Under the pieces are notes generated by a model. The model did not search any database. It saw only the letters and a list, made by a program, of their open reading frames with translations, and was not told the DNA's origin. Of a stretch of 64,000 nt of DNA, positions 1-64,000 are shown one piece after another. The stretch lies in the NCBI GenBank assembly GCA_004431415.1, contig QPMI01000029.1, forward strand, positions 1 to 64,000, given 5' to 3'. Within the stretch, counting starts at the first letter, position 1, and every line of letters starts with the position of its first letter. The position numbers were made by a program, and so were the translations under genes. This stretch comes from Cyanophora paradoxa CCMP329. Lineage: Eukaryota > Plantae > Glaucophyta.

Positions 1-3000
1 TGGGCCGTCACCCTTGCCTCCTTCGCCGGTACCCGCGCGCGCGTACCCCCTTCTTTCCAGCTTCCCACTCTACCCTGTACCCCCAGCCTCCGCGGAGTCG
101 GCGGAGCTGCACCCCGCCCTCGTCGCCGCCGCGCCCTTCTGGAGGCCGCCCCCCGACGACGTCGGGGTACACGTACCCCCTAACCCCCCCCCCCCCCCTT
201 TCTCCTCCTCTAATATCTTCCTCCTCTTAGGTCTTTGAGGGCGGCGCGGCGCTGACGCTGAACGCCGAGGTCGAGCCGGGGCGCTCCCCCGGGGTACGGC
301 CCCTCATCCGCCTCGCCATTGACTGGGTACGTCCTTCTTTCTTTCTCAGCTACTCTCCTCTATCTATCTCGTCCTCGCTCTCATTTCTTTGCGCAGGCGG
401 TGGCGGCGCCCGGCTCGGCGCGCTGCGCCCTGCGCCTCCGGTGCCCCTCGCCCCTCGCCCTTCTTAGCTTCTTCTTCCTCTTCTTCTTCCTCTTTATAAG
501 CTCACACCCCTTATTAGCTTATTCGCTTCTTAGCTTCTTAGCTTCTTAGCCTCTTCTTCCTATTAGCTTACGCCTCGCCCCTTCGTTCGCCCCCAGGTGC
601 CCAGCGACGACGCGGGAGATGGGCCGCTCGGCCGACTCGTGGGTCACGACCCCCGAGGGCACCGCCGCCCTCTCCGCCGCCGCGCTCGCCGGCGAGACCT
701 GCGAGTGCGCCCCTATCTCTCCTCATATAACTAAAGAATACCGTTGGGTTTAATGTTGGATTACTAATTACACGTACATCTCCACCGCCTGGTCCCCAAG
801 TATCATAAACACCCCCGAAGAACATTGCTTTTAATACTAAAAGTAAAGCACCACTTCCTAAAAGCATTAAATGAATGCCCCTATCTCTCCTCTATATATC
901 TTTCAGCCTTGTCTGAAGCCTTCCTTCGAATTCGTTCGCAGGGGCGACCCCTCCGCCATCGCGTGGGAGATCGGGTGCCAGGTGCGCCGGTCGCCGTACT
1001 CCCGTTGTTTGTTTTCACTACCCCCTGACGCTCAATCTCCCCCCTGCAGCACCCAAACTCGACCTTCGACGCGTACCTCTCGTCGCGTACCCCCCCGTTC
1101 TCCATGACGCGCCTGTACTCCTCCGCGGACCGCGAGTGGGGTACCCTTCTTTTTCTTCTTTTCGCCCCGTTCCTTCTAACCAAACCCTCTACCCCCGCCC
1201 TCTTCTTCGTTCGCAGTCTCCCGCACATCCGTCGCCATGCGAATGCAGGTCAAGGTGCGGTACCCCCCTTCTCTCTCCCTGTACCCCCGCCCACCCGACC
1301 CCCCGACCAGGTACCCCCCGGGGAGTGGGACCTGCGCCTGGGGGGCCTCCTCCTCACCCGCGTCTGCGAAGTGGTGCCGTACCCCTCCATCACCCTTCCC
1401 CTCCCCCACCCTCCTCCCGAGGCGAACGAACGAGCGAGCGAGCGAGCGAGCGAGCGAACGTTAAATCTTGGATCTATACGTTAGAACGGCTCCGCTGGGC
1501 GGCTAGTGCCCTTTGCTCGCTGATGGACGGCTCCACTGCGAACGGCTCCGCTGCGCGGCTAATGGGACGGGAGCGGGGCCGCTCGCTGCCCTCGCCTCGA
1601 ATGAACCTCGTCGGGCAGTTCAACGTGGAGCGGAACCGGACGCGCGTCTCGCGGGTGAACGTCGTCCGCTGGAACGGCCTCACCGGCACCTGGCAGGTCC
1701 GCCCCGCCCGCCCCGCGCCCGAGACGCCCGTCGCCGCCGCCTGCCGAACGAGGCCCGAAACTTTAGCCGGGGGCCCGCCCGTAGCCTTCGCTAGCTCGCC
1801 CTGCCCTGGGCCCGCTGCCCTCCCTTTGGATATCTCACGGCGTTGAAGCTCTTTATCATGGCCCGCGCTCCAAGCTCGCCACGGCGCCTCTCGTTTCGGG
1901 GGCTCGCTCGCTCCCTCACGTCACCCCGCGCCGCGGCGTCTCAGAAGCCCGTCGCTTAGCTCGCCTAGCTCGCTCTCCCTTAGGGCATCCTAGGGCCTCG
2001 ACGCTCGCCCTTCCGCCGCGCCCCGCCGGCCAGCGAGGGATCGGCGCCCCGCAAGGACCTTCTTAGTACATTTATGAACATCTTTTGGCCTTGTGCCTCT
2101 CGCCTCGGGGGTTCTTGCGCTCAGCCCGTGGCCGAATACTATTATTATACTATACTATTAGGATGCCTTGGCGCTCTATATTTAGCCCTGGGGCGGCTCA
2201 CTCCGCTCACTCGCCCCGCGGCGTGCGCAGGCGGCGGCGACGGCGTTCGCGCCCTCGTACGCGAGCCTGCCCCAGTTCTACCGCTCCTCCACCTACACCC
2301 AGGTCCCCGGGGCGCGGGGCCGGGCGTGGCGGGGGCGGGCCGGAGTCTAGGGCGGCGGGGGGGGAGGGGGGGGAGGGGGGGGGAACCGGCGGCGGGGGGG
2401 GGGGGGCGGGGCGGGGGGGGGGGGGGCGGGGCGGGGGTAGCGATGGACGCGGAGGATGGCTTGGGAAAAGAGAGGGGGCGGGGCGAGGCGTGCTCGGCTC
2501 CGGTCCCTTCTCGTATACTATGGCCCGCTTATATTATTATTTAGCACACTTCGTGCATCTTTAAGGTCCTGGCGCCTAACGATCGTATTGTTTTCGCATT
2601 GTCCCTGATCGGATTGTCTCGGCCCCTGCAGACCTCGGGGTCGGGCCAGGAGGTGGTCAACGCGGGAGGGTCCAGCACCGGCATCGCCGGCCCCGCCCCC
2701 GCCGCCGCCGCCGTGGCCCGCCGCCGCCGCCTCTCTTCCCTGTCTTCTTCTTCTCTTCCCGCCCAGTGCCCTGCCTCATCCTCTCCCTCCTCTCCTCATG
2801 ACGGCGCCGCGTCCTTTGTAATGTGCGGCGTACCCCCTCCCCTTCTGCCACTCCCCGCCCTTATCGATTCCTGTGTTAATTCAGATCGGACGGGCGCCGA
2901 GAGGGCGCGCTGCGCCGGGGCGTCGCGGCGCTGGGGCGGGCGGCCGCCCGCGCCCTCCTCCTCCTCGCCGGCCGCCGGTCCGAGCCCGCTCCCCCTCCTC

Positions 3001-6000
3001 CCACCCACCTCCACGACGACGACTCCTTTCCTCCACACCTCCACGACCCCGTCGACCGCCCCCGCCGGGCCCCCCTCGGCTTCTCCTCCTCCCCCTCCTT
3101 CGCCTCCGCCTCCGCCAAAGAGCCACTGCCGGCGCCGGGCAACCTGACGGAGATCGTGGACGTATCCGTCGAGATCTTCTTTGGCGGCTTCGGTGCGCCC
3201 GCCGCCTTATATTATTAGCGCTCTTAGGACACCTAAGGACACCTTAGCGCACTCTTAGTACACCTTATGTCATTATTTAGCACTCTTAGGACACCTTATG
3301 TTATTTAGCTCTAGGCCCGCCCGCCCATCCGCGCCCGCCCGCCCCGGGACCAAAGCACAGGGAGCCGGGAGGAGGGGGGATAGAGAGAGGCGTAGCTCTA
3401 GCGCTCGTGACGGGCGGCGGGGCCGGGCCGATCTAGTCTAGTCTAGTGCCGGGAGAGGAGAGGAGAGGAGAGAGATGAGGAGAGGGGGGCCGGTCCGATC
3501 AGAGGCCGCGCCATGCCATCTTCACACTTGATCCCCATCTAAACTCAACCCCCTCCGGAAAGAGTCTGACTACTCCCCTCCACCCTCCCCCCGCCCCTCC
3601 AGGCTGGTCCTCGTGGACGGTGGCGACGCTGCTGAAGCGGAGCGCGGGCGTCGCCGAGCGCCGCGTGATCGACGGCGGCCGCGTGCCCATCGTCCCCGGT
3701 GCGCTCGAGCTGAGACGTAAACGCATAAAACGCTCAAATGCATAAATAATAGTAGATCCCGCGCTCACACTATTGATTTGGTGCCGCCGAGGCGGTTGGG
3801 TTGATTTCGCCCCGCCCCGCCCCGCCCGAGGGTATTGATTTCGCCCCGCCCCGCCCCGCCCGAGGGCCCCGAGGCGGTTGGGTTGGGTTGGATCTAGGCT
3901 GTGCGGTTGGAGTTGCGTTTCTTCACTCTACTTCAGAAGACATATGCTTTAATCCACAGCGCGTCCCCGTCGTCCGTCCCCGGCGCGCGCTGTGCCCTGA
4001 AACATAAACGCACAAAACGCTCAAACGCATAGAATAGTAGATCCCGCGCTCACTTTATTGATTTGGGGGGCCGCCCCGCCCCGCCCCGCCCCGCCCGAGG
4101 GCCCCGAGGCTGTGCGCGCGCACAGTGCCCCGGATAGATAGATGAATAAACGCACAAACGCATGAATATAGTAGATCTCGAGCTCTCGCCCTGTCCGCCC
4201 ACCCCGACCCGCCCCGCACCATCGCGCCCACGCGGCTACGCTTTGCTCCTTTGCTCCCCTGCCTGCCCTCACTCGCTCGCCCTCGCGCCCTCCTCCCTCT
4301 CCCTCGCAGGGACCCTCCGCCTCATCCACGAGCCGGAGACCTACGTCGTCATCGACACCCTCACGGTCCGCCCCCCCCCTACCCCCCTACCCCCCCCCTC
4401 CCTTCGTTCGTACCTCGCGGTCTCCCTCCTGACCTCTGCTGCCCCCCCTCCTCCCCCCCCCCGCAGATGGGCGTGGTGGTGATCGTGGGCGTCTCGTTCG
4501 TCCTCGCCATCCTCGCCAATCTCTACGGCCGGTGCGCGAGGAAGAGGGGAGGTGATAAAGAACAGCTAGAGCCGCCTTAGGTTACCTCTTAGGCCATCCT
4601 GTGCGCGAGAAAGAGCCGACGGGAGTGGAGTCGATAAGAGCGGAGTTGAGTTGATAGAGGACACCGAGTGCGGCCAAAGCATAGGGAGCCGGGAGGAGAG
4701 GGGGTAGGGAGAGGCGTTGCTCTCCTACCCCCCTACCCTCCCGCACATCCATTGATCGTGGGCGGCTAGGTGCCGGCAAGCCACGCGTGCCTGGCACCTA
4801 GCCTCACCTAGAGCCGCCTTTCCGCCGCAATCTAGAGCCGCCTTAGGCTGTATCTTAGCTATCCTCGCCAACCTCTACGGACCTGCAGCCGTGCCTTTCC
4901 CGAGCCCTGACCTAAACCTTGCTCTAGCCCCCCCCCCCTCCCTCTCCCGGCGCCCCCGCGCCCCCCGCCTCGCCCCACCCCGCCCCGCCCCCCGCGCCCC
5001 TCACGGGCCGCCCCTCTGCCCCTCCTTCCTCGGCATGACTTGATGGGACCTGACCTGACCTCCCCCCCCCCCCCCCCCCCCCCCCAGGATGTTCTCGATG
5101 GAGGCGGTGGAGCAGGAGGAGTACCTCGCCCCCTTCATGCGCCCCGCCGTGCCCCCCGCCCCCGCCCGCCCCTCCCGCCCCGCCCCGCTCGCCCGATCCT
5201 TCGTTTGCTTGGATGAGGGGTCTAGAGATGGTCTCGCTCGCTCGATCGAAGTTCCCGCTCGGCCTCACCCCCTCGCTCCGTTCGTCCGCCGCAGACGCGG
5301 GCGAAGCGGCGGCGGCGGCGGCGCCCGCAGCAGCAGGACGCCGCCTCCGTCGTCAAGCGCCCCGCCCAGGTCCGAGCTTTGGAGAAGCCGGCGAGAAGCT
5401 TAGCGAGAAACCGCCTTGGTTTCCGAGAATGGTCCGAGAAGCTTAGGTCCGAGAATGCCTTCCTAGGCGAAGCGCAGATCCTCCAGGCGAAGGCGAGAAG
5501 CGTAGCGCATGGGGGTCGGGCGTGAGGAAGAAGCCGGCGAGAAGCTCAGCGAGAAACCGCCCTGGTTTCTTAGGAGCCGCCTAGGTTTCTAGGTTTCTAG
5601 TTCGCGCACTCGACTTTCTAGCAAGCTAGGCTTCCTGTCTTCCCCCAGCCGGCCCTGACGGCCGGCGCAGCCGCGCCTGGGCGGCGGGCCCGGCATCCTC
5701 GCCCGCCTCGGAGGGGGAGGGGGCAGGCAGGCCGCCTACTCCGCTGGAGGAGGAGGAGGGGGCGGGTGGGGCGGCGGCGTCTACCGCCAGGGGTGCGAGC
5801 TGTGTACCCCATGTACCCCATCCTTTGTTTGTTTGTTCGAGGATTCTTCTTCGTTCGCAGAGGCGGAGCGGACGGCTCCGAGTGGGGGTTCGAGAACATC
5901 GAGCTGGCCGCGCGGAGGTTCGAACCCGCGCGGGGCCGCTTTCTCCTTCGATCATAAGCGCCCTTTGTTCGCAGCGACGGGCGCCCGAGCAACCGCAGCG

Positions 6001-8152
6001 GTTGGGCCGGCGCCGGCGCCGGTGCCGGCGCAGGCGGCGGGCCGGGGGCTCCTTCAGGCGACCCCGGCGCGTCGGGCAGCCCCGGCGGGCCCGAACGGGA
6101 CGGAGCGCCCGAGGGCGCCGCGACTGCGCTGGGTCCCGGGCGGGCGAGTCCTCCGGGGCGGCGGCGGCTCAGCAGCAGCGGCGGCGGGCGCGCCGGGCGG
6201 AGCGGGCGGAGCGGGCGTACCGGGGACGGCTCGGCCGGCCCAAGCGGGTCCGGGGGCGTCGGCGGCATCGGCGGCGGCGGCGGCGGCGGCGGAGGCGGCG
6301 GAGGCGGCCAGCGCGGGCGCGGCGTGGTCCGCAGCCCCGCCCTTTCTTCTTCTTTTTCCTCTCGCGGGATTCGAACCCGGGCCCCGCGCGCGCAGGGCTC
6401 CTCGGAGTCGGGCTCCTCCGGGGGGGAGGAGGAGGAGGATCCCTTCGAGCTCGACATGAACGTGCGCGATTCGCGTACCCCCCAAAACCTCTTCCCCCCA
6501 ACTTCTCAAAATAAGCCGCAGGGGGCGGGGATCGGGATGGGGGCGGCGGCGGCGGCCTCTGTGGGGCTCGGCCCCGACGTCCGCTCGGCCCCGCCCAAGG
6601 CGCCCAACGGCATGGTCCTCGCGCCGGCCCCGCGGCCCACGCCGCCCGGCATCCTAAGGGCCCCGCGCGTCGGGCGGGCCCCGGGGGCGGCTCGCCTCAC
6701 TCTCGAGGGCCTAAACGACGGCGCCGGCCGCGACGCCGACCGCGCTCTCGACCCCGTTCGCACCGTACCCCCCCTCCCCCTTACCTGAGGCTTTACCCCG
6801 CCTCCCTCGCGATCGAAGGGCGAGATCAGCGCCCGATCCCGCCTGTCGGCGTACAGGTGTACCCCCTTTCTTCCTTCCTCCTTCGCCCGCCGTTCCGCTC
6901 ACGCTGTACCCCCCGCACAGCGCCGCCACCACCGCCAAGCACACCGTAGACGGCTTCTGGGTGCTGAAGCGGGCACGTGCCCCTCGGTCCACTTCCCCCT
7001 TCCCCGCCCTTCTAAAAATAGGCCGCCGCAGGTGGTCCGGTCGGCGTCGAAGAAATCACTTCGTTCGCGTGTCTCGAGCGCCCCCCCGTCTCGTCACGCC
7101 TCCGCCGACGAAGGGAGTACGCAAATTCGGAAAAGATAAAAGGAATGCAGCGCGCTCACCGTTTTCGGCGCAGCGCGGCGGACTCTCTTCCCCCCCGGGG
7201 CCGGCACGGGTCTCCGCATCCCATCCGACCCCAACACGCGCGAGCCCTCCCCGGACGTACGCGTACCCCCCTTTCCAGTCTCGTACTCCCTTCTGATCCT
7301 TTCGGCGCAGCCGTCGTCCCGGGGGACAGGGCTTGGCCCGGGTACGGTCCGCACGCACCGCTCCATGCGCTCTATGAAGAGCTCCCTGGCCACTCTCGAC
7401 GTTCGTACCCCTCTCCGCGCTGCTGAAAATAGCGCGGGCGCCGATTCCGGTACCCCGGCCGGCGCGCAGGAGGATGCTGAGGAGGGGGTAAGCCCCGTCC
7501 ACCGCAACGGGGCCGGGGGGCCCGCAGACTTCCCAAGCCCGCCCCAGGTACTCCTCGCCGAGATTCGACGTACCCCTGCTCTGCCCCTGGGGTACAACGT
7601 TTTTGCTTTCGCAGGACGGCATCGCCCTTAAGATCGCGTCGCTGCGGGCCCGCCGGGAGCAGATCTACGCCGAGACGGGTACGGGTGCCGGCAGGCCCTC
7701 CTCCGCCGGTCCCAGCGTCACCCTCGCGGTACCCCTCTCCCACCTCTTCCCGCCCGCATCCAGTGTACCCCGCCCGAATCTATTTTTAGGTGCGGGAGGC
7801 GTTAGACGCGGAGCAGCCGCTGGCCTCGAAGATGCCTCTGCTGCCGCGAAAGTGGGGCGGGAACGTCTCCGCACGATCGGTGGCCTCGAACGGGAGCAAG
7901 GCGAGCGCGCGCACCCCTGGCCCCCTCTTTCCTGTACCCATCTGAAACGCACGTGTGTGCGCGTACCCCCGGCAGGCCCTGATCGTGGTGACCACGGAGA
8001 CTGTGCGCCGAGTACCCCCCTGCCATCCCGGCCCCGCCCCCGCCGCCCGTTCTGAGGCGTACCCCCCGCAGAACCAAGACGTGCTGCCCCCGCTTCAGCG
8101 TGGCGTCCGGGGCCGCAGCGAGGCGGGCAGCGCCCAGATCTCGCCCCGCTGA
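1..8152 (+). CDS. Probable multi-exon gene (5'-partial), uncharacterised single-pass membrane protein with low-complexity cytoplasmic tail; could be more than one gene
   Basis: Chain of short GT..AG-bounded coding-like segments on + (e.g. [29 protein letters not shown] ~1610-1696, [19 protein letters not shown] ~4310-4365, hydrophobic [21 protein letters not shown] ~4468-4530, last exon [26 protein letters not shown] ending 8152). No family recognised. Confidence 0.35.
709..892. repeat. 16-bp direct repeat (TSD) GCCCCTATCTCTCCTC flanking the psbC insert
   Basis: Identical 16-mers at 709-724 and 877-892. Confidence 0.9.
725..876 (-). pseudogene. psbC: Nuclear plastid DNA insert (NUPT): internal fragment of photosystem II CP43 gene, inside an intron
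   Basis: AT-rich island translating on - as [50 protein letters not shown], matching the CP43 segment [35 protein letters not shown]; no start/stop context. Confidence 0.9.
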
Positions 8153-8256
8153 TCTAGTTAGCGGGGTACGCAAGTACCCAGGAGCAAAAGATGCAAAATC
8201 GATCGATCCGATTCGAACACGAGCTTGGGATGGGGGGAGGGGGGAGGAGCCCGCAG

Positions 8257-9553
8257 CTACGCTTTCCGGCCTGCGGGACGAACGAACGGCGGGGGCGGTC
8301 ATTATTTTAGACGGGCGGGAGCGGAACCAGGGTGGTAGGGGGGAAGGGATCGAGGGGGGGTACGCGCGTACCCTCGACGAGGACGATGTGCCAGCCGTTG
8401 GCGCCCTTGAACGGCTCCGTGCACTTCCCGACGGGCGTGTTGAAGGCCTTGTCCTGGAAGATACCCTGCATGCGCCCCGGCCCGGCCCGGCGTGTGAGTG
8501 GGACGGCGCGCTCGCGAGCGATCCAGCAGGCGGACGGCTATAGCTAGCCAGCGGGCGGGTCGGAGCTAAGATTCAGGAGTGCGACTTTGCATCCGCTCGC
8601 AAACTAGCAAGCGGATGCAAGATGGCGAAGCCGTATGGGCCGGTGCGCTAGCGAGCTGCTTGCAGGTTGGAGCTAGCCAAAGACGGTTCGCGCGGTCGTG
8701 CAGGCAACTTTCCTGTGGACCGAGGGGACCGAGGCCGGGTTCTGGGCGGGCGGGCGGCTACGGCGGCGGCTGGGGCCACGGGCGGGGGACTAGTTCTGGG
8801 ATCTGGATTCTAGGATCTGGGTCCGGGTTCTCCTCTAGGGTTCTAGGCCATGTGAGAGCGGGCGCCGCACCTCCATCTTGCCGCGGGGGAACCAGCCTGC
8901 GCACGCAAGAGCGAGCGAGGGAGCGAGCGTGAGCGGCCCCGGCGGCGGGGCGGGGCGGCGGGCGGCGGGCTCGAGCCGGCGCTCGCTCGCGCACCGAGAT
9001 CTCCGCCCTTCTTGCCCGACGAGCACTCGCTGCGGGGCGGCGCGGCGGAGGCGGAGGAGGCGGAGGCGCGTCGGTCGACCGAGACGCGACCGCCGACCGG
9101 CGGCGGTGGGCTGGGCTCGGCACCTGTACTCCATGGCGAGCTTCCCGAACTCCGGGGGCGGCACCTTGTTGCCGTCATTGATCCATCCCTCCTGCAGCTT
9201 CTGCGGGGCGGAAGCCGCGCGGCGGCGCGTTAGCTGCGGCCATCGGGCGGCGAGGGGACTGCGCGGCGAACCTTGTAGCACTCCATGATCTTGCCGTTCT
9301 TCTGCAATGGCGGCGGACGCCCGTCAGATCGCGCGAGCGACGAAGCATTCGGCATTGGGCGCCGCCAGCGCCGGCCGCGCTTCCGCTGACCTCGCACAGG
9401 ATGTGCCGCGCCTTCACGTGGTTCTGCGGCGCATGCGGGGCTTCAGGACGCGCGCGTGCGCTCGAAGCGCGGCCGAGCCAGACTCACGCAGGTGCCCATC
9501 TTGTCGTCGTCATCCGCCTTGCCCTTGCCCTTCCCACCTGCCTTGGGGCCCAT
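8257..9553 (-). CDS. PIN4: Parvulin-type peptidyl-prolyl cis-trans isomerase (Par14/PIN4-like), 8 exons
   Basis: Spliced reading MGPKAGGKGKGKADDDDKMGTC|NHVKARHILCE|KNGKIMECYK|KLQEGWINDGNKVPPPEFGKLAMEYS|ECSSGKKGGDLG|WFPRGKME|GIFQDKAFNTPVGKCTEPFKGANGWHIVLVEG|RKA*. Rotamase motifs ARHIL, GGDLGWF and GWHIV; basic N-terminal tail; canonical GT-AG introns. Confidence 0.9.
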
Positions 9554-9723
9554 CGTGCGTGGCTTTGTGAGTGGCGAGGTCCTGCCGCGGGTACAGGTGC
9601 GCCGTCGGGGTCAAGGGGTACACACGTGCGCGGAGAGCCGCAGCTGCAGATCCAGCGCCGAATCTAGGCCAGCGGACGCTACCAGCAGTGCCGGAACACC
9701 TGCAGAGCTCGCGGCCGACGCAG
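9554..9723. promoter_or_regulatory. Compact divergent intergenic region / probable bidirectional promoter
   Basis: Only 170 bp between the parvulin ATG (9553, -) and the inferred phosphatase ATG (9724, +). Confidence 0.45.
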
Positions 9724-12700
9724 ATGCCCGCCCGCAGCCCGCCGCCTGGGCCGGCGCCTTGTGAAAGTTCGCCCCTGTTAGCGCACGGGGCGGCGAGGGG
9801 CGCGCAGCGGGATTGCACTTGTAAGACGGTGCGGGAGCTCACTGTCCGCGCTGGGCTCGCAAAGCTGATGGCCCGCAGCCCCCGCTGTTGGAGCGGCTTG
9901 CGAACAACCGGAAGAAGGTGGCCGCGTGGGGCGTGGGCGCGTTCATTCTCGTCGGAGTCGTTATCTTCTTCGTTTGGGGTGCGCGCTGCAGATCTAGATG
10001 CGCGCCCTCCGCTGCCGCGAAGCGCCAGCCCCGGTCGCGAGGCGGGGCGCGCACGCGCTGCGCGGCTTGCGGGCGCTAGCGCCGGTCGCACCGCGCTGGG
10101 AAGCTGACGGGCGCCCCGCAGGCGAGATGCAGGCCGGCTGGGAGAGCGCGGACTATGACGCGTTCGCGGCGAGGTTCTGCGAACAGAACCCGTGCACGCT
10201 GGACCTCGAAGAGGAGGGTTACACATTCGCTGCCATTGGAGGTGCGCACATCGCCGCTCGCCTGCGCACATCGCCGGCGCGCCGCCGACTGCCGCGGCCC
10301 GCCACAGATTGGGGACGGGCGGGAAAACACCACCAGCGGAAGGTGCGCGAGCGGGCGCCCGCGGCCCGCGGGAAGCGCACGCTCACGCGCTCCGCAGCTC
10401 GCGAAGGCGATGGGCGAGATCTGCAACAGGAGAAAGTGCAAGTTCATCATCAGCGTCGGCGACAACGTACGTGCGATTTGATCCGGATTTGATCCGGACT
10501 TCATCTCTGTGCGAACTCGATGCGCGCAGTTCTACCCCAACGGGGTACGCTCGGTGGACGACGGCGATTGGCTGGCGTCGTACGAGGAGGTGTACGACAA
10601 AGCGCCGCTGGGCGTGCGCTGGTACCCCACCCTCGGCAACCACGGTGCGCGCGAACGAAGACTAATCGAAATCGAAGCCGGGCCGATTTAAAGCTTACGG
10701 GCCGGCGGGGTACGCAGACTACATGGGGAAGCCGGCCGCTCAGATCGCGTACACGAAGCACAGCGCCCGCTGGTACTTCCCCGCGCGGTGCGCACGTACC
10801 CTCCGCCCCGTAGCGGCGTCCCCGCCCCGGCGTCCCCCTTCCCTCGGTCCCAGGTCTAGATCTTGATCTAGATCTTGATCTAGATCTAAGCTGGATTCGG
10901 ATCTGGATCCCGACCCCCCCCCCCTCCTTGCCTGCTGCTGGGCCGGCCTCTGACCTCTGAGGGGGCGCCCTGGGGTACTGGCAGGTACTACACCTCGCGG
11001 GTGAAGACGGAGCTCAGGAACGGCGAGGTCATCGAGGTGCCGTACCCCCCGCCCGTTCTACCCCCCCCCCCTCCTTCCCCCCCACAAGATCAGAGCCTGG
11101 GACTACAGTGCCCTTCGTGTTCGCGCTCGTGCCGTCCTAATCTAACCCAGCTCGCATCGGCCCCATCCATCTCACCGCATCGCCCTGCCCTCCTCCTTCC
11201 CGTAATCTCTAATCTCCTCTCCTCTATCCCCCTAGCCCAGCCCGTGTCGGCCTAATCTAGCCCTGCCCGCATCGCATCGGCCACCTAATCCCCCCCCCCC
11301 TCCTCTCCTCCTCCCCCTCCTCAGGTCGCGCTCTCCTTCTAGCCCTTCTAGAAGAGCATAATCTAGCCCGCACCGCCCTCCTCCTTCCCGTCTAATGTCC
11401 CCCTACCTCGCCCCTCGCATCACGTCACATCACATCACATCACATCACGTCACGTCACATCACATCACACATCGTGTAACCCCCTCTCCTCCCCCCCCCC
11501 CCCCCAGATGGCGCTCTTCTTCCTGGACACGAACCCGCTGGTGCCCTCCTACTGCGACAACGACCTCTTTGCCGAGGACCCCTGCGACCAGGTCCGTTTC
11601 AGAACTTTGCAACTCCGTTTTAGACCTTCATTCATTCGTTTAGAACTTTGTGACTCCTCCAGGGGCCCACGCCCCTCCCAGTCATTTGCGTGGGTGGGGC
11701 CCACGCCCCTCCCGGTCATTTAGATTAGATTAGGCTATCGATTAGACTTTCATTATAGAGTTTCATATTATAAAAGCCTAGGACTAGCCGCCCTACTTCA
11801 GGACCCCTGCGACCAGGTCCGACCCGGCCCACGCCCCACTTCTGATACCAGCTAGCTACCAATTGCAACCAGCCTAGGACCGCCCTACCTAGGACCGCCC
11901 ACGCCCCTCCCAGTCATTTGTAACAGAACTTTCATTCATAACTCCGTTTCAGAACTTTGCAACTCCGTTTTAGACCTTCATTCATTCGTTTAGAACTTTG
12001 CAACTCCGTTTAAGACCTTCATTTAGGGACTCTAGATCTTACAGACTTTTCATCGTGCAGGACGCGGCGGCACAGCTGGCGTGGCTGGACGAGCAGCTGG
12101 CGGCGGCCCGCGACGCCGACTGGCGCGTCGTCACCGGCCACCACCCCGTCCGCCCCGCCCCGCCCCCCGCCCTCTCCTTCCAAGGCCCTCAGATCTGATC
12201 TGAGGCGTGAGATCTGACCTGAATCCCCCCCCCCCGCAGCTCTACAGCGCGGCGGCGGCCCCGCCCGACGACGGCGGCGACCAGCGCCGCGACGAGGTAA
12301 CCCCTTCGCCTTCAGGCAGGAGGCCCTTTCTTGACTCATGTACCCCCCGCAGCGCTCGGCGGTGCGCTCGGCGCTCCTGCCGCTCTTCCGGAAGCACAAG
12401 GTGGATCTGTACCTCTGCGGGTGCGCGTGTACCTTCCTTTTAAACCGCGCGTACCCCTCCGCGGCCCCTGAACGGCGTACCCCCCTTCGCCGCCAGGCAC
12501 GACCACACAATGCAGCACCTGAAGCCGAAGGACGGCGTGACGCACTACGTCGTCACTGGCGCCGGTACCCCCACGACCTCCTCGAGCCCTCTCGTACCCG
12601 TGCCCCCTGTTCTGATCCGCGGGGGGTATAGGCTCGAAGATGGCGCACCACTTCCACCATGACAAGGTCCTCTTCGACCGCATCGAGCCCGACTTCTTCG

Positions 12701-12967
12701 GTGCGCGTACCCCCCTCGTTCTTCTCCTCCCCCCTCCCCAAACTGCTCTTAATCTCATCGTTCGCTCGCTCCGCCTGCAGGCTCGAAGCACACAGGGTTC
12801 TTCACGTTCACGATCCTCGGCCGCACGCGCATCCAGGTACCCCTCGAGCTCGCCTGCAATCAACTTTAATTGGATGTCGCGTGATCCGAAATCAATCTCA
12901 GGTGACGGCGTACTCGCGGCACGCGCACGGGGAAGACCTTCGATACGTCTCCGAGATCCAGAAGTAA
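9724..12967 (+). CDS. Purple acid phosphatase (TRAP/ACP5-like calcineurin-like metallophosphoesterase), ~16 exons, N-terminal TM anchor
   Basis: All five PAP metal-ligand blocks present across exons: GDWG, GDNFY, GNHDY, VTGHHP, CGHDH; also FFLDT, QLAWL, HYVVTGAGS; ends EIQK* (TAA 12965-12967). The start ATG at 9724 is inferred. Confidence 0.9.
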
Positions 12968-13519
12968 CTGCCGCGTAGTAACTGCCGGGCGCCAAGTAAC
13001 TGCCAGAAGTAACTGCCGCGGCCGGCGGTTACTTACTGCCGGCGCCGACTTCCTCGGCCTGGATTTTCCGGTCCAGGCGGGGGCCGTTGGACTCAGGAAG
13101 ATGCGCCTTATCCCGTTCGTCGTGGCCCGACCGCGCGGGCAATTGTTAGTATTTTGCAGTCTCCAGCCTACAGACGACTATCTCTTTTGCCGTTGCGAAT
13201 TGTGTCCATCGAAGAAGCTAGGAGTTTTTCAATTTAGGTATGTTGTGATTCAGATCTAGAGAGCATTTCCTTTCCCTCGTAGTATCGTTTCCGGGCAGTC
13301 TTTGAGTCGATCGGTGACTCGTTTACAGTGTTTATACGACGGTACCGCAATCTAGAGTCTCCCGTGTAAATGTCCACATGTAAACGCCACGCGCGCAGCT
13401 GCATGCACGGTCAGCCTGCACTGGATCATATATGCATGGTTATCTGATGCGATTCACGGCATTTACTAAGTTGGATCTTGCTAATTACAATGACAAATAT
13501 TAATTGGCCGCTTTCAGAG
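12657..13519 (+). repeat. Segmental duplication block A, copy 1 (copy 2 at ~35068-35925)
   Basis: Last three PAP exons, introns and downstream sequence (e.g. TTTTGCAGTCTCCAGCCTACAGA..GACTATCTCTTTTGCCGTTGCGAATTGTGTCCATCGAAGAAGCTAGGA) recur in the same orientation. Confidence 0.9.
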
Positions 13520-14063
13520 TAATGCATATTGCATATGATATCATGAATAATGATCATGATTATGATCATGATCATGATCATGAATGTGCGTGTGAACACC
13601 ATCATTGGATTCGGAATTCGAAATATTCAGGCTACTGTTAGTACACGTAATGATACTGTACGGCCCACAGAACACAGGAAGCTTAACTGTATACGTAGTA
13701 AACCCGACCGCGCGCGGCCGCGGTCGACCGTCGGACGTCGACGTCGCGGACTCGCGATCGCGGTTCAAGAATCAGCTCAGCAACGTTAACTGGCAAGCCT
13801 TGAAGATTCGCCTCGCGGCGAACTCGCGATCGGGGTCACCGGCCCGACACCGGGCCGGGTTCGACACGGCAATTTGCCGGCGCCGAAATCGCCGAAAACC
13901 GGGATTGCGCATGCCGTGTCGCCGGGCCAGACGCCGCCAGAGCCGCCAGACATTCGCTCTGTGGCGGCCTAAGAAAATTCCTACCCCCATGGCCAGGGCC
14001 CCAGCAACATTAACATTGCCGACTCGTTGAATTGCAATTGCTGATCGAACTCGGCATTGACTC

Positions 14064-14187
14064 TTTTTTTTTTGAGAGACTACGGTGGGGCGAACCCCCC
14101 GTAGGTAGTGATATTAAAGACAACAAAGCAATCACAAATCAAAGATACAGTAAACTAGCACAAAATATATACAGAATCAAGAGGGAT
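14064..14187 (-). mobile_element. 124-bp 5'-truncated non-LTR retroposon (LINE/SINE) 3' end
   Basis: T10 tract at 14064-14073 (poly(A) on -); 9-bp TSD CATTGACTC at 14055-14063 and 14188-14196; stem-loop at 14080-14104 just upstream of the tail. Confidence 0.8.
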
Positions 14188-15679
14188 CATTGACTCAGTG
14201 AGTCAGCAATTTACGGCAATTAAAAGACCCGGCTAAATTCCGCCTCCATCGCGAGCTCCCACATTTACAGCTGCAGGCTACAGTACCCGGTAGCCTCAAC
14301 GGTACCGGGTTCGCAACAACTTCGCATATCCATCCCGTCGCGATCGAACAGTTCGAGTGGCTCTTAGGAGCGCTTGCGCTATATATAGCTAGCGGCTCCG
14401 ACAACCTCCGAGGCTAGACCTCCGAGCCTACTAGCCTACCGTGTAACAGGAAAATACTGGACGCTGAAAATTAGTGGAGCCGGAAATTAGTGGACTGCTG
14501 TTCTACACGGTCGTTCGCTGGAGGAGGGTACAGTATACATGGTTATTATAACTTGTTTAATTTATTTATTATCTGGTTATATTGTATATCTAACGTATAT
14601 ATAATTAATTTATATAAGGTTATTCAGCGAATTTTCATTAATTATATATGTACGCTATATATATAGAGTTTAATACTTTAATTATTATGTTATTTAATTT
14701 ATTTACAATTGATTGTAAACCATTGCCAATGACTTGGAAGACCGATTGTTAAATAAGCAAACCGTTGCGATTGCGATTGATAATGAAGCATTGTTAACCG
14801 GCGACAGACAACATGACCGTGAAAAGAGAAGCCTCTTGCCTTGGTCACCCACCGACCAGGTGACCCGAGGCTGATATGGACCTCATATAATACTATTATC
14901 ACATAGGATATATATATAGGCCGGGCTATAGCCTATCCCGAGTCCAGGGAGCCGGGGAGTCAGTGACTCATAAAACACGCGCGTGACGCGTACTAGTACG
15001 TACTGTGAACGTAGAAATCTTCGACAGCGTCTTTATTTCGTCGACGTCCGGCGGTCTATCATAGTATATTCGAATTCGTCAGAAAGTTGACAGAAACCCG
15101 CTTCGACGAATATTAATATTTGATTCTAGCTACTAGTATAGATCTTGAACAAAACTTTTGTATGGAAAGGGGTACTAGCAGCTCACCCGTCTATGGCGAA
15201 GTCGCGGTGTCGACGAATACATGATGCGCATGCCATGATGCCGGCGAACCGTATTTTCGTCACGCGTACGATTCTCGGGTTTTGTCGAAATCAAGTCAGA
15301 CAAGTCTCGACGGAAATTCCGATCCTATACGTTTATAATAATTACAGTTTCTGCACAAGGGTAGTAGGAGTCGTCAAGCTACTCGTATAGCCAGCTGCAG
15401 ACTCTACCGGGGTAGATGTTGAGAGTCATCATGAGAGTCCGATCATGATGAGACTCCGATGATGCCACTGGCCCGTGGGCCATGAGGCCCATGATGAGAC
15501 CCCCGAGTCCCGGAGTCCGACGTCCGACGGTCGACGCCGTGACGGTCCGAGGCTCATGATCATGCCGCGCGCGGCGCGCACAGTGCGGCGCACTGCACAG
15601 TGGCAGACAGTGCACAGTGCACACTGCGGCGGATCGGAGTCCCGATCTCGTGCAGTCGACGCCGATCGCGAGTCGCGAC

Positions 15680-16428
15680 TAGGGCTGTAGTCGGTCCACC
15701 GCGACCCCCTACCCGGTGGTAGCACCCCCGCAACCGATACCGACCGGGTAGCTCCGGTAGAGGGGGGTACGTCGTGTTTCAGGCGAAAAAACGTGCAAAA
15801 GCAAACTAAAACTCGCCGAGCTCAAGGCGCTACGCGCCTACACGAATTTGGTGGTTGGTGGCATGGTCGGGGTCTTGAAGATGTTGACGCCGTTCTCGAG
15901 GCAGGAGCGGAGGAAAATGTACTGCAGGTCACTCAATCAAATGGCTTGCTTCTAGCGAGTCTAGCGTGGCTTGCTTCTTGAGCCGAACCTCCTCCTCCGT
16001 CTAGATCTAGATCTGCGGGTCGAGCGACCCTTAGACGCCCCGGATGCAGCCGGGCCGCGGCCCGCCGGCGCCGGCCGCGGCTGTCGATCGCGATGCATCG
16101 CGCAACAAGCTGAACGCGTCGGGCGCACCGCCGCTGCTGCCGCTGGCCATGGTCGAGTATCTGTGCGCTTCGCTCCTGCAGAGTCCTGCTGCGTGCGTGC
16201 CGCAGCTGCGCACTAGTACTGCGCGCGCATGCGCAGTACTACGTAGTACGTACGGCCGGCGCCGCGCGCAATAATAGTTCTGCGTGCACGTGCACGTGCA
16301 CGCGCGCTGCGGGCCCGTACCCCCAGCTTGTATGGTACCGGGTGTTCTTAGCGGTAGGCCCGCTCGGTCTACCGGCCGGTCGGTTACCCTACTGGCAACC
16401 GGCACCGACCAAACCGACTCCAGCCCTA
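15680..16428. mobile_element. Non-autonomous hAT DNA transposon, copy 1 (749 bp)
   Basis: TIRs TAGGGCTGTAGTCGGT / ACCGACTCCAGCCCTA (1 mismatch); 8-bp TSD GTCGCGAC at 15672-15679 and 16429-16436, fitting the nTnnnnAn hAT target pattern. Confidence 0.9.
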
Positions 16429-16460
16429 GTCGCGACCCGGCGCGGCGAGCAAGTTCGGAG

Positions 16461-17138
16461 TAGGGCTGTAGTCGGTCCGCCTCGACCCCCTACCCGGTGG
16501 TAGCACCCCCGCAACCGATACCGACCGGGTAGCTCCGGTAGAGGGGGGGTACGTCGTGTTTCAGGCGAAAAAACGTGCAAAAGCTAACTAAATGCAAGGC
16601 GCTACGCGACTACACGACTTTCTGAGGTTTCTAAACGGTTCTCTTAAGGGCGCGGAGGTCGGCGGCGGTGACCCAGTTGTGGGGGAGTGCGGGGTGGGTT
16701 GCCAAGTGCCATGGTGGGCCGGGGGTCTTGAAAATGTTGACGTCGACGCCGCTCTCGAGGCAGGATCGGAGCGGAGGAAAATGTACTGCAGGCCATTCAA
16801 TCAAATGTCAAATGAATTCGATAATCGACAAAGGAAAGCACGAGTTGACCTGGTTGAGCCGCGCCGTCGATCGCGACATGGAGACTCGCTTCTTCGAATT
16901 CGAAGCAATGTTGTTGACGTCCGAGAAAACTCGCTCAACCTGCAGTCGTTTAGGCGAGCTATAAGAGGGACTTGAGGAATGCGCACGACAACCGTGAACA
17001 GAGGTCGCAGGGAGGTCGAGGTCGCCGTACCCCCAGCTTGTATGGTACCGGGTGTTCTTAGCGGTAGGCCCGCCCGGTCTACCGGCCGGTCGGTTACCCT
17101 ACTGGCAACCGGCACCGACCAAACCGACTCCAGCCCTA
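16461..17138. mobile_element. Non-autonomous hAT DNA transposon, copy 2 (678 bp)
   Basis: Same TIRs and ~110-120 bp subterminal arms as copy 1; 8-bp TSD GTTCGGAG at 16453-16460 and 17139-17146. Confidence 0.9.
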
Positions 17139-18255
17139 GTTCGGAGCAACAGCAGCTCGCGGCTAACAGCACTGAGCAGCTCGCGGCTAGAGCTCAGCGC
17201 TACTAGGCTTGATTTCACTGACGCTGAGGCTCGCTCTAGCCTTGTACTAGCTATATATATAGCCTAGTATACGTAGCTCGTCACGTTAACGGGTTTCACG
17301 TTAGCCGAGGACCGGACCAGATTGCGCCGCAATGCCGTGGTGGAGGCCTAAGCCGCAGCCACCGCAGCCCAAGACGACATTCTACACCTTCAGTGAACTT
17401 TACTGCAAGGAGAACACGAGAGTGGACGTCAAGGTCGTAAACAACGCGCCGGCGTCGAGATACCAAGTGGGCAACGATTTCTACTAGTGCGCCTCGGGCC
17501 CACCATTCCCCTGGACGCCCCAAGTGTTGCGGCCCGCCCGGACTAACTCATTGGCCTTGGGCAATCTCTTTCGAATCGCAGCGATAAGGTCGTCGCAGAC
17601 TTTGGGGGTGACCCGTGCACGAAGTCGTCGGGCGTGAAATCCTGGGGTGAGGCTCCAAGGCTTGAGCTCGCAATTAAACTCATGATCAGTAGTGACTCTT
17701 GATCACCGCCCCTAAGGTGCCATCGGCGAGAACGGAGGCTTGGACTACCCATGCCGGACCTGGTTCGTCCTTTCGTGCACGCGGTTCCAGACCTGCACCT
17801 GCCCGCACCGCGGGGCCCGCAGTGCCCCGCGCTCGCGATCCGATGATCGTGCTCCGGTAATTATAACCTGCAGCTGACCGTAGCGTCGTGCAGCCCGGTC
17901 GACTGCACATCGCTTCCGGGCGGCGTATGCCCGTGCGACTGCGTGTACGAGCTGGGGGACGATTTCGACGTGAGTTGATGTCTTTCGTCCGGGCGTCCGG
18001 CGACCCTATCAGGCTGGCCATGGGCTAGCTATATTTTAGGCCGCTCTCTAGACAAGTATATTCGGTTCAACGGTTCGCGATCAGTATCGTCCCATATATA
18101 GCCATATAGGTTTCCTTAAGCTTATAACTACCACGGCTAGGTGTCCTTCGAATTTCCGGTCGTTCGAATTCGCGTGCCCGTGCCCCGTGCACGCGCAGAT
18201 CCAGCCCTGAATTGAATTCAAATTTCTGGCACAAAGCTGACACGCCGGGCGCCCC

Positions 18256-18697
18256 GTGGCGCAGCCGCGCGGCTCGGAGATCCTCCGCTTGGGCTCTGGA
18301 TACAATCTGAACGAGTGCTACACCGAGTGCCGTGAGGACGCTTATCTGGCCCGCACTAGCAACCGCGGGGGCGGCATGATGCAGCCCACCGAAAGCCAGG
18401 CCAAGAAGGTGCCTCGAGATCTGACTAATTCTAATTTTTAGCGCACCTTAATTCATGCATATTAATGATCGGACTGTTTGTCGGTCAGGTTATGGACGCG
18501 CTTTTCAAGGCCTTTTCCGCCTTCGGGCGCCTCAGGGCCTCGAAGAGAATGAGCTCCGCGTGGTTGAGGAGGCCGAGGCCGAGGCCGAGGCCGAGGCCTT
18601 CGAAGACGAGCTGCAGCTGGGGCTGCTCGAAGCGGATGCGGCCTCGTCGCAGCTGCAGCTCGCCGCTGGGGAGGAGTGCGACCTCCACCCCTGTTAG
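18256..18697 (+). pseudogene. Two-exon 3' gene fragment, possibly a transposase C-terminus
   Basis: EDAYLARTSNRGGGMMQPTESQAKK|VMDALFKAF, then a frame change into an acidic tail; loosely recalls the RGGL..PS motif of P-element-like transposases. No termini found. Confidence 0.2.
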
Positions 18698-19413
18698 CTA
18701 TATATATATATTATCCCTGCTAGCTATATATTGTAGGCTATAGCTAGCCTAGGCAAACTATAGCTAGGCAGCCCGGCCCGGCCCTGCTGCTTGGGGGGCC
18801 CGGCGGCTGCTCCCTCGGCCCAGCTTGCATATATATTGAAGCCTGAATTAAGCCACTTGCAAGCAAGCAAGCATTGTATGTATATGTATTATATCGAGGC
18901 CCGCAGTACGCAGGCTCATATGTACACTTGAATGAGATTCGAATTGCCCCTAGGCCTTCCCCCCCCCTTCAGCTTCCACACACATGTACACACCAAACCC
19001 CCCTTCCTCCGGATCCCCTCTCCCCCCCCCCCCCCCCCCCCCCCCCCTGACGACGGACGTCGACCAGAAGCGCAAGCCCACCCTGATCATGAGCTGTTTC
19101 TACGACGTAAAGCCAACAACGCATTAATATTCGGGACATGCACAATTGCAATTTGCAGCTGAGCCACCTCATGATCAAAAGCTTGGGCCGGACTCCGTGG
19201 CCGGACATGGCCGGATCATCGGATCAAAACCCGGATGATGGGCCCATTGGGCCGGACTCCGCGGCTGGGACGTCGACCCGGGATCCCGGATTCCCGGATC
19301 ATCGCGATCATCGCGGCCGGACCCGGGATTCCCGCGGCCCGGATCCCGCCGTCCGGCGCCGGCCGGAGCGGCGGATCCGGAGTCCGGACTCCGGAGTCCG
19401 AAGCACTGAATGC

Positions 19414-20610
19414 CACTGATGCTTCGGAGCTTCATCGGATTCTTCGGAGCTTGCTTCCGTTTTTTTCGAATCGGAGCTTTCGGATAACGGCTCCATAGTG
19501 CCTCGCTCGGAAGTGCCGCTTTGAATTTTTCTGAAGCCGTCTGGCCCCTTTTTTTCAAGCCGCTGTCCCGAGTCCCGACTCCGAGTCCCGACCGTCGGAC
19601 TCCCGAGCGAACCTCGGCCTCCCGGGCCCCGGCGAGCAGCTGCCAGCTGCAGCCTGCAGGCCCTGAGGCAGCGTCAACGTCGAACGGCGAGCAGCCACTG
19701 AGCCACTCAGAGACTGAGCCGAGCAGTCCCGAGTCCCGAGTCCCGACGTCGACTCCCCTCTAGATCTAGTCCGGTCCGCAACGTTGACGCCCCGCGCCCA
19801 GCAGCTCCACGCCCTTAATGGCTTGGCCTGCAGCGAGTGTAACTTCGGGGGTCCAAAAAACTCGTAGCGTAAGCTTTATGATAAAGCCGCCGAGCCCGAC
19901 TGCAGAGACGGTCTAGATCTGCGGTCGTCCGCCAGCGCGCGCAGCTGCGCCGGGCCGGCACGCGCCGCGGCCGCGACAGATGAGCTGCGCATGCGCCTGA
20001 CCGCGGCCCTCGCACACGCACACAGCGCAGGCAATTGTAACCGCCGCACGCCGTGACGGGACACGCGCACGCGCCAGCACGATGCCGATCATGGCAATGG
20101 ACAAGGACAAGTTTGAGGACGACGACATCGCGTACGACGGCGACTACCGCTGGGCCCCCCTCAAGTATGTTTTGAACCGTTGAACTGGTATAAATGTGGC
20201 TTCGCAGCACGTTTGATTTAAGCTCCTCGTTCCCCCCGCGCGCTCAGCGAGGGGACGTCGGCCGGATACGCCAAGCTTAAGGCCAATTGCAAGGCAACGA
20301 GGGCCAAAGCCACGAGGACGGCCGTGCTCTACCGTGGCGTGCGTCAGCTGCAGGCTGAGCTCGAGGCTGACCATGAGGCTGAGGCTGAGGCTGAGCTCGA
20401 GCGCAGGCCGACTGCAGCTCGGACAGCCTAACGCTCACGGCTGACGCCAAGAAGCTGTCCGCGCACGTGAGCAGCCCGGCCCCCCCCCCTCCCCCCCCCC
20501 TCCCCCCGCCCCGCCCGCCCGCGCCCGCCTGGCCCCTGGCCTCCGCCTCTAGATCTAGAGCCCTGTCGACTGAGACTCGACTCGCGATCGCGACCGGCCC
20601 CGGACCGTCT
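19414..20610 (+). repeat. Segmental duplication block B, copy 1 (copy 2 at ~36113-37135)
   Basis: Shared strings such as TTCGAATCGGAGCTTTCGGATAACG, AGTGCCGCTTTGAATTTTTCTG, ATGGACAAGGACAAGTTTGAGGACGACGACATCGCGTACGACGGCGACTACCGCTGGGCC and GCAGGCCGACTGCAGCTCGGACAGCCTAACGCTCACGGC. Confidence 0.9.
20082..20466 (+). pseudogene. 3'-truncated copy of the beta/gamma-crystallin-domain gene (three exons)
   Basis: MPIMAMDKDKFEDDDIAYDGDYRWAPL..|..TAVLYRG|ADCSSDSLTLTADAKKLSAH, paralogous to 36521-36946; homology stops ~20610 just before the retroelement nest. Confidence 0.7.
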
Positions 20611-20708
20611 CCGATATCGATCGCGAACCTTCAAATTTGCCATCGCCCTTGGCCTATACTAGGAGAGACCCCCCCTTATAACATACATGTCAGCTACAGA
20701 GTTACGCA

Positions 20709-20881
20709 TTAATGGGTAGTAAAGTAGATTTACTGAGGTTAGCGAGCCGGCTGATCGAGCCCCGTTTCGCAGTCTAAACTTCAAGTTCCGAATTTGATTC
20801 AGGTAGTCAACTTGTACTAGCGTACCCATACGCGGTTTCGCGCGCAAGCGCGGCGCCCGAGCCGCCTCAATTTCGCGTTTC
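20709..20881 (+). repeat. 5' terminal direct repeat (173 bp) of the Ngaro-like element
   Basis: Identical by eye to 33976-34148; the first 4 nt (TTAA) overlap the TSD. Confidence 0.95.
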
Positions 20882-20895
20882 AGGGCACGCACAGC

Positions 20896-22230
20896 ATGTC
20901 AGGGCTCCCCGACAACAGCAGCGAGCGTCCCGCCGGTCCCGCTCCGGCACCTCGCCGCACAACTCGCGCTTCAGCTAGCGCTACCATGACGGCCAGCAGC
21001 AGCCGTAAAACCACTTCCTCAGCAACTTTCGCGCAGGCAAGGCGGGGCTCGCGCGCTCCGGTCGCCAGCGACTCAGAGTCAGCCGCAGCACCTTCGGCAG
21101 TCTCCGGAGCAGAAACCAGCGCCTCCGAGCTCGGCGAGCGTCCGCATTCAGCACGCGTCCGCTTCGCAGGCATCGAAAGCCCGTCCCAGGCAGCCGGCGC
21201 CGCAAATTCAAAAATTTCGCGCCAGCGGCGGCGGCCAGCCCCGGCCGATTCGGAGACGTCCCAGCGCCTGGATCAGCTCACTCGTGCAATTGCACACCTG
21301 GAAGCCCGCCTCAGCGCTTCGCCCGCGGCCCCCGCGGCCGATAGCACACCCGCCGCGAAAATTGATCGCGAGCGCGGCTCCACCTTCCCCAGATCCCTCG
21401 GCGCCCCGGGCACGGAGCTCTCCGCTCGTCTCCTGAGCGGCGAGTACATTGACCTCCTTCCCCACGTTTTCCGCCCCGCTTTCTCCTCCCACCCGATCGA
21501 TAAGCCCGCCTCCGTCGACCCCACCATCTCCGCCATCCTTTCCGCGGCCGGCCTGCGCTCCGCCTCCGGATCCCCCTCCTCCTCCCGCAACCTCAACGCC
21601 GTCGACTTCGGAGCCTGCCTCGCCGCCCTCGGGGTGGCGGCGGGCCGGCGCGAGAACATGCCGGTCCTGCCCTCCGGCAAGCCGGACTTCGAGGAGTCGC
21701 ACCGCCGGCTGATCGAGATCTTCCTGCACATGTGGGAGATCTACTCGCTCGCCCGCCGGGCCCCGTGGGCATCAGCCTACGAGTACTCGGTCCGGATGCG
21801 GCGCCAGATCGCCGAGCGCGCTGACCGCTCCCGAGCGCACGATCTTGGCGACGGAGACTCAATGATTCTGAATACGACCGTCACCAACAGCGCCCCGCCT
21901 TCCGATGAGCCCGGCCCCCTCTCCGCCGATTTCTTTCGGCCCTCAGCGCACGCCGCGGCCCTCCCGCTTGGGCGCCCGAGCGCGTCCCGCCACGAGGCCC
22001 CGCGGCCCTCGGCGGGCGCCGCAGTTCGCCAGGACCCCCGCTACGGCGCCGGCCAGCCGGGGGAGGACGTCTGCTGGCTCTACAACAACGGGCGGCGCTG
22101 CGAAGGCTGCCGCCGCCGCCACGTCTGCGTCGCGTGCGGGCAAGCAGGCTGCCGCGACGGCGAGGAGCACGCGTGCCGGGCCGCGACCAGCCGTTCGCGG
22201 GACGGAGGCCGCTCGCGCGGCCCCCTCTGA
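20896..22230 (+). CDS. Gag-like ORF1 with C-terminal zinc fingers (444 aa)
   Basis: Intronless ORF starting 15 nt after the terminal repeat; coiled-coil RLDQLTRAIAHLEARL, GEYIDL motif, W..AYEY...MR, and CWLYNNGRRCEGCRRRHVCVACG...HAC, typical of Ngaro/DIRS ORF1. Confidence 0.8.
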   Translation: MSGLPDNSSERPAGPAPAPRRTTRASASATMTASSSRKTTSSATFAQARRGSRAPVASDSESAAAPSAVSGAETSASELGERPHSARVRFAGIESPSQAAGAANSKISRQRRRPAPADSETSQRLDQLTRAIAHLEARLSASPAAPAADSTPAAKIDRERGSTFPRSLGAPGTELSARLLSGEYIDLLPHVFRPAFSSHPIDKPASVDPTISAILSAAGLRSASGSPSSSRNLNAVDFGACLAALGVAAGRRENMPVLPSGKPDFEESHRRLIEIFLHMWEIYSLARRAPWASAYEYSVRMRRQIAERADRSRAHDLGDGDSMILNTTVTNSAPPSDEPGPLSADFFRPSAHAAALPLGRPSASRHEAPRPSAGAAVRQDPRYGAGQPGEDVCWLYNNGRRCEGCRRRHVCVACGQAGCRDGEEHACRAATSRSRDGGRSRGPL

Positions 22231-22359
22231 GCCCCCTCGCGCTCCGGCGCGGCCGCCGCCTCCCCCCAGCGGCCACTCCCGGCGCCCGCCCCGCAGGCTG
22301 CGCGCCTTCTCAGCCCCTCTCCCCTCCCATCTCCCTGCCAAGAACTCCTTCCCTGCAGC

Positions 22360-23251
22360 CCGCCCTGCCGGCCCTCCGGGCCCCGCGGCAGGCGCCGTCC
22401 TTCGCGCTGAGTTCGCGGGTCTACCCCGCCCCTCCGGAGGCGCCGCTGCCGCCTCCCCGCGCCCTCGCCCCGCCGGCCCCCCGGGCCCCACGGCGGGCGC
22501 TGCGGGCGCCGTCTCTCGCGCTGCGTCGCGGGTCTACCCGCCCCTCCGGAGGCGCCGCTGCCGCCTCCCCGCGCCCTCGCCCGCCGGCCCCCGGGCCCCG
22601 CGGCGGGCGCCGCCGGCGCTGTCTCTCGCGCTGAGCTCGCGGGTCTACCCCGCCCCTCCGGAGGCGCCGCTGCCGCCTCCCCGCGCCCTCGCCCCGCCGG
22701 CCCCCGGGCCCCGCGGCGGGCGCCGCCGGCGCTGTCTCTCGCGCTGAGCTCGCGGGTCTACCCCGCCCCTCCGGAGGCGCCGCTGCCGCCTCCCGCGCCC
22801 TCGCCCGCCGGCCCTCCGGGCCCCGCGGCAGGCGCTGCGGGCGCCGTCTCTCGCGCCGAGCTCGCGGGTCTACCCCGCCCCTCCGGAGGCGCCGCTGCCG
22901 CCTCCCCGCGCCCTCGCCCCGCCGGCCCTCCGGGCCCCGCGGCAGGCGCTGCGGGCGCCGTCTCTCGCGCCGAGCTCGCGGGTCTACCCCGCCCCTCCGG
23001 AGGCGCCGCTGCCGCCTCCCCGCGCCCTCGCCCCGCCGGCTCTCTGGGCCCCGCGGCGGGCGCCGCCAGCGCCGTCTCTCGCGCTGAGCTCGCGGGTCTA
23101 CCCCGCCCCTCCGGAGGCGCCGCTGCCGCCTCCCCGCGCCCTCGCCCCGCCGGCCCCCCGGGCCCCGCGGCGGGCGCCGCCGGCGCTGTCTCTCGCGCTG
23201 AGCTCGCGGGTCTACCCCGCCCCTCCGGAGGCGCCGCTGCCGCCTCCCCGT
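22360..23251 (+). repeat. Tandem array, ~8 copies of a 114-bp unit, within the 5' part of pol
   Basis: Anchor CTACCC at 22421, 22534, 22645, 22758, 22870, 22984, 23098 and 23212 (spacings 111-114); the unit encodes LPRPSGGAAAASPRPRPAGPPGPAAGAAGAVSRAELAG (38 aa). Confidence 0.95.
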
Positions 23252-26200
23252 TTAAAATCTCTTGCATTAGCACACAACACAACTACAATGAGTTTCACAT
23301 CGCCCAATAAATCTCTCCGACTAGATACTATCGAGGACCGTCGTATGCTGTGCTTTAGAAAGTACAAAATGAACGAAAGGTTTGAAGGTTTCGTGTCTAG
23401 ATATCTAGCTAAGGAGGTTTCTAACTAATACTAATGATGTGGAAGCTAGCTGTATCGATTTCTAAACCAACCTAAACTCCCGGCTACGAGGTCCTATCTC
23501 TACACAAGACTCCCAATCATGGTATGTCCGCCGCCAGCGCTGCCCAAGGGCCTCGCCGCGCCGTGTGCCAGGCTCCTCGCCAGCCCCAGTAGATTGGGCT
23601 ACTGGCCGCCTCCTGCCGTCGCCTCCGCCGCCTCCATTTGTTGGTGTTGCGTCCTCCGGCCCCGCCCCCAGACCGCAATCCCCAGTGTCTCCCTCTAGCG
23701 CGGGCGCGCCCTCTGTGTGCCCACGCCCAAGCATACCTGTTCGTATGGTCGTATACTTGCATGGCCGCTGAAGCCCGGACCCAGCCGTAGTCGTCTGGCG
23801 GGCAGCTCAGGTGTGAGAGGGCTAGGGTTTCCCCGCCTTGGTGGCGGGACTCGAGGGCACCGCACTCCCTGCAGCGTTCCCGCTGCCGGGGCTCCGGATC
23901 CGCGCGCTTCCTGCGAGCGTTGCCAGCCGTATCGTCAGGCGGCGCGTCGGCCTCGCGCCCGCGCGCCTCAGTGCGCTTCGCCTTGGCGCGACGTTCTTTC
24001 ATGACCTTCGTGATCCCGCACGCCTTCTCCCACTCCGCGTACGCCTGGCATCTGGCGGCCCACGTTTTATGGGCCTGCTCGCCTATGGCCGTCGTCAGCT
24101 TGCGCACGACCTGGGCAGCTTTCTTGGCGTCCGTGACGGTCTCGCGAATCATATCGGTGAGGCCCGCCGGGGGCAGCCCCCGTAGCACGCACATCTGCGC
24201 CTGCCGTTCAGCTGCCGTGAGCGTCGGGTCGTTTACTCTCGTGACCTTCAGGGAGCTGGAGAGCGCGTGTGGCACTGACCGCTTCTGCGCGCCTTCGAGG
24301 GCCTCGCTGACCGTCGCTGCGATGCGTGCTTCCGCAGCGGTGCGCGCCTCCGTCGCCACCGCGCTGGGGCAGGTGAGGACGTGCTCCAGCGTCTCCTCGG
24401 GCCCAGTCACAAGCTGGGGCCGGCCGTCGCCATCGATTTCCCGTGTGCTGCAGAGCGCACAGAGTCCTGCCGGGTTCACTTCGCTGTAGAGCTCGGGCGC
24501 GTCTCGCTTGCGGACGAGGGCCGTCGCCACCGTACCCAAAACGAGTTTCATGTGCGTACCCCGGAAGCAGTTGCTCTCTCGGCTCACTCCGACTCGGCGG
24601 GGCCCCATAGCCATCTGATCGTATACTGCGCCGTGATCCACTGGCAGCCGTAGCCACTCCCCGGCCTTGAGCTGGTTCGCCCACGCGAAGTGCGTGTGGT
24701 GCGCGTGAAGCACAGCGGCGTGCCGCCGAGGGTCGCCTTCGACTCGCCTGACTATCCCGGTCGGTCCCTCGATCGTCAGCACTGCCGGCATGCTGAACTC
24801 GGGCGGCAGGAAGATGTTCTCGTCCAGTTCCTCCTGTTCCAGGTGCGCGCCTTGATCGGCCGCTCTGTCGGCGGCGTCGTTTAGCTCGTGCATATCCTCG
24901 TCGCTGTGCGCCTTGACCTTGATAACCGCAGCCGGCCGCTGCCGATCCCGTCCCATCACCAGGGCGCGGAACTTGGACCACGCGTACAGCTCAGCGCTGC
25001 ACGTGTTCCGGATGTAGTCTCGCATGTGCATATCGTGCGCATTCAGCACGAACTTATCGAACCACGTGCAGACGTTCTGACTGTCCGTGTGCAGGCGCAC
25101 CCCCTGCGCCGCGAGCACGTCGGCGACGATCGCAGCCTGGAGCTCAGCCTTGTTGTTCTCTTGAAGCCCGCGCAGCCTGCCAACGTACGTGCCTGCCCAT
25201 TCCGGGTGGTTCGCCACGGTCCCGTCCGGGAACTCAGCCGGGCTCACGACGCCGAGGCCCGCGTGCGCCCCTTCCGTTTGACCCTTCTTCAGGCTCCCGT
25301 CCGTCCATATCCACTGCTCGAGTTTCCCCGGGCGACGGCCGAGCTTCGCGAGTTCCGCCTCTTCGATCTGCTCCCAATTTGCCAGCATGTGCTGCCAGTA
25401 AACGGTGAGGGTGACCCCTTCCTGCGCCGCCCGGGAGTCCCAGTGGCGCGGCGCTCCGCCCGCGTAGTAGAGTTCGCTCTGCTCTGCTGAATCTGACACA
25501 GGTTGTGCCTCGTCCCGCGGCTCGGCGCCCGGCGTCGCCGCCGCAGCCACTTCCAGCGCGGCCTGCAGCTCAGCCTCGGCCTCCGGGCTCAGCTGTTCGC
25601 GGAGGAAGCGCTCGTCACCATCCTGTACGGCTTTCACGCGGGCCTGGAGAAGCAGCGCCCTGCGTTTCTCGTCGTCTTGCGTGCGCAGGCCCGGGTCGTA
25701 GTACTCCAAGGTCGGTCGCAGGGCGACCTGCTTGCGCCCGCGCTTCGACTTCGTCTCCTGACCCGCCGCTACCGCCGGCGTCTCCTCCGTCGGTTCGCCT
25801 TCCAAGGCGAGGAGGGTATCCTCCTCCTCCCACCAGCCCTTCCCGTGCGTCCACGAGCCGTCGCACTGACTCATTTCGGGCAGCGCGATGGAGCATTGCG
25901 CGTGCACCGGTCGTCATGGTGCCAGTACTGCTTCCCTGTCCCTGCACCGCCGTGTACGTGCTCGTCCGCCCTCTATTTCGGGGTGCCGGCAGTGACCGTC
26001 GCACCGGCAGTAGAGTCCCTCTTTCTCCGCGTCGGGGTCCGCGCCCTTTGGCACCGGCACCCAGTGCTCCAGCAGGTACTCCGACGCTAATATGCTGCCC
26101 GTCTCGGATTTGAACGTAACGACTCGCCCCACGTGGGGCTCGGCAGATTCATCGTGCAGTTGCTCCGCCTCAAATACGGCTACGAACGCGTCCTTTGCCC

Positions 26201-29200
26201 ACTTCACCTTCCGGGCCCCGCCAGGGAGCGAGGCCATGGCTGACGTGCGCTCTCCTGCCCGCCGCATCGGGTGCCGCAGCTGCTTCCCATCAACCGCGAG
26301 CGCGTTCGCTACCTCACGCCACCACGCAGGCTCGCTCTTCTGCAGCGTCCCCTTGGGCGCGCCCATGTACAGGTCCTGCCAGGTTCGCAGGGTCTCGCCG
26401 TCCGCTGCCGTCACCGCGTCCATGGTCGTCACGCCCGCCCCGTACAGGGCAGGGGCCGCGACGCTGAAGACGGATCTTGGGATGTGCATTGCCACGACGT
26501 AGCGCCGGTCGAGGCGCTCCGGGTCAGGCCAAGGCTCCGCCCGGGCAAGGTGCGGAACGCCGCATAGCGCGCGTGATTCGACATCAGCCGGTACTTACGG
26601 CGCTGCATTTGCGGCATGATCGCCGCCAGGGAGTTCCCGCGGGCGAGTTCGCTGGAGATGGGCGCGTTTAGGAACTCGGTCGGGAGCAGAGGCACCCCAA
26701 GCTTCTCCTGCAGTGCGCGCACCCGGTGCCGTACCCCCCGAGCCAGCAGCGAGCCCTTGGGCGCGCAGAGCCGGATCTGAGCCTCTGTGATTTGCGCCTC
26801 CGCTTGCAGGTGGGCTGTTCGTTTGAGGCTGTACCCCCCGTGGCTCCAGATTGCGTAATTCGTCGTCGAGGCGGCGAGGTTCCCGTGGTGCTTGACGACC
26901 CTCATCCAAATACGATCGAGTTCCTGGCACTGACTCTCGCTCAGGGTCATGAGCTTCAGGCCGTACGAGATGCGGGCCTGCACTACGGCCTCGACAAGGT
27001 AGCAGGCCTCGTTCGCGGTGAGCTTCTTGCGTTCTATCAGCGCGACTGCGCCCCGCGCCTGATCGCAGATGTACTGCCACTGACGATCCCAGTTCAGGTT
27101 TGCGCTCATGTATACCCGAGGAGCTTGAAGTGCTCTTGGGGCTGGCGGACAAGTCCGACGGGGGTACCGTTGATCTTCGGCGGGAGGGCTGCTTCTCCTT
27201 CTTCTTCGCGGCGGGGTGGGCCCCAGGTTTGCTCTCAACTTCGCGACGTGCGTTGTTCCACGTGAAGATCGTCTTCTTCGCGTTGACCTCGATATCGTGC
27301 AGGCGGAAGAACTCGCCGGCCACGTCGGCCTGGGCCTGTAGCCCCGCATGCTTCCGCTCATCCACTTCGTGTCATCGGCGTACGCCACGCCGCTGACGCG
27401 GGCCCGGCCCTCGCGTTCCGCAGCATCGGTCTCCCTCGGGTTCCCCATCACGTACGCCGTGCCCGGCTCCTCCCAGCTCTCGGGTGGGCATAGTGCTCTA
27501 TCGTCTTTGCCGTCTTCTTTCCGTGCTGGCGCTCGTGCTGATCCAGGCGCTCTTGCGCGCAGAGGAGGGCATCGTAGAAGATCAGCCAGTGCAGCGGCGA
27601 CTCGACACCGCCCTGCGGCAGCCCGCACTCGAGCTCGAACTCGTCGGAGAGGCCGTGACCGGAGATTGCCCGCGCCCTGCGGCGCCGGAATATGTTCCTG
27701 TGGAGCTCGATGTACCCCTCGGGTACGTTCAGCCTCCGCATCGAGAGCTCCATGCTCTCCCACGAGACGGAGTCGTACGCTCGCCTGATATCCTGCAGCA
27801 GGATGTACAGGGGCTTCTTGAACTCCTTCGCGTCCTCGAGGACTGCGTTAAAGACGTGGAGGGCGTCGTCCGTCGAGCAACCAGGTCTGAAGCCGTAGTT
27901 GGCCCCTTTCAGGAGCCCGTTCTGATGGATTGTCCGGGACAGGCGCGCGTTCAGGAGGCCAGTGGTCAGCTTCAAGGCCACCTCCTGCAGGGTGATCGGT
28001 CGCAGGTTATTTTCGATATCCCCGTCCCACTCCCGGCTCTTAGTAATGCCGAGAATGTTGCCCTGACACACGGCATCCGGCAGGTCCCGGAGGCGGATCG
28101 CTTCAGCCACCAGCGAGAGCAGCAGCTTCCGGCCCCAGTGTACGGGCTCCTCTTCCGTGGCCTCCTCGGCGCTCTCGTCGGCTGGGCTCGGGCCCTCCGG
28201 CGCTGGGCCACCGGCCTCGTCGCCCTTACCGTCTTTGGGCTTCGGCTTGGGCACCGGCGCCCATAGGAACTTTACCATAGCATACGAGAAGTTCGACGGC
28301 CCGGCTGCCGTGTTTCTTAGCGTTTTAATGTAGTCGCCGAGCTCGCCTTCGCTCGGCACCGACATGTCGTTTCGGAATAGTTCAGGATCCGCGTATGCTT
28401 TTGGCTCGTATTCCAACCTCCAGAAGTCGAGCAGTTCTTTCCCCATGCTATCCTTCAGCGCGCTTTCCGGTATTGTCTCTGGGTGCAGCCCACGCGTGGG
28501 CGTCGGCGCCGGCACCATTTCCGCCAGTGCTCTTTTAGGAGTCGTTTCACTTCCTCAGGCTCCGTGTAGATTTCATACGTTTTTCCGTCCTTGGACACAC
28601 GCGTGATGTGCATGATCGGGCGGTTTCGCGGCTTTTCTAGCACCGCGGCTATATAGGATCCGAGCTGGCGGCCGTCCATGAACTTGTCTAGCCTCTCTTT
28701 TAATGCCCTCTCGACGTCCTCCGCCTGGAGCGCCCGGCGGATTTTCTGCAGGTCGTGCCGCGTCCGGTTTCGCCATACTTTCAGCTCCCGGAAGAAGGTC
28801 GCCCAGTCTTCTTTGAGCTGCCGCCGGTGCACCTCGGCCCAGTCCTCTTCCTGATCAGCCGGGGGGTACCTGGGGACCGGGGTACGGCTGGGACCGGCGC
28901 GGGCTACCGCTGCGCGAGCCTTGTGAGCTGTGCGAGCTCGAGTGCGCATGTGGGGATCCGGGCGGCGGTGAGCCTTGCTCAGCCCTTGCTTGGCGCCGTT
29001 CAGCCGGACGGAGCGGGAAGGGTCGGAGGCCTTCCCTGGCGGTCACGTAGTGCAGCAGCTTCTCGATCGCCTGGACCGTCAGCTCCGACGGGATCCCGCC
29101 TGGTTCCTTCCTCCAAGCAGCGAGAATGCGGGCGACTCTGGCGTCGGCCTTCGCCTGCCACGGCAGGTTGCGCGGCTTGGTCGGCTTCCCCCTCGGCCCC

Positions 29201-31757
29201 TCATGCATAGATGTTCCTTTGCCACCTCCTGAACAAGGCTCGCGCACGCAGCGTGGATGCGGCTCAGTCGTTCGAGACGCTCTTCCGGCGTGCCCTCGCC
29301 GACGGCGTCAAGGTCCGCCCCGACAGCTTCGCCGAGCTGCCTGTTTAGCTCTCTTTTCAGCTCATCTTTCTCGTTTTGTGTGCGCTTCAGGCCGTCCGGG
29401 TCAAATACTGGTGGCCCGGGTTTCGGTTCTGGCTTCGGTCCCACCGGCGCTGTCATGCCCGCCTCCTTCAGGTCGAAGTCCGCGAACGCTGGATAGTGGT
29501 CCGAGTCGTGCGGCGCATCGACCCACGCGGGGCACGTGTGCGCGCTGAGGAGCACGTGATCCAGTGATTCCGAGACCAGCACTGCATCGATGCGCGCCGC
29601 GTGCCAGAGCGCATCTTTTGGTAGGTCAGCCGGCGTTTCCTCCTCTGCTTCGCGTTCCGCGTCCTCTGACTCGTCTACGCCGTCTGACGGCACAGGTGCC
29701 GCCGCCGCCCCGACCGACGCCCCTTGGCCCTTGCTTCCGTGCGGGGTGCGGTGCGTGATCTCGCGTGCTCCGCAGAGAGTTCCGTCATCATGTTTCGCCG
29801 CGTGGGACATCCCGGCGTCGCGCAGGTCCCACGAGTCGATCATCGTGTGCCACCACTTCCGTTCGGCTTTGTGGCTCTGGGCCAGGGCGCCGTTTCGGAT
29901 GCGCGAGCTCGACGGGACCGGGACCGAGTTCCAGTCTCCCAGGAGCAGCAGGTGCGCGTTTTCACGCTCGTAGAAGTCGTCGTACATCTTCGTCAGTTCT
30001 TCGACGACCTTCTCCTGATCCTGGCGATGCGCAGCTTTGCTCTCGGACGCGGGCATGTACACGCTCGCCACGAAGAGCTGGAGGTTCCCTTTGAAGCGGA
30101 GCTCGAATCCGATCAGCCGGCCCTGGACCTCGTACTTCGTCGTGAGGTGCTTGACCCATTGCGGCGCGACCCAGAGAGCGGCGCCGCTCCCTCGCGTTCC
30201 GTCTCCTGATTTTAGCGTGTACAGGAGCTTTCCGTGCGTTATCGCGCCTTCCGGCTGGAGCGGGTCCTCCCCTCTCGACCTCAGGGCGGCGGCCATCTGG
30301 GGCCTTGTCATCGACAGCTCCTGCACGCCCGCTACATCGACGTCCCAGCGGCAGCAGAATTCTTCTAGCTGCTGCAGCTTGTAGGCGCTGGACCCTCTCG
30401 TGTTGAAGGTCATGGTCCTCAGCACCCCGTCCGGTTTCTGCTTCCTGATAGCCGGCTCGTCCCCTATGAAGTCGCCACCTTCGGGAACAGTCTGGGGGAA
30501 AGACATTCTCCAGACGGAGCGTCGCAGCCGCCGCGGGTCCCGCGCCCCCGGCCTTCTTGTTCAGCTGCAGCTTGGTTGCATTTTGTTTCTTTTGGCCCGT
30601 CGGCTTGCTGCCGGACGCCTTTGTAGGTGGGGCTGCTTTTGCCGCGGCGGGGCCGCGGCCGCAGATTTAGTTTTCTTTTTCATTTAGTAACATTAGATGC
30701 GTGGACTTTTTGCATCCCAGTGCCCCGCGGATGTGCACGGGAAAGCTATGACCTGCGGGGCAGATACCGGTGGTGCGGTTGACAAGGCCTGAGCGGGGAG
30801 GTTACAGGCAAGCTTAAGCCTGCTAGAAGTGAAGGGATTCTCATTGTCAGAGCACAGAGCACAGAGGGAGCACAAAGGGCGGTGGCTAGCGATGCTCATG
30901 ATCAAATCTAGACGCCGGCTAGCGCTGCGGCAACGGCCGCTTGCTGGGGGCACGCGCATATGCAGCCGGGCGGAGCGCGGGGCCAGCGACGAGGTCAAAA
31001 GGGCTTCCTCGGACAAGTCTTCGACTTGCAGGTCGTACTGGCTATGGTCTGATAGCGACGCATGCGCAGCTGGGCTGCTCTGCGCAACGAAGACGTGAAC
31101 GTCAACGTGCAATCTCGAGGGCAGCAGGGATTCGTCGGCAGCACTTCTTTCAGAGACTAAGGCGGCATCCGGGGCGCGGCGTGGTCGCCGGCAGGAACTG
31201 GCATGGATCGTTTGCACTGCGGGCACGACTGAGTCGCCGGAGCTTGACCCGGGGCCGGGAAAAGCTCGATCGGCGAAGAGACATTCCGAATCACGACTCG
31301 AAAGTCGGAGATCAAATTCCGTGGGCGCCCGGCGGGCCACCGAGCAACAAGCGAAATCCCGGCGGGCCGAACGGACGTACGCGGCGGCGGCGGGGATCTA
31401 AGTCTATGTTTTAGAGGGTCTGGGCATGTGCACGCCGCCGCGAGGGAGCTTGCGCAGGCAGCGGGGGCACGAGAACTATTCAAATTTCGGGAACATGGCG
31501 CGCGCCAGAGGGCTTCCCCTGACTGAGAACAACTTCTATTCCATGGATTTGGTGGCGAAAGGTCCGATTTTAGAGCGAAACGCGAGAGGACGGCCGGCAT
31601 ACCTCCATCTCCGGAATTCCGTTGATGTCGATACCACCGGGCGCGCCAGGGGCTACCGAATGCTTCTACGCTAGCCGCTGGTCCCGCCGCGCTTTTGCAC
31701 GAGCAGGAAAGACGTTTTCAGGAAGCCCCCTTTTTTTGGGGTACACGAAAACTCTTT
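23252..31757 (-). mobile_element. Non-LTR retrotransposon (LINE), 8.5 kb, nested antisense within the Ngaro-like pol
   Basis: APE, RT, RNase H and CCHC domains on -; flanked by CGCCGCTGCCGCCTCCCCGT at 23232-23251 and 31758-31777 (19-20-bp TSD); the host repeat unit and reading frame resume after 31777. Confidence 0.92.
23517..30683 (-). pseudogene. LINE polyprotein (APE endonuclease - RT - RNase H - CCHC zinc finger), ~2400 codons broken by several frameshifts
   Basis: APE: MTFNTRG, VAGVQE, LLGDWNS, RIDAVLVS, SDHYP (29079-30506). RT: LRPITL, NYGFRPGCST, QDIRRAYDSV, GLPQGGVESP, AYADD (~27350-28520). RNase H: WTDGS, NNKAEL, HTDSQ, KVKAH, NDAADRAA. Zn finger CALC...ETLEHVLTCP (23517-25907). Frameshifts may be sequencing errors. 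Confidence 0.9.
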
Positions 31758-31777
31758 CGCCGCTGCCGCCTCCCCGT

Positions 31778-33633
31778 GCCCTCGCCCCGCCGGCCCTCCA
31801 GGCCCCGCGGCGAGCGCCGCTGGCGCTCAAGGCTCGGGCCTTCCGGACGCCGGGCCGCGCCTCCTCGCCGGGGGCAGGGCGCCGCCGCCGCCGCCGCCTT
31901 TCTCCATTGAGGTCCCTGACTTTGATGTCGACGAGCTCCTCCCAGGCGTCCCGCCCCGCCTCGCCCCCACGCCCGTGCGGCCCGATCGCATCGCCGCAGC
32001 CCTGGAGGGCCACCCCGATCCCTCCCTTGCCGCCCGCCTCGCACACGGGTTCGCCCACGGCTTCCCGCTGCAGTACCGCGGCCCTTCCTTCTCTGCAATT
32101 TCCCGCCCCGAGCCCTCTGCCCTTGAGCACATCGACGTGGTGCGACAGGACGTCGAGAAGGAGATCGCCATGGGGCGGGTCGCCGGCCCGTTCCCGTCTC
32201 CTCCCCTCGCCCCCTTCGTTGCCTCCCCAGTCGGCGCCATTCCGAAGAAGCGTTCGACCAAATGGCGCCGAATTCACAACCTTTCGTACCCCAAGCACCG
32301 CGGCCCGTCAGTCAACAGCGGCATTGACCCTGACGAGCTACACTACCAGAATACGAAGGTCAGCAGAGCAATTGAGCTTCTGATTCAGCTCGGCCGCGGC
32401 GCCGAGATGGCTAAGGCGGATATCGAGTCCGCTTTTCGCCTGCTGGCGGTACGGCGGAAGGACTGGTGGCTCCTCGGCTTCGCCCTCCCCTCCCGCTCCA
32501 ATCCCACCGTCCTCGAATTTTTCATCGACCTCTGCCTCCCCTTCGGTGCCCGCTCCTCCCCCCGCATTTTCGAGGACCTCGGCCAGGCCCTCGATTTTGC
32601 CCTCCGCCGCCGTGGGCTCGATCCCACCCGATATGTCGACGACATTTTCCTCATCGGACAGGCCGGCACCGGCGAGTGCCGGCGGTACATCGACGTGCTG
32701 CTCGAGGTCTGCGCGGACCTTGGTATTCCTCTGGCCCCGCATAAGCTAGAAGGACCGGGCACCCGCCTCACCTTCCTCGGCATCGAGCTTGACAGCCTCG
32801 CGATGGTGGCCCGCCTGTCCCCAGAGCGGCTCGCTGATCTCGAAGCGAAGCTCGCGGAGTGGGCCACTCGCAGCCATGCCTCAGCCGGCCAGCTCCGCTC
32901 CCTCGCCGGCTCCCTTGTCTCGGCCGTGCCCGTCGTCCCCGCGGGGCGCTTTTTCCTTCGGCGGGTCGTGGCGCAGCTCGCCACTCTACGGGCCAATCAC
33001 CATCGCGCCCGGCTTCATGCCGGCTTTCATGCGGATCTCACATGGTGGCGCGACCTCCTCCAGCGGCTGCATGGAGTCCGGCTCATCCCTACGTCTGACT
33101 GGCAGTCGGCCAAGGTGCTGCGAATCCAGACCGACGCCAGCAATCTCGGCTTCGGCGCAGTTTTCGGCAGCTCGTGGACCTTCGGATCTTGGCCAGAGGG
33201 CACGACTCGCAGCATGCCCTGGCGCGAGCTGATGGCCCTCGTCATCGCAGCGGCGACCTGGGGCCCCAGCTGGCAGCAGCAGCGAATTATTTTTGAAACC
33301 GACTGTAAACCTGTCTTCCATGCCCTTTCCGGCGGCCGCATTTCGCAGCCGGCCCTCGCTCCCCTCCTCCGCTCCCTCTACCGCCTTTCCGCCCTCCACC
33401 ATTTCGAGTTTCGCGCTGTACACGTCCCGGGCCTCGAGAACACGCTCGCCGACCCGCTCTCTCGCCTACAGATCAGCGTTTTCAAGGAGCGGCTCCCATC
33501 AGCGGATTCCTCGCCGACTCCCCCTCAGTGGCCCGAGACCCAGGGCTCGCTGCCACCGCCGCCTTCTCCTCCTCGAGCTCCCTCACCGTCTGCCGCCTCC
33601 GCTCCTCAATCAGGCCAGCCACAGGCCCCGTGA
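31778..33633 (+). CDS. DIRS/Ngaro-type reverse transcriptase-RNase H (3' part of pol; 5' part at 21905-23251)
   Basis: HPD..L..GF.HGF.LQYRGP, EIAMGRVAGPF, SPVGAIPKK, WRRIHNLS, KADIESAFR, LPFGARSSP, YVDD, FLGIELD; RNase H TDAS..GFGA, WREL, TDC, NTLADPLSR. The frame is open from the LINE junction. Confidence 0.92.
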
Positions 33634-33975
33634 GGGCGCCGGCCAGTCTCGAGCCCGCTCTTCTAGATTTATCGATATCGTCTTTCTTCTCTTTCCTCGC
33701 TGCTTCACACCAAACATATTTTATATCATTTATTGGATGCCGCTTCTCTTCATTATATTTCGTTCGCATCGGAGGCGCCCAGAGGCCAGCACCCTCGTAG
33801 CTGTCGGTCTAGTCACAGACCTTAGCCTCGTGTGCAGCCCCCTGATCGTTTACAGGCATCCAATTGTAGTCATCTAGAGTGTACGGCCGGCAGTATATTC
33901 AAATCAGATATCTCCAGCATACGATCCTGATCTAGATCTCAGAGTCTTACCCGCGCGAGAAATAAGCCGAGTGAG

Positions 33976-34148
33976 TTAATGGGTAGTAAAGTAGATTTAC
34001 TGAGGTTAGCGAGCCGGCTGATCGAGCCCCGTTTCGCAGTCTAAACTTCAAGTTCCGAATTTGATTCAGGTAGTCAACTTGTACTAGCGTACCCATACGC
34101 GGTTTCGCGCGCAAGCGCGGCGCCCGAGCCGCCTCAATTTCGCGTTTC
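33976..34148 (+). repeat. 3' terminal direct repeat (173 bp) of the Ngaro-like element
   Basis: Identical to 20709-20881; followed by CCGCCC and the TSD copy. Confidence 0.95.
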
Positions 34149-34170
34149 CCGCCCCAGAGTTACGCATTAA

Positions 34171-34637
34171 CTATGTGAAGAAAAATCTCTGTGACGCCAT
34201 AGTAAAAAATGCGTTAACTATGTCGAATATGTGTCAAACGGAACAGGGAACTCTGCCCTTTCGCGTCGTCCTGCTTCGCCTCCGCCTCCGCGTCGTCTTG
34301 TTGTTCCTCTTACTTGTCTGCTTCCTGTTATTTATCTTTCTCAAATTTGTCCTCCGCTTCTTAGTGATGTAATTCCTTCCGATATTGATGGTATCTCTAG
34401 CTCTGGCTCTTCTTCGTGTCAGTCATCCTCTGTCCCTAGATCTGCTCGATTTCTCGTCTCTTCTCGATCTGTCTCGAGCTCTGTGTCTTTTCTTTTTTAT
34501 TGTCGATTTTGGCTCTTTGTCTTATCTTTCTTCGTGCTCTTGTCTTAGTTATTTTGCTTTTTTGTCTTTATGCCCCCTGGGCAGCCCCCGCAGTGCTGGT
34601 GTCTAGAGACTGTGGCCGGTAATTCACCAAAAAAAAA
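34171..34637 (+). mobile_element. Possible 3' remnant of another retroposon (host of the Ngaro-like insertion)
   Basis: Strongly pyrimidine-skewed tract 34260-34570, short GC-rich structured segment, then A9 at 34629-34637; absent from duplicated copy 2. No TSD found. Confidence 0.3.
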
Positions 34638-35067
34638 CTCTATTAAAATAAAATTAATAGAGATTTGGAAAATAGAACTGATGCGGCGAAAGAATAGATG
34701 TCACAGAGATAGCAAGCTGCTGCAGGGCCGGCGCCGGGCCCCCGCACCGCCCCCGCTTGCTGCGCCCGCCGCTGCGCTCGAGCTCCCGGGGCTGCATACA
34801 TGCACTCAAGACCTGTATTCTGCACACACTTCATCTTCCGCCCCCGCTCGCCCCGCCCCGCCGCTCGCGATCGGGAGCTCGGCGGCCCCGATCGCGATCG
34901 CGAGCGGCCATCGATCGCGATATCCGCTCTGAAATTAGAATTAATATTACTACATTTCTCAAGCCCCTCGCCTCCGGGATCCAGCCGCTTTAGCCCGCGA
35001 CCGACCCTCGACGATCCACAGTAGCGCACGGGGCTCGCCGAGTTGCAATTGGGCGCCTTGCTGCATC

Positions 35068-35377
35068 CCACGATAAAGTCCTCTTCGACCGCATCGAGCC
35101 CGACTTCTTCGGTGCGCGTACCCCCCTCGTCCTTCCCCCCCTTCCAACTTGCTTTTAATCTCATTGTTCGCTCGCTCCGTCCCTACGTAGGCTCGAAGCA
35201 CACGGGGTTCTTCACGTTCACGATCCTCGGGCGCACGCGCATCCAGGTACCTCTCAAGCTCACCTGAAATCAATGCTAATCGGATCCCACCTGACCCGGT
35301 TTCGATCTCAGGTGGCTGCGTACTCGCGGCACGCGCACGGGGAAGACCTCCGATACGTCTCCGAGATCCAGAAGTAA
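35068..35377 (+). pseudogene. 5'-truncated duplicate of the purple acid phosphatase 3' end (three exons with introns)
   Basis: HDKVLFDRIEPDFF|GSKHTGFFTFTILGRTRIQ|VAAYSRHAHGEDLRYVSEIQK*; begins mid-exon with no upstream exons. Confidence 0.88.
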
Positions 35378-36520
35378 CTGCCGGGCGGTTACTAACTGCC
35401 GGGCGGTTACTAACGGCCGACTTCCTCTGTCGGGCGGCCCGGATCCGGACGTTGGACCGGGGTCCCCATGGCCAGTCTCGGGAAGAGGCGCCCGATCTCG
35501 TCCGACCGTCCGTCTGCACACTTTTAGTTATGTGCTCTGCGATTTTTTGGGGGGGCGCTCCCGTCCCTCGTGTCTCTCCCTTTGTGGTTCACGCGAATTC
35601 AACTTAGGATTTTGCAGTCTCCAGCCTACAGAGGACTATCTCTTTTGCCGTTGCGAATTGTGTCCATCGAAGAAGCTAGGATCGGAGTTTTTCAATTATG
35701 TATTCCCTTTCCATCATAGTATGGCTTCAGGCAGTCCTCTGAGTCAATCAGTGACTCGTTTGCAGTGTTTGTATCGGAGTCTTCAGTGTAAATGTCGATG
35801 TCCACGTGCTATCTTGAAAGCCGCGCGCGCAGCTGCACCGGAGTCGTGACCGGACCAGCTGATATTCACGGCATCTAGATCTAAAGCTTGCCAATGGAAT
35901 TAATATATATTGGCCGCATTCAGAGACATTGACGACATCGCGGCCCCGATTCGCGGCGGCCGAGTACGTATACGTTGGTACGAGTTGCAGTTGCTAAAAT
36001 ATTAATTTCATCATGGAAAGTTGAAAGCATCAGTGCCCCGGTCCGGGAAATCGGCGGTAATCCACCGGACAACCGGTACCGGGATATCGATATCGATCCC
36101 GGGTTCCCGGAGCACTGATGCTTCGGACTCTTTAAGTTCGGAGGAATCGGAGCTTGAACGAGCTTCAAGGCTTCCGGTTCTTTCGAATCGGAGCTTTCGG
36201 ATAACGTTAACAGCTCGATAGTGAGCATGCTTCGCTCGAAAGTGCCGCTTTGAATTTTTCTGTAACCGTCTGGCCCCTTTTTTTCAAGCTGTTGCCGGCT
36301 AACTTGCCGCCGCTGCTCCGCCGCTTCTGCGCATGCTCTGAGCCTCTGCTGGCCGACTCCCGAGTCCCGACTCCCGAGTCCCGGCTCCCGAGTCCCGAGT
36401 GACCTTCCCGGGAAGGTAGCGTGAACGTTGAACGGCGAGCGGCAAGTTGCCGATCATGGCGATGGACAAGGACAAGTTTGCGAGCACGATGGACATGGTG
36501 AACGTTGAACGGCGAGCACG

Positions 36521-38745
36521 ATGCCGATCATGGCGATGGACAAGGACAAGTTTGAGGACGACGACATCGCGTACGACGGCGACTACCGCTGGGCCACCCT
36601 CACGTACTTGACTTGTATATAATTATATATATAATTAGCTATAGTAAGCTTCACAGTATACGTACGTATGTATGATCGTGAGCTCTTCGCCCAGCGAGGA
36701 GACCTCGGCCGGGTGCGCGGCCGCCAAGGCCGCCCTGCTCGCCTCGCTCGGGGCCAAGACCACGAAGACCGCTGTGCTCTACCGTGGCGTACGTATACGT
36801 GGCCATAAGCTTAGAATTAAGCTTAAGCCCGTCATGATCATGATCAACTTTCGAGGCTAATTATTATCCGATGATTTCGAGCGCAGGCCGACTGCAGCTC
36901 GGACAGCCTAACGCTCACGGCCGACGCCAAGAAGCTGTCCGCGCACGTGAGCCGCCCGCCCGCCCGCCCGCCTGGCCCCGGCCCCTAGCCTCCGCCCTCT
37001 CTAGATCTGGTCCCTTCTGTTTGATTTAGATTTCGAATTCTTCGCCGCTTGCCCGGCCCGCGAATTCGACTCGCGAACGACGGCCGTCGATTGAGACGTC
37101 GACTCGCGATCGAACCGCGATCGGCCGCGGACCGCGCGCCGCCGAATCTTAAAACTTCGTTTAGGGTCTTTGAATTCGTCGCCCTACGTCTCATGATTAC
37201 CTTCCACCGCCCCCCCCCCCCCCCTCCGATCCCCCCTCCTCCGATCCCCCCCCCCCCCCCCCCCCCCCCCCCCGCTCAGCGGCTCTGCGCGGTCATCCGC
37301 TCTAAAACTTTTAAGCCCGCGCCCCGCCCTCGCCGCTCCACGGTACTATGGTAGCGCACTGCGGCATGGCCCGCGGCGCCGGCGCCGTGCTGCAGCTGCA
37401 TCGCAGAGCCGGGTATATATAAAATCCGGGATCCGGTCCCCCACGCCGCAGAAAGTGGCGTCTGCCAGCAGCCTGAACTGGAACGACCGGGCGACCACCG
37501 TCTGTCTCGGTGAGGCATGGCCAGCGCACGGGCAGCGAGTTCCGAATTCGAGTCTGCCCGCCCTTCGCTGATTCATTAGTCATGATTATTTCAGCGCCCA
37601 ACACGGAAGTGAAGATGTACTGGGACAAGAACTACGACGTGCCATCTATTCTTCGCCTTCTTCTAGATCTCCACCCCCCCCCTCCTTATTTTGTGTGCGA
37701 TTTCCGTCGCAGGGGTACCGCTGCTGCGCGGAGAACGCGGAGACGGCCGCGGGCTTCGAGTGCTTCGAGCTGGACGAGAAGCACAAGGTCGGAAAGGACG
37801 CGGACCTCGAGCGGAACTTCGCGGACGAGTCCGTGCTCTAATCTATCGCAAATCAAATGATCATAACTTTCAAAAGTCGACCGATTCAATCGAATCGAAT
37901 TGAATCTGTCAAACTATATATAACGTCGATCCGTTTCATGAGCTTAATTTAAAGCTCGAGCCCGCAGCGTGTCGAGCCTGAAGGTCGACATGGCGCAAGA
38001 CCTCGCGACCGGCTCGACCGTGCAGCAGGTCCGACGGTCGCCTCTTTTATGTACATCTAAGCTTTCAGCTTTCTCTTCACCGAACTCTGAAACCAAAAAG
38101 CTTGCCGGCGCCGATCGCCTGATATAATATTCAATTTCGCGTCTGATTACAATATATACCGCTGCATGCGCAGATCCTCTACGCCGACGCTGATCTCGAC
38201 GGCGACGGCAGCTCCTTCGTGCGTCCAGTTGAATTTCTCATCATTAAATAACCAGGTGTAATCGCATTGAACATAAAACGTTGACGCAGGAGCTGGCGCC
38301 CTCTGAATTTCCTTTGCTGCACGGGGACGCGTTCGCCGTAGAGTCCGAGCTGGGGCCCGAGGTCCGTGCCCCCCCCCCCCCCCTCTCTCTTCCTCTCCCC
38401 CCCCACTCCACCCCCTCGATCTAGCTGCCCCCCCCCTTAAGCTTCCCCCCCCCTCCCCACACACCTCCCCTCCTCCCCCTGTTCTCGCACCCCTTCTCCC
38501 TCTTCCCCCCATCCGGATTCCCCCCAGCTCCGCCGAAGATTACCATTTCCAGAGCTTGCCGCCCGCTCGCCCCGCCGAGCATGCGCATTAGACCTAGATT
38601 AGCATTCGACGCTGACTCGTAAAACACCCGGCCCCCCTCCGCCTGCCAGGCGGGGAGCAGCTTCGAATTCGAATTCGAGGCGGCCGAAGTCTGCATCGAC
38701 GCGGCTGGCGATCCGGGGGCGCGCGACGAGGTGGAATTCTTCTAG
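36521..38745 (+). CDS. Beta/gamma-crystallin (Greek key) domain protein, multi-exon; ends uncertain
   Basis: Spliced motifs AVLYRG|ADCSSDSLTLTADAKKLSAH|KVASASSLNWNDRATTVCL|APNTEVKMYWDKNYD|GYRCC...NFADE|VSSLKV...|ILYADADLDGDGSSF|ELAPSEFPLL match the crystallin pattern (LY..xNF.G.....L....(W/F)ND..SS..V). Confidence 0.65.
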
Positions 38746-38839
38746 AATCGATATTTATCGATATATATCGGGTTCGACTAGCACTTGGTCAAGCATCAAC
38801 GTGGCGATTCCGCACCTATTCATGATCATGATCGATATC

Positions 38840-39831
38840 ACGCGTACACATTGTGAATTGCATGATTGAATCCAACATGCATTGTGAGGTCCAGACTATA
38901 TTGATGGGTAACAACACAGCAATATTTAATCATTCGAATGTGCTCGTGCCGCGACTCCCGCCAGTCGCGCGCATATGACATATACATGCATGCGACCCCG
39001 AGGCTCCCCCCCCCCCCCTTCTCAGGGCCTCCCCCTTCTCCCTCCACCCGGTGACCCCCTTCGCCCCCCGCCCCTCTCTCAGAGTCTCCCCCCCACGCGC
39101 GCGCCGGCGGCCGCCGCGCTAGCGCGCTAGCCGGCCGGCTGGCGGCCGGGGGGGGGGGGGGGGGGGGGCAGAAGGGGAGGGGGCCGGGGAGGAAGGGGAG
39201 GGAGGGGGGGGGGGCGGGGTCGGGGTCGCTGCTTTCGCCGAGTGGGGAGGAGGCCGGCGGCCCGGCGGGCAGCGGCGCCGGCCGCGGCGGCCGGGCGTGG
39301 CTCTCCGGGCGGGGCGCGGCCCGGCGGGCGGAGACGTGGCGGGCGGCGGCGCGGCTCGCCGGGCGCAGCGGAGGCCGCGGCGGGCGGCGGCGCGGCTCGC
39401 CGGGCGCAGCGGAGGCCGCGGCGGACGGCGGCGCGGCTCGCCGGGCGGGGCGGAGGCGCGGTGGGCCGTGGGCGGCGGCACGGCTCGCCAAGCGGGGCTG
39501 AGGGATGGCCGGGCGGGCGGGGGCGCGGAGGCGCGGCGGGCGGCGGGCGCCGGCGGCGCGGCTCGCCCGGCGGCTGGGCAGCCGCGCGCGGCGGCGGGAC
39601 GTCGACGAAGGCGCGGCGGGCGGCGGCGCGGCTGGCCGCGGCCGGGCGGGCGGAGACGTACGCGGCCGCCGGCGGGCGGCGGCCGCGGGGCGCAGCTCGC
39701 CGTCCATATGCATGTTGATTAATTCGCAGGGGGCGCGGCCCGCGCGGGCGACCCCGCGCCGCGGGCCCGCGGCGGTTGTGCTGCTTCAAGGCTGCTTGTG
39801 CTGCATGCTTAATTATAAGTTGTGCACGCGT
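38840..39831. mobile_element. Possible degenerate TIR element with extremely GC-rich internal repeats
   Basis: Left ACGCGTACACATTGTGAATTGCATG vs reverse complement of right ACGCGTGCACAACTTATAATTAAGCATG; internal GGCGGCGCGGCTCGCCGGGCG repeats at ~39340-39570. No clear TSD. Confidence 0.3.
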
Positions 39832-40692
39832 ATGCCTTATCCATGATGGCGTAACTTGAACGATCGCGATTCGCGATCGCGAATACTGGCACTCAAATTA
39901 CAGTATACGTATTCACCGTCGTCACGTCGCCGACTCGCCGTGAGAGGCCCGTGACGCGATCGCGAATACGACGGTACTCAAAACTAGTACTGTAGTTACA
40001 GTGCAAATGTACCCGTCTTGAAGGCGCTGAAACGAGCAAAAGAAGCAGACCAATGCCGAAGCGGCAAAAATTGAAAACAATTGCGATGTACGTAAAAAAC
40101 GCACGATAAATATGTACCCCATGCCAATTAGGAGGGAGCACACGCGGGAGCCTCCGCATCCGCCGGACCGCCGCCCTACCGGCCGCGGGTACGCCTCGAG
40201 CTCCGGCCCTGAGCGGCCGGTGCGGGAGCGTGCTGCGGGACTCGCGGCGGGCCGCGGGTGGCACGCGTATACGGCCGGGCGCCGCCTGGAGCTTCTCCCG
40301 GAGTCCGATCGAGGCAAATTCGTCGGCATTCGGTGACTCTGACCAAGTACTAGAGCAACTATAGCTAGCTAGATCATAGGGTAAGGCCTAGGAGACTGCA
40401 GGTTACGTCGGCACCGTCGGACGCGCACGCGTACCTTATCGCGTAGACTGCGGCGTAGTACGGCGCGCGCGTCGGCGAGTCGACCGTCGACGTCGGGCTT
40501 CGACCCAGGACGCTGCAGTCAGTGCAGAGCTTCGGAAGGATCATGGTGCGATGATCGTCTAGATCTGCAGCAGCAGCAATCAGCTGGCAAAATGCGTGAA
40601 ATTGAAATCAGCGAATGACCCTTCTGGCATATGCATAGGCCGAGCTGGAGCGCAAAGTCGATATATATAAGGATCCGCTTTCGCGGGGTCCT

Positions 40693-43600
40693 ATGGCCGT
40701 AAGCTGGCCTAGCTACAGGAGGCAGCACGCAGTAGCTTTCAGCTTTCTCCTTGGCGTGGTGCTCTGCGTGCTGCTCTCGACCGCCGGCGCACAGCCGCTG
40801 CCCGAAGGTTCGAACTCGCACATCCACCTTAACTTCCGTATATATATATACGTACCTTCCTGCCGCTAGCTGCAGAGACGGTGCTGAAAGGGATAGGACC
40901 GCATGCACTGCCGCAGTGCGGCATGATTGCTGACATATGCATCCTCCCCGCCCGCGCGAAGCCTATGGGGACTGCACGGCGCTCGGCGCGACCTCGTTCG
41001 ACTGCACGACGGACGCGGGAGTGCAAAAGATCATCTATCCAGCGACGGACCTAGACACAGACCCCGCCGACTGGTGCGAGCGCGCGCGAGCACAGGCAGG
41101 AAGTTTGAGGGGGGTCCCGGCCCAGCCTGAGGCTGAACTGATAAGGAGCCGCCGCAGGACGATTACGCCGTCCGCCTTTCCTTGCGCGGTCCGCTTCACC
41201 TCCTTGTTGCTGGATCCTTGGCACGATCTTTCGGTGCGCATGCAGCGCCCGGCCGCGGCTCTAGCGCTGCCGCAGTGCGGCAGCCTCGCACCGGCCTCGA
41301 GCTCGCTGCATGCCCTCGTAAATGGTGTAAACATCGATATTAACATCAATCGTTCCGCGTCAAGGTGTACGACGTGCTTTCGGACGGGACCGAAGTACTA
41401 CTGAGCACCTTGCCGCCGACGGCGGGCCTTCCTCTGATGGTCCTGGCGGGCCGCAGTGCCGACGTCGCGTCAGTGCGGATCTGGCTGCTCAGCGTGACGG
41501 GGGACAATGTAACCGCGTACAACGTGAGCTTCGCGTGGACGTGTGGAGCCAGCTCCGGTAGCCAGCGCCGCCCTGCACCATGCATATATATGGCCATGCC
41601 CTTGTCCTCGGCGTCTGCTGAGCACTGCGGCACTCGCCAGGGTTCTGCCCGGGGCCGGATGCGTGCCCCCTCTCGGCCGGCAACGGGACGCTGGAGTACC
41701 GCGGATTGAACCTGCCCGCTCTCTCCACAGTCGACTGGTGCGGCCGACCCGGCGGTAGCGCCCCCCTCGGCACGGCCCCGTCCCTAAGTCTGTGCAGGAC
41801 GCTGCCGCCGCTGTCGAATTCGACGGCAGGAGTTCTGGTGCGATTCGATTACGCGGACCTCACGTTTGCAGACTCGCTCGTGGTCCGTATATATATACTC
41901 CTGCCCCGCCCTTAAGCTTCGGCCCCTGCCCGACGCGAGTCCGCAGGTCGCGTTCGATGGGGCGGACGCGGGCGGAACCCCTCTGGCTCCGCGCTACATC
42001 CGCGGGCCCCTGTCCGGCGAGGCGCTCACCCCCTGCGTTCTCAACGAGCCCCGGGCGACCGGCCTGACCCTCACCCTCACCACCCTCCATTTCCGGACGG
42101 GCGGTTTCTCCCTCAGCTACTACGGCGGGACCCACGCCGCGGCGCAGAGGGCAGTTGAAGCCTCCGCCGGAACGCGTGCCTGCCCAGACACGCCCCCAGT
42201 GGGCTCGGCCGCGCTGCCGCCGCGCTTGCCGGGCTACGCCCCTCCAGACCCCTCCTGCCAGAACATGTGGAACAATTTCGCCGGTGCTCACTCCAAGCTC
42301 GAGGCTGTCGCTTCAACTTTTAGTCGAACATTGACCCCGCGCTCGCCAGAATACTTCAATCCGGCGGCACAACCTTTCGCGTTCAAAGATATCAGGGCCA
42401 TTCACAACTGCTCAGGGGCCTTCGGCGACCGCATGGGTTACTGCATGTATACCAGCGCCGATTTCAACCAGTCAGAAGCGGTGAGTGCTTTCAAGTCTGC
42501 TTGTTCATTCTGCTCGAGCCGCCAGTTAAAGAAAGAAAATAAAAAGAAAGGAAGTGTGGGAAACCTCGCAGTATCATGAAAACCGAAATATTCTGGTTGC
42601 TTCTGGTCCGTTTGATTTCTCGTGCTCACCGCAGGCTCTTATCGCCATTGCGGCGCCCGCGGGGCCGCTCGAGATCACGATTTCAGCGCTAAACTACAAC
42701 ACCGCTCTGGATATCTATCCCGAAGTGCGCCGTGAACCATTCCCCTTCCATTATTATAAGCTGGCAGTGCACGTGTGAAGTTGGGACCCAGTCGCGTTTC
42801 TTCCCGGATACCCCACATGGCTGTTCTGCTCTGCGTGCGCTGCCGCCGACTGACTGGAGGGCAGTTGCACATCCACTCGGGCTGCACGCCAGCCGATGTC
42901 TTCTACAGCGACGGTGGCTGGGTCCGCGCCGGTCGCGCCTGGCACAGCACAACCACGACCCCAACCATCGCCTCCAATGGCAACATTGCCGTCATTTACC
43001 TGCGCGCCCTGCACTCTCTGATTCGGCCACGTCCGCGCGGCGCTGACGTCAACGCGGGCGGCGCGGCCATGTCGTGCGCAGGTGGCTTTTCCCGTATCCG
43101 GGGATCCGGTGGACCCCCGCAGACCGCAAGGACAGGTACCGTGTCGCGTGGCGCGTCCTGGAAGACGCCAGCGAGGGCGAGGGTACACATACGCGTTCCG
43201 GCTCCGGCCTGCGCCGCGCCAGCGTTAACGCCCCGACGCGCAGGATCCGGATTTGGACAGACGGTCATTATGGAGGAGCCGTCTGGAGAATTCGGAACGT
43301 GCACGTACGACAATGTCACGGGAGACTGCAGCGGCTTGTACGACTATTTACAATCGTACTTGTGGACGGTTTCCGCTCCGGAGGGGTACATCGTCAATTT
43401 GGGTGCGCTTCCGTAGATTGAAAAGACTTTATTTCCTGGGGATCGATTTCTGACCCCTGTCGCTCGCGATCGATCGAGCTCCCTCTTGCCTCCAATAACA
43501 TTAATACCATTACAAGTTAATACTTTTAAATATGCATGTATTGTTCCTGCTTGCTTGTAGAGTTCGAATGACCGCCCTTGTAGAGTTCCTTTTCTTCGAA

Positions 43601-46600
43601 ACGGAGGAAGGCTATGACACAGTGACCGTGTACGACTCACCGGTAGTGGACCCCTCGCTCATCGTGCGCAGTGCCTCGGCTTTCGCTCTTGTCGCATCTG
43701 CCTAACCGCAGGACACAGCTTCTGCCACCGGTCTCGGGTACTTTGCCGGAGACGTCACGGCTAGTCGAGAGCACGGGCCGCTTTATGACGGTAAAGCTGT
43801 GGGCGGACGCAGTCGTCAATTTCAGGGGAATCTACTGTCGCTATACAACCACTTTTGTCGGAGTGCAGGAGTACAAGCCGCCGAGAGACCCGGGCTGCAG
43901 CCCCCTTCTCCGCGCCCGTTCTTCCCTCCTCACCGACTGCTCGTACGATAACGATGGCGTGACGGTGTGTACATATATGAGCATCCCAGCATGCACATGC
44001 AATCTCGAGTGCGCGTGACGGCGATGCCACGCAGGATGTGAAATACCCGAAAAACGAGGATTTGGTTTGGACCATCGCCCCCGCCTGTGGCGGACCGATA
44101 GAAATCTCCTTCGAGGTCTTCGGTCCGTATTTAATTTCCACAACGATTTCCTTTCCAGAATTGTGGGGGTGGGAGGGATGCAGTTGGGAAGTACTGAGCA
44201 GCCGCCCGCAGCCATCCAGCCGTTCAGCGGGGACCGCCTCCAAATATTCAACGGAGTCACGGGCGCGGTCGTCTTCTCGGAGCCATCGCCGTTTCCTTCG
44301 GAGCCAACCTCGGGAGGATCTATCCTTCCTAATACTTTCGTTATCGAGGCCACTTCTGCCATTGTGAAATTCACGTCTGACGGTAATTATAATGTGATTA
44401 CGCCCCTATCGCACACGTTACTTATGATTAAAACATCTGCATGTGCAAGAATTCGAGTCTTCGAGGAAAACCGAAAAGGGCTTTCGTCTCCGCTGGACCG
44501 CGTGCAGTGTCATCAGCGACGCGAGCGGTACAATTGACCTGCGCACTCCATCGGACCTCATCAGCGGGTACAGCGACTGGGTCCGCGGTTGTGTGATGCC
44601 CTGTAGCTAGATCGTATAGCGCGCCCACCAACGCGAGCGCGCCGCAGATGATACAGCCCGGGATCGGCCCCAACCTCATTGTCTTCCGGGACACGATTCT
44701 CAATCCCACGAGCGACCTCCTGCAGGTCTACGACGGGGGAGACCCCTTTTCAGTGCTGCTCCTGGAGACGCGGGGGCCCGCCGTGCCGGAGCGTCTCTTA
44801 GCGAGAACCGCCATCTTTATTGCGTTCACGTGCAATGTGTCGGCTGTGAACGCCAGCGCCGTTGCGGGCGGCTCTTGGGGCTTCTCCCTCTCCTGGGAGG
44901 GGGCCCCGGACTCCAACATCGTGCGCGCGCCCAGATTACGTTCACCGCATCGCCGTGTCCGCCTCACGGCGACCTAACATTCCAACGTCTCACGCGCAGC
45001 TTGTCATGACGGACTTCTCCGTCGAAGGCGTCATCAGTAGCAGCGTCCAGGTGTGTCGCAGATTTCGCCATTGTTCATCGTGGTCGCGCGCTTCCTGCAG
45101 CCTGGCAGCTGAACGCCGTCGCCGTCGTCGCAGCTGATGGGCTTAAGCGCACTGGCAAACCAGCGACTCGAGCTCACGAACGTGGATTACATGTACACGT
45201 ACAACGGCTCCAATGCCGCCGTCATTACGCTGCCGCCCCCGTCCTTTTTCCGCACAACTTTCGAGGTACTTCTGGGCGGAGGGCCGGCTCAGTCGTCCGG
45301 CATGCTGGGCGGGAAGCTGCCGTCCGGTGGTCGCACAAACGTGAACATCGAGGGTGGAGAGGGCTTCTCCTTCTCTCTAGGGAACCCTGCGGCGGCCAAC
45401 CCCGACAGCGAAAGCAGCGCGGATTTCCGCGGCGAGCTGGGCGCCAACGACGGCCTCGCGCTGGTCCTGGTGACGCACCTTTCCAACGAGTTCATGTACG
45501 ACAAATCCGTGGAGCCCGAGTACGCTCCGGCCATCGGCCTCCGCTTCCGGGGGCGCTGGATTGCTCTGGTCCCCGACTCGTCGCTGAGGGACAGGATCCT
45601 CTTCCGCACCTTCAGTGTGACCGTGCGGCCCACAGGAACCGCTTCCCTCGGCGCCCTCGTCTCTGTCGAGAAGAACGACGAGGTCATTCTCCGCGACGTG
45701 CTCATCCCCGACTACCTTGTGTCGGCGGAGAAGCGGTACGTCAACCCGACGTGGCGAGCATACCTGGCTGCCCGCATGTACTCTGGCTTCGACCAAATGT
45801 ACGGCAAGATGGTGCGATATGATATGTTCAGGCGGTTCATCTCGCGTGACGTCTTTTCATTTGTCGTCTGATCAAAAGCATCTTCGCAGCTCATTCACGC
45901 GGACAACCATTTCGTGAGGCAGCTCTCAATACTGCGGATCGGTGCCATCGAATCGGCGACGCCCCGCTACGGGCCCCGCGAGGGCGGCAACATCGTCACC
46001 ATTCGCGGAACTGCCCTTGCCCACATCTCCGGCGAGGACATCACTCAGGTCTGCGGCGTTCAATTCCAAGCTGTATATATATATTCTTTAAGTGTGCATC
46101 CAGTCCGGATCCTGAAGTCGGCCGCTATATATATGCAGGTTCAACTCTCGGGGGTCGAAGTGGCGCGCATTCTGTCCAAGACTAACACTGTCATTATTGT
46201 CGAGGCCGGGGCCTACACTCAACAGGGCGAGTCCGAGGATTGGACCACCATCCTTATTTCAAGCCGCTTCTTTGGCAAGTCCGTCCTGCTCGGCGGCTAC
46301 CTCTACAACCCCGTGATGGTATGCCACAGTTGGCGCAGTGCTAGCTACAGCCGCCTGGCCCGGCACTGGGCTAGCATTCATGCCCTAACACCGACCGCAG
46401 ATGATCGGAGCCATACAACCCCGAGACGGACCGCGCAACGGCACCATTCCTGGCTCCTTCGTTCAAATCACAGTGTTCAACCTCGGCTCGGACCGAGACG
46501 TTGTCAAGGCCTGGTTTGGTGACAACGAAGCCGTCATATTAGATGGAGAGAATGGACAGACGGATAACTACATCCGCGTCGCTACGCCGCCCAACATACC

Positions 46601-49600
46601 CGGGCTTGTGCCAGTCAAGATCTTCTCTGTCAGCCGTGGCCACGCTGTGCTGGTCGATAGCTACATGTACAATGAAGCTCCTGCAATCACTGGCTTCGGG
46701 CCCTACGCCGTTCCCCGTGGTCCCGTCTGGGGCGGACACTCGTTCACCATATTCGGAAGACGGCTGTCGGACATCGGTGACACGGCGGACCTCGAGGCAG
46801 TCCGTATCTGCAACGAGACGCTCCCTGGAGAATCCTACGAGTACAAGCCGGACGGGAGCGTCGTGGTGACTACGCCGGTGCAGGTTCTGCCGCGACCGTC
46901 TGGGCTCTGCGACGTCGAGACCTGCTCGCTCCGCTACGGATGCGCCGTCGCGCCCATGGCGTACAGCTTTGAGATGCCCGGCGTCGTCGACCGGCTTAGC
47001 CCAGCCTACGGCAGCTCTCTCGCCGGCCAGCGTCTTACAGTCTTTGGGAACTCGCTTGTCGATCCCGCGCGCAATCTGAGTGACTTTGCTTGCCCGCCTG
47101 GGCGGCCGGGCTCCAGTTTCTGCCGCCCTGTGGTCTTCACCAATGACGTGGCGACTCTGGCGGTGGACGTCGCCTTGATCGAGATCGTGTCGTCCTCACA
47201 GATCGTGGTGGTCACTCCGCCCAACATTGACGGCGTCTTCACCCTCCGGGTGCAGACCCTCAGCCGCGGGCCGTACGAGAGGTTGAACGCCTTCTCGTCG
47301 GTCATACTGGAGGGCATCAATCCCGCGGAGGGCCCAATCGAGGGCGGCGTGCACGTCACCGTGCACGGTCGTCTGCCTGTCGCGGAAGAGTTTGCCATCT
47401 CCTTCTGCGGGGCCCCGCTCCGCATTGTCGCCAAGGAGTTTGATGAGACCGATTCCCTCACGCACGTGGTTGGCGTCACTCCCGATGCGCGCGCTTGCAG
47501 CACCGGGCCAGGTGAGAGAAGCCTGCCTAAACACACCGCTAGCGCTCCCCCCGCGCGCGCAGCAATGCGACGGCATGGCTGACTTCTCACTGCGTTCGCG
47601 CAGTGCCCCTTGGGCTCGTCTTCGACGGCGTGCAAGTGAACCTCGACCGGGCCCCGCACTTCCTCCTCATGGGCATCGACTCGGTCGAGCCGCAATACGG
47701 GAGCGTCCACGGCGGGGACCTGGTCACCATCAGCGGCACGGGCTTCGCGCTGGGCCTGGCCGACGTGCAGTGGGTGCGGGTCGCCGGCGTGCTCGTCGAT
47801 CCCGAGGACCTCGTCGCGTGCCAAGTCGGCGCCGACAACCAAACAACGCTGCTCGTCTTCACCGGCAGCGCCTTCGGGATCGTCGGTTCGGGGAGGGGCG
47901 ACGTCGTCGTCAGCTCCGCCACCTTTGGCGTGAGCACCCTGCGCGGCGGGTTTACGTACAGCGGCTTGGACCGCGTGACGTGCTTCCCGTCCGACTACGC
48001 GGGACCGCTCACGGCCACGGCCGCGCTGGCCAACGCGACGGCCGACGGCTGCGATGGGCCTCTTTCGGGGGGCACTTTCATGCTCCTATGGGGATCGCAT
48101 CTGCTGCACGGCCCCACGCAGGCTATCCAGGTCTTCGTCGACGCTGCCCCCGCACACGTGTTCGGCTGGTCCGAGGCAAATCGGACGACTCTGCATGCTC
48201 TGAGCAACGTCGCACCGGTTCCAACGGACCGCATTGTGGTCTTTGTTGTGCAAACGGGCTTGCACGGCGACACGGGCGCGTTCCCCATCGTCGTCGCCAG
48301 CTTGTCGTCCGCGGGACCGAGGATCGAGATGAGCCGCCCGCCCGTTGAATTCACCTACTGGCAGCCCCTTGTCCCCGCTCTGCTCCCAAGTGGCGGCTTT
48401 GGCAGCAGCGCCTTGTGCCGTTGGAGCGGCAATGGTGGCCGCAGCGCGATGGACGGCTGCGACTGCGGCGCGGGCTGCTACGACCCCGACTGCGGGGCGA
48501 TGTCCGACGCCGTCGCCTCGGGCGCCGAGGGCCTCTACCCCGACGGCACGCCCGCCTACTGCCCGCTGCGGGCCCCCAGCACGGCCGAGGCGGCGACGGC
48601 CTTCTTTGTCGGCTCCAAATCCGTCGAGGCGCCAGGAGCGGCCACGGCGGCGCCCTTCGGGTCGTACAGATCGCCCGCGAAGAGCCTGGACGCCGCCTTC
48701 GAGGCCTTCCAGAAGCAGCGCAACGGGAGCGTCCAGATCGTCCTCATGCCGGGCCGTCTTGTCGCCCTGCCCGTCGTCGACGGCAGCAAGGATGGCACGA
48801 ACGCCAACGTCACATTCCGCATGCCCGCCGACTTGCCCGCTGGATCCAACGTGACGTGGCGGGGCCTCTCGGGGGCCCGCTACAGCGTGGTCGACTCGGC
48901 GGGTCGGGGCCGCGTGGTGAGCGTCGACCTCGGTGACTTCGACGGGACTTTCGTCGTGCGCGACCTCTCCTTTGCCAACGGTCGCTCCGGCGATCGCGAG
49001 CGGGAGGGCGGCTCCCTCCTCGTCTTCAGCAGCGCCGCCGTCGGGCGCGCCACCGTCCTCCTTGAGCGCGTCAACTTCACCAACTGCACGCTCGCCCCGG
49101 CGTCGGCCGCCGCCGCCGGCGGCGGCGGCGGCGGCGCCCTCGCCGTCCGTAATGTCGCGAAACTCGTCGTCCGCGACTCCACCTTCGCCGGGAACTCCTT
49201 CGTCGCCGACGCGCCCCCCGCCGATGGCGACGCCTTGCCGGCGGCGGGCGGCGGCTCCCTGTACGCGGCCCGCGTGGCTCGCGTGCGGATCGAGCGCACG
49301 AGCTTCTCTGGCGACCGGAGCGCCCTGCACGGCGGAAGCATCGCCATCTTCAACGCAGCCGACGTCGAGCTCATCTCTGTCAACGTCACGGGCAGCGCCG
49401 CCGCCCTCGGTAAGCGAGAAATTTTTAAGAAGCCGCTCTTGAAAACGATCGAAACTATTTATGTTGATGGCCTTGCCCTCCAGGGTCTGGCGGCTGCGTC
49501 TTCGTGTCCGGCGTCACCCGCTCGCTCACCATCTCCGCCTCCTCCTTCGCTGGCTGCTCCTCCGGCGCCGGCGCTGCACTGGACGTCTCCGGGAGTGACG

Positions 49601-52600
49601 CGGGCGGCGGCGGCGGCGGTGGCGGCGGCTTGCAGGCGACCATCGAGTCGACCGCCTTCGAGGGGTACGCGGGGGCCGGCCTCGCCCTCGCGAACGCCCG
49701 CGATGTCACCCTCTCCGCCCTCTCCTTCGACTCGGCCTCGCCGGCCGCCGCCGGCTGCGTCTCTATCCCGTCCCTCGCCGCCTCCCTCGCCGCCTCCGGC
49801 TCCAACTTCTCCCGCTGCGTCGCGGCGCCCCTGCGCGGCCCCTCCGCCGCCGCCTTTGCCGTCACCACCGCCGCCCTGTCCACCGGTACCGGCCGCGGGC
49901 CCCACCTCTCCTTCGACCGCCTCCGCTTCGTCGATGCCGGCGGCCCGCTCGCCGCCTGGGGCCCCGCCCGCCTCGCCCTCGCCCGCTCCTCGTTCGAATC
50001 CTCCCCCGCCGCGGCTAGCCACGGCGGCTGCCTCGCCGTCCGCGGCCTGGCCGCCCCCGCCGGCTCCGTCGCCGTCTCCGCCACCAATTTCTCCCGCTGC
50101 GTGCACGCCGAGGCGGCGGCCGCCGCCGCCGGCTCCGGCTCCGGCTCCGTGGCGGCGGTGCTCGTGGAGGGGGCGGCCCCCGGGGCCGCCTCGGTGGAAT
50201 TCGAGCGCGTCCGCCTCGACGAGCCGGGCGGTCCCCTCGAGGTCACGCTAGCCGCCAACGTCACACTTGCCGCCGTCTCCGTCTCCAGCAAAGCGGCCGA
50301 CACGGGCGCCGCGGGCGGCCTGCTCCTCCGCCCCCTCGCCCGCCGCCTCGCCCTCCGCGACGTCAACTGCACCCGCTGCCTGGCGCGCGATCGGGCGGGC
50401 CCCCACAGCTACCCGTTCGCCGCCCCTGGCGCCCTCTTTGCCGCGGGCGTCGAAGAGGGCGAAGCAGCTTTGGCCGCCCTCGGTTCGAGCGAATCCCCGT
50501 TTTCTCGCCCTCGAGCTCCCCTGACGTTTCTTCGCCTCGCAGAGGTCGAGATCGAGGGGCTGCGCCTGGAGTCCTGCGCGGGCGGGGCCGCCTCTCTGCA
50601 CGCCCTCGGATCCGCCACCCTCCGCGCGGTCCTCGTCCAGAACGCCGAGGGCGACGCGCTGGCGGCGGGCGGCCTCGCCGTGTCCAACATCGCCGGCCCG
50701 TTCGCGGCCAGCGACGTGACGCTCCTAGGAGCCTCCTCGGAGGCGGCGGCGGCCTCGCGGGGGGCGCTGGTCGTGGAGGGCGCGGTCGGCGCCCGCGCAG
50801 GGGCCGTCTCCCTCGACAAGCTTCGCGTGGAGGGCAACGTCGTCTCCGCCAAGGCCGGCCTCTTCTCCCTGCGCGGCGCGCTGGGCGGCGCCGGCGTCGC
50901 CGTCACCCGCGCCGCTTCCCTCTCCATTCGGGCCTCGCGCTTCGCTCGGAACCGCGCCCTCTCGCCGGGGGCCGGCGGCGGCTCGCTCCTGGCGTCGGAC
51001 GTTTCGGGGGAGGTGCGCCTCGACGGGTGCTCCTTCGAAGGGGACGAGGCGGCCGGCGACGGCGGCAGCGTCGCCCTCGTCGCCGTCGGCGGCGCGAGCC
51101 TGCGGGAGGTCTCTGTGCGGGGCAGCCGCGCCGTCGGCGGGCACGGCGGCTGCCTCGCGGTGCGCGACCTGGCCGGCCCCCTCACCGCCGGCTCCCTCGA
51201 CCTCTCCTCCTGCAACGCCACCGGCGCCCCGTTCTCGGGCGGCGGCGCCGGCGGCTGCCTCTTCCTCCTCGGCAGCGCCGTCAACGCCGACAGCAGCGCG
51301 GCGCTGACTGGGACCCGCTTCTCCGCCTGCTCGTCCGCCGCGAGCGCCGAAGCCCCCGGCCACGCTGGCGGAGGGGCGGCGTTCATCGCCGACCTCGCCG
51401 CGGCCTCGCTCGAGGACAGCGAGTTCGAGGGGAACGTGGACCGGGGCCAGGCGTTTAAGGAGGTTGCGGTGCCCCGCACGGAGGGCGGCGGCGCCCTCCT
51501 CGCCGTCGGCGTCCAAAGGCTCCTCGTCGCGCGCTCGCGCTTCGCGAGCAACGCGGCGCTCGTCAAGGGCGGCGCCATCTCCGCCGTGCAGGTCTCCGAC
51601 GCCGCCATCCGCTTCTGCGCCTTCGAGGGCAACGCGGCGGACAACGGCGGAGCGGCCTTCCCGAGCTTCGGCGGGGGCGGAGCCGTGAGCTTCGAGGGGA
51701 GCGAGGGCCTCAGCTCGTCCCTCCTCATCCAGAACTCGACCTTCGTGAAGAACCTGGAGACGCAGTCCGGGGGCGGGCAGATGCGGGGCGGCGGCGCCCT
51801 CTGGGCCGAAAAGGCATCCTCGTTGACCGTACGGGGCTCCGCCTTCGAAGGGAACGCGGGACAGCGGGGCGGGGCCCTTTCTGTAGGGGCGCGGGCCCTC
51901 GTCGTGGAGGAGTCGGAATTCGCCGCGAACGGCTGGCCGGCCGCCGACGAGGCCGGCCGCGCCACGGACGGCGGCGCCATCGACGCGCGGCTCTCGGGGC
52001 CCGCCGCTTCGCTCCTCGCCCGCTCCTCCTTCGCAGAGAACTCGGCCGCCAAGGGCGGCGCAGTGCACATTGAGACGGACGGGATGGACCCGGCACCGGT
52101 GCACATGGAGGGCGTCTCGTTCGTCGGCAACGCCGCAAGTGCCTCGGGCGGCGCGCTCGTCGTCTCGCAGGTCTGTGCCTCGCGTTATACAGTATATCGA
52201 TCACCCACGAAAACGTGACATTATATGCGTTGCTCTCCTTGGGAGCTCGTTGGGTTCGATCGCCGGCGCCACTTGTTCACGCCTCGCACCTCGCAGGTCG
52301 ACCTGACGGCCACGGGAATCACGTTCCGCGGCAACTCGGCGGGGCAGGCGGGCGGCGCCCTGCTGGTGGACGCTGAAAAGCGCTGCACCATTCGCTTCGC
52401 CTCGAGCTCCTTCGTCAGAAACGACGCGCAGGAGGGCGGGGCCGTCGCTCTGCTCTCCTCCACCGCCGCCGCCCATCTGGAGATCACGTCGGCGTCCTTC
52501 ACCCTGAACGAGGCGAAGAACAACGGCGGCGCGATCACGCAGGAGAACGGCGAGCTGCTCGTGCGCGCCTGCTCCTTCGAGTCCAACCGCGCCCTCGCCG

Positions 52601-55600
52601 CCGGGTGAGCCCTCAGTGCTTTCTGTTAACGTGGCTTCTTGCTCCGAATCCTCTCAAGCGTGAGGATTCCTGCAGCGGAGCGGTTTACATGTCGAGCAAC
52701 GTCGGGTGGGCGCGCTTCGAGGATTCTTCCATGACGGCCAACACGGCGACGGAGAACGGGGGCGTCCTGGCGGCCCTCGTCCGTGCCTCGCCGGCCCTCG
52801 TCAACTGCGTCCTACGCCGCAACGTCGCAAAAGCGAACGTGCGCATCTCTGCTTGACGGCACGCATGTGCCCACCGCGGCCAATGTCGGTGGTGCGCGCA
52901 GGGCGGCGCCGTCTGGTGCATGAAGTCGTCGGCGTGCGCCCTCGCCGCGAGCTCCATCGAATCGGGCTCGGCCGACCGTGGCGGCGCCATCTACGTTGAC
53001 CAGGTGCCGCAGCGCCATCGCTGATCACGAGTCCCTAGCGAGCCTGCCGTCGCCATTTCCTCATGCTTGCGTTACAATTAGGATGCGAGCGTTCTCCTCA
53101 AGGACGTGTCGCTGTCGCGAAATGTGGCGGAGATGGCGGGCGGTGCAATACTGGCGAGGACGCGCGCCCGCCTGACTATGCACGGTGGCTCAATCTCGGG
53201 CAACCAGGCGGCTCGCGGGGGTGGCATCCTACTCGACGACGACTCCTCTGCGCGCATCAACGGAACTGCTATAGCGTTGAACCTGGCGGCGAGCCGGGGC
53301 AAGGAGGCGCGGCCCGACGGCACCGGTGGCGGCATCTGCGTCGCATCCAACTCGTCGTGCACGCTGCTGGGAGGCACCCTGGTCACCTCGAACCGCGCGG
53401 ACGGTGGCGCCGGCGTGGCGGTGCTCGACACGGCGCGCTTCACGGCCGGTGCCGAGGACATCGTTGCCAACAACCGTCGAGCGCTGCTGCAGGCGGCCGC
53501 GGGCAACGCTAACGCGACGGCCGTCCCGGCCACGGTTGTGATCATCGGCTCCAACGTCGCAACGGGCAACGGGGCGGGCCTGTTGCAGAGCGGCGGCGTC
53601 GTTCGGCTTCTGCGGGGCGTGCAGCTGGCGGAAAACACTGCGGGAGGGCGCGGTGGAGGCCTGTTCTACGAGTCGGGCACGATCGACCTGAAAGGGGCCC
53701 TAATCACGTGCGAGCCGGATGCAACATAAAAACATTAATGTTAATGTTATTAGTGGATCCTCGTTGCTGATCATGATTGACCAATGCGCACGTTGCGTTG
53801 CCAGCAAGAACCAGGCGACGGACGGCGGGGGCGCCTACATGCGCCCCACGAGCTGCAGCGCCATCAACATCAAGGGGCTCTCGGTCCAGGACAACGTGGC
53901 GACGGGCGGCGGAGGTGACGACGCCTGCGCGCGTGCGATCGCTCGCCTGCTGCTGCTCTGCTGACCCGACGCGCACGTTTGCGTACACATGCACCCATTT
54001 GCATCTGCAGGCGCCTTCTTTGTCGATGCGAAGGTTCGTCTCTGCGCGGCCTCTATTGCGGCGCTTTTCCCATAAAACCCTCCATAAAACCCATAACATT
54101 GCGGGACGAAGCGCTTAAGCCTGTCACCTGTGCTAAATTAAACGCATCCGCAGGATCCGGCGGCCTGCGCCCCCTTTGCCGCCCTCGCCTCAGGCGCCTC
54201 GGAGTACTTCACGAGCCTGGACGGGAACACGGGACGCTTCGGCGGCGGTATCGCGGGCGTCCCCGCCGCAATTGTCCTCTTTGGGCCCCGCAACGCGACG
54301 CCGCCACACAACGAGACGACTCCGGCGTCGCGCATGCCCCTCTACTACAAGGTCGAGGTCAGCAGACGGCAGGCAGCTCTAGCGGCCGCAGATGTTGTCC
54401 GACTGTACACGTACGGTCTCGAATCTGATTTCTCCACACACAGGTTAGAGACAGCTACAACCAGCTTGTGAGAACGGCGACGGGCACCGTTGTCGTCGTC
54501 AGCGCTCTCGAGCTCGGCAACGCCAGCGTCGGTGCGGTTAACGTTCTCGGGCGCGCCCGCAATGCGGCTCTCTGACGCGTCGCGCAGCGGGGTCGGCGCA
54601 GGTGGTGACCTTCGAGGGCGTCGCCGAGTTCAAGGATGTCCAGGTGCTTTTCCTCCCGTTTTCGCGCGGCGCCGCGCTCGGCGGTCCCTGCTCGATGCCG
54701 ACGGGGCGCGGCGCGGCGCGGCCGCGGGCAGGTGATCGCGCGGCCTGGCACGACGGCGGCCATTGTCTTCAAGGCGACATTCCCCGACGGCACGGTGCTC
54801 TCCGCCACGAGCTCGCTGGCCCTGCGGCAGTGCATGCGTGGCGAGGTTCTCGAGGAGAACAGGGCGTACTGCCCGGTGCGTTCGGATTCGTGCACTGCAG
54901 CAGCGTCTTGCAGCAGCGGACTTTGCATACGTCGACGTCGCGTTTGCTCATGATCGATCTCGCGCGTGCAGACGTGCTCGTACTGCAAGCTGTGCCCGTC
55001 CGGCACGTACTCCCTCGAGGACTCCGATTTCAGGGGGAAAGAGTGCCTCGCGTGCCCCACTGGCGCCAGCTGCGTCTCGGGCGGGAGCGACGTGCGGCCT
55101 CTCAAGAACTTCTGGCATTCCCCGTACGACCCGCACCGCTTCATCCAGTGCATCAACGAGGCCTGCCTCGTCGACTACGGCGCGCCCGCCCGCCCGCCTG
55201 CCCGCCCGTCCACGTCGGCCGCGCGTCTGCACGCTCGCTGCTGAGCCGCGCGCGGCGCAGTCGACAAAGTCCTCGAGAAGACGGGGGCCCCCGATCTCGT
55301 CTCGGCAAACCTCACCAACGCTCAGTTCTTTGGCCTCGGTGAGACTCAGTGACTGCGCATGCTCAATTTCTTGGTTTGAAAGACACTAAATTAGCGACAG
55401 CCGAGCGCTGCGCGCGCGGACACGGCAGCAACCTCTGCACAGTCTGCGGTGAGTGCTTTTGGCTGCTTTCAATTGATTCGCTCATGATTCCAAGCAGAGG
55501 AGGGATGGGGGCGCCGCTCCGATTTCGGGTGTCAGCAGTGCCCTGAGCCGGTCTTCTCGCGCCTCCTTGCCGCAACCGTCGTTATCTTCTTGATCGCCAT

Positions 55601-58600
55601 CGCCGCGTTCATCATCAGGTCGGGTCGCTTTAAATTTCAATCGAGTTCCTCTTAGAAGAGAGCTTCCGCCTGCGTATTATTGCGTCCTCACATGCAGTCC
55701 GTTCCGCATCTCCTGCGCCGCGCCCCGTCTCTCCTCGCAGAAAACATATTAAGGTGTGGGACAACAGACGTTTAGACATTCAGTGCCGATCGTTCTAGAT
55801 CTGCCCGATCTGACCCCTTCTTCTCCATCTGCGCAGTCCTTTGGCAAGCATGTCAAGGTTCGCGATCTGTTTTCGAGTTGGCCGCGTCGACGTCCGCTTG
55901 GATGCTGACCAGAGGGCACATATATGTAGGACGAACGAGGCGGGATCCTTCTGAAGGTAAATTAAACCCCCTGGGCCCGTTCCCAGCTTTACGAATAAGC
56001 GCACGGGCGGCGCGTGTATACATGCATTCTCACCTTGCAATTGTTTCGCCCTTCCGCCAAACAGATCTTCCTCGATTACCTCCAGCTCGTGTCCATGGCG
56101 AAAGGTCATCCTTGAGCTTTCTTCCATTCCAAGCGCTAGCTAGCTTTCCCTGAATGGCGCATCGGTTCGGCAGCCTTTCAGATCCGCTGGCCCGCCGTGT
56201 TTACGGACATGATGTACCTGCAGACATCCATAGCCAGCCCCCTGTACGCCTCGAGCCCGCCCGCCCCCAGTTCCCTCAATTCTTGCGCCCCTTAAGCTTG
56301 CGCACCCTTGACAGGGACTCGCTCATGTCGATCGACTGTATGTTCGCGCTCAACACGCCCGCCGTCTTGCAAGTCGTGCGGCCCTTCTACGCGCAAGTCA
56401 TCGGCTGGATCTCGATCCCGCTCCTCTGCATCGTCCTCCCCACCGTCGTCCTGGTCGCCCAGCCCGCCTGGCACCGCTTCCGGTGCTGGCGCAGGGGCGT
56501 CGCGCCCGCGGACGGCGAGGTGGCGAGGACGCGCCTGCTCGCCCGCGACAACTACTTCGTCTCCGTCGTCGTGTCCCTGTACCTCGTCCATCCCCAGATC
56601 ACGCAGAAGATGTTCAAGCTCTTCTCCTGCCGCGACCTCGGCGGCGGGCGCTCGTACCTGCAGCACGACATGCAAGTCGACTGCAACACGCTCGAGTTTC
56701 GGCTCTGGCAGTGGGGCCTCGGCGCCCCAGCGATCGTTCTCTACGGTAATTATAAGAACTACATACAAATATTTCATTTGAAGCACGCACCGGAGATAAC
56801 AGTAAAACGTTAACGATATCGATCTCAGGCTTCGGCATCCCTACCGCCGCCTTCCTGGTCCTCTATAAGAATCGCCGACGGCTCGACCAACACGCCATCA
56901 AGCGCAAGTTCTCGTTCCTCTACAGGGGGTACAAGCAGAGGACATGGTACTGGGAGGTGCGCGCGCTCGAGCCTTGATCCCGCTATATGTAGCTACGCCC
57001 GCCCGCGGGCTGTGTGTGCACGCGCAAAGATCTAGACTCACCAACGGGCCGGGCCGCCCGGCCATGTCCAGAGCGTGGTGATCGTCAGGAAACTGCTCGT
57101 CGCGGTGGTCGTGTCGGTGCTGGACGGACGGCCGCAGATCCAGGGCCTCCTCGGCCTGGGCATCCTCCTCACCAGTCCGCCGCCGCCCCTTGCCTCTCGA
57201 GCGAGCGCGTCGACGTCGACGTCGCTCGCTCACCGACGGCGCCCCTGCGCAGCGCTGGTGGTGAAGCTGAAGCTGAAACCGTGGGACAGCTCGCTGCTGG
57301 AGCTGGTGGACTTCTGTGCCATCGTCGTGTCCACGGTCACGATCTACGGCGGCCTCTTCTTCTACATGCCGGAGTTCCTGAACGCTGTCGACGAGAACGT
57401 AATCACCGTGCGCCCTCTCTCTATAAATATTCTCCATCCGCCCCGACGTCGCCCGACCGATTTCTGACTCTGCCGTCGACGTCGACCGCGCGCACCAGTA
57501 CTCCCTCGTTTTCTTGAACGTGCGCCCCCGGCCCGCAATCCCCGCCCCGCCCTCCCCCCGGTTTGAATTAACGTTTGCCCTGCTTTACATTCCTGCGAAC
57601 ACTCGACGTCCTTCAAATTAAAGGCCTGCTTCATCGCGTTCTTTGTGGTCGTGTACTTTGGCGAGTGGGCGGTCAAGATCCTCGCGAGCCTCGCCGAGAA
57701 GTACCCGCGCATCGCTAACTGGCGCCACCGGCTCATCGCCCGCTACGAGTGAGCCCGGCCCCTTTAATTTAATTATATAAATTTCCCGCGTTGCTGCGCG
57801 TCGCGGCCCCGCCCGGCCCGCCCCAGCGCGCGCTGTGATGCGAGGCGGGCTTCGAACTCGCCTTCGCAGGACGCTCAAGCGGCGGTACGGGCTCGTGGAG
57901 AGGCTCGACGAGGTGCTGAGCGGGAAGAACGACGGGCTGAACATCAGCATGAAGATCCGCCGCCTCTTCAGGAACGGCACGGCAGACCTCCACCGCCTCG
58001 CCGCCGACGACCGCAACGCGGCGGTCTCCATATACCGAAAGGCCGAGGCCAGGCTCGAGGAGGAGAGGGCGAACAAGAGCCGGCTGCCCGCCCTCGCGAG
58101 CTCGAGCACGATGGGCGGGACGGAGACGCCGAACTCACTGGCCAGCCCTGGGATCTTCGCCGCCGCCGACGGCGACGGCGGCAGAGGCCTAGGCCTGGGA
58201 CTCGGCAAGGACAGCGGTGGAAGCGTACACGTGAAGGACGAGCTCGAAGGGGGGCTGGGGAAAGGAGACGGAGCGGGCGCGCAAGTACCGATCCCGAGCC
58301 ACTCGGTCGTCGACGTCTCCCCGCGCCTGTACGCCGGCGGCAGCGCCGGCGGGAGCGTTGGGGCCTCCTCGAGCGCGCAGGGCGCCGGCCGCAGCCCGGC
58401 GGATCAGGAGTCCCTCTACGAATTCGCGCCGATCGCGCCCCTTTGGGCTATGGAGCCGCCGTTCCGTGACGGCGATTCGAATTCGAATTATTCGAATTCG
58501 GAGCGCGTCCGGCGGCCGCCGCCGCCGCCCTCCCCGGCGGAGCTCGCGCTTGGCGGATCGATAGCGCCGTTCAGGTGGGAGGGTCGGGAGGGCGAGCTGC

Positions 58601-58964
58601 ACAGGACTCGGTTCGGCAGCGGGGGCGGCTGCCGCCGCTGGCGGCGCCGCCGTCGCCCGCGCCTTCGAGCTCGGCCGCGAGGCTGGCGGTCCGGTCGCGG
58701 ACCGAGCTGCTGAGGGCCGACGTCGACCGCGGGGGCGGGGGCGGGCCGGATCCGGCGGCGAAGATCGCGAGCTCCCTCACGGACCGCCTCCTTCAAGGCG
58801 CCGGGGGCTGGCCCGTCCCCGTCCCCGCCCGAGAGGAGGACGTCGCGCCCCGGGAACCATCCCGGGGGCTCCCTGGGACCATCGAGGGCGAGGGCGAGAG
58901 CGGCGCCGGCGCCAGCGATGGCGATCGCGAGCCAAGTCGCGTGCCCGAAGCGGAACACGCGTAG
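40693..58964 (+). CDS. Giant multi-exon cell-surface protein: signal peptide, CUB repeats, putative lectin-like domain, ~7 IPT/TIG repeats, long right-handed beta-helix (PMP-like GGA[ILV]/FxxN repeats), Cys-rich repeats, multipass TM region, cytoplasmic tail
   Basis: TATA-like ATATATATAA at 40661; MAVSW...FSFLLGVVLCVLLSTAGA. CUB: YLWTVSAPEGYIVNL..ETEEGYDTVTVYD..STGRFMTVKLWADAVVNFRG and LVWTIAP..IVKFTSD. IPT: PRYGPREGGNIVTIRG, PAEGPIEGGVHVTVHG, PQYGSVHGGDLVTISG. Beta-helix: FASNAALVKGGAI, FAENSAAKGGAV. Cys-rich: CKLCPSGTYSL..CLACPTGASC. TM region with FSCR..YLQHDMQVDC and FSFLYRGYK..WYWE..RK. Stop is at 58713 or, allowing one frameshift, 58964. Confidence 0.8.
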
Positions 58965-60070
58965 AATCCAGATCCAGTCCGCCCGCGGCGCCGCCTAACT
59001 GGTCATTACTAGTTATGGCATGCGCATCCTCTCCGGCACTCGTGCCGCTAGAGCTCTTTCATTTCGGCTTTATAGTTAATTTGCGCGCCCTGTTTCCGTG
59101 TTTCCACTCCAATTGCTTTCTTGGTTCAGTATTGACATCGGACTCCGGGATCCGGAGCGGCTCGCGATCGATATCTATATATACTACGATATATAGCCTG
59201 CAGCTGCTGACATGTATATGTACAGGCATGATCATGACGACTTTTGATATTAGCTTTTCGACGCCAACCCGTCCAGCGGTAGTTAACTTGCAGAATAGTA
59301 GCGAAAGTACTCAGTGTGTGACTGTACGTGCATTAGTGTTTCTGTTGATGGCCATTGTATAATTTTTGCATTTCTTCATTCCTTTTCTTTCCATTCTAGG
59401 TCGATGTACCGTACCGGACTAATTCTATCTATCTGTATATAGCACGACACTTTCAGTTACCTAAGTGCGTGTAGGAGACCATTATAATTAGGTTATGGCC
59501 AGCAAACTCGCAGCTCGCAGCCGCGCAGAGCCCCACGAATCGCAAAGCCCATCTGTCGATAGTCGAGAGTGTAGGCTAATATTAATCATAAGATCGCCCG
59601 TGGGGGAAGCTCGAAGGCCCCAGTCTTGTTATTAATTAGAATAGCCTAGCCACGTTGCCACGTAGCCTAGCGCCTGAATTAGAATCAGAATTCGAAGCCT
59701 GTCTCTCTGGTGGGGAATCAGAATTCGAAGCGCTCGAATCGTATTGGTGACGACATCAATATAACCATACCAGTACTAGTGTCGCGGGCCGGGCGAAATA
59801 TTAATCTTGGGCGCCGGCGGCTGCCCAGCGTTGTTGCGGAAAACGGCCCTGGGCTTAAGCGCTATCCCTCCCGGAGTCAGCTGGCCTCCCGCTTTCGCTT
59901 TCCCTGGGCCTCATGATCATGATCAGCTGGCCACAGTGGCCAGGACCTGGCCTGCAGGCTGCAGCCTGCAGCTGGCATGGCCGGCCTCGGCCGGCGCGGC
60001 CATGCGGTCCATGCGGCCCTTCAAAACTTGAATCGAAGGGGGACCGGATCGCAATCGGAACAATCCGAGT

Positions 60071-60186
60071 GCTCCGAGTGCGGAACAATCTGTGCGCTTT
60101 GATTCGCCGCTTTTCGGATCCTCAAAACCGGAGCTCCGAGTGCGGAACAATCTGTGCGCTTTGATTCGCCGCTTTTCGGATCCTCA
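60071..60186. repeat. Tandem duplication of 54 bp (period 62)
   Basis: GCTCCGAGTGCGGAACAATCTGTGCGCTTTGATTCGCCGCTTTTCGGATCCTCA at 60071-60124 and 60133-60186. Confidence 0.9.
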
Positions 60187-60493
60187 CGTTCAAGTTCGGT
60201 AGCTTCTCCGCGAAAACAAGTCCTGATCATGAATTGAAAGCTTGACGTTTCGAACCTCCGAATCGTTCAAAGGTTTGATTTGGAGTGAATTTTTTGCTTT
60301 TTGGATAACTTTCACGTACCCCAGGTCCCCACTGCTGTTTGTTCGGAAGCCAGCCTGGGCGCCCAGGCGGCACAGCTAACTGCAGTCTGCAGCGCGAGAG
60401 CACCCGCGAAAGCGAACTAATACTATGAAACTCGGCCGTGCGCCCCCAGCGCACGGCGCAGGCCCCGGCCGCGGGCGACGGAGGCCGTTGAAA

Positions 60494-63400
60494 ATGCAGA
60501 TGGCGCCCATGCGCATGCATATGCTGGCGTGCACAGCGATTCTGCTGCTGGTGCGGGCGTCGTCCGTGTCGGCGCGCGAAGTCCCGAGTGATCCGGCTGC
60601 TACGTATACGCGTACGTATACCGAAGTCGCGCGGCCGGCGCCGCGGGCCGTGCCCGCCGGCCCCCCGGCGTTCGCTACGCTGTCGAACGTGACAGAGGGC
60701 CGCTACATCGTCGTACGTGCCGCCTCGCGCTTAGCTGCAGCCCCGGATCTCCCGGAGTCCGGCGCCGGCGCCCGCGTCCTCTACAGCTAGCGCGCTGCAG
60801 CTGCAGCTGCAGCTATAGCTATAGCTGTCCAATTAATCGATCCACCCAGCGGAATTGCAAGCTCGATGAACTGACGCCAGGGGCCGCCGGGCGCCCCGCC
60901 CGGCGCGCAGCGTTTCAAGGAAGGCGCGGCTCGCCTCGCCGCGGGCCGCCGCCTCCGCCTCCGCGCCGCCGGCGCCAGCCCAGCTTCCACGAGGCGGCCC
61001 ACGTGCTGATCGGGCGGCTGCGGGAGCGCCTGCAGCGCGCGGCCCGGCGCCAGGTCCGTCGCGCGCATTGAGAGTTCCGCCGGGTCCGACGGTCCGTCCG
61101 TCCGTTCTGGCAGCTCCTCCGCCACATGGAGAGCGTCCTCGCCGTGGACCACGTCTACCACGGCGTCTTCCCGGGCTTCGTAGGCCGTAGGCCGTATTCT
61201 CCCCAATTCCCCCTCTTTCTTTCTCCTCTCTTTCAAGTTTAACATACCCACGCCCTCCGGATTCCCCTCCCCCCCTCCTCCCCCCCGCCCCCCTCAGCCT
61301 CCCCCCTCCCCAACCCCTTCAACCCCGCCCCCCCTCCCCCCCCGGCGGCTGTTCCCCTTTGGAGACCTGCCTAGCCCTCGGCAGCTGCTGCCCTCCGCCC
61401 TCGTCCCTTTCGTCTCTGCCTCTCTCGTCCTCCTCTCGTCCTTCCCCGCTCCCGCCAACCCGCCACCACCTACCCGCCCAACCCTTACCACCCCCTCCTT
61501 CTACCCCTCCTCCCCTCTCCGCCTCCCTATCTTCTTTAGCGTTTCTTCCTTTCTATCGCGGCCCATCGAAGCGCCCCCCCCCCCCCCTCGCGCCCCCCCC
61601 CCCCCCCGGCCCCCTTCCCCTCCCCGCCCGCCGCCCCCCCCCCCCCCCACCCACCCTCCCCTCTCCACTTCCCCTCTCAACGCACCCGCCGCAGAATGTC
61701 GGCGGCAGCCGCGGCGCTGGCGCGGGCGACCCGGCAGTGGAGACGATCGAGGCAGACGGGGTGGCACATCTCACCGGGTTCACCACCCAGACCAGCGGTC
61801 CGCGCTCGCGCTCGCGAATTCGAATTGCGAAGGGCCCGCCGCCCCCTATATATAGCTACAGCAGGGAGTACTGCGGCGAGGCTAGCGCTAGACCTTAGCA
61901 TCTAAACTTCAATTTAACCTTGAGGATCTACAAGCTTAAGAAAGCCCTAGATTTAGAGCCGCGGGGCCGGGCTTCTAGCTGGACCGTCGACGTCTGCAGA
62001 CGAGAGCGTGCTTAAGCTTGGCGCTGATCGGCGGGCGTGCACGTGCACGTGCGCAGCGCCGCGGGGGTGGACTTGCTCGACAGCCTCGTCGGGGACGGGA
62101 AGTTTGCGTACGAGGCCACGGGTACGTGAGAATGTTCTTTCAGCTTCTCCCCTTCCTCTGCCTCCCCAAAGCCGATATCTTCTCGTTCTGTCCTCTTTTA
62201 TCCTGCATTCGACTCCGCTCCTGTCGAATTGAATCGGGGCCCGGGCCGCAGGCTGCGGCGCGAACGTCTACCTCGTCGACTCGGTGAGCCCCTTGATATC
62301 GATCGAGCCCGGCCAGCGCCCCTTTCTGCTCACCCCCCCCCCTTCCCAGGGCATCAACTTCGACCTGTACCCCGCCCAGTTCGGGCGCAGGGCCTCCGTG
62401 GTCTTCGACAACGTGCACGGTGCGAGCTCGAGCTCGAGCGCTCCGCGTCCCAGTGGCGGCCCGGCCGCATCGCGTGCTTGACTCGGCCTGTACGTGTGTG
62501 CAGCCCAGGGGACCCTCTTTTCAAGAGGGACTGCAACGGGTGGGTCGCCTCCCCCCCCTCCCCCCCTCCCCCCCCCCTCCCCCCTCCCCATCCCGCCCCA
62601 TCCCGCCCGGACTGGACCCCTCACTCTTCCCTCCTCCTTTCCTTCCCCCGCATCCGCGTTTTCGCCCTGCGTGCTGAACCGTGTACACGTGCCAGGCCCT
62701 GACATGACCCGCGCGCGTATCGAACAGTCCGCGAGCGTTGTGGGGTCGGCCACTTACGGCGCTGCCAAGCTTGCGAAGCGTGCGCCGGCGCCACGGCCCG
62801 CTTTAATTTACTCGAAACTAACTCGTGGGAGGGTCCGACGTCGACGGTCATGGCCATGGGTCTGTATGCAGTTTTCGGGGTGCGTAACCGCTGTACATGT
62901 GCCACGCATGCGCAGTCACTGTATGAGCGCTCGAGCCCGATATCGATTGCAGGTCAAGGTCTTCGGCTGCTCTTCAGTAGCCCCCGTTTCCGGCATGATC
63001 GCTGGGGCGGATTTCGTCTTGGTGCCTACGCATCGCGCTTTCAGAGCGGATTAAAGATAACGACAACGCGCAATTTATAATTTTTAACTCTAGATCTGTC
63101 GCAGGCCAACGCACAGAAGCCGGCGGTCGCCCTTCTGCCTTCGTCACAGACGCGTCATCGAATTTGGACGCGGCCGTGAACAAGCGCGCGCTTACATATC
63201 CTGCTGTTGTCTCGCGATCGGCGTCTGATCGAAGGCGCTACGAATACCGTCCGGTCCGTGGCCGCCGCAGACTCACTGACGCCGGCATCGTAGTCGTCAC
63301 CGGCGCCGGAAACAATCGGGGCGGCGATAGCTGCAGGTTTTCCCCCGCGCGTGTTCCCTCGGTGCGTGCTCTAGAAAACCCGCCGGGTCTAGGCCTCCGG

Positions 63401-64000
63401 TACCGGGTTTGGGCATATTTTCCCTCGATCGTGCACACTGTGACACACACGCGCGATCGACGCGATCGATCGGCGCGGGCGGGGCGCCGCTCGCCCTCGA
63501 AGAGGGAGACGAGAGGAGAGGAGGCCGGGCAAGAGGAGGCCGGGCAAGAGGAATGTTTTTTTGCAAAAGTGGACGTCGCATTGATACACCACGGCACATG
63601 TATCAATGTTCTACGTGACGTGCCCTTCCGACCGGTCAGCTATCTAGCCGAAGGTGCTAGCTAGGTGCCGGCCATGGGTCGCTCAATATGGGAGGTTCGC
63701 CTGAGTGGGGGAGCCATGGTTTTCGGTGATAGCCGTAACCAGACCCGCGCGCCCACCCTTGATCAACTCCTCCATCCCTCATGAGCCCTGGAAGTGAAAT
63801 GTCTCGCAGTCCGCCGCCTCCTTGCCGCCGCTCCGCCACCCCTCCTCCTCCTCACTCTGCCTCCTCCCTCCTCCTCACCTGCGCCCCAGGACCCCGATTA
63901 ATCGGTGTCCCGTTTTGTCGAGGTGAAGAAGGTGGTAGGAGGAAGATATGAGGAAGGAGAGGGAGTGGGCGGAGGCAGCGGTAGGGGGTGGGCAGCGGAT
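60494..64000 (+). CDS. Secreted subtilisin-like (S8, proteinase K/aqualysin-type) protease with I9 propeptide; 3'-partial, apparent frameshifts
   Basis: Signal peptide MLACTAILLLVRASSVSA; propeptide EGRYIV|RFKE, DHVYHGVFPGF, DPAVETIEADGVAH; catalytic-Asp block NVYLVDS|GIN; RDCNG; GSATYGAAK; VKVFGC; DAGIVVVTGAGN..DSCRFSPARVPS. Confidence 0.8.

Follow-up and report, generated by a model that had tools for sequence, protein, structure and literature searches.

The retroelement found in a 64,000-nucleotide stretch of the Cyanophora paradoxa CCMP329 genome (contig QPMI01000029.1, positions 1 to 64,000; hereafter the window) is probably a copy of a non-autonomous Ngaro-type family, whose canonical copies would use a recombinase supplied in trans and of which this copy would have entered at a staggered nick of the LINE type. 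Since the same genome encodes a relative, P0336, that is 91% identical in reverse transcriptase/RNase H and keeps the recombinase in frame, the family is a deletion derivative that is not itself autonomous but has an autonomous partner. A non-canonical insertion at a LINE-like staggered nick is the best reading of the copy in the window, the duplication being seen in this one copy only. Present evidence does not establish DIRS elements independent of a recombinase as a new class.

The features of the copy are collected in Table 1. An earlier sequence-only reading had described the order target duplication, direct repeat, gag, pol with reverse transcriptase (RT) and RNase H, about 340 bp, direct repeat, CCGCCC and target duplication, and every part of it was found in place. 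The two 173-nt repeats are identical, and CCGCCC separates the right repeat from the right 16-mer. The 16-mer, CAGAGTTACGCATTAA, forms a perfect flanking duplication and occurs in the window at these two sites only, even when two mismatches are allowed (chance expectation 0.02). At the left junction TTAA was seen to be common to target and repeat, as also described, and the length of the duplication is either 16 bp or, with the shared 4 bp taken as microhomology, 12 bp. No microhomology was found at the 3' junction of the copy. The absence of poly(A) was borne out, the copy terminating in CCGCCC. A1 and B1A2 are present in this copy and B2 is absent, and no further A or B segment was found within the window. 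The earlier statement that there is no B1/B2 split repeat is thus correct for this copy but not for the family, whose other copies run A-spacer-B.

Table 1. Positions of the Ngaro-type copy, its parts and the LINE nested in it, in window coordinates.
Feature	Position	Strand	Remarks
Left 16-bp target-site duplication	20697-20712	+	Overlaps the start of the 173-nt repeat by its final TTAA
A1, 5' 173-nt repeat	20709-20881	+	100% identity with 33976-34148; 169 nt if TTAA is target
Gag-like ORF1, 444 aa, C-terminal Cys/His motif	20896-22230	+	99% identity with gene model P0208, N-terminal part
GC-rich 57/114-bp tandem repeats, Pro/Ala-rich gag-pol linker	22336-23250	+	Interrupted by the LINE, resume at 31758-31827
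LINE 19-bp target-site duplication, left copy	23232-23250	.	
Nested 8.5-kb non-LTR (LINE) element, APE + RT + RNase H	23251-31757	-	Domains from Pfam
LINE 19-bp target-site duplication, right copy	31758-31776	.	
Pol, RT + RNase H	31798-33633	+	Pfam RVT_1 E 1e-10, weak RVT_3; tblastn
Approximate junction of the ~0.86-kb deletion that removed the recombinase	33553-33585	+	P0336 homology stops at 33552; match to the P0213 tail starts at 33585
Possible remnant of the recombinase C-terminal tail	33585-33674	+	Weak; frame flagged by the sequence-only reading
B1, internal B segment	33772-33975	+	Left limit taken from joints in other copies
A2, internal 173-nt repeat	33976-34148	+	Repeat identity
CCGCCC, first 6 nt of the A2-B2 spacer; element cut here, B2 absent	34149-34154	+	
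Right 16-bp target-site duplication	34155-34170	+	Repeat match

The Cys/His motif of ORF1 aligned with ORF1 of the canonical relative L001. Gene models P0208 and P0336 contain the same tandem-repeat linker region as the window. Pol in the window corresponds to the C. paradoxa protein tig00000133_g7669, and a paralog, P0002, showed 98% identity. The listed ORF of pol begins at 31975, and homology to the gene models extends from about 31798. Neither a methyltransferase nor a protease or integrase was among the Pfam domains of pol. Similarity to tyrosine recombinases was found nowhere in the window and 342 bp separate the pol stop from the right repeat, which upholds the earlier view that the element has no recombinase ORF.

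The nested LINE was inserted secondarily and does not belong to the Ngaro-type element. On its own strand the 3' end of the LINE carries a T4A3 tract. Read contigs of other family copies lack it and have a loose end at 31758. The contig of the LINE 5' region had about 10 times the single-copy depth.

The best matches outside the genome, at 38-42% identity, were three loci with gag, RT/RNase H and tyrosine recombinase (L001, L002 and L004), and L001 has the layout A1..B1..A2..B2 with an A repeat of 180 nt. Placement of the window RT in the DIRS order, as judged by sequence comparison, is supported. Ngaro elements are arranged as A1-[ORFs]-B1A2B2 and have no methyltransferase domain (PMC8547959, PMC13465315). 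The present element resembles them (for example those of Cafeteria burkhardae, PMC8547959, and the metagenomic relative L001) in having a gag-like ORF1 followed by RT/RNase H without a methyltransferase, in an A repeat, about 175 nt long, that stands at the 5' end and recurs near the 3' end, and in the A-spacer-B continuation of other family copies; in its nearest relatives by RT, a recombinase is encoded immediately after pol. It differs in the loss of the recombinase from the family, and in the missing B2 and the 16-bp target duplication of this copy.

Identical direct repeats around gag and pol, together with a flanking duplication, are also reminiscent of LTR retrotransposons. Unlike these, the element has no protease or (DDE) integrase, and its RT groups with the DIRS order. 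The repeat starts with TTAATG/TGGG and ends with TTTC, and does not have TG..CA ends. Moreover, six extra nucleotides follow the right repeat, and at 16 bp the duplication is longer than the 4-6 bp of LTR elements. A Penelope-like element with pseudo-LTRs was considered as well and was dropped, as the RT relatives are of the DIRS order and no GIY-YIG domain was detected by Pfam in any ORF tested.

Over 526 amino acids pol of the window was 91% identical to residues 163-688 of P0336. In that protein RT/RNase H is fused, in the same reading frame, to a SAM-like domain (Phage_int_SAM_4) and a Phage_integrase domain. A relative carrying a tyrosine recombinase, which the sequence-only reading had proposed to look for, was therefore found in the same genome; PF00589 is present in P0336 and in the paralog P0059. 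The same reading had suggested that the frame at 33528 could be a vestigial recombinase start. This was not supported, since the sole match was weak and fell in the C-terminal tail of another recombinase, P0213 (tblastn against the 601-nt tail, 16 of 30 residues identical, E 4e-4). The match was the top one of 3648 six-frame windows, with a score of 59 against 54 for the runner-up, and the frame at 33585-33674 went undetected with a profile HMM built from the C-termini of Cyanophora recombinases. By this weak similarity, the 33528 frame may hold a trace of the end of the recombinase and not of its start. An 'AATAAF' match of this frame to recombinase box II was discounted, because it overlaps a stretch whose pol frame shows homology to P0336.

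This pol end and this deletion junction are shared by no fewer than seven loci and about six near-identical copies. Five gene models, each on its own contig, terminate at the pol stop of the window or at most 11 aa past it, all family gene models that reach the pol-end region stop there, and no recombinase gene model was found on the contigs carrying family pol. A zero-mismatch read contig over 33531-33747 spans the deletion junction at a depth of about 540-570, i.e. about 6 times single-copy. Single-copy depth was about 90-100 and pol contigs had depths of 500-680, contig depth being a coarse estimate of copy number. A diverged variant in the read contigs also spans the junction. A one-off deleted copy, one of the two origins put forward earlier, is contradicted by the recurrence of the pol end on at least five contigs and by the depth of the junction contig.

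The other copies were seen as short contigs, not as complete copies, from one read assembly whose runs are guessed to be RNA. In these contigs A is followed by CCGCCC, 12 further nucleotides and then B, so that the spacer is 18 nt. The joints connect 34154 to 33772 through the 12 intervening letters, which occur in three sequence variants. The 16-mer does not follow CCGCCC in any of these read contigs; it is absent as an element terminus in other copies, and the target duplication is therefore real. The second origin put forward earlier, an undescribed recombinase-independent lineage, is not in accordance with this continuation of the other copies through A-spacer-B, nor with the recombinase encoded by P0336.

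Both A copies in the window share a variant A, at 34021 and at the corresponding base of A1, which in the read contigs has about 2 times single-copy depth, and no master copy with this variant was seen there. A completed cDNA or a later gene conversion thus fits better than simple copying of a master RNA. A 26-mer taken from the A repeat had no exact match among the metagenome contigs scanned, and no contig encoding the paralog P0002 was retrieved.

TOC1 of Chlamydomonas is a non-autonomous element of the DIRS order. As with such deletion derivatives, the deleted element outnumbers its autonomous relative (91% identical in amino acids) in the same genome. In contrast to them, the family keeps intact-looking gag and RT/RNase H, and the integration enzyme alone has been lost.

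The following origin of the family and of the copy is proposed. The ancestor would have carried gag and a single RT-RNase H-recombinase ORF, as retained by P0336, and almost all of the tyrosine recombinase was lost through one internal deletion of about 0.86 kb. The derivative then multiplied to at least 6-8 copies, presumably because autonomous relatives supplied their recombinase, and perhaps further proteins, in trans. A normal copy would keep the order A1 - gag - pol - B1 - A2 - spacer - B2. In the case of the copy in the window, an RNA or a linear cDNA would have been copied or joined into a pair of staggered nicks, with TTAA as microhomology at the 5' junction and subsequent filling of the overhang.

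Integration by DIRS1-like tyrosine recombinases gives no target duplication (PMC3266345). A tyrosine recombinase was probably not the route of this copy, since it does not yield a copy that lacks B2 and has a 16-bp duplication. The nicks would most likely have been made by a LINE endonuclease, because LINEs are active in this genome, one of them being nested here with a 19-bp duplication, and because a plastid psbC fragment at 725-876 of the same window has a 16-bp duplication of its own. Against this route, the duplication of the nested LINE is 19 bp and not 16 bp. As poly(A), a LINE-derived 3' tail and 3' microhomology are all lacking, the event is not tied to a particular LINE. The earlier proposal of staggered breaks or a borrowed LINE endonuclease accordingly fits this copy, for which alone it is shown.

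Processed pseudogenes of HERV-W are made by LINE-1. The copy is similar to a LINE-mediated retrocopy of this kind in that terminal redundancy forms its bounds, the outermost part of the repeat is missing and the duplication has a LINE-like length. It differs in having no poly(A) or LINE-derived 3' tail and in being the one copy known.

The nick sites were CCCCG/TG for the LINE, CTCTG/TA for the Ngaro-type copy and TCCTC/TA for the psbC fragment (the slash marks the nick). Judged from these letters, the three sites would be compatible with one enzyme; n=3 proves nothing. Additional 16-mers came from an exact-repeat scan of the window, and none was counted as a duplication. Those at 1201 and 5845 look like a recurrent intron 3' end, those at 4566 and 4832 are part of a local tandem repeat, and those at 40908 and 41267 are palindromic. 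Part of the target recurs in the right flank as a degenerate 13-nt repeat (34164-34176 and 34211-34223). The 16-mer and the final 13 nt of B1 show a loose resemblance and share TTAA as their last letters. For the left flank, a paralog with 70% identity was found at 36442-37134, and its alignment yielded no usable empty site.

A linear extrachromosomal cDNA could also have been end-joined at a chance staggered double-strand break, with no LINE enzyme involved, the 16-nt overhang being filled and TTAA setting the left junction. DIRS elements do produce linear cDNA (PMC7192593), and both ends of the copy look arbitrary, the right end lying 6 nt into the spacer with neither poly(A) nor 3' microhomology. 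The plastid fragment, an unlikely template for a LINE, also has a 16-bp duplication. Capture of this kind is nevertheless regarded as unlikely: 5' overhangs of 16 nt are rare at random breaks, and two unrelated inserts with 16-bp duplications in one window, together with the 19-bp LINE, point to an enzyme with a set stagger.

It is still more doubtful that the recombinase-less family has switched its mode of integration, so that most or all copies enter through staggered nicks, by target-primed reverse transcription or a LINE endonuclease, with duplications of 12-19 bp. The clean 16-bp duplication of this copy is in agreement with such a switch, and the family, despite having no recombinase, has reached at least 6-8 copies. 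However, the A-spacer-B continuation of the other copies is that of recombinase-integrated A1..B1A2B2 elements, and a 91%-identical autonomous partner that encodes a recombinase exists. Experiments have demonstrated that DIRS proteins can act in trans (PMC7192593). No second copy bearing a duplication was seen, the ends of this copy alone being readable. Canonical integration by a recombinase, with later loss of B2 by rearrangement and the 16-mer being either an att-like core or a local repeat that was there beforehand, is highly improbable: the degenerate repeat in the right flank and the likeness of the end of B1 to the 16-mer speak for it, but a deletion does not give rise to perfect direct repeats of 16 bp immediately adjoining both ends of the element, and in other copies the spacer is not followed by the 16-mer, which is found nowhere else in the window.

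Ngaro-type elements are hereby documented in a glaucophyte, in the form of an autonomous and a non-autonomous element that differ by one clean deletion of the recombinase. Such a pair is a natural experiment on the functions that can be supplied in trans. The ends of replication intermediates are poorly known for split-repeat elements, and the duplication-flanked copy without B2 may preserve them: its 5' end coincides with the first base of A, and its 3' end lies 6 nt beyond A2. Taken with the psbC fragment, the copy hints at a Cyanophora pathway by which unrelated nucleic acids are inserted at a fixed stagger of about 16 bp. That the family regularly integrates by a LINE-type staggered-nick pathway which makes duplications of about 16 bp, and which also inserts plastid fragments and other RNAs, is a speculative extension with little probability. 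If true, a family-wide use of this pathway would represent a retrotransposon with a swapped integration mechanism, and not one accidental copy.

The window has a G+C content of 60-75%, and the repeats, gag, pol, CCGCCC and flanking 16-mers described in the sequence-only reading were found to be exact in their coordinates. The 16-mer has no further site in the window, even allowing two mismatches (0.02 expected by chance). TTAA is common to the left 16-mer and the first 173-nt repeat (A1), which gives a duplication of either 16 bp or 12 bp with a 4-bp microhomology. The window pol protein was identical to the EukProt entry tig00000133_g7669 of Cyanophora paradoxa. An exact 14-mer of the A repeat (20746-20759, 34013-34026) was found again inside the gag ORF at 21704-21717; the recurrence may be accidental or may have a function, e.g. 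as a strand-transfer/bridging site.

Features of the Ngaro-type window copy and its nested LINE
Feature	Position	Strand	Remarks
16-mer, left and right	20697-20712 and 34155-34170		abuts both element ends
173-nt repeat, A1 and A2	20709-20881 and 33976-34148		identical
gag-like ORF	20896-22230		57/114-bp GC-rich tandem repeat block comes next
nested LINE, 8507 bp	23251-31757	minus	within the tandem repeats; APE, RT and RNase H domains; own 19-bp duplication
pol	stop at 33633		Pfam RVT_1 and weak RNase H-like match
3' end of window copy			order: pol stop, 342 bp, A2, CCGCCC, second 16-mer

The best pol matches outside the Cyanophora genome, at 38-42% identity, were proteins of about 520-600 aa from metagenomes and animals. 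Three of four such loci fetched (L001, L002 and L004) carry a gag-like ORF, RT/RNase H and then a Phage_integrase protein of about 305 aa; no recombinase was called in the fourth, L003. In L001 the 5' end bears a 180-nt repeat that recurs near the 3' end, with a second repeat on either side of the internal copy. This corresponds to A1-[ORFs]-B1A2B2, the layout defining Ngaro elements, which are without the methyltransferase domain of DIRS1 and PAT (PMC8547959, PMC13465315, PMC3266345). A C-terminal Cys/His motif is common to L001 ORF1 and the window gag at the same relative position. Judged by its predicted architecture and nearest neighbours, the window copy is a Ngaro-type element. Two more Ngaro-type lineages, with 52-61% RT identity, were found in the Cyanophora genome, and at least one of them, represented by the gene model P0059, encodes a recombinase.

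Recombinase similarity was not found anywhere in the window, in line with the sequence-only reading of an element with no recombinase. The absence had been considered a possible one-off, which was contradicted by the other family copies. Gene models with 94-100% identity to the window pol were present on at least seven other contigs, and all five models that extend to the pol 3' end terminate with the window pol or at most 11 aa past it. No Cyanophora recombinase gene model was found on contigs carrying the family pol. Copy number was estimated from contig depths in two DNA runs, with a single-copy flank of about 90-100. Depth was 500-680 for pol contigs and 540-570 for a zero-mismatch contig over 33531-33747 (RNase H end into the 3' region), a stretch also spanned by a 92%-similar variant. 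Gene-model ends and depths thus indicate one identical junction in about six copies, and the recombinase was lost by one deletion event in the family.

The gene-model protein P0336 (tig00000882_g5255, 970 aa) was 91% identical to the window pol over 526 aa. Its homology stops at window position 33552, and the same reading frame then carries first a SAM-like and next a Phage_integrase domain. By its sequence P0336 represents the parent type, still present in the Cyanophora genome. A 30-aa stretch from 33585 matched the tail of P0213, directly after the catalytic-tyrosine motif of that protein, which shares a 90% cluster with the P0336 recombinase (16/30 identical, E 4e-4 against the 601-nt tail). 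The match was the top score of 3648 six-frame windows over the whole window, narrowly (59 against 54), and it was not picked up by a profile HMM of Cyanophora recombinase C-termini. If real, it is a trace of the recombinase end, and about 286 codons would have been deleted. The frame, flagged at 33528, had been read as a possible recombinase start; its weak match is to the recombinase end. DIRS-1 proteins have been shown to act in trans (PMC7192593), which makes it reasonable that the recombinase would be supplied to the family in trans.

Other family copies were read from contigs aligned on window 31400-35400. Joints in these copies follow the window sequence up to 34154, where CCGCCC ends, continue for 12 extra letters, occurring in three variants, and re-enter at 33772. 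The other copies therefore read A2, an 18-nt spacer and B, the canonical A2B2 end, with the B segment beginning near 33772. Summed depth was about 1000 in pol and about 4000 over 33700-34150, a rise that would follow from two copies of A and B in each element plus additional solo AB units, which are known from Cafeteria (PMC8547959). The flank of the window copy starts 6 nt into the spacer. The reported lack of a split repeat thus applies to the window copy, which is without B2, but not to the family. On the 3' side of other copies the spacer continues instead of the 16-mer, which is not the element's own terminus there; on that side the duplication withstood the refutation proposed in the sequence-only reading.

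Recombinase integration proceeds by strand exchange at a short common sequence, and nothing is duplicated (PMC3266345, PMC13465315). The perfect 16-bp repeat at both ends, the arbitrary 3' end and the 4-bp 5' microhomology of the window copy fit with RNA or linear cDNA of the element, which would have been inserted at two nicks about 16 bp apart. Such a staggered-nick, non-recombinase insertion is proposed with fair confidence. Capture of a cDNA at a random break is unlikely, as it leaves the repeated 16-nt stagger unexplained. A switch of the whole family to staggered-nick integration is still more doubtful, being opposed by the A-spacer-B joints of other copies and by the autonomous, recombinase-encoding partner P0336; for the same reasons the suggested recombinase-independent DIRS-derived family was unsupported as stated. 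Canonical integration followed by rearrangement is very improbable, since a perfect duplication at both ends is not produced that way.

With less confidence than the staggered-nick insertion itself, the agent may be a LINE endonuclease, with or without LINE RT. A perfect 16-bp direct repeat (709-724 and 877-892) bounds a 152-bp AT-rich insert at 725-876, whose minus strand encodes 50 aa of plastid psbC/CP43 (Pfam PSII, E 9e-4). Duplication lengths in the window were thus 16 bp for the Ngaro copy and the psbC fragment and 19 bp for the nested LINE. The first-nick sites of these three inserts, in sense orientation, are all pyrimidine-rich, then T-purine, too few cases for a claim. LINE-made retrocopies of LTR-type elements are the closest likeness to the B2-less, duplication-flanked copy. 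Neither poly(A) nor a LINE tail was present at the 3' end of the window copy, and its 3' junction shows no microhomology. A variant at 34021 and at the corresponding base of A1 (A, where most copies have T) is common to both A copies; it was found at only about twice single-copy depth in DNA contigs, among which no master copy with this variant was seen. The missing tails and the shared variant count against a simple LINE retrocopy. The variant would suit a completed cDNA that had rebuilt its A1 from A2, a step proposed in DIRS models and suggested by the linear cDNA of DIRS-1 (PMC7192593), before joining at the nick. At 34102, 34109 and eight pol positions the contigs listed carry the other allele only, which may be due to contig filtering, strain differences or consensus errors.

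Contigs of other family copies run uninterrupted across the LINE site (loose end at 31758), so the LINE is a later insertion private to the window copy. The contig of its 5' region had about 10 times single-copy depth and zero mismatches, indicating a young LINE family. Its APE, RT and RNase H are split across overlapping ORFs in different frames, by frameshifts, introns or long-read indel errors. In the gene model P0060 (tig00020801_g13987), the Ngaro RT of the sister family is joined to a LINE RNase H-like part with 82% identity to the nested LINE (window 23997-24791), so that the LINE family seemingly also occurs inside or beside a Ngaro element elsewhere in the genome.

At 34251-34637 lies a 5'-truncated retroposon with an A9 end and a very high copy number; its summed contig depth reached about 280,000, where single-copy sequence has about 95. 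Other copies of the low-copy sequence around it do not contain it (joint 34248 to 34636, six common letters AACTCT), so its duplication is short, unlike the 16-19-bp events. The left flank, 19400-20607, has a paralog of about 70% identity at 36100-37134 (exact blocks up to 26 nt). This local duplication, with its second copy about 3 kb downstream of where the element inserted, is older than the element. An exact 16-mer ending in TTCGTTCGCAG at 1201-1216 and 5845-5860, 4.6 kb apart, was rejected as a target duplication; it looks rather like a recurrent intron 3' end, and the same 11-mer also ends the stretch 925-941.

To our knowledge, a B2-less Ngaro copy with a flanking duplication has not been described, and none was found in the literature searched; the combination is known from one copy. 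Ngaro-type elements and non-autonomous derivatives were already known, and the glaucophyte pair, set apart by a clean deletion of the recombinase, is a new member of this known kind. As a non-autonomous deletion derivative, the family now outnumbers its parent.
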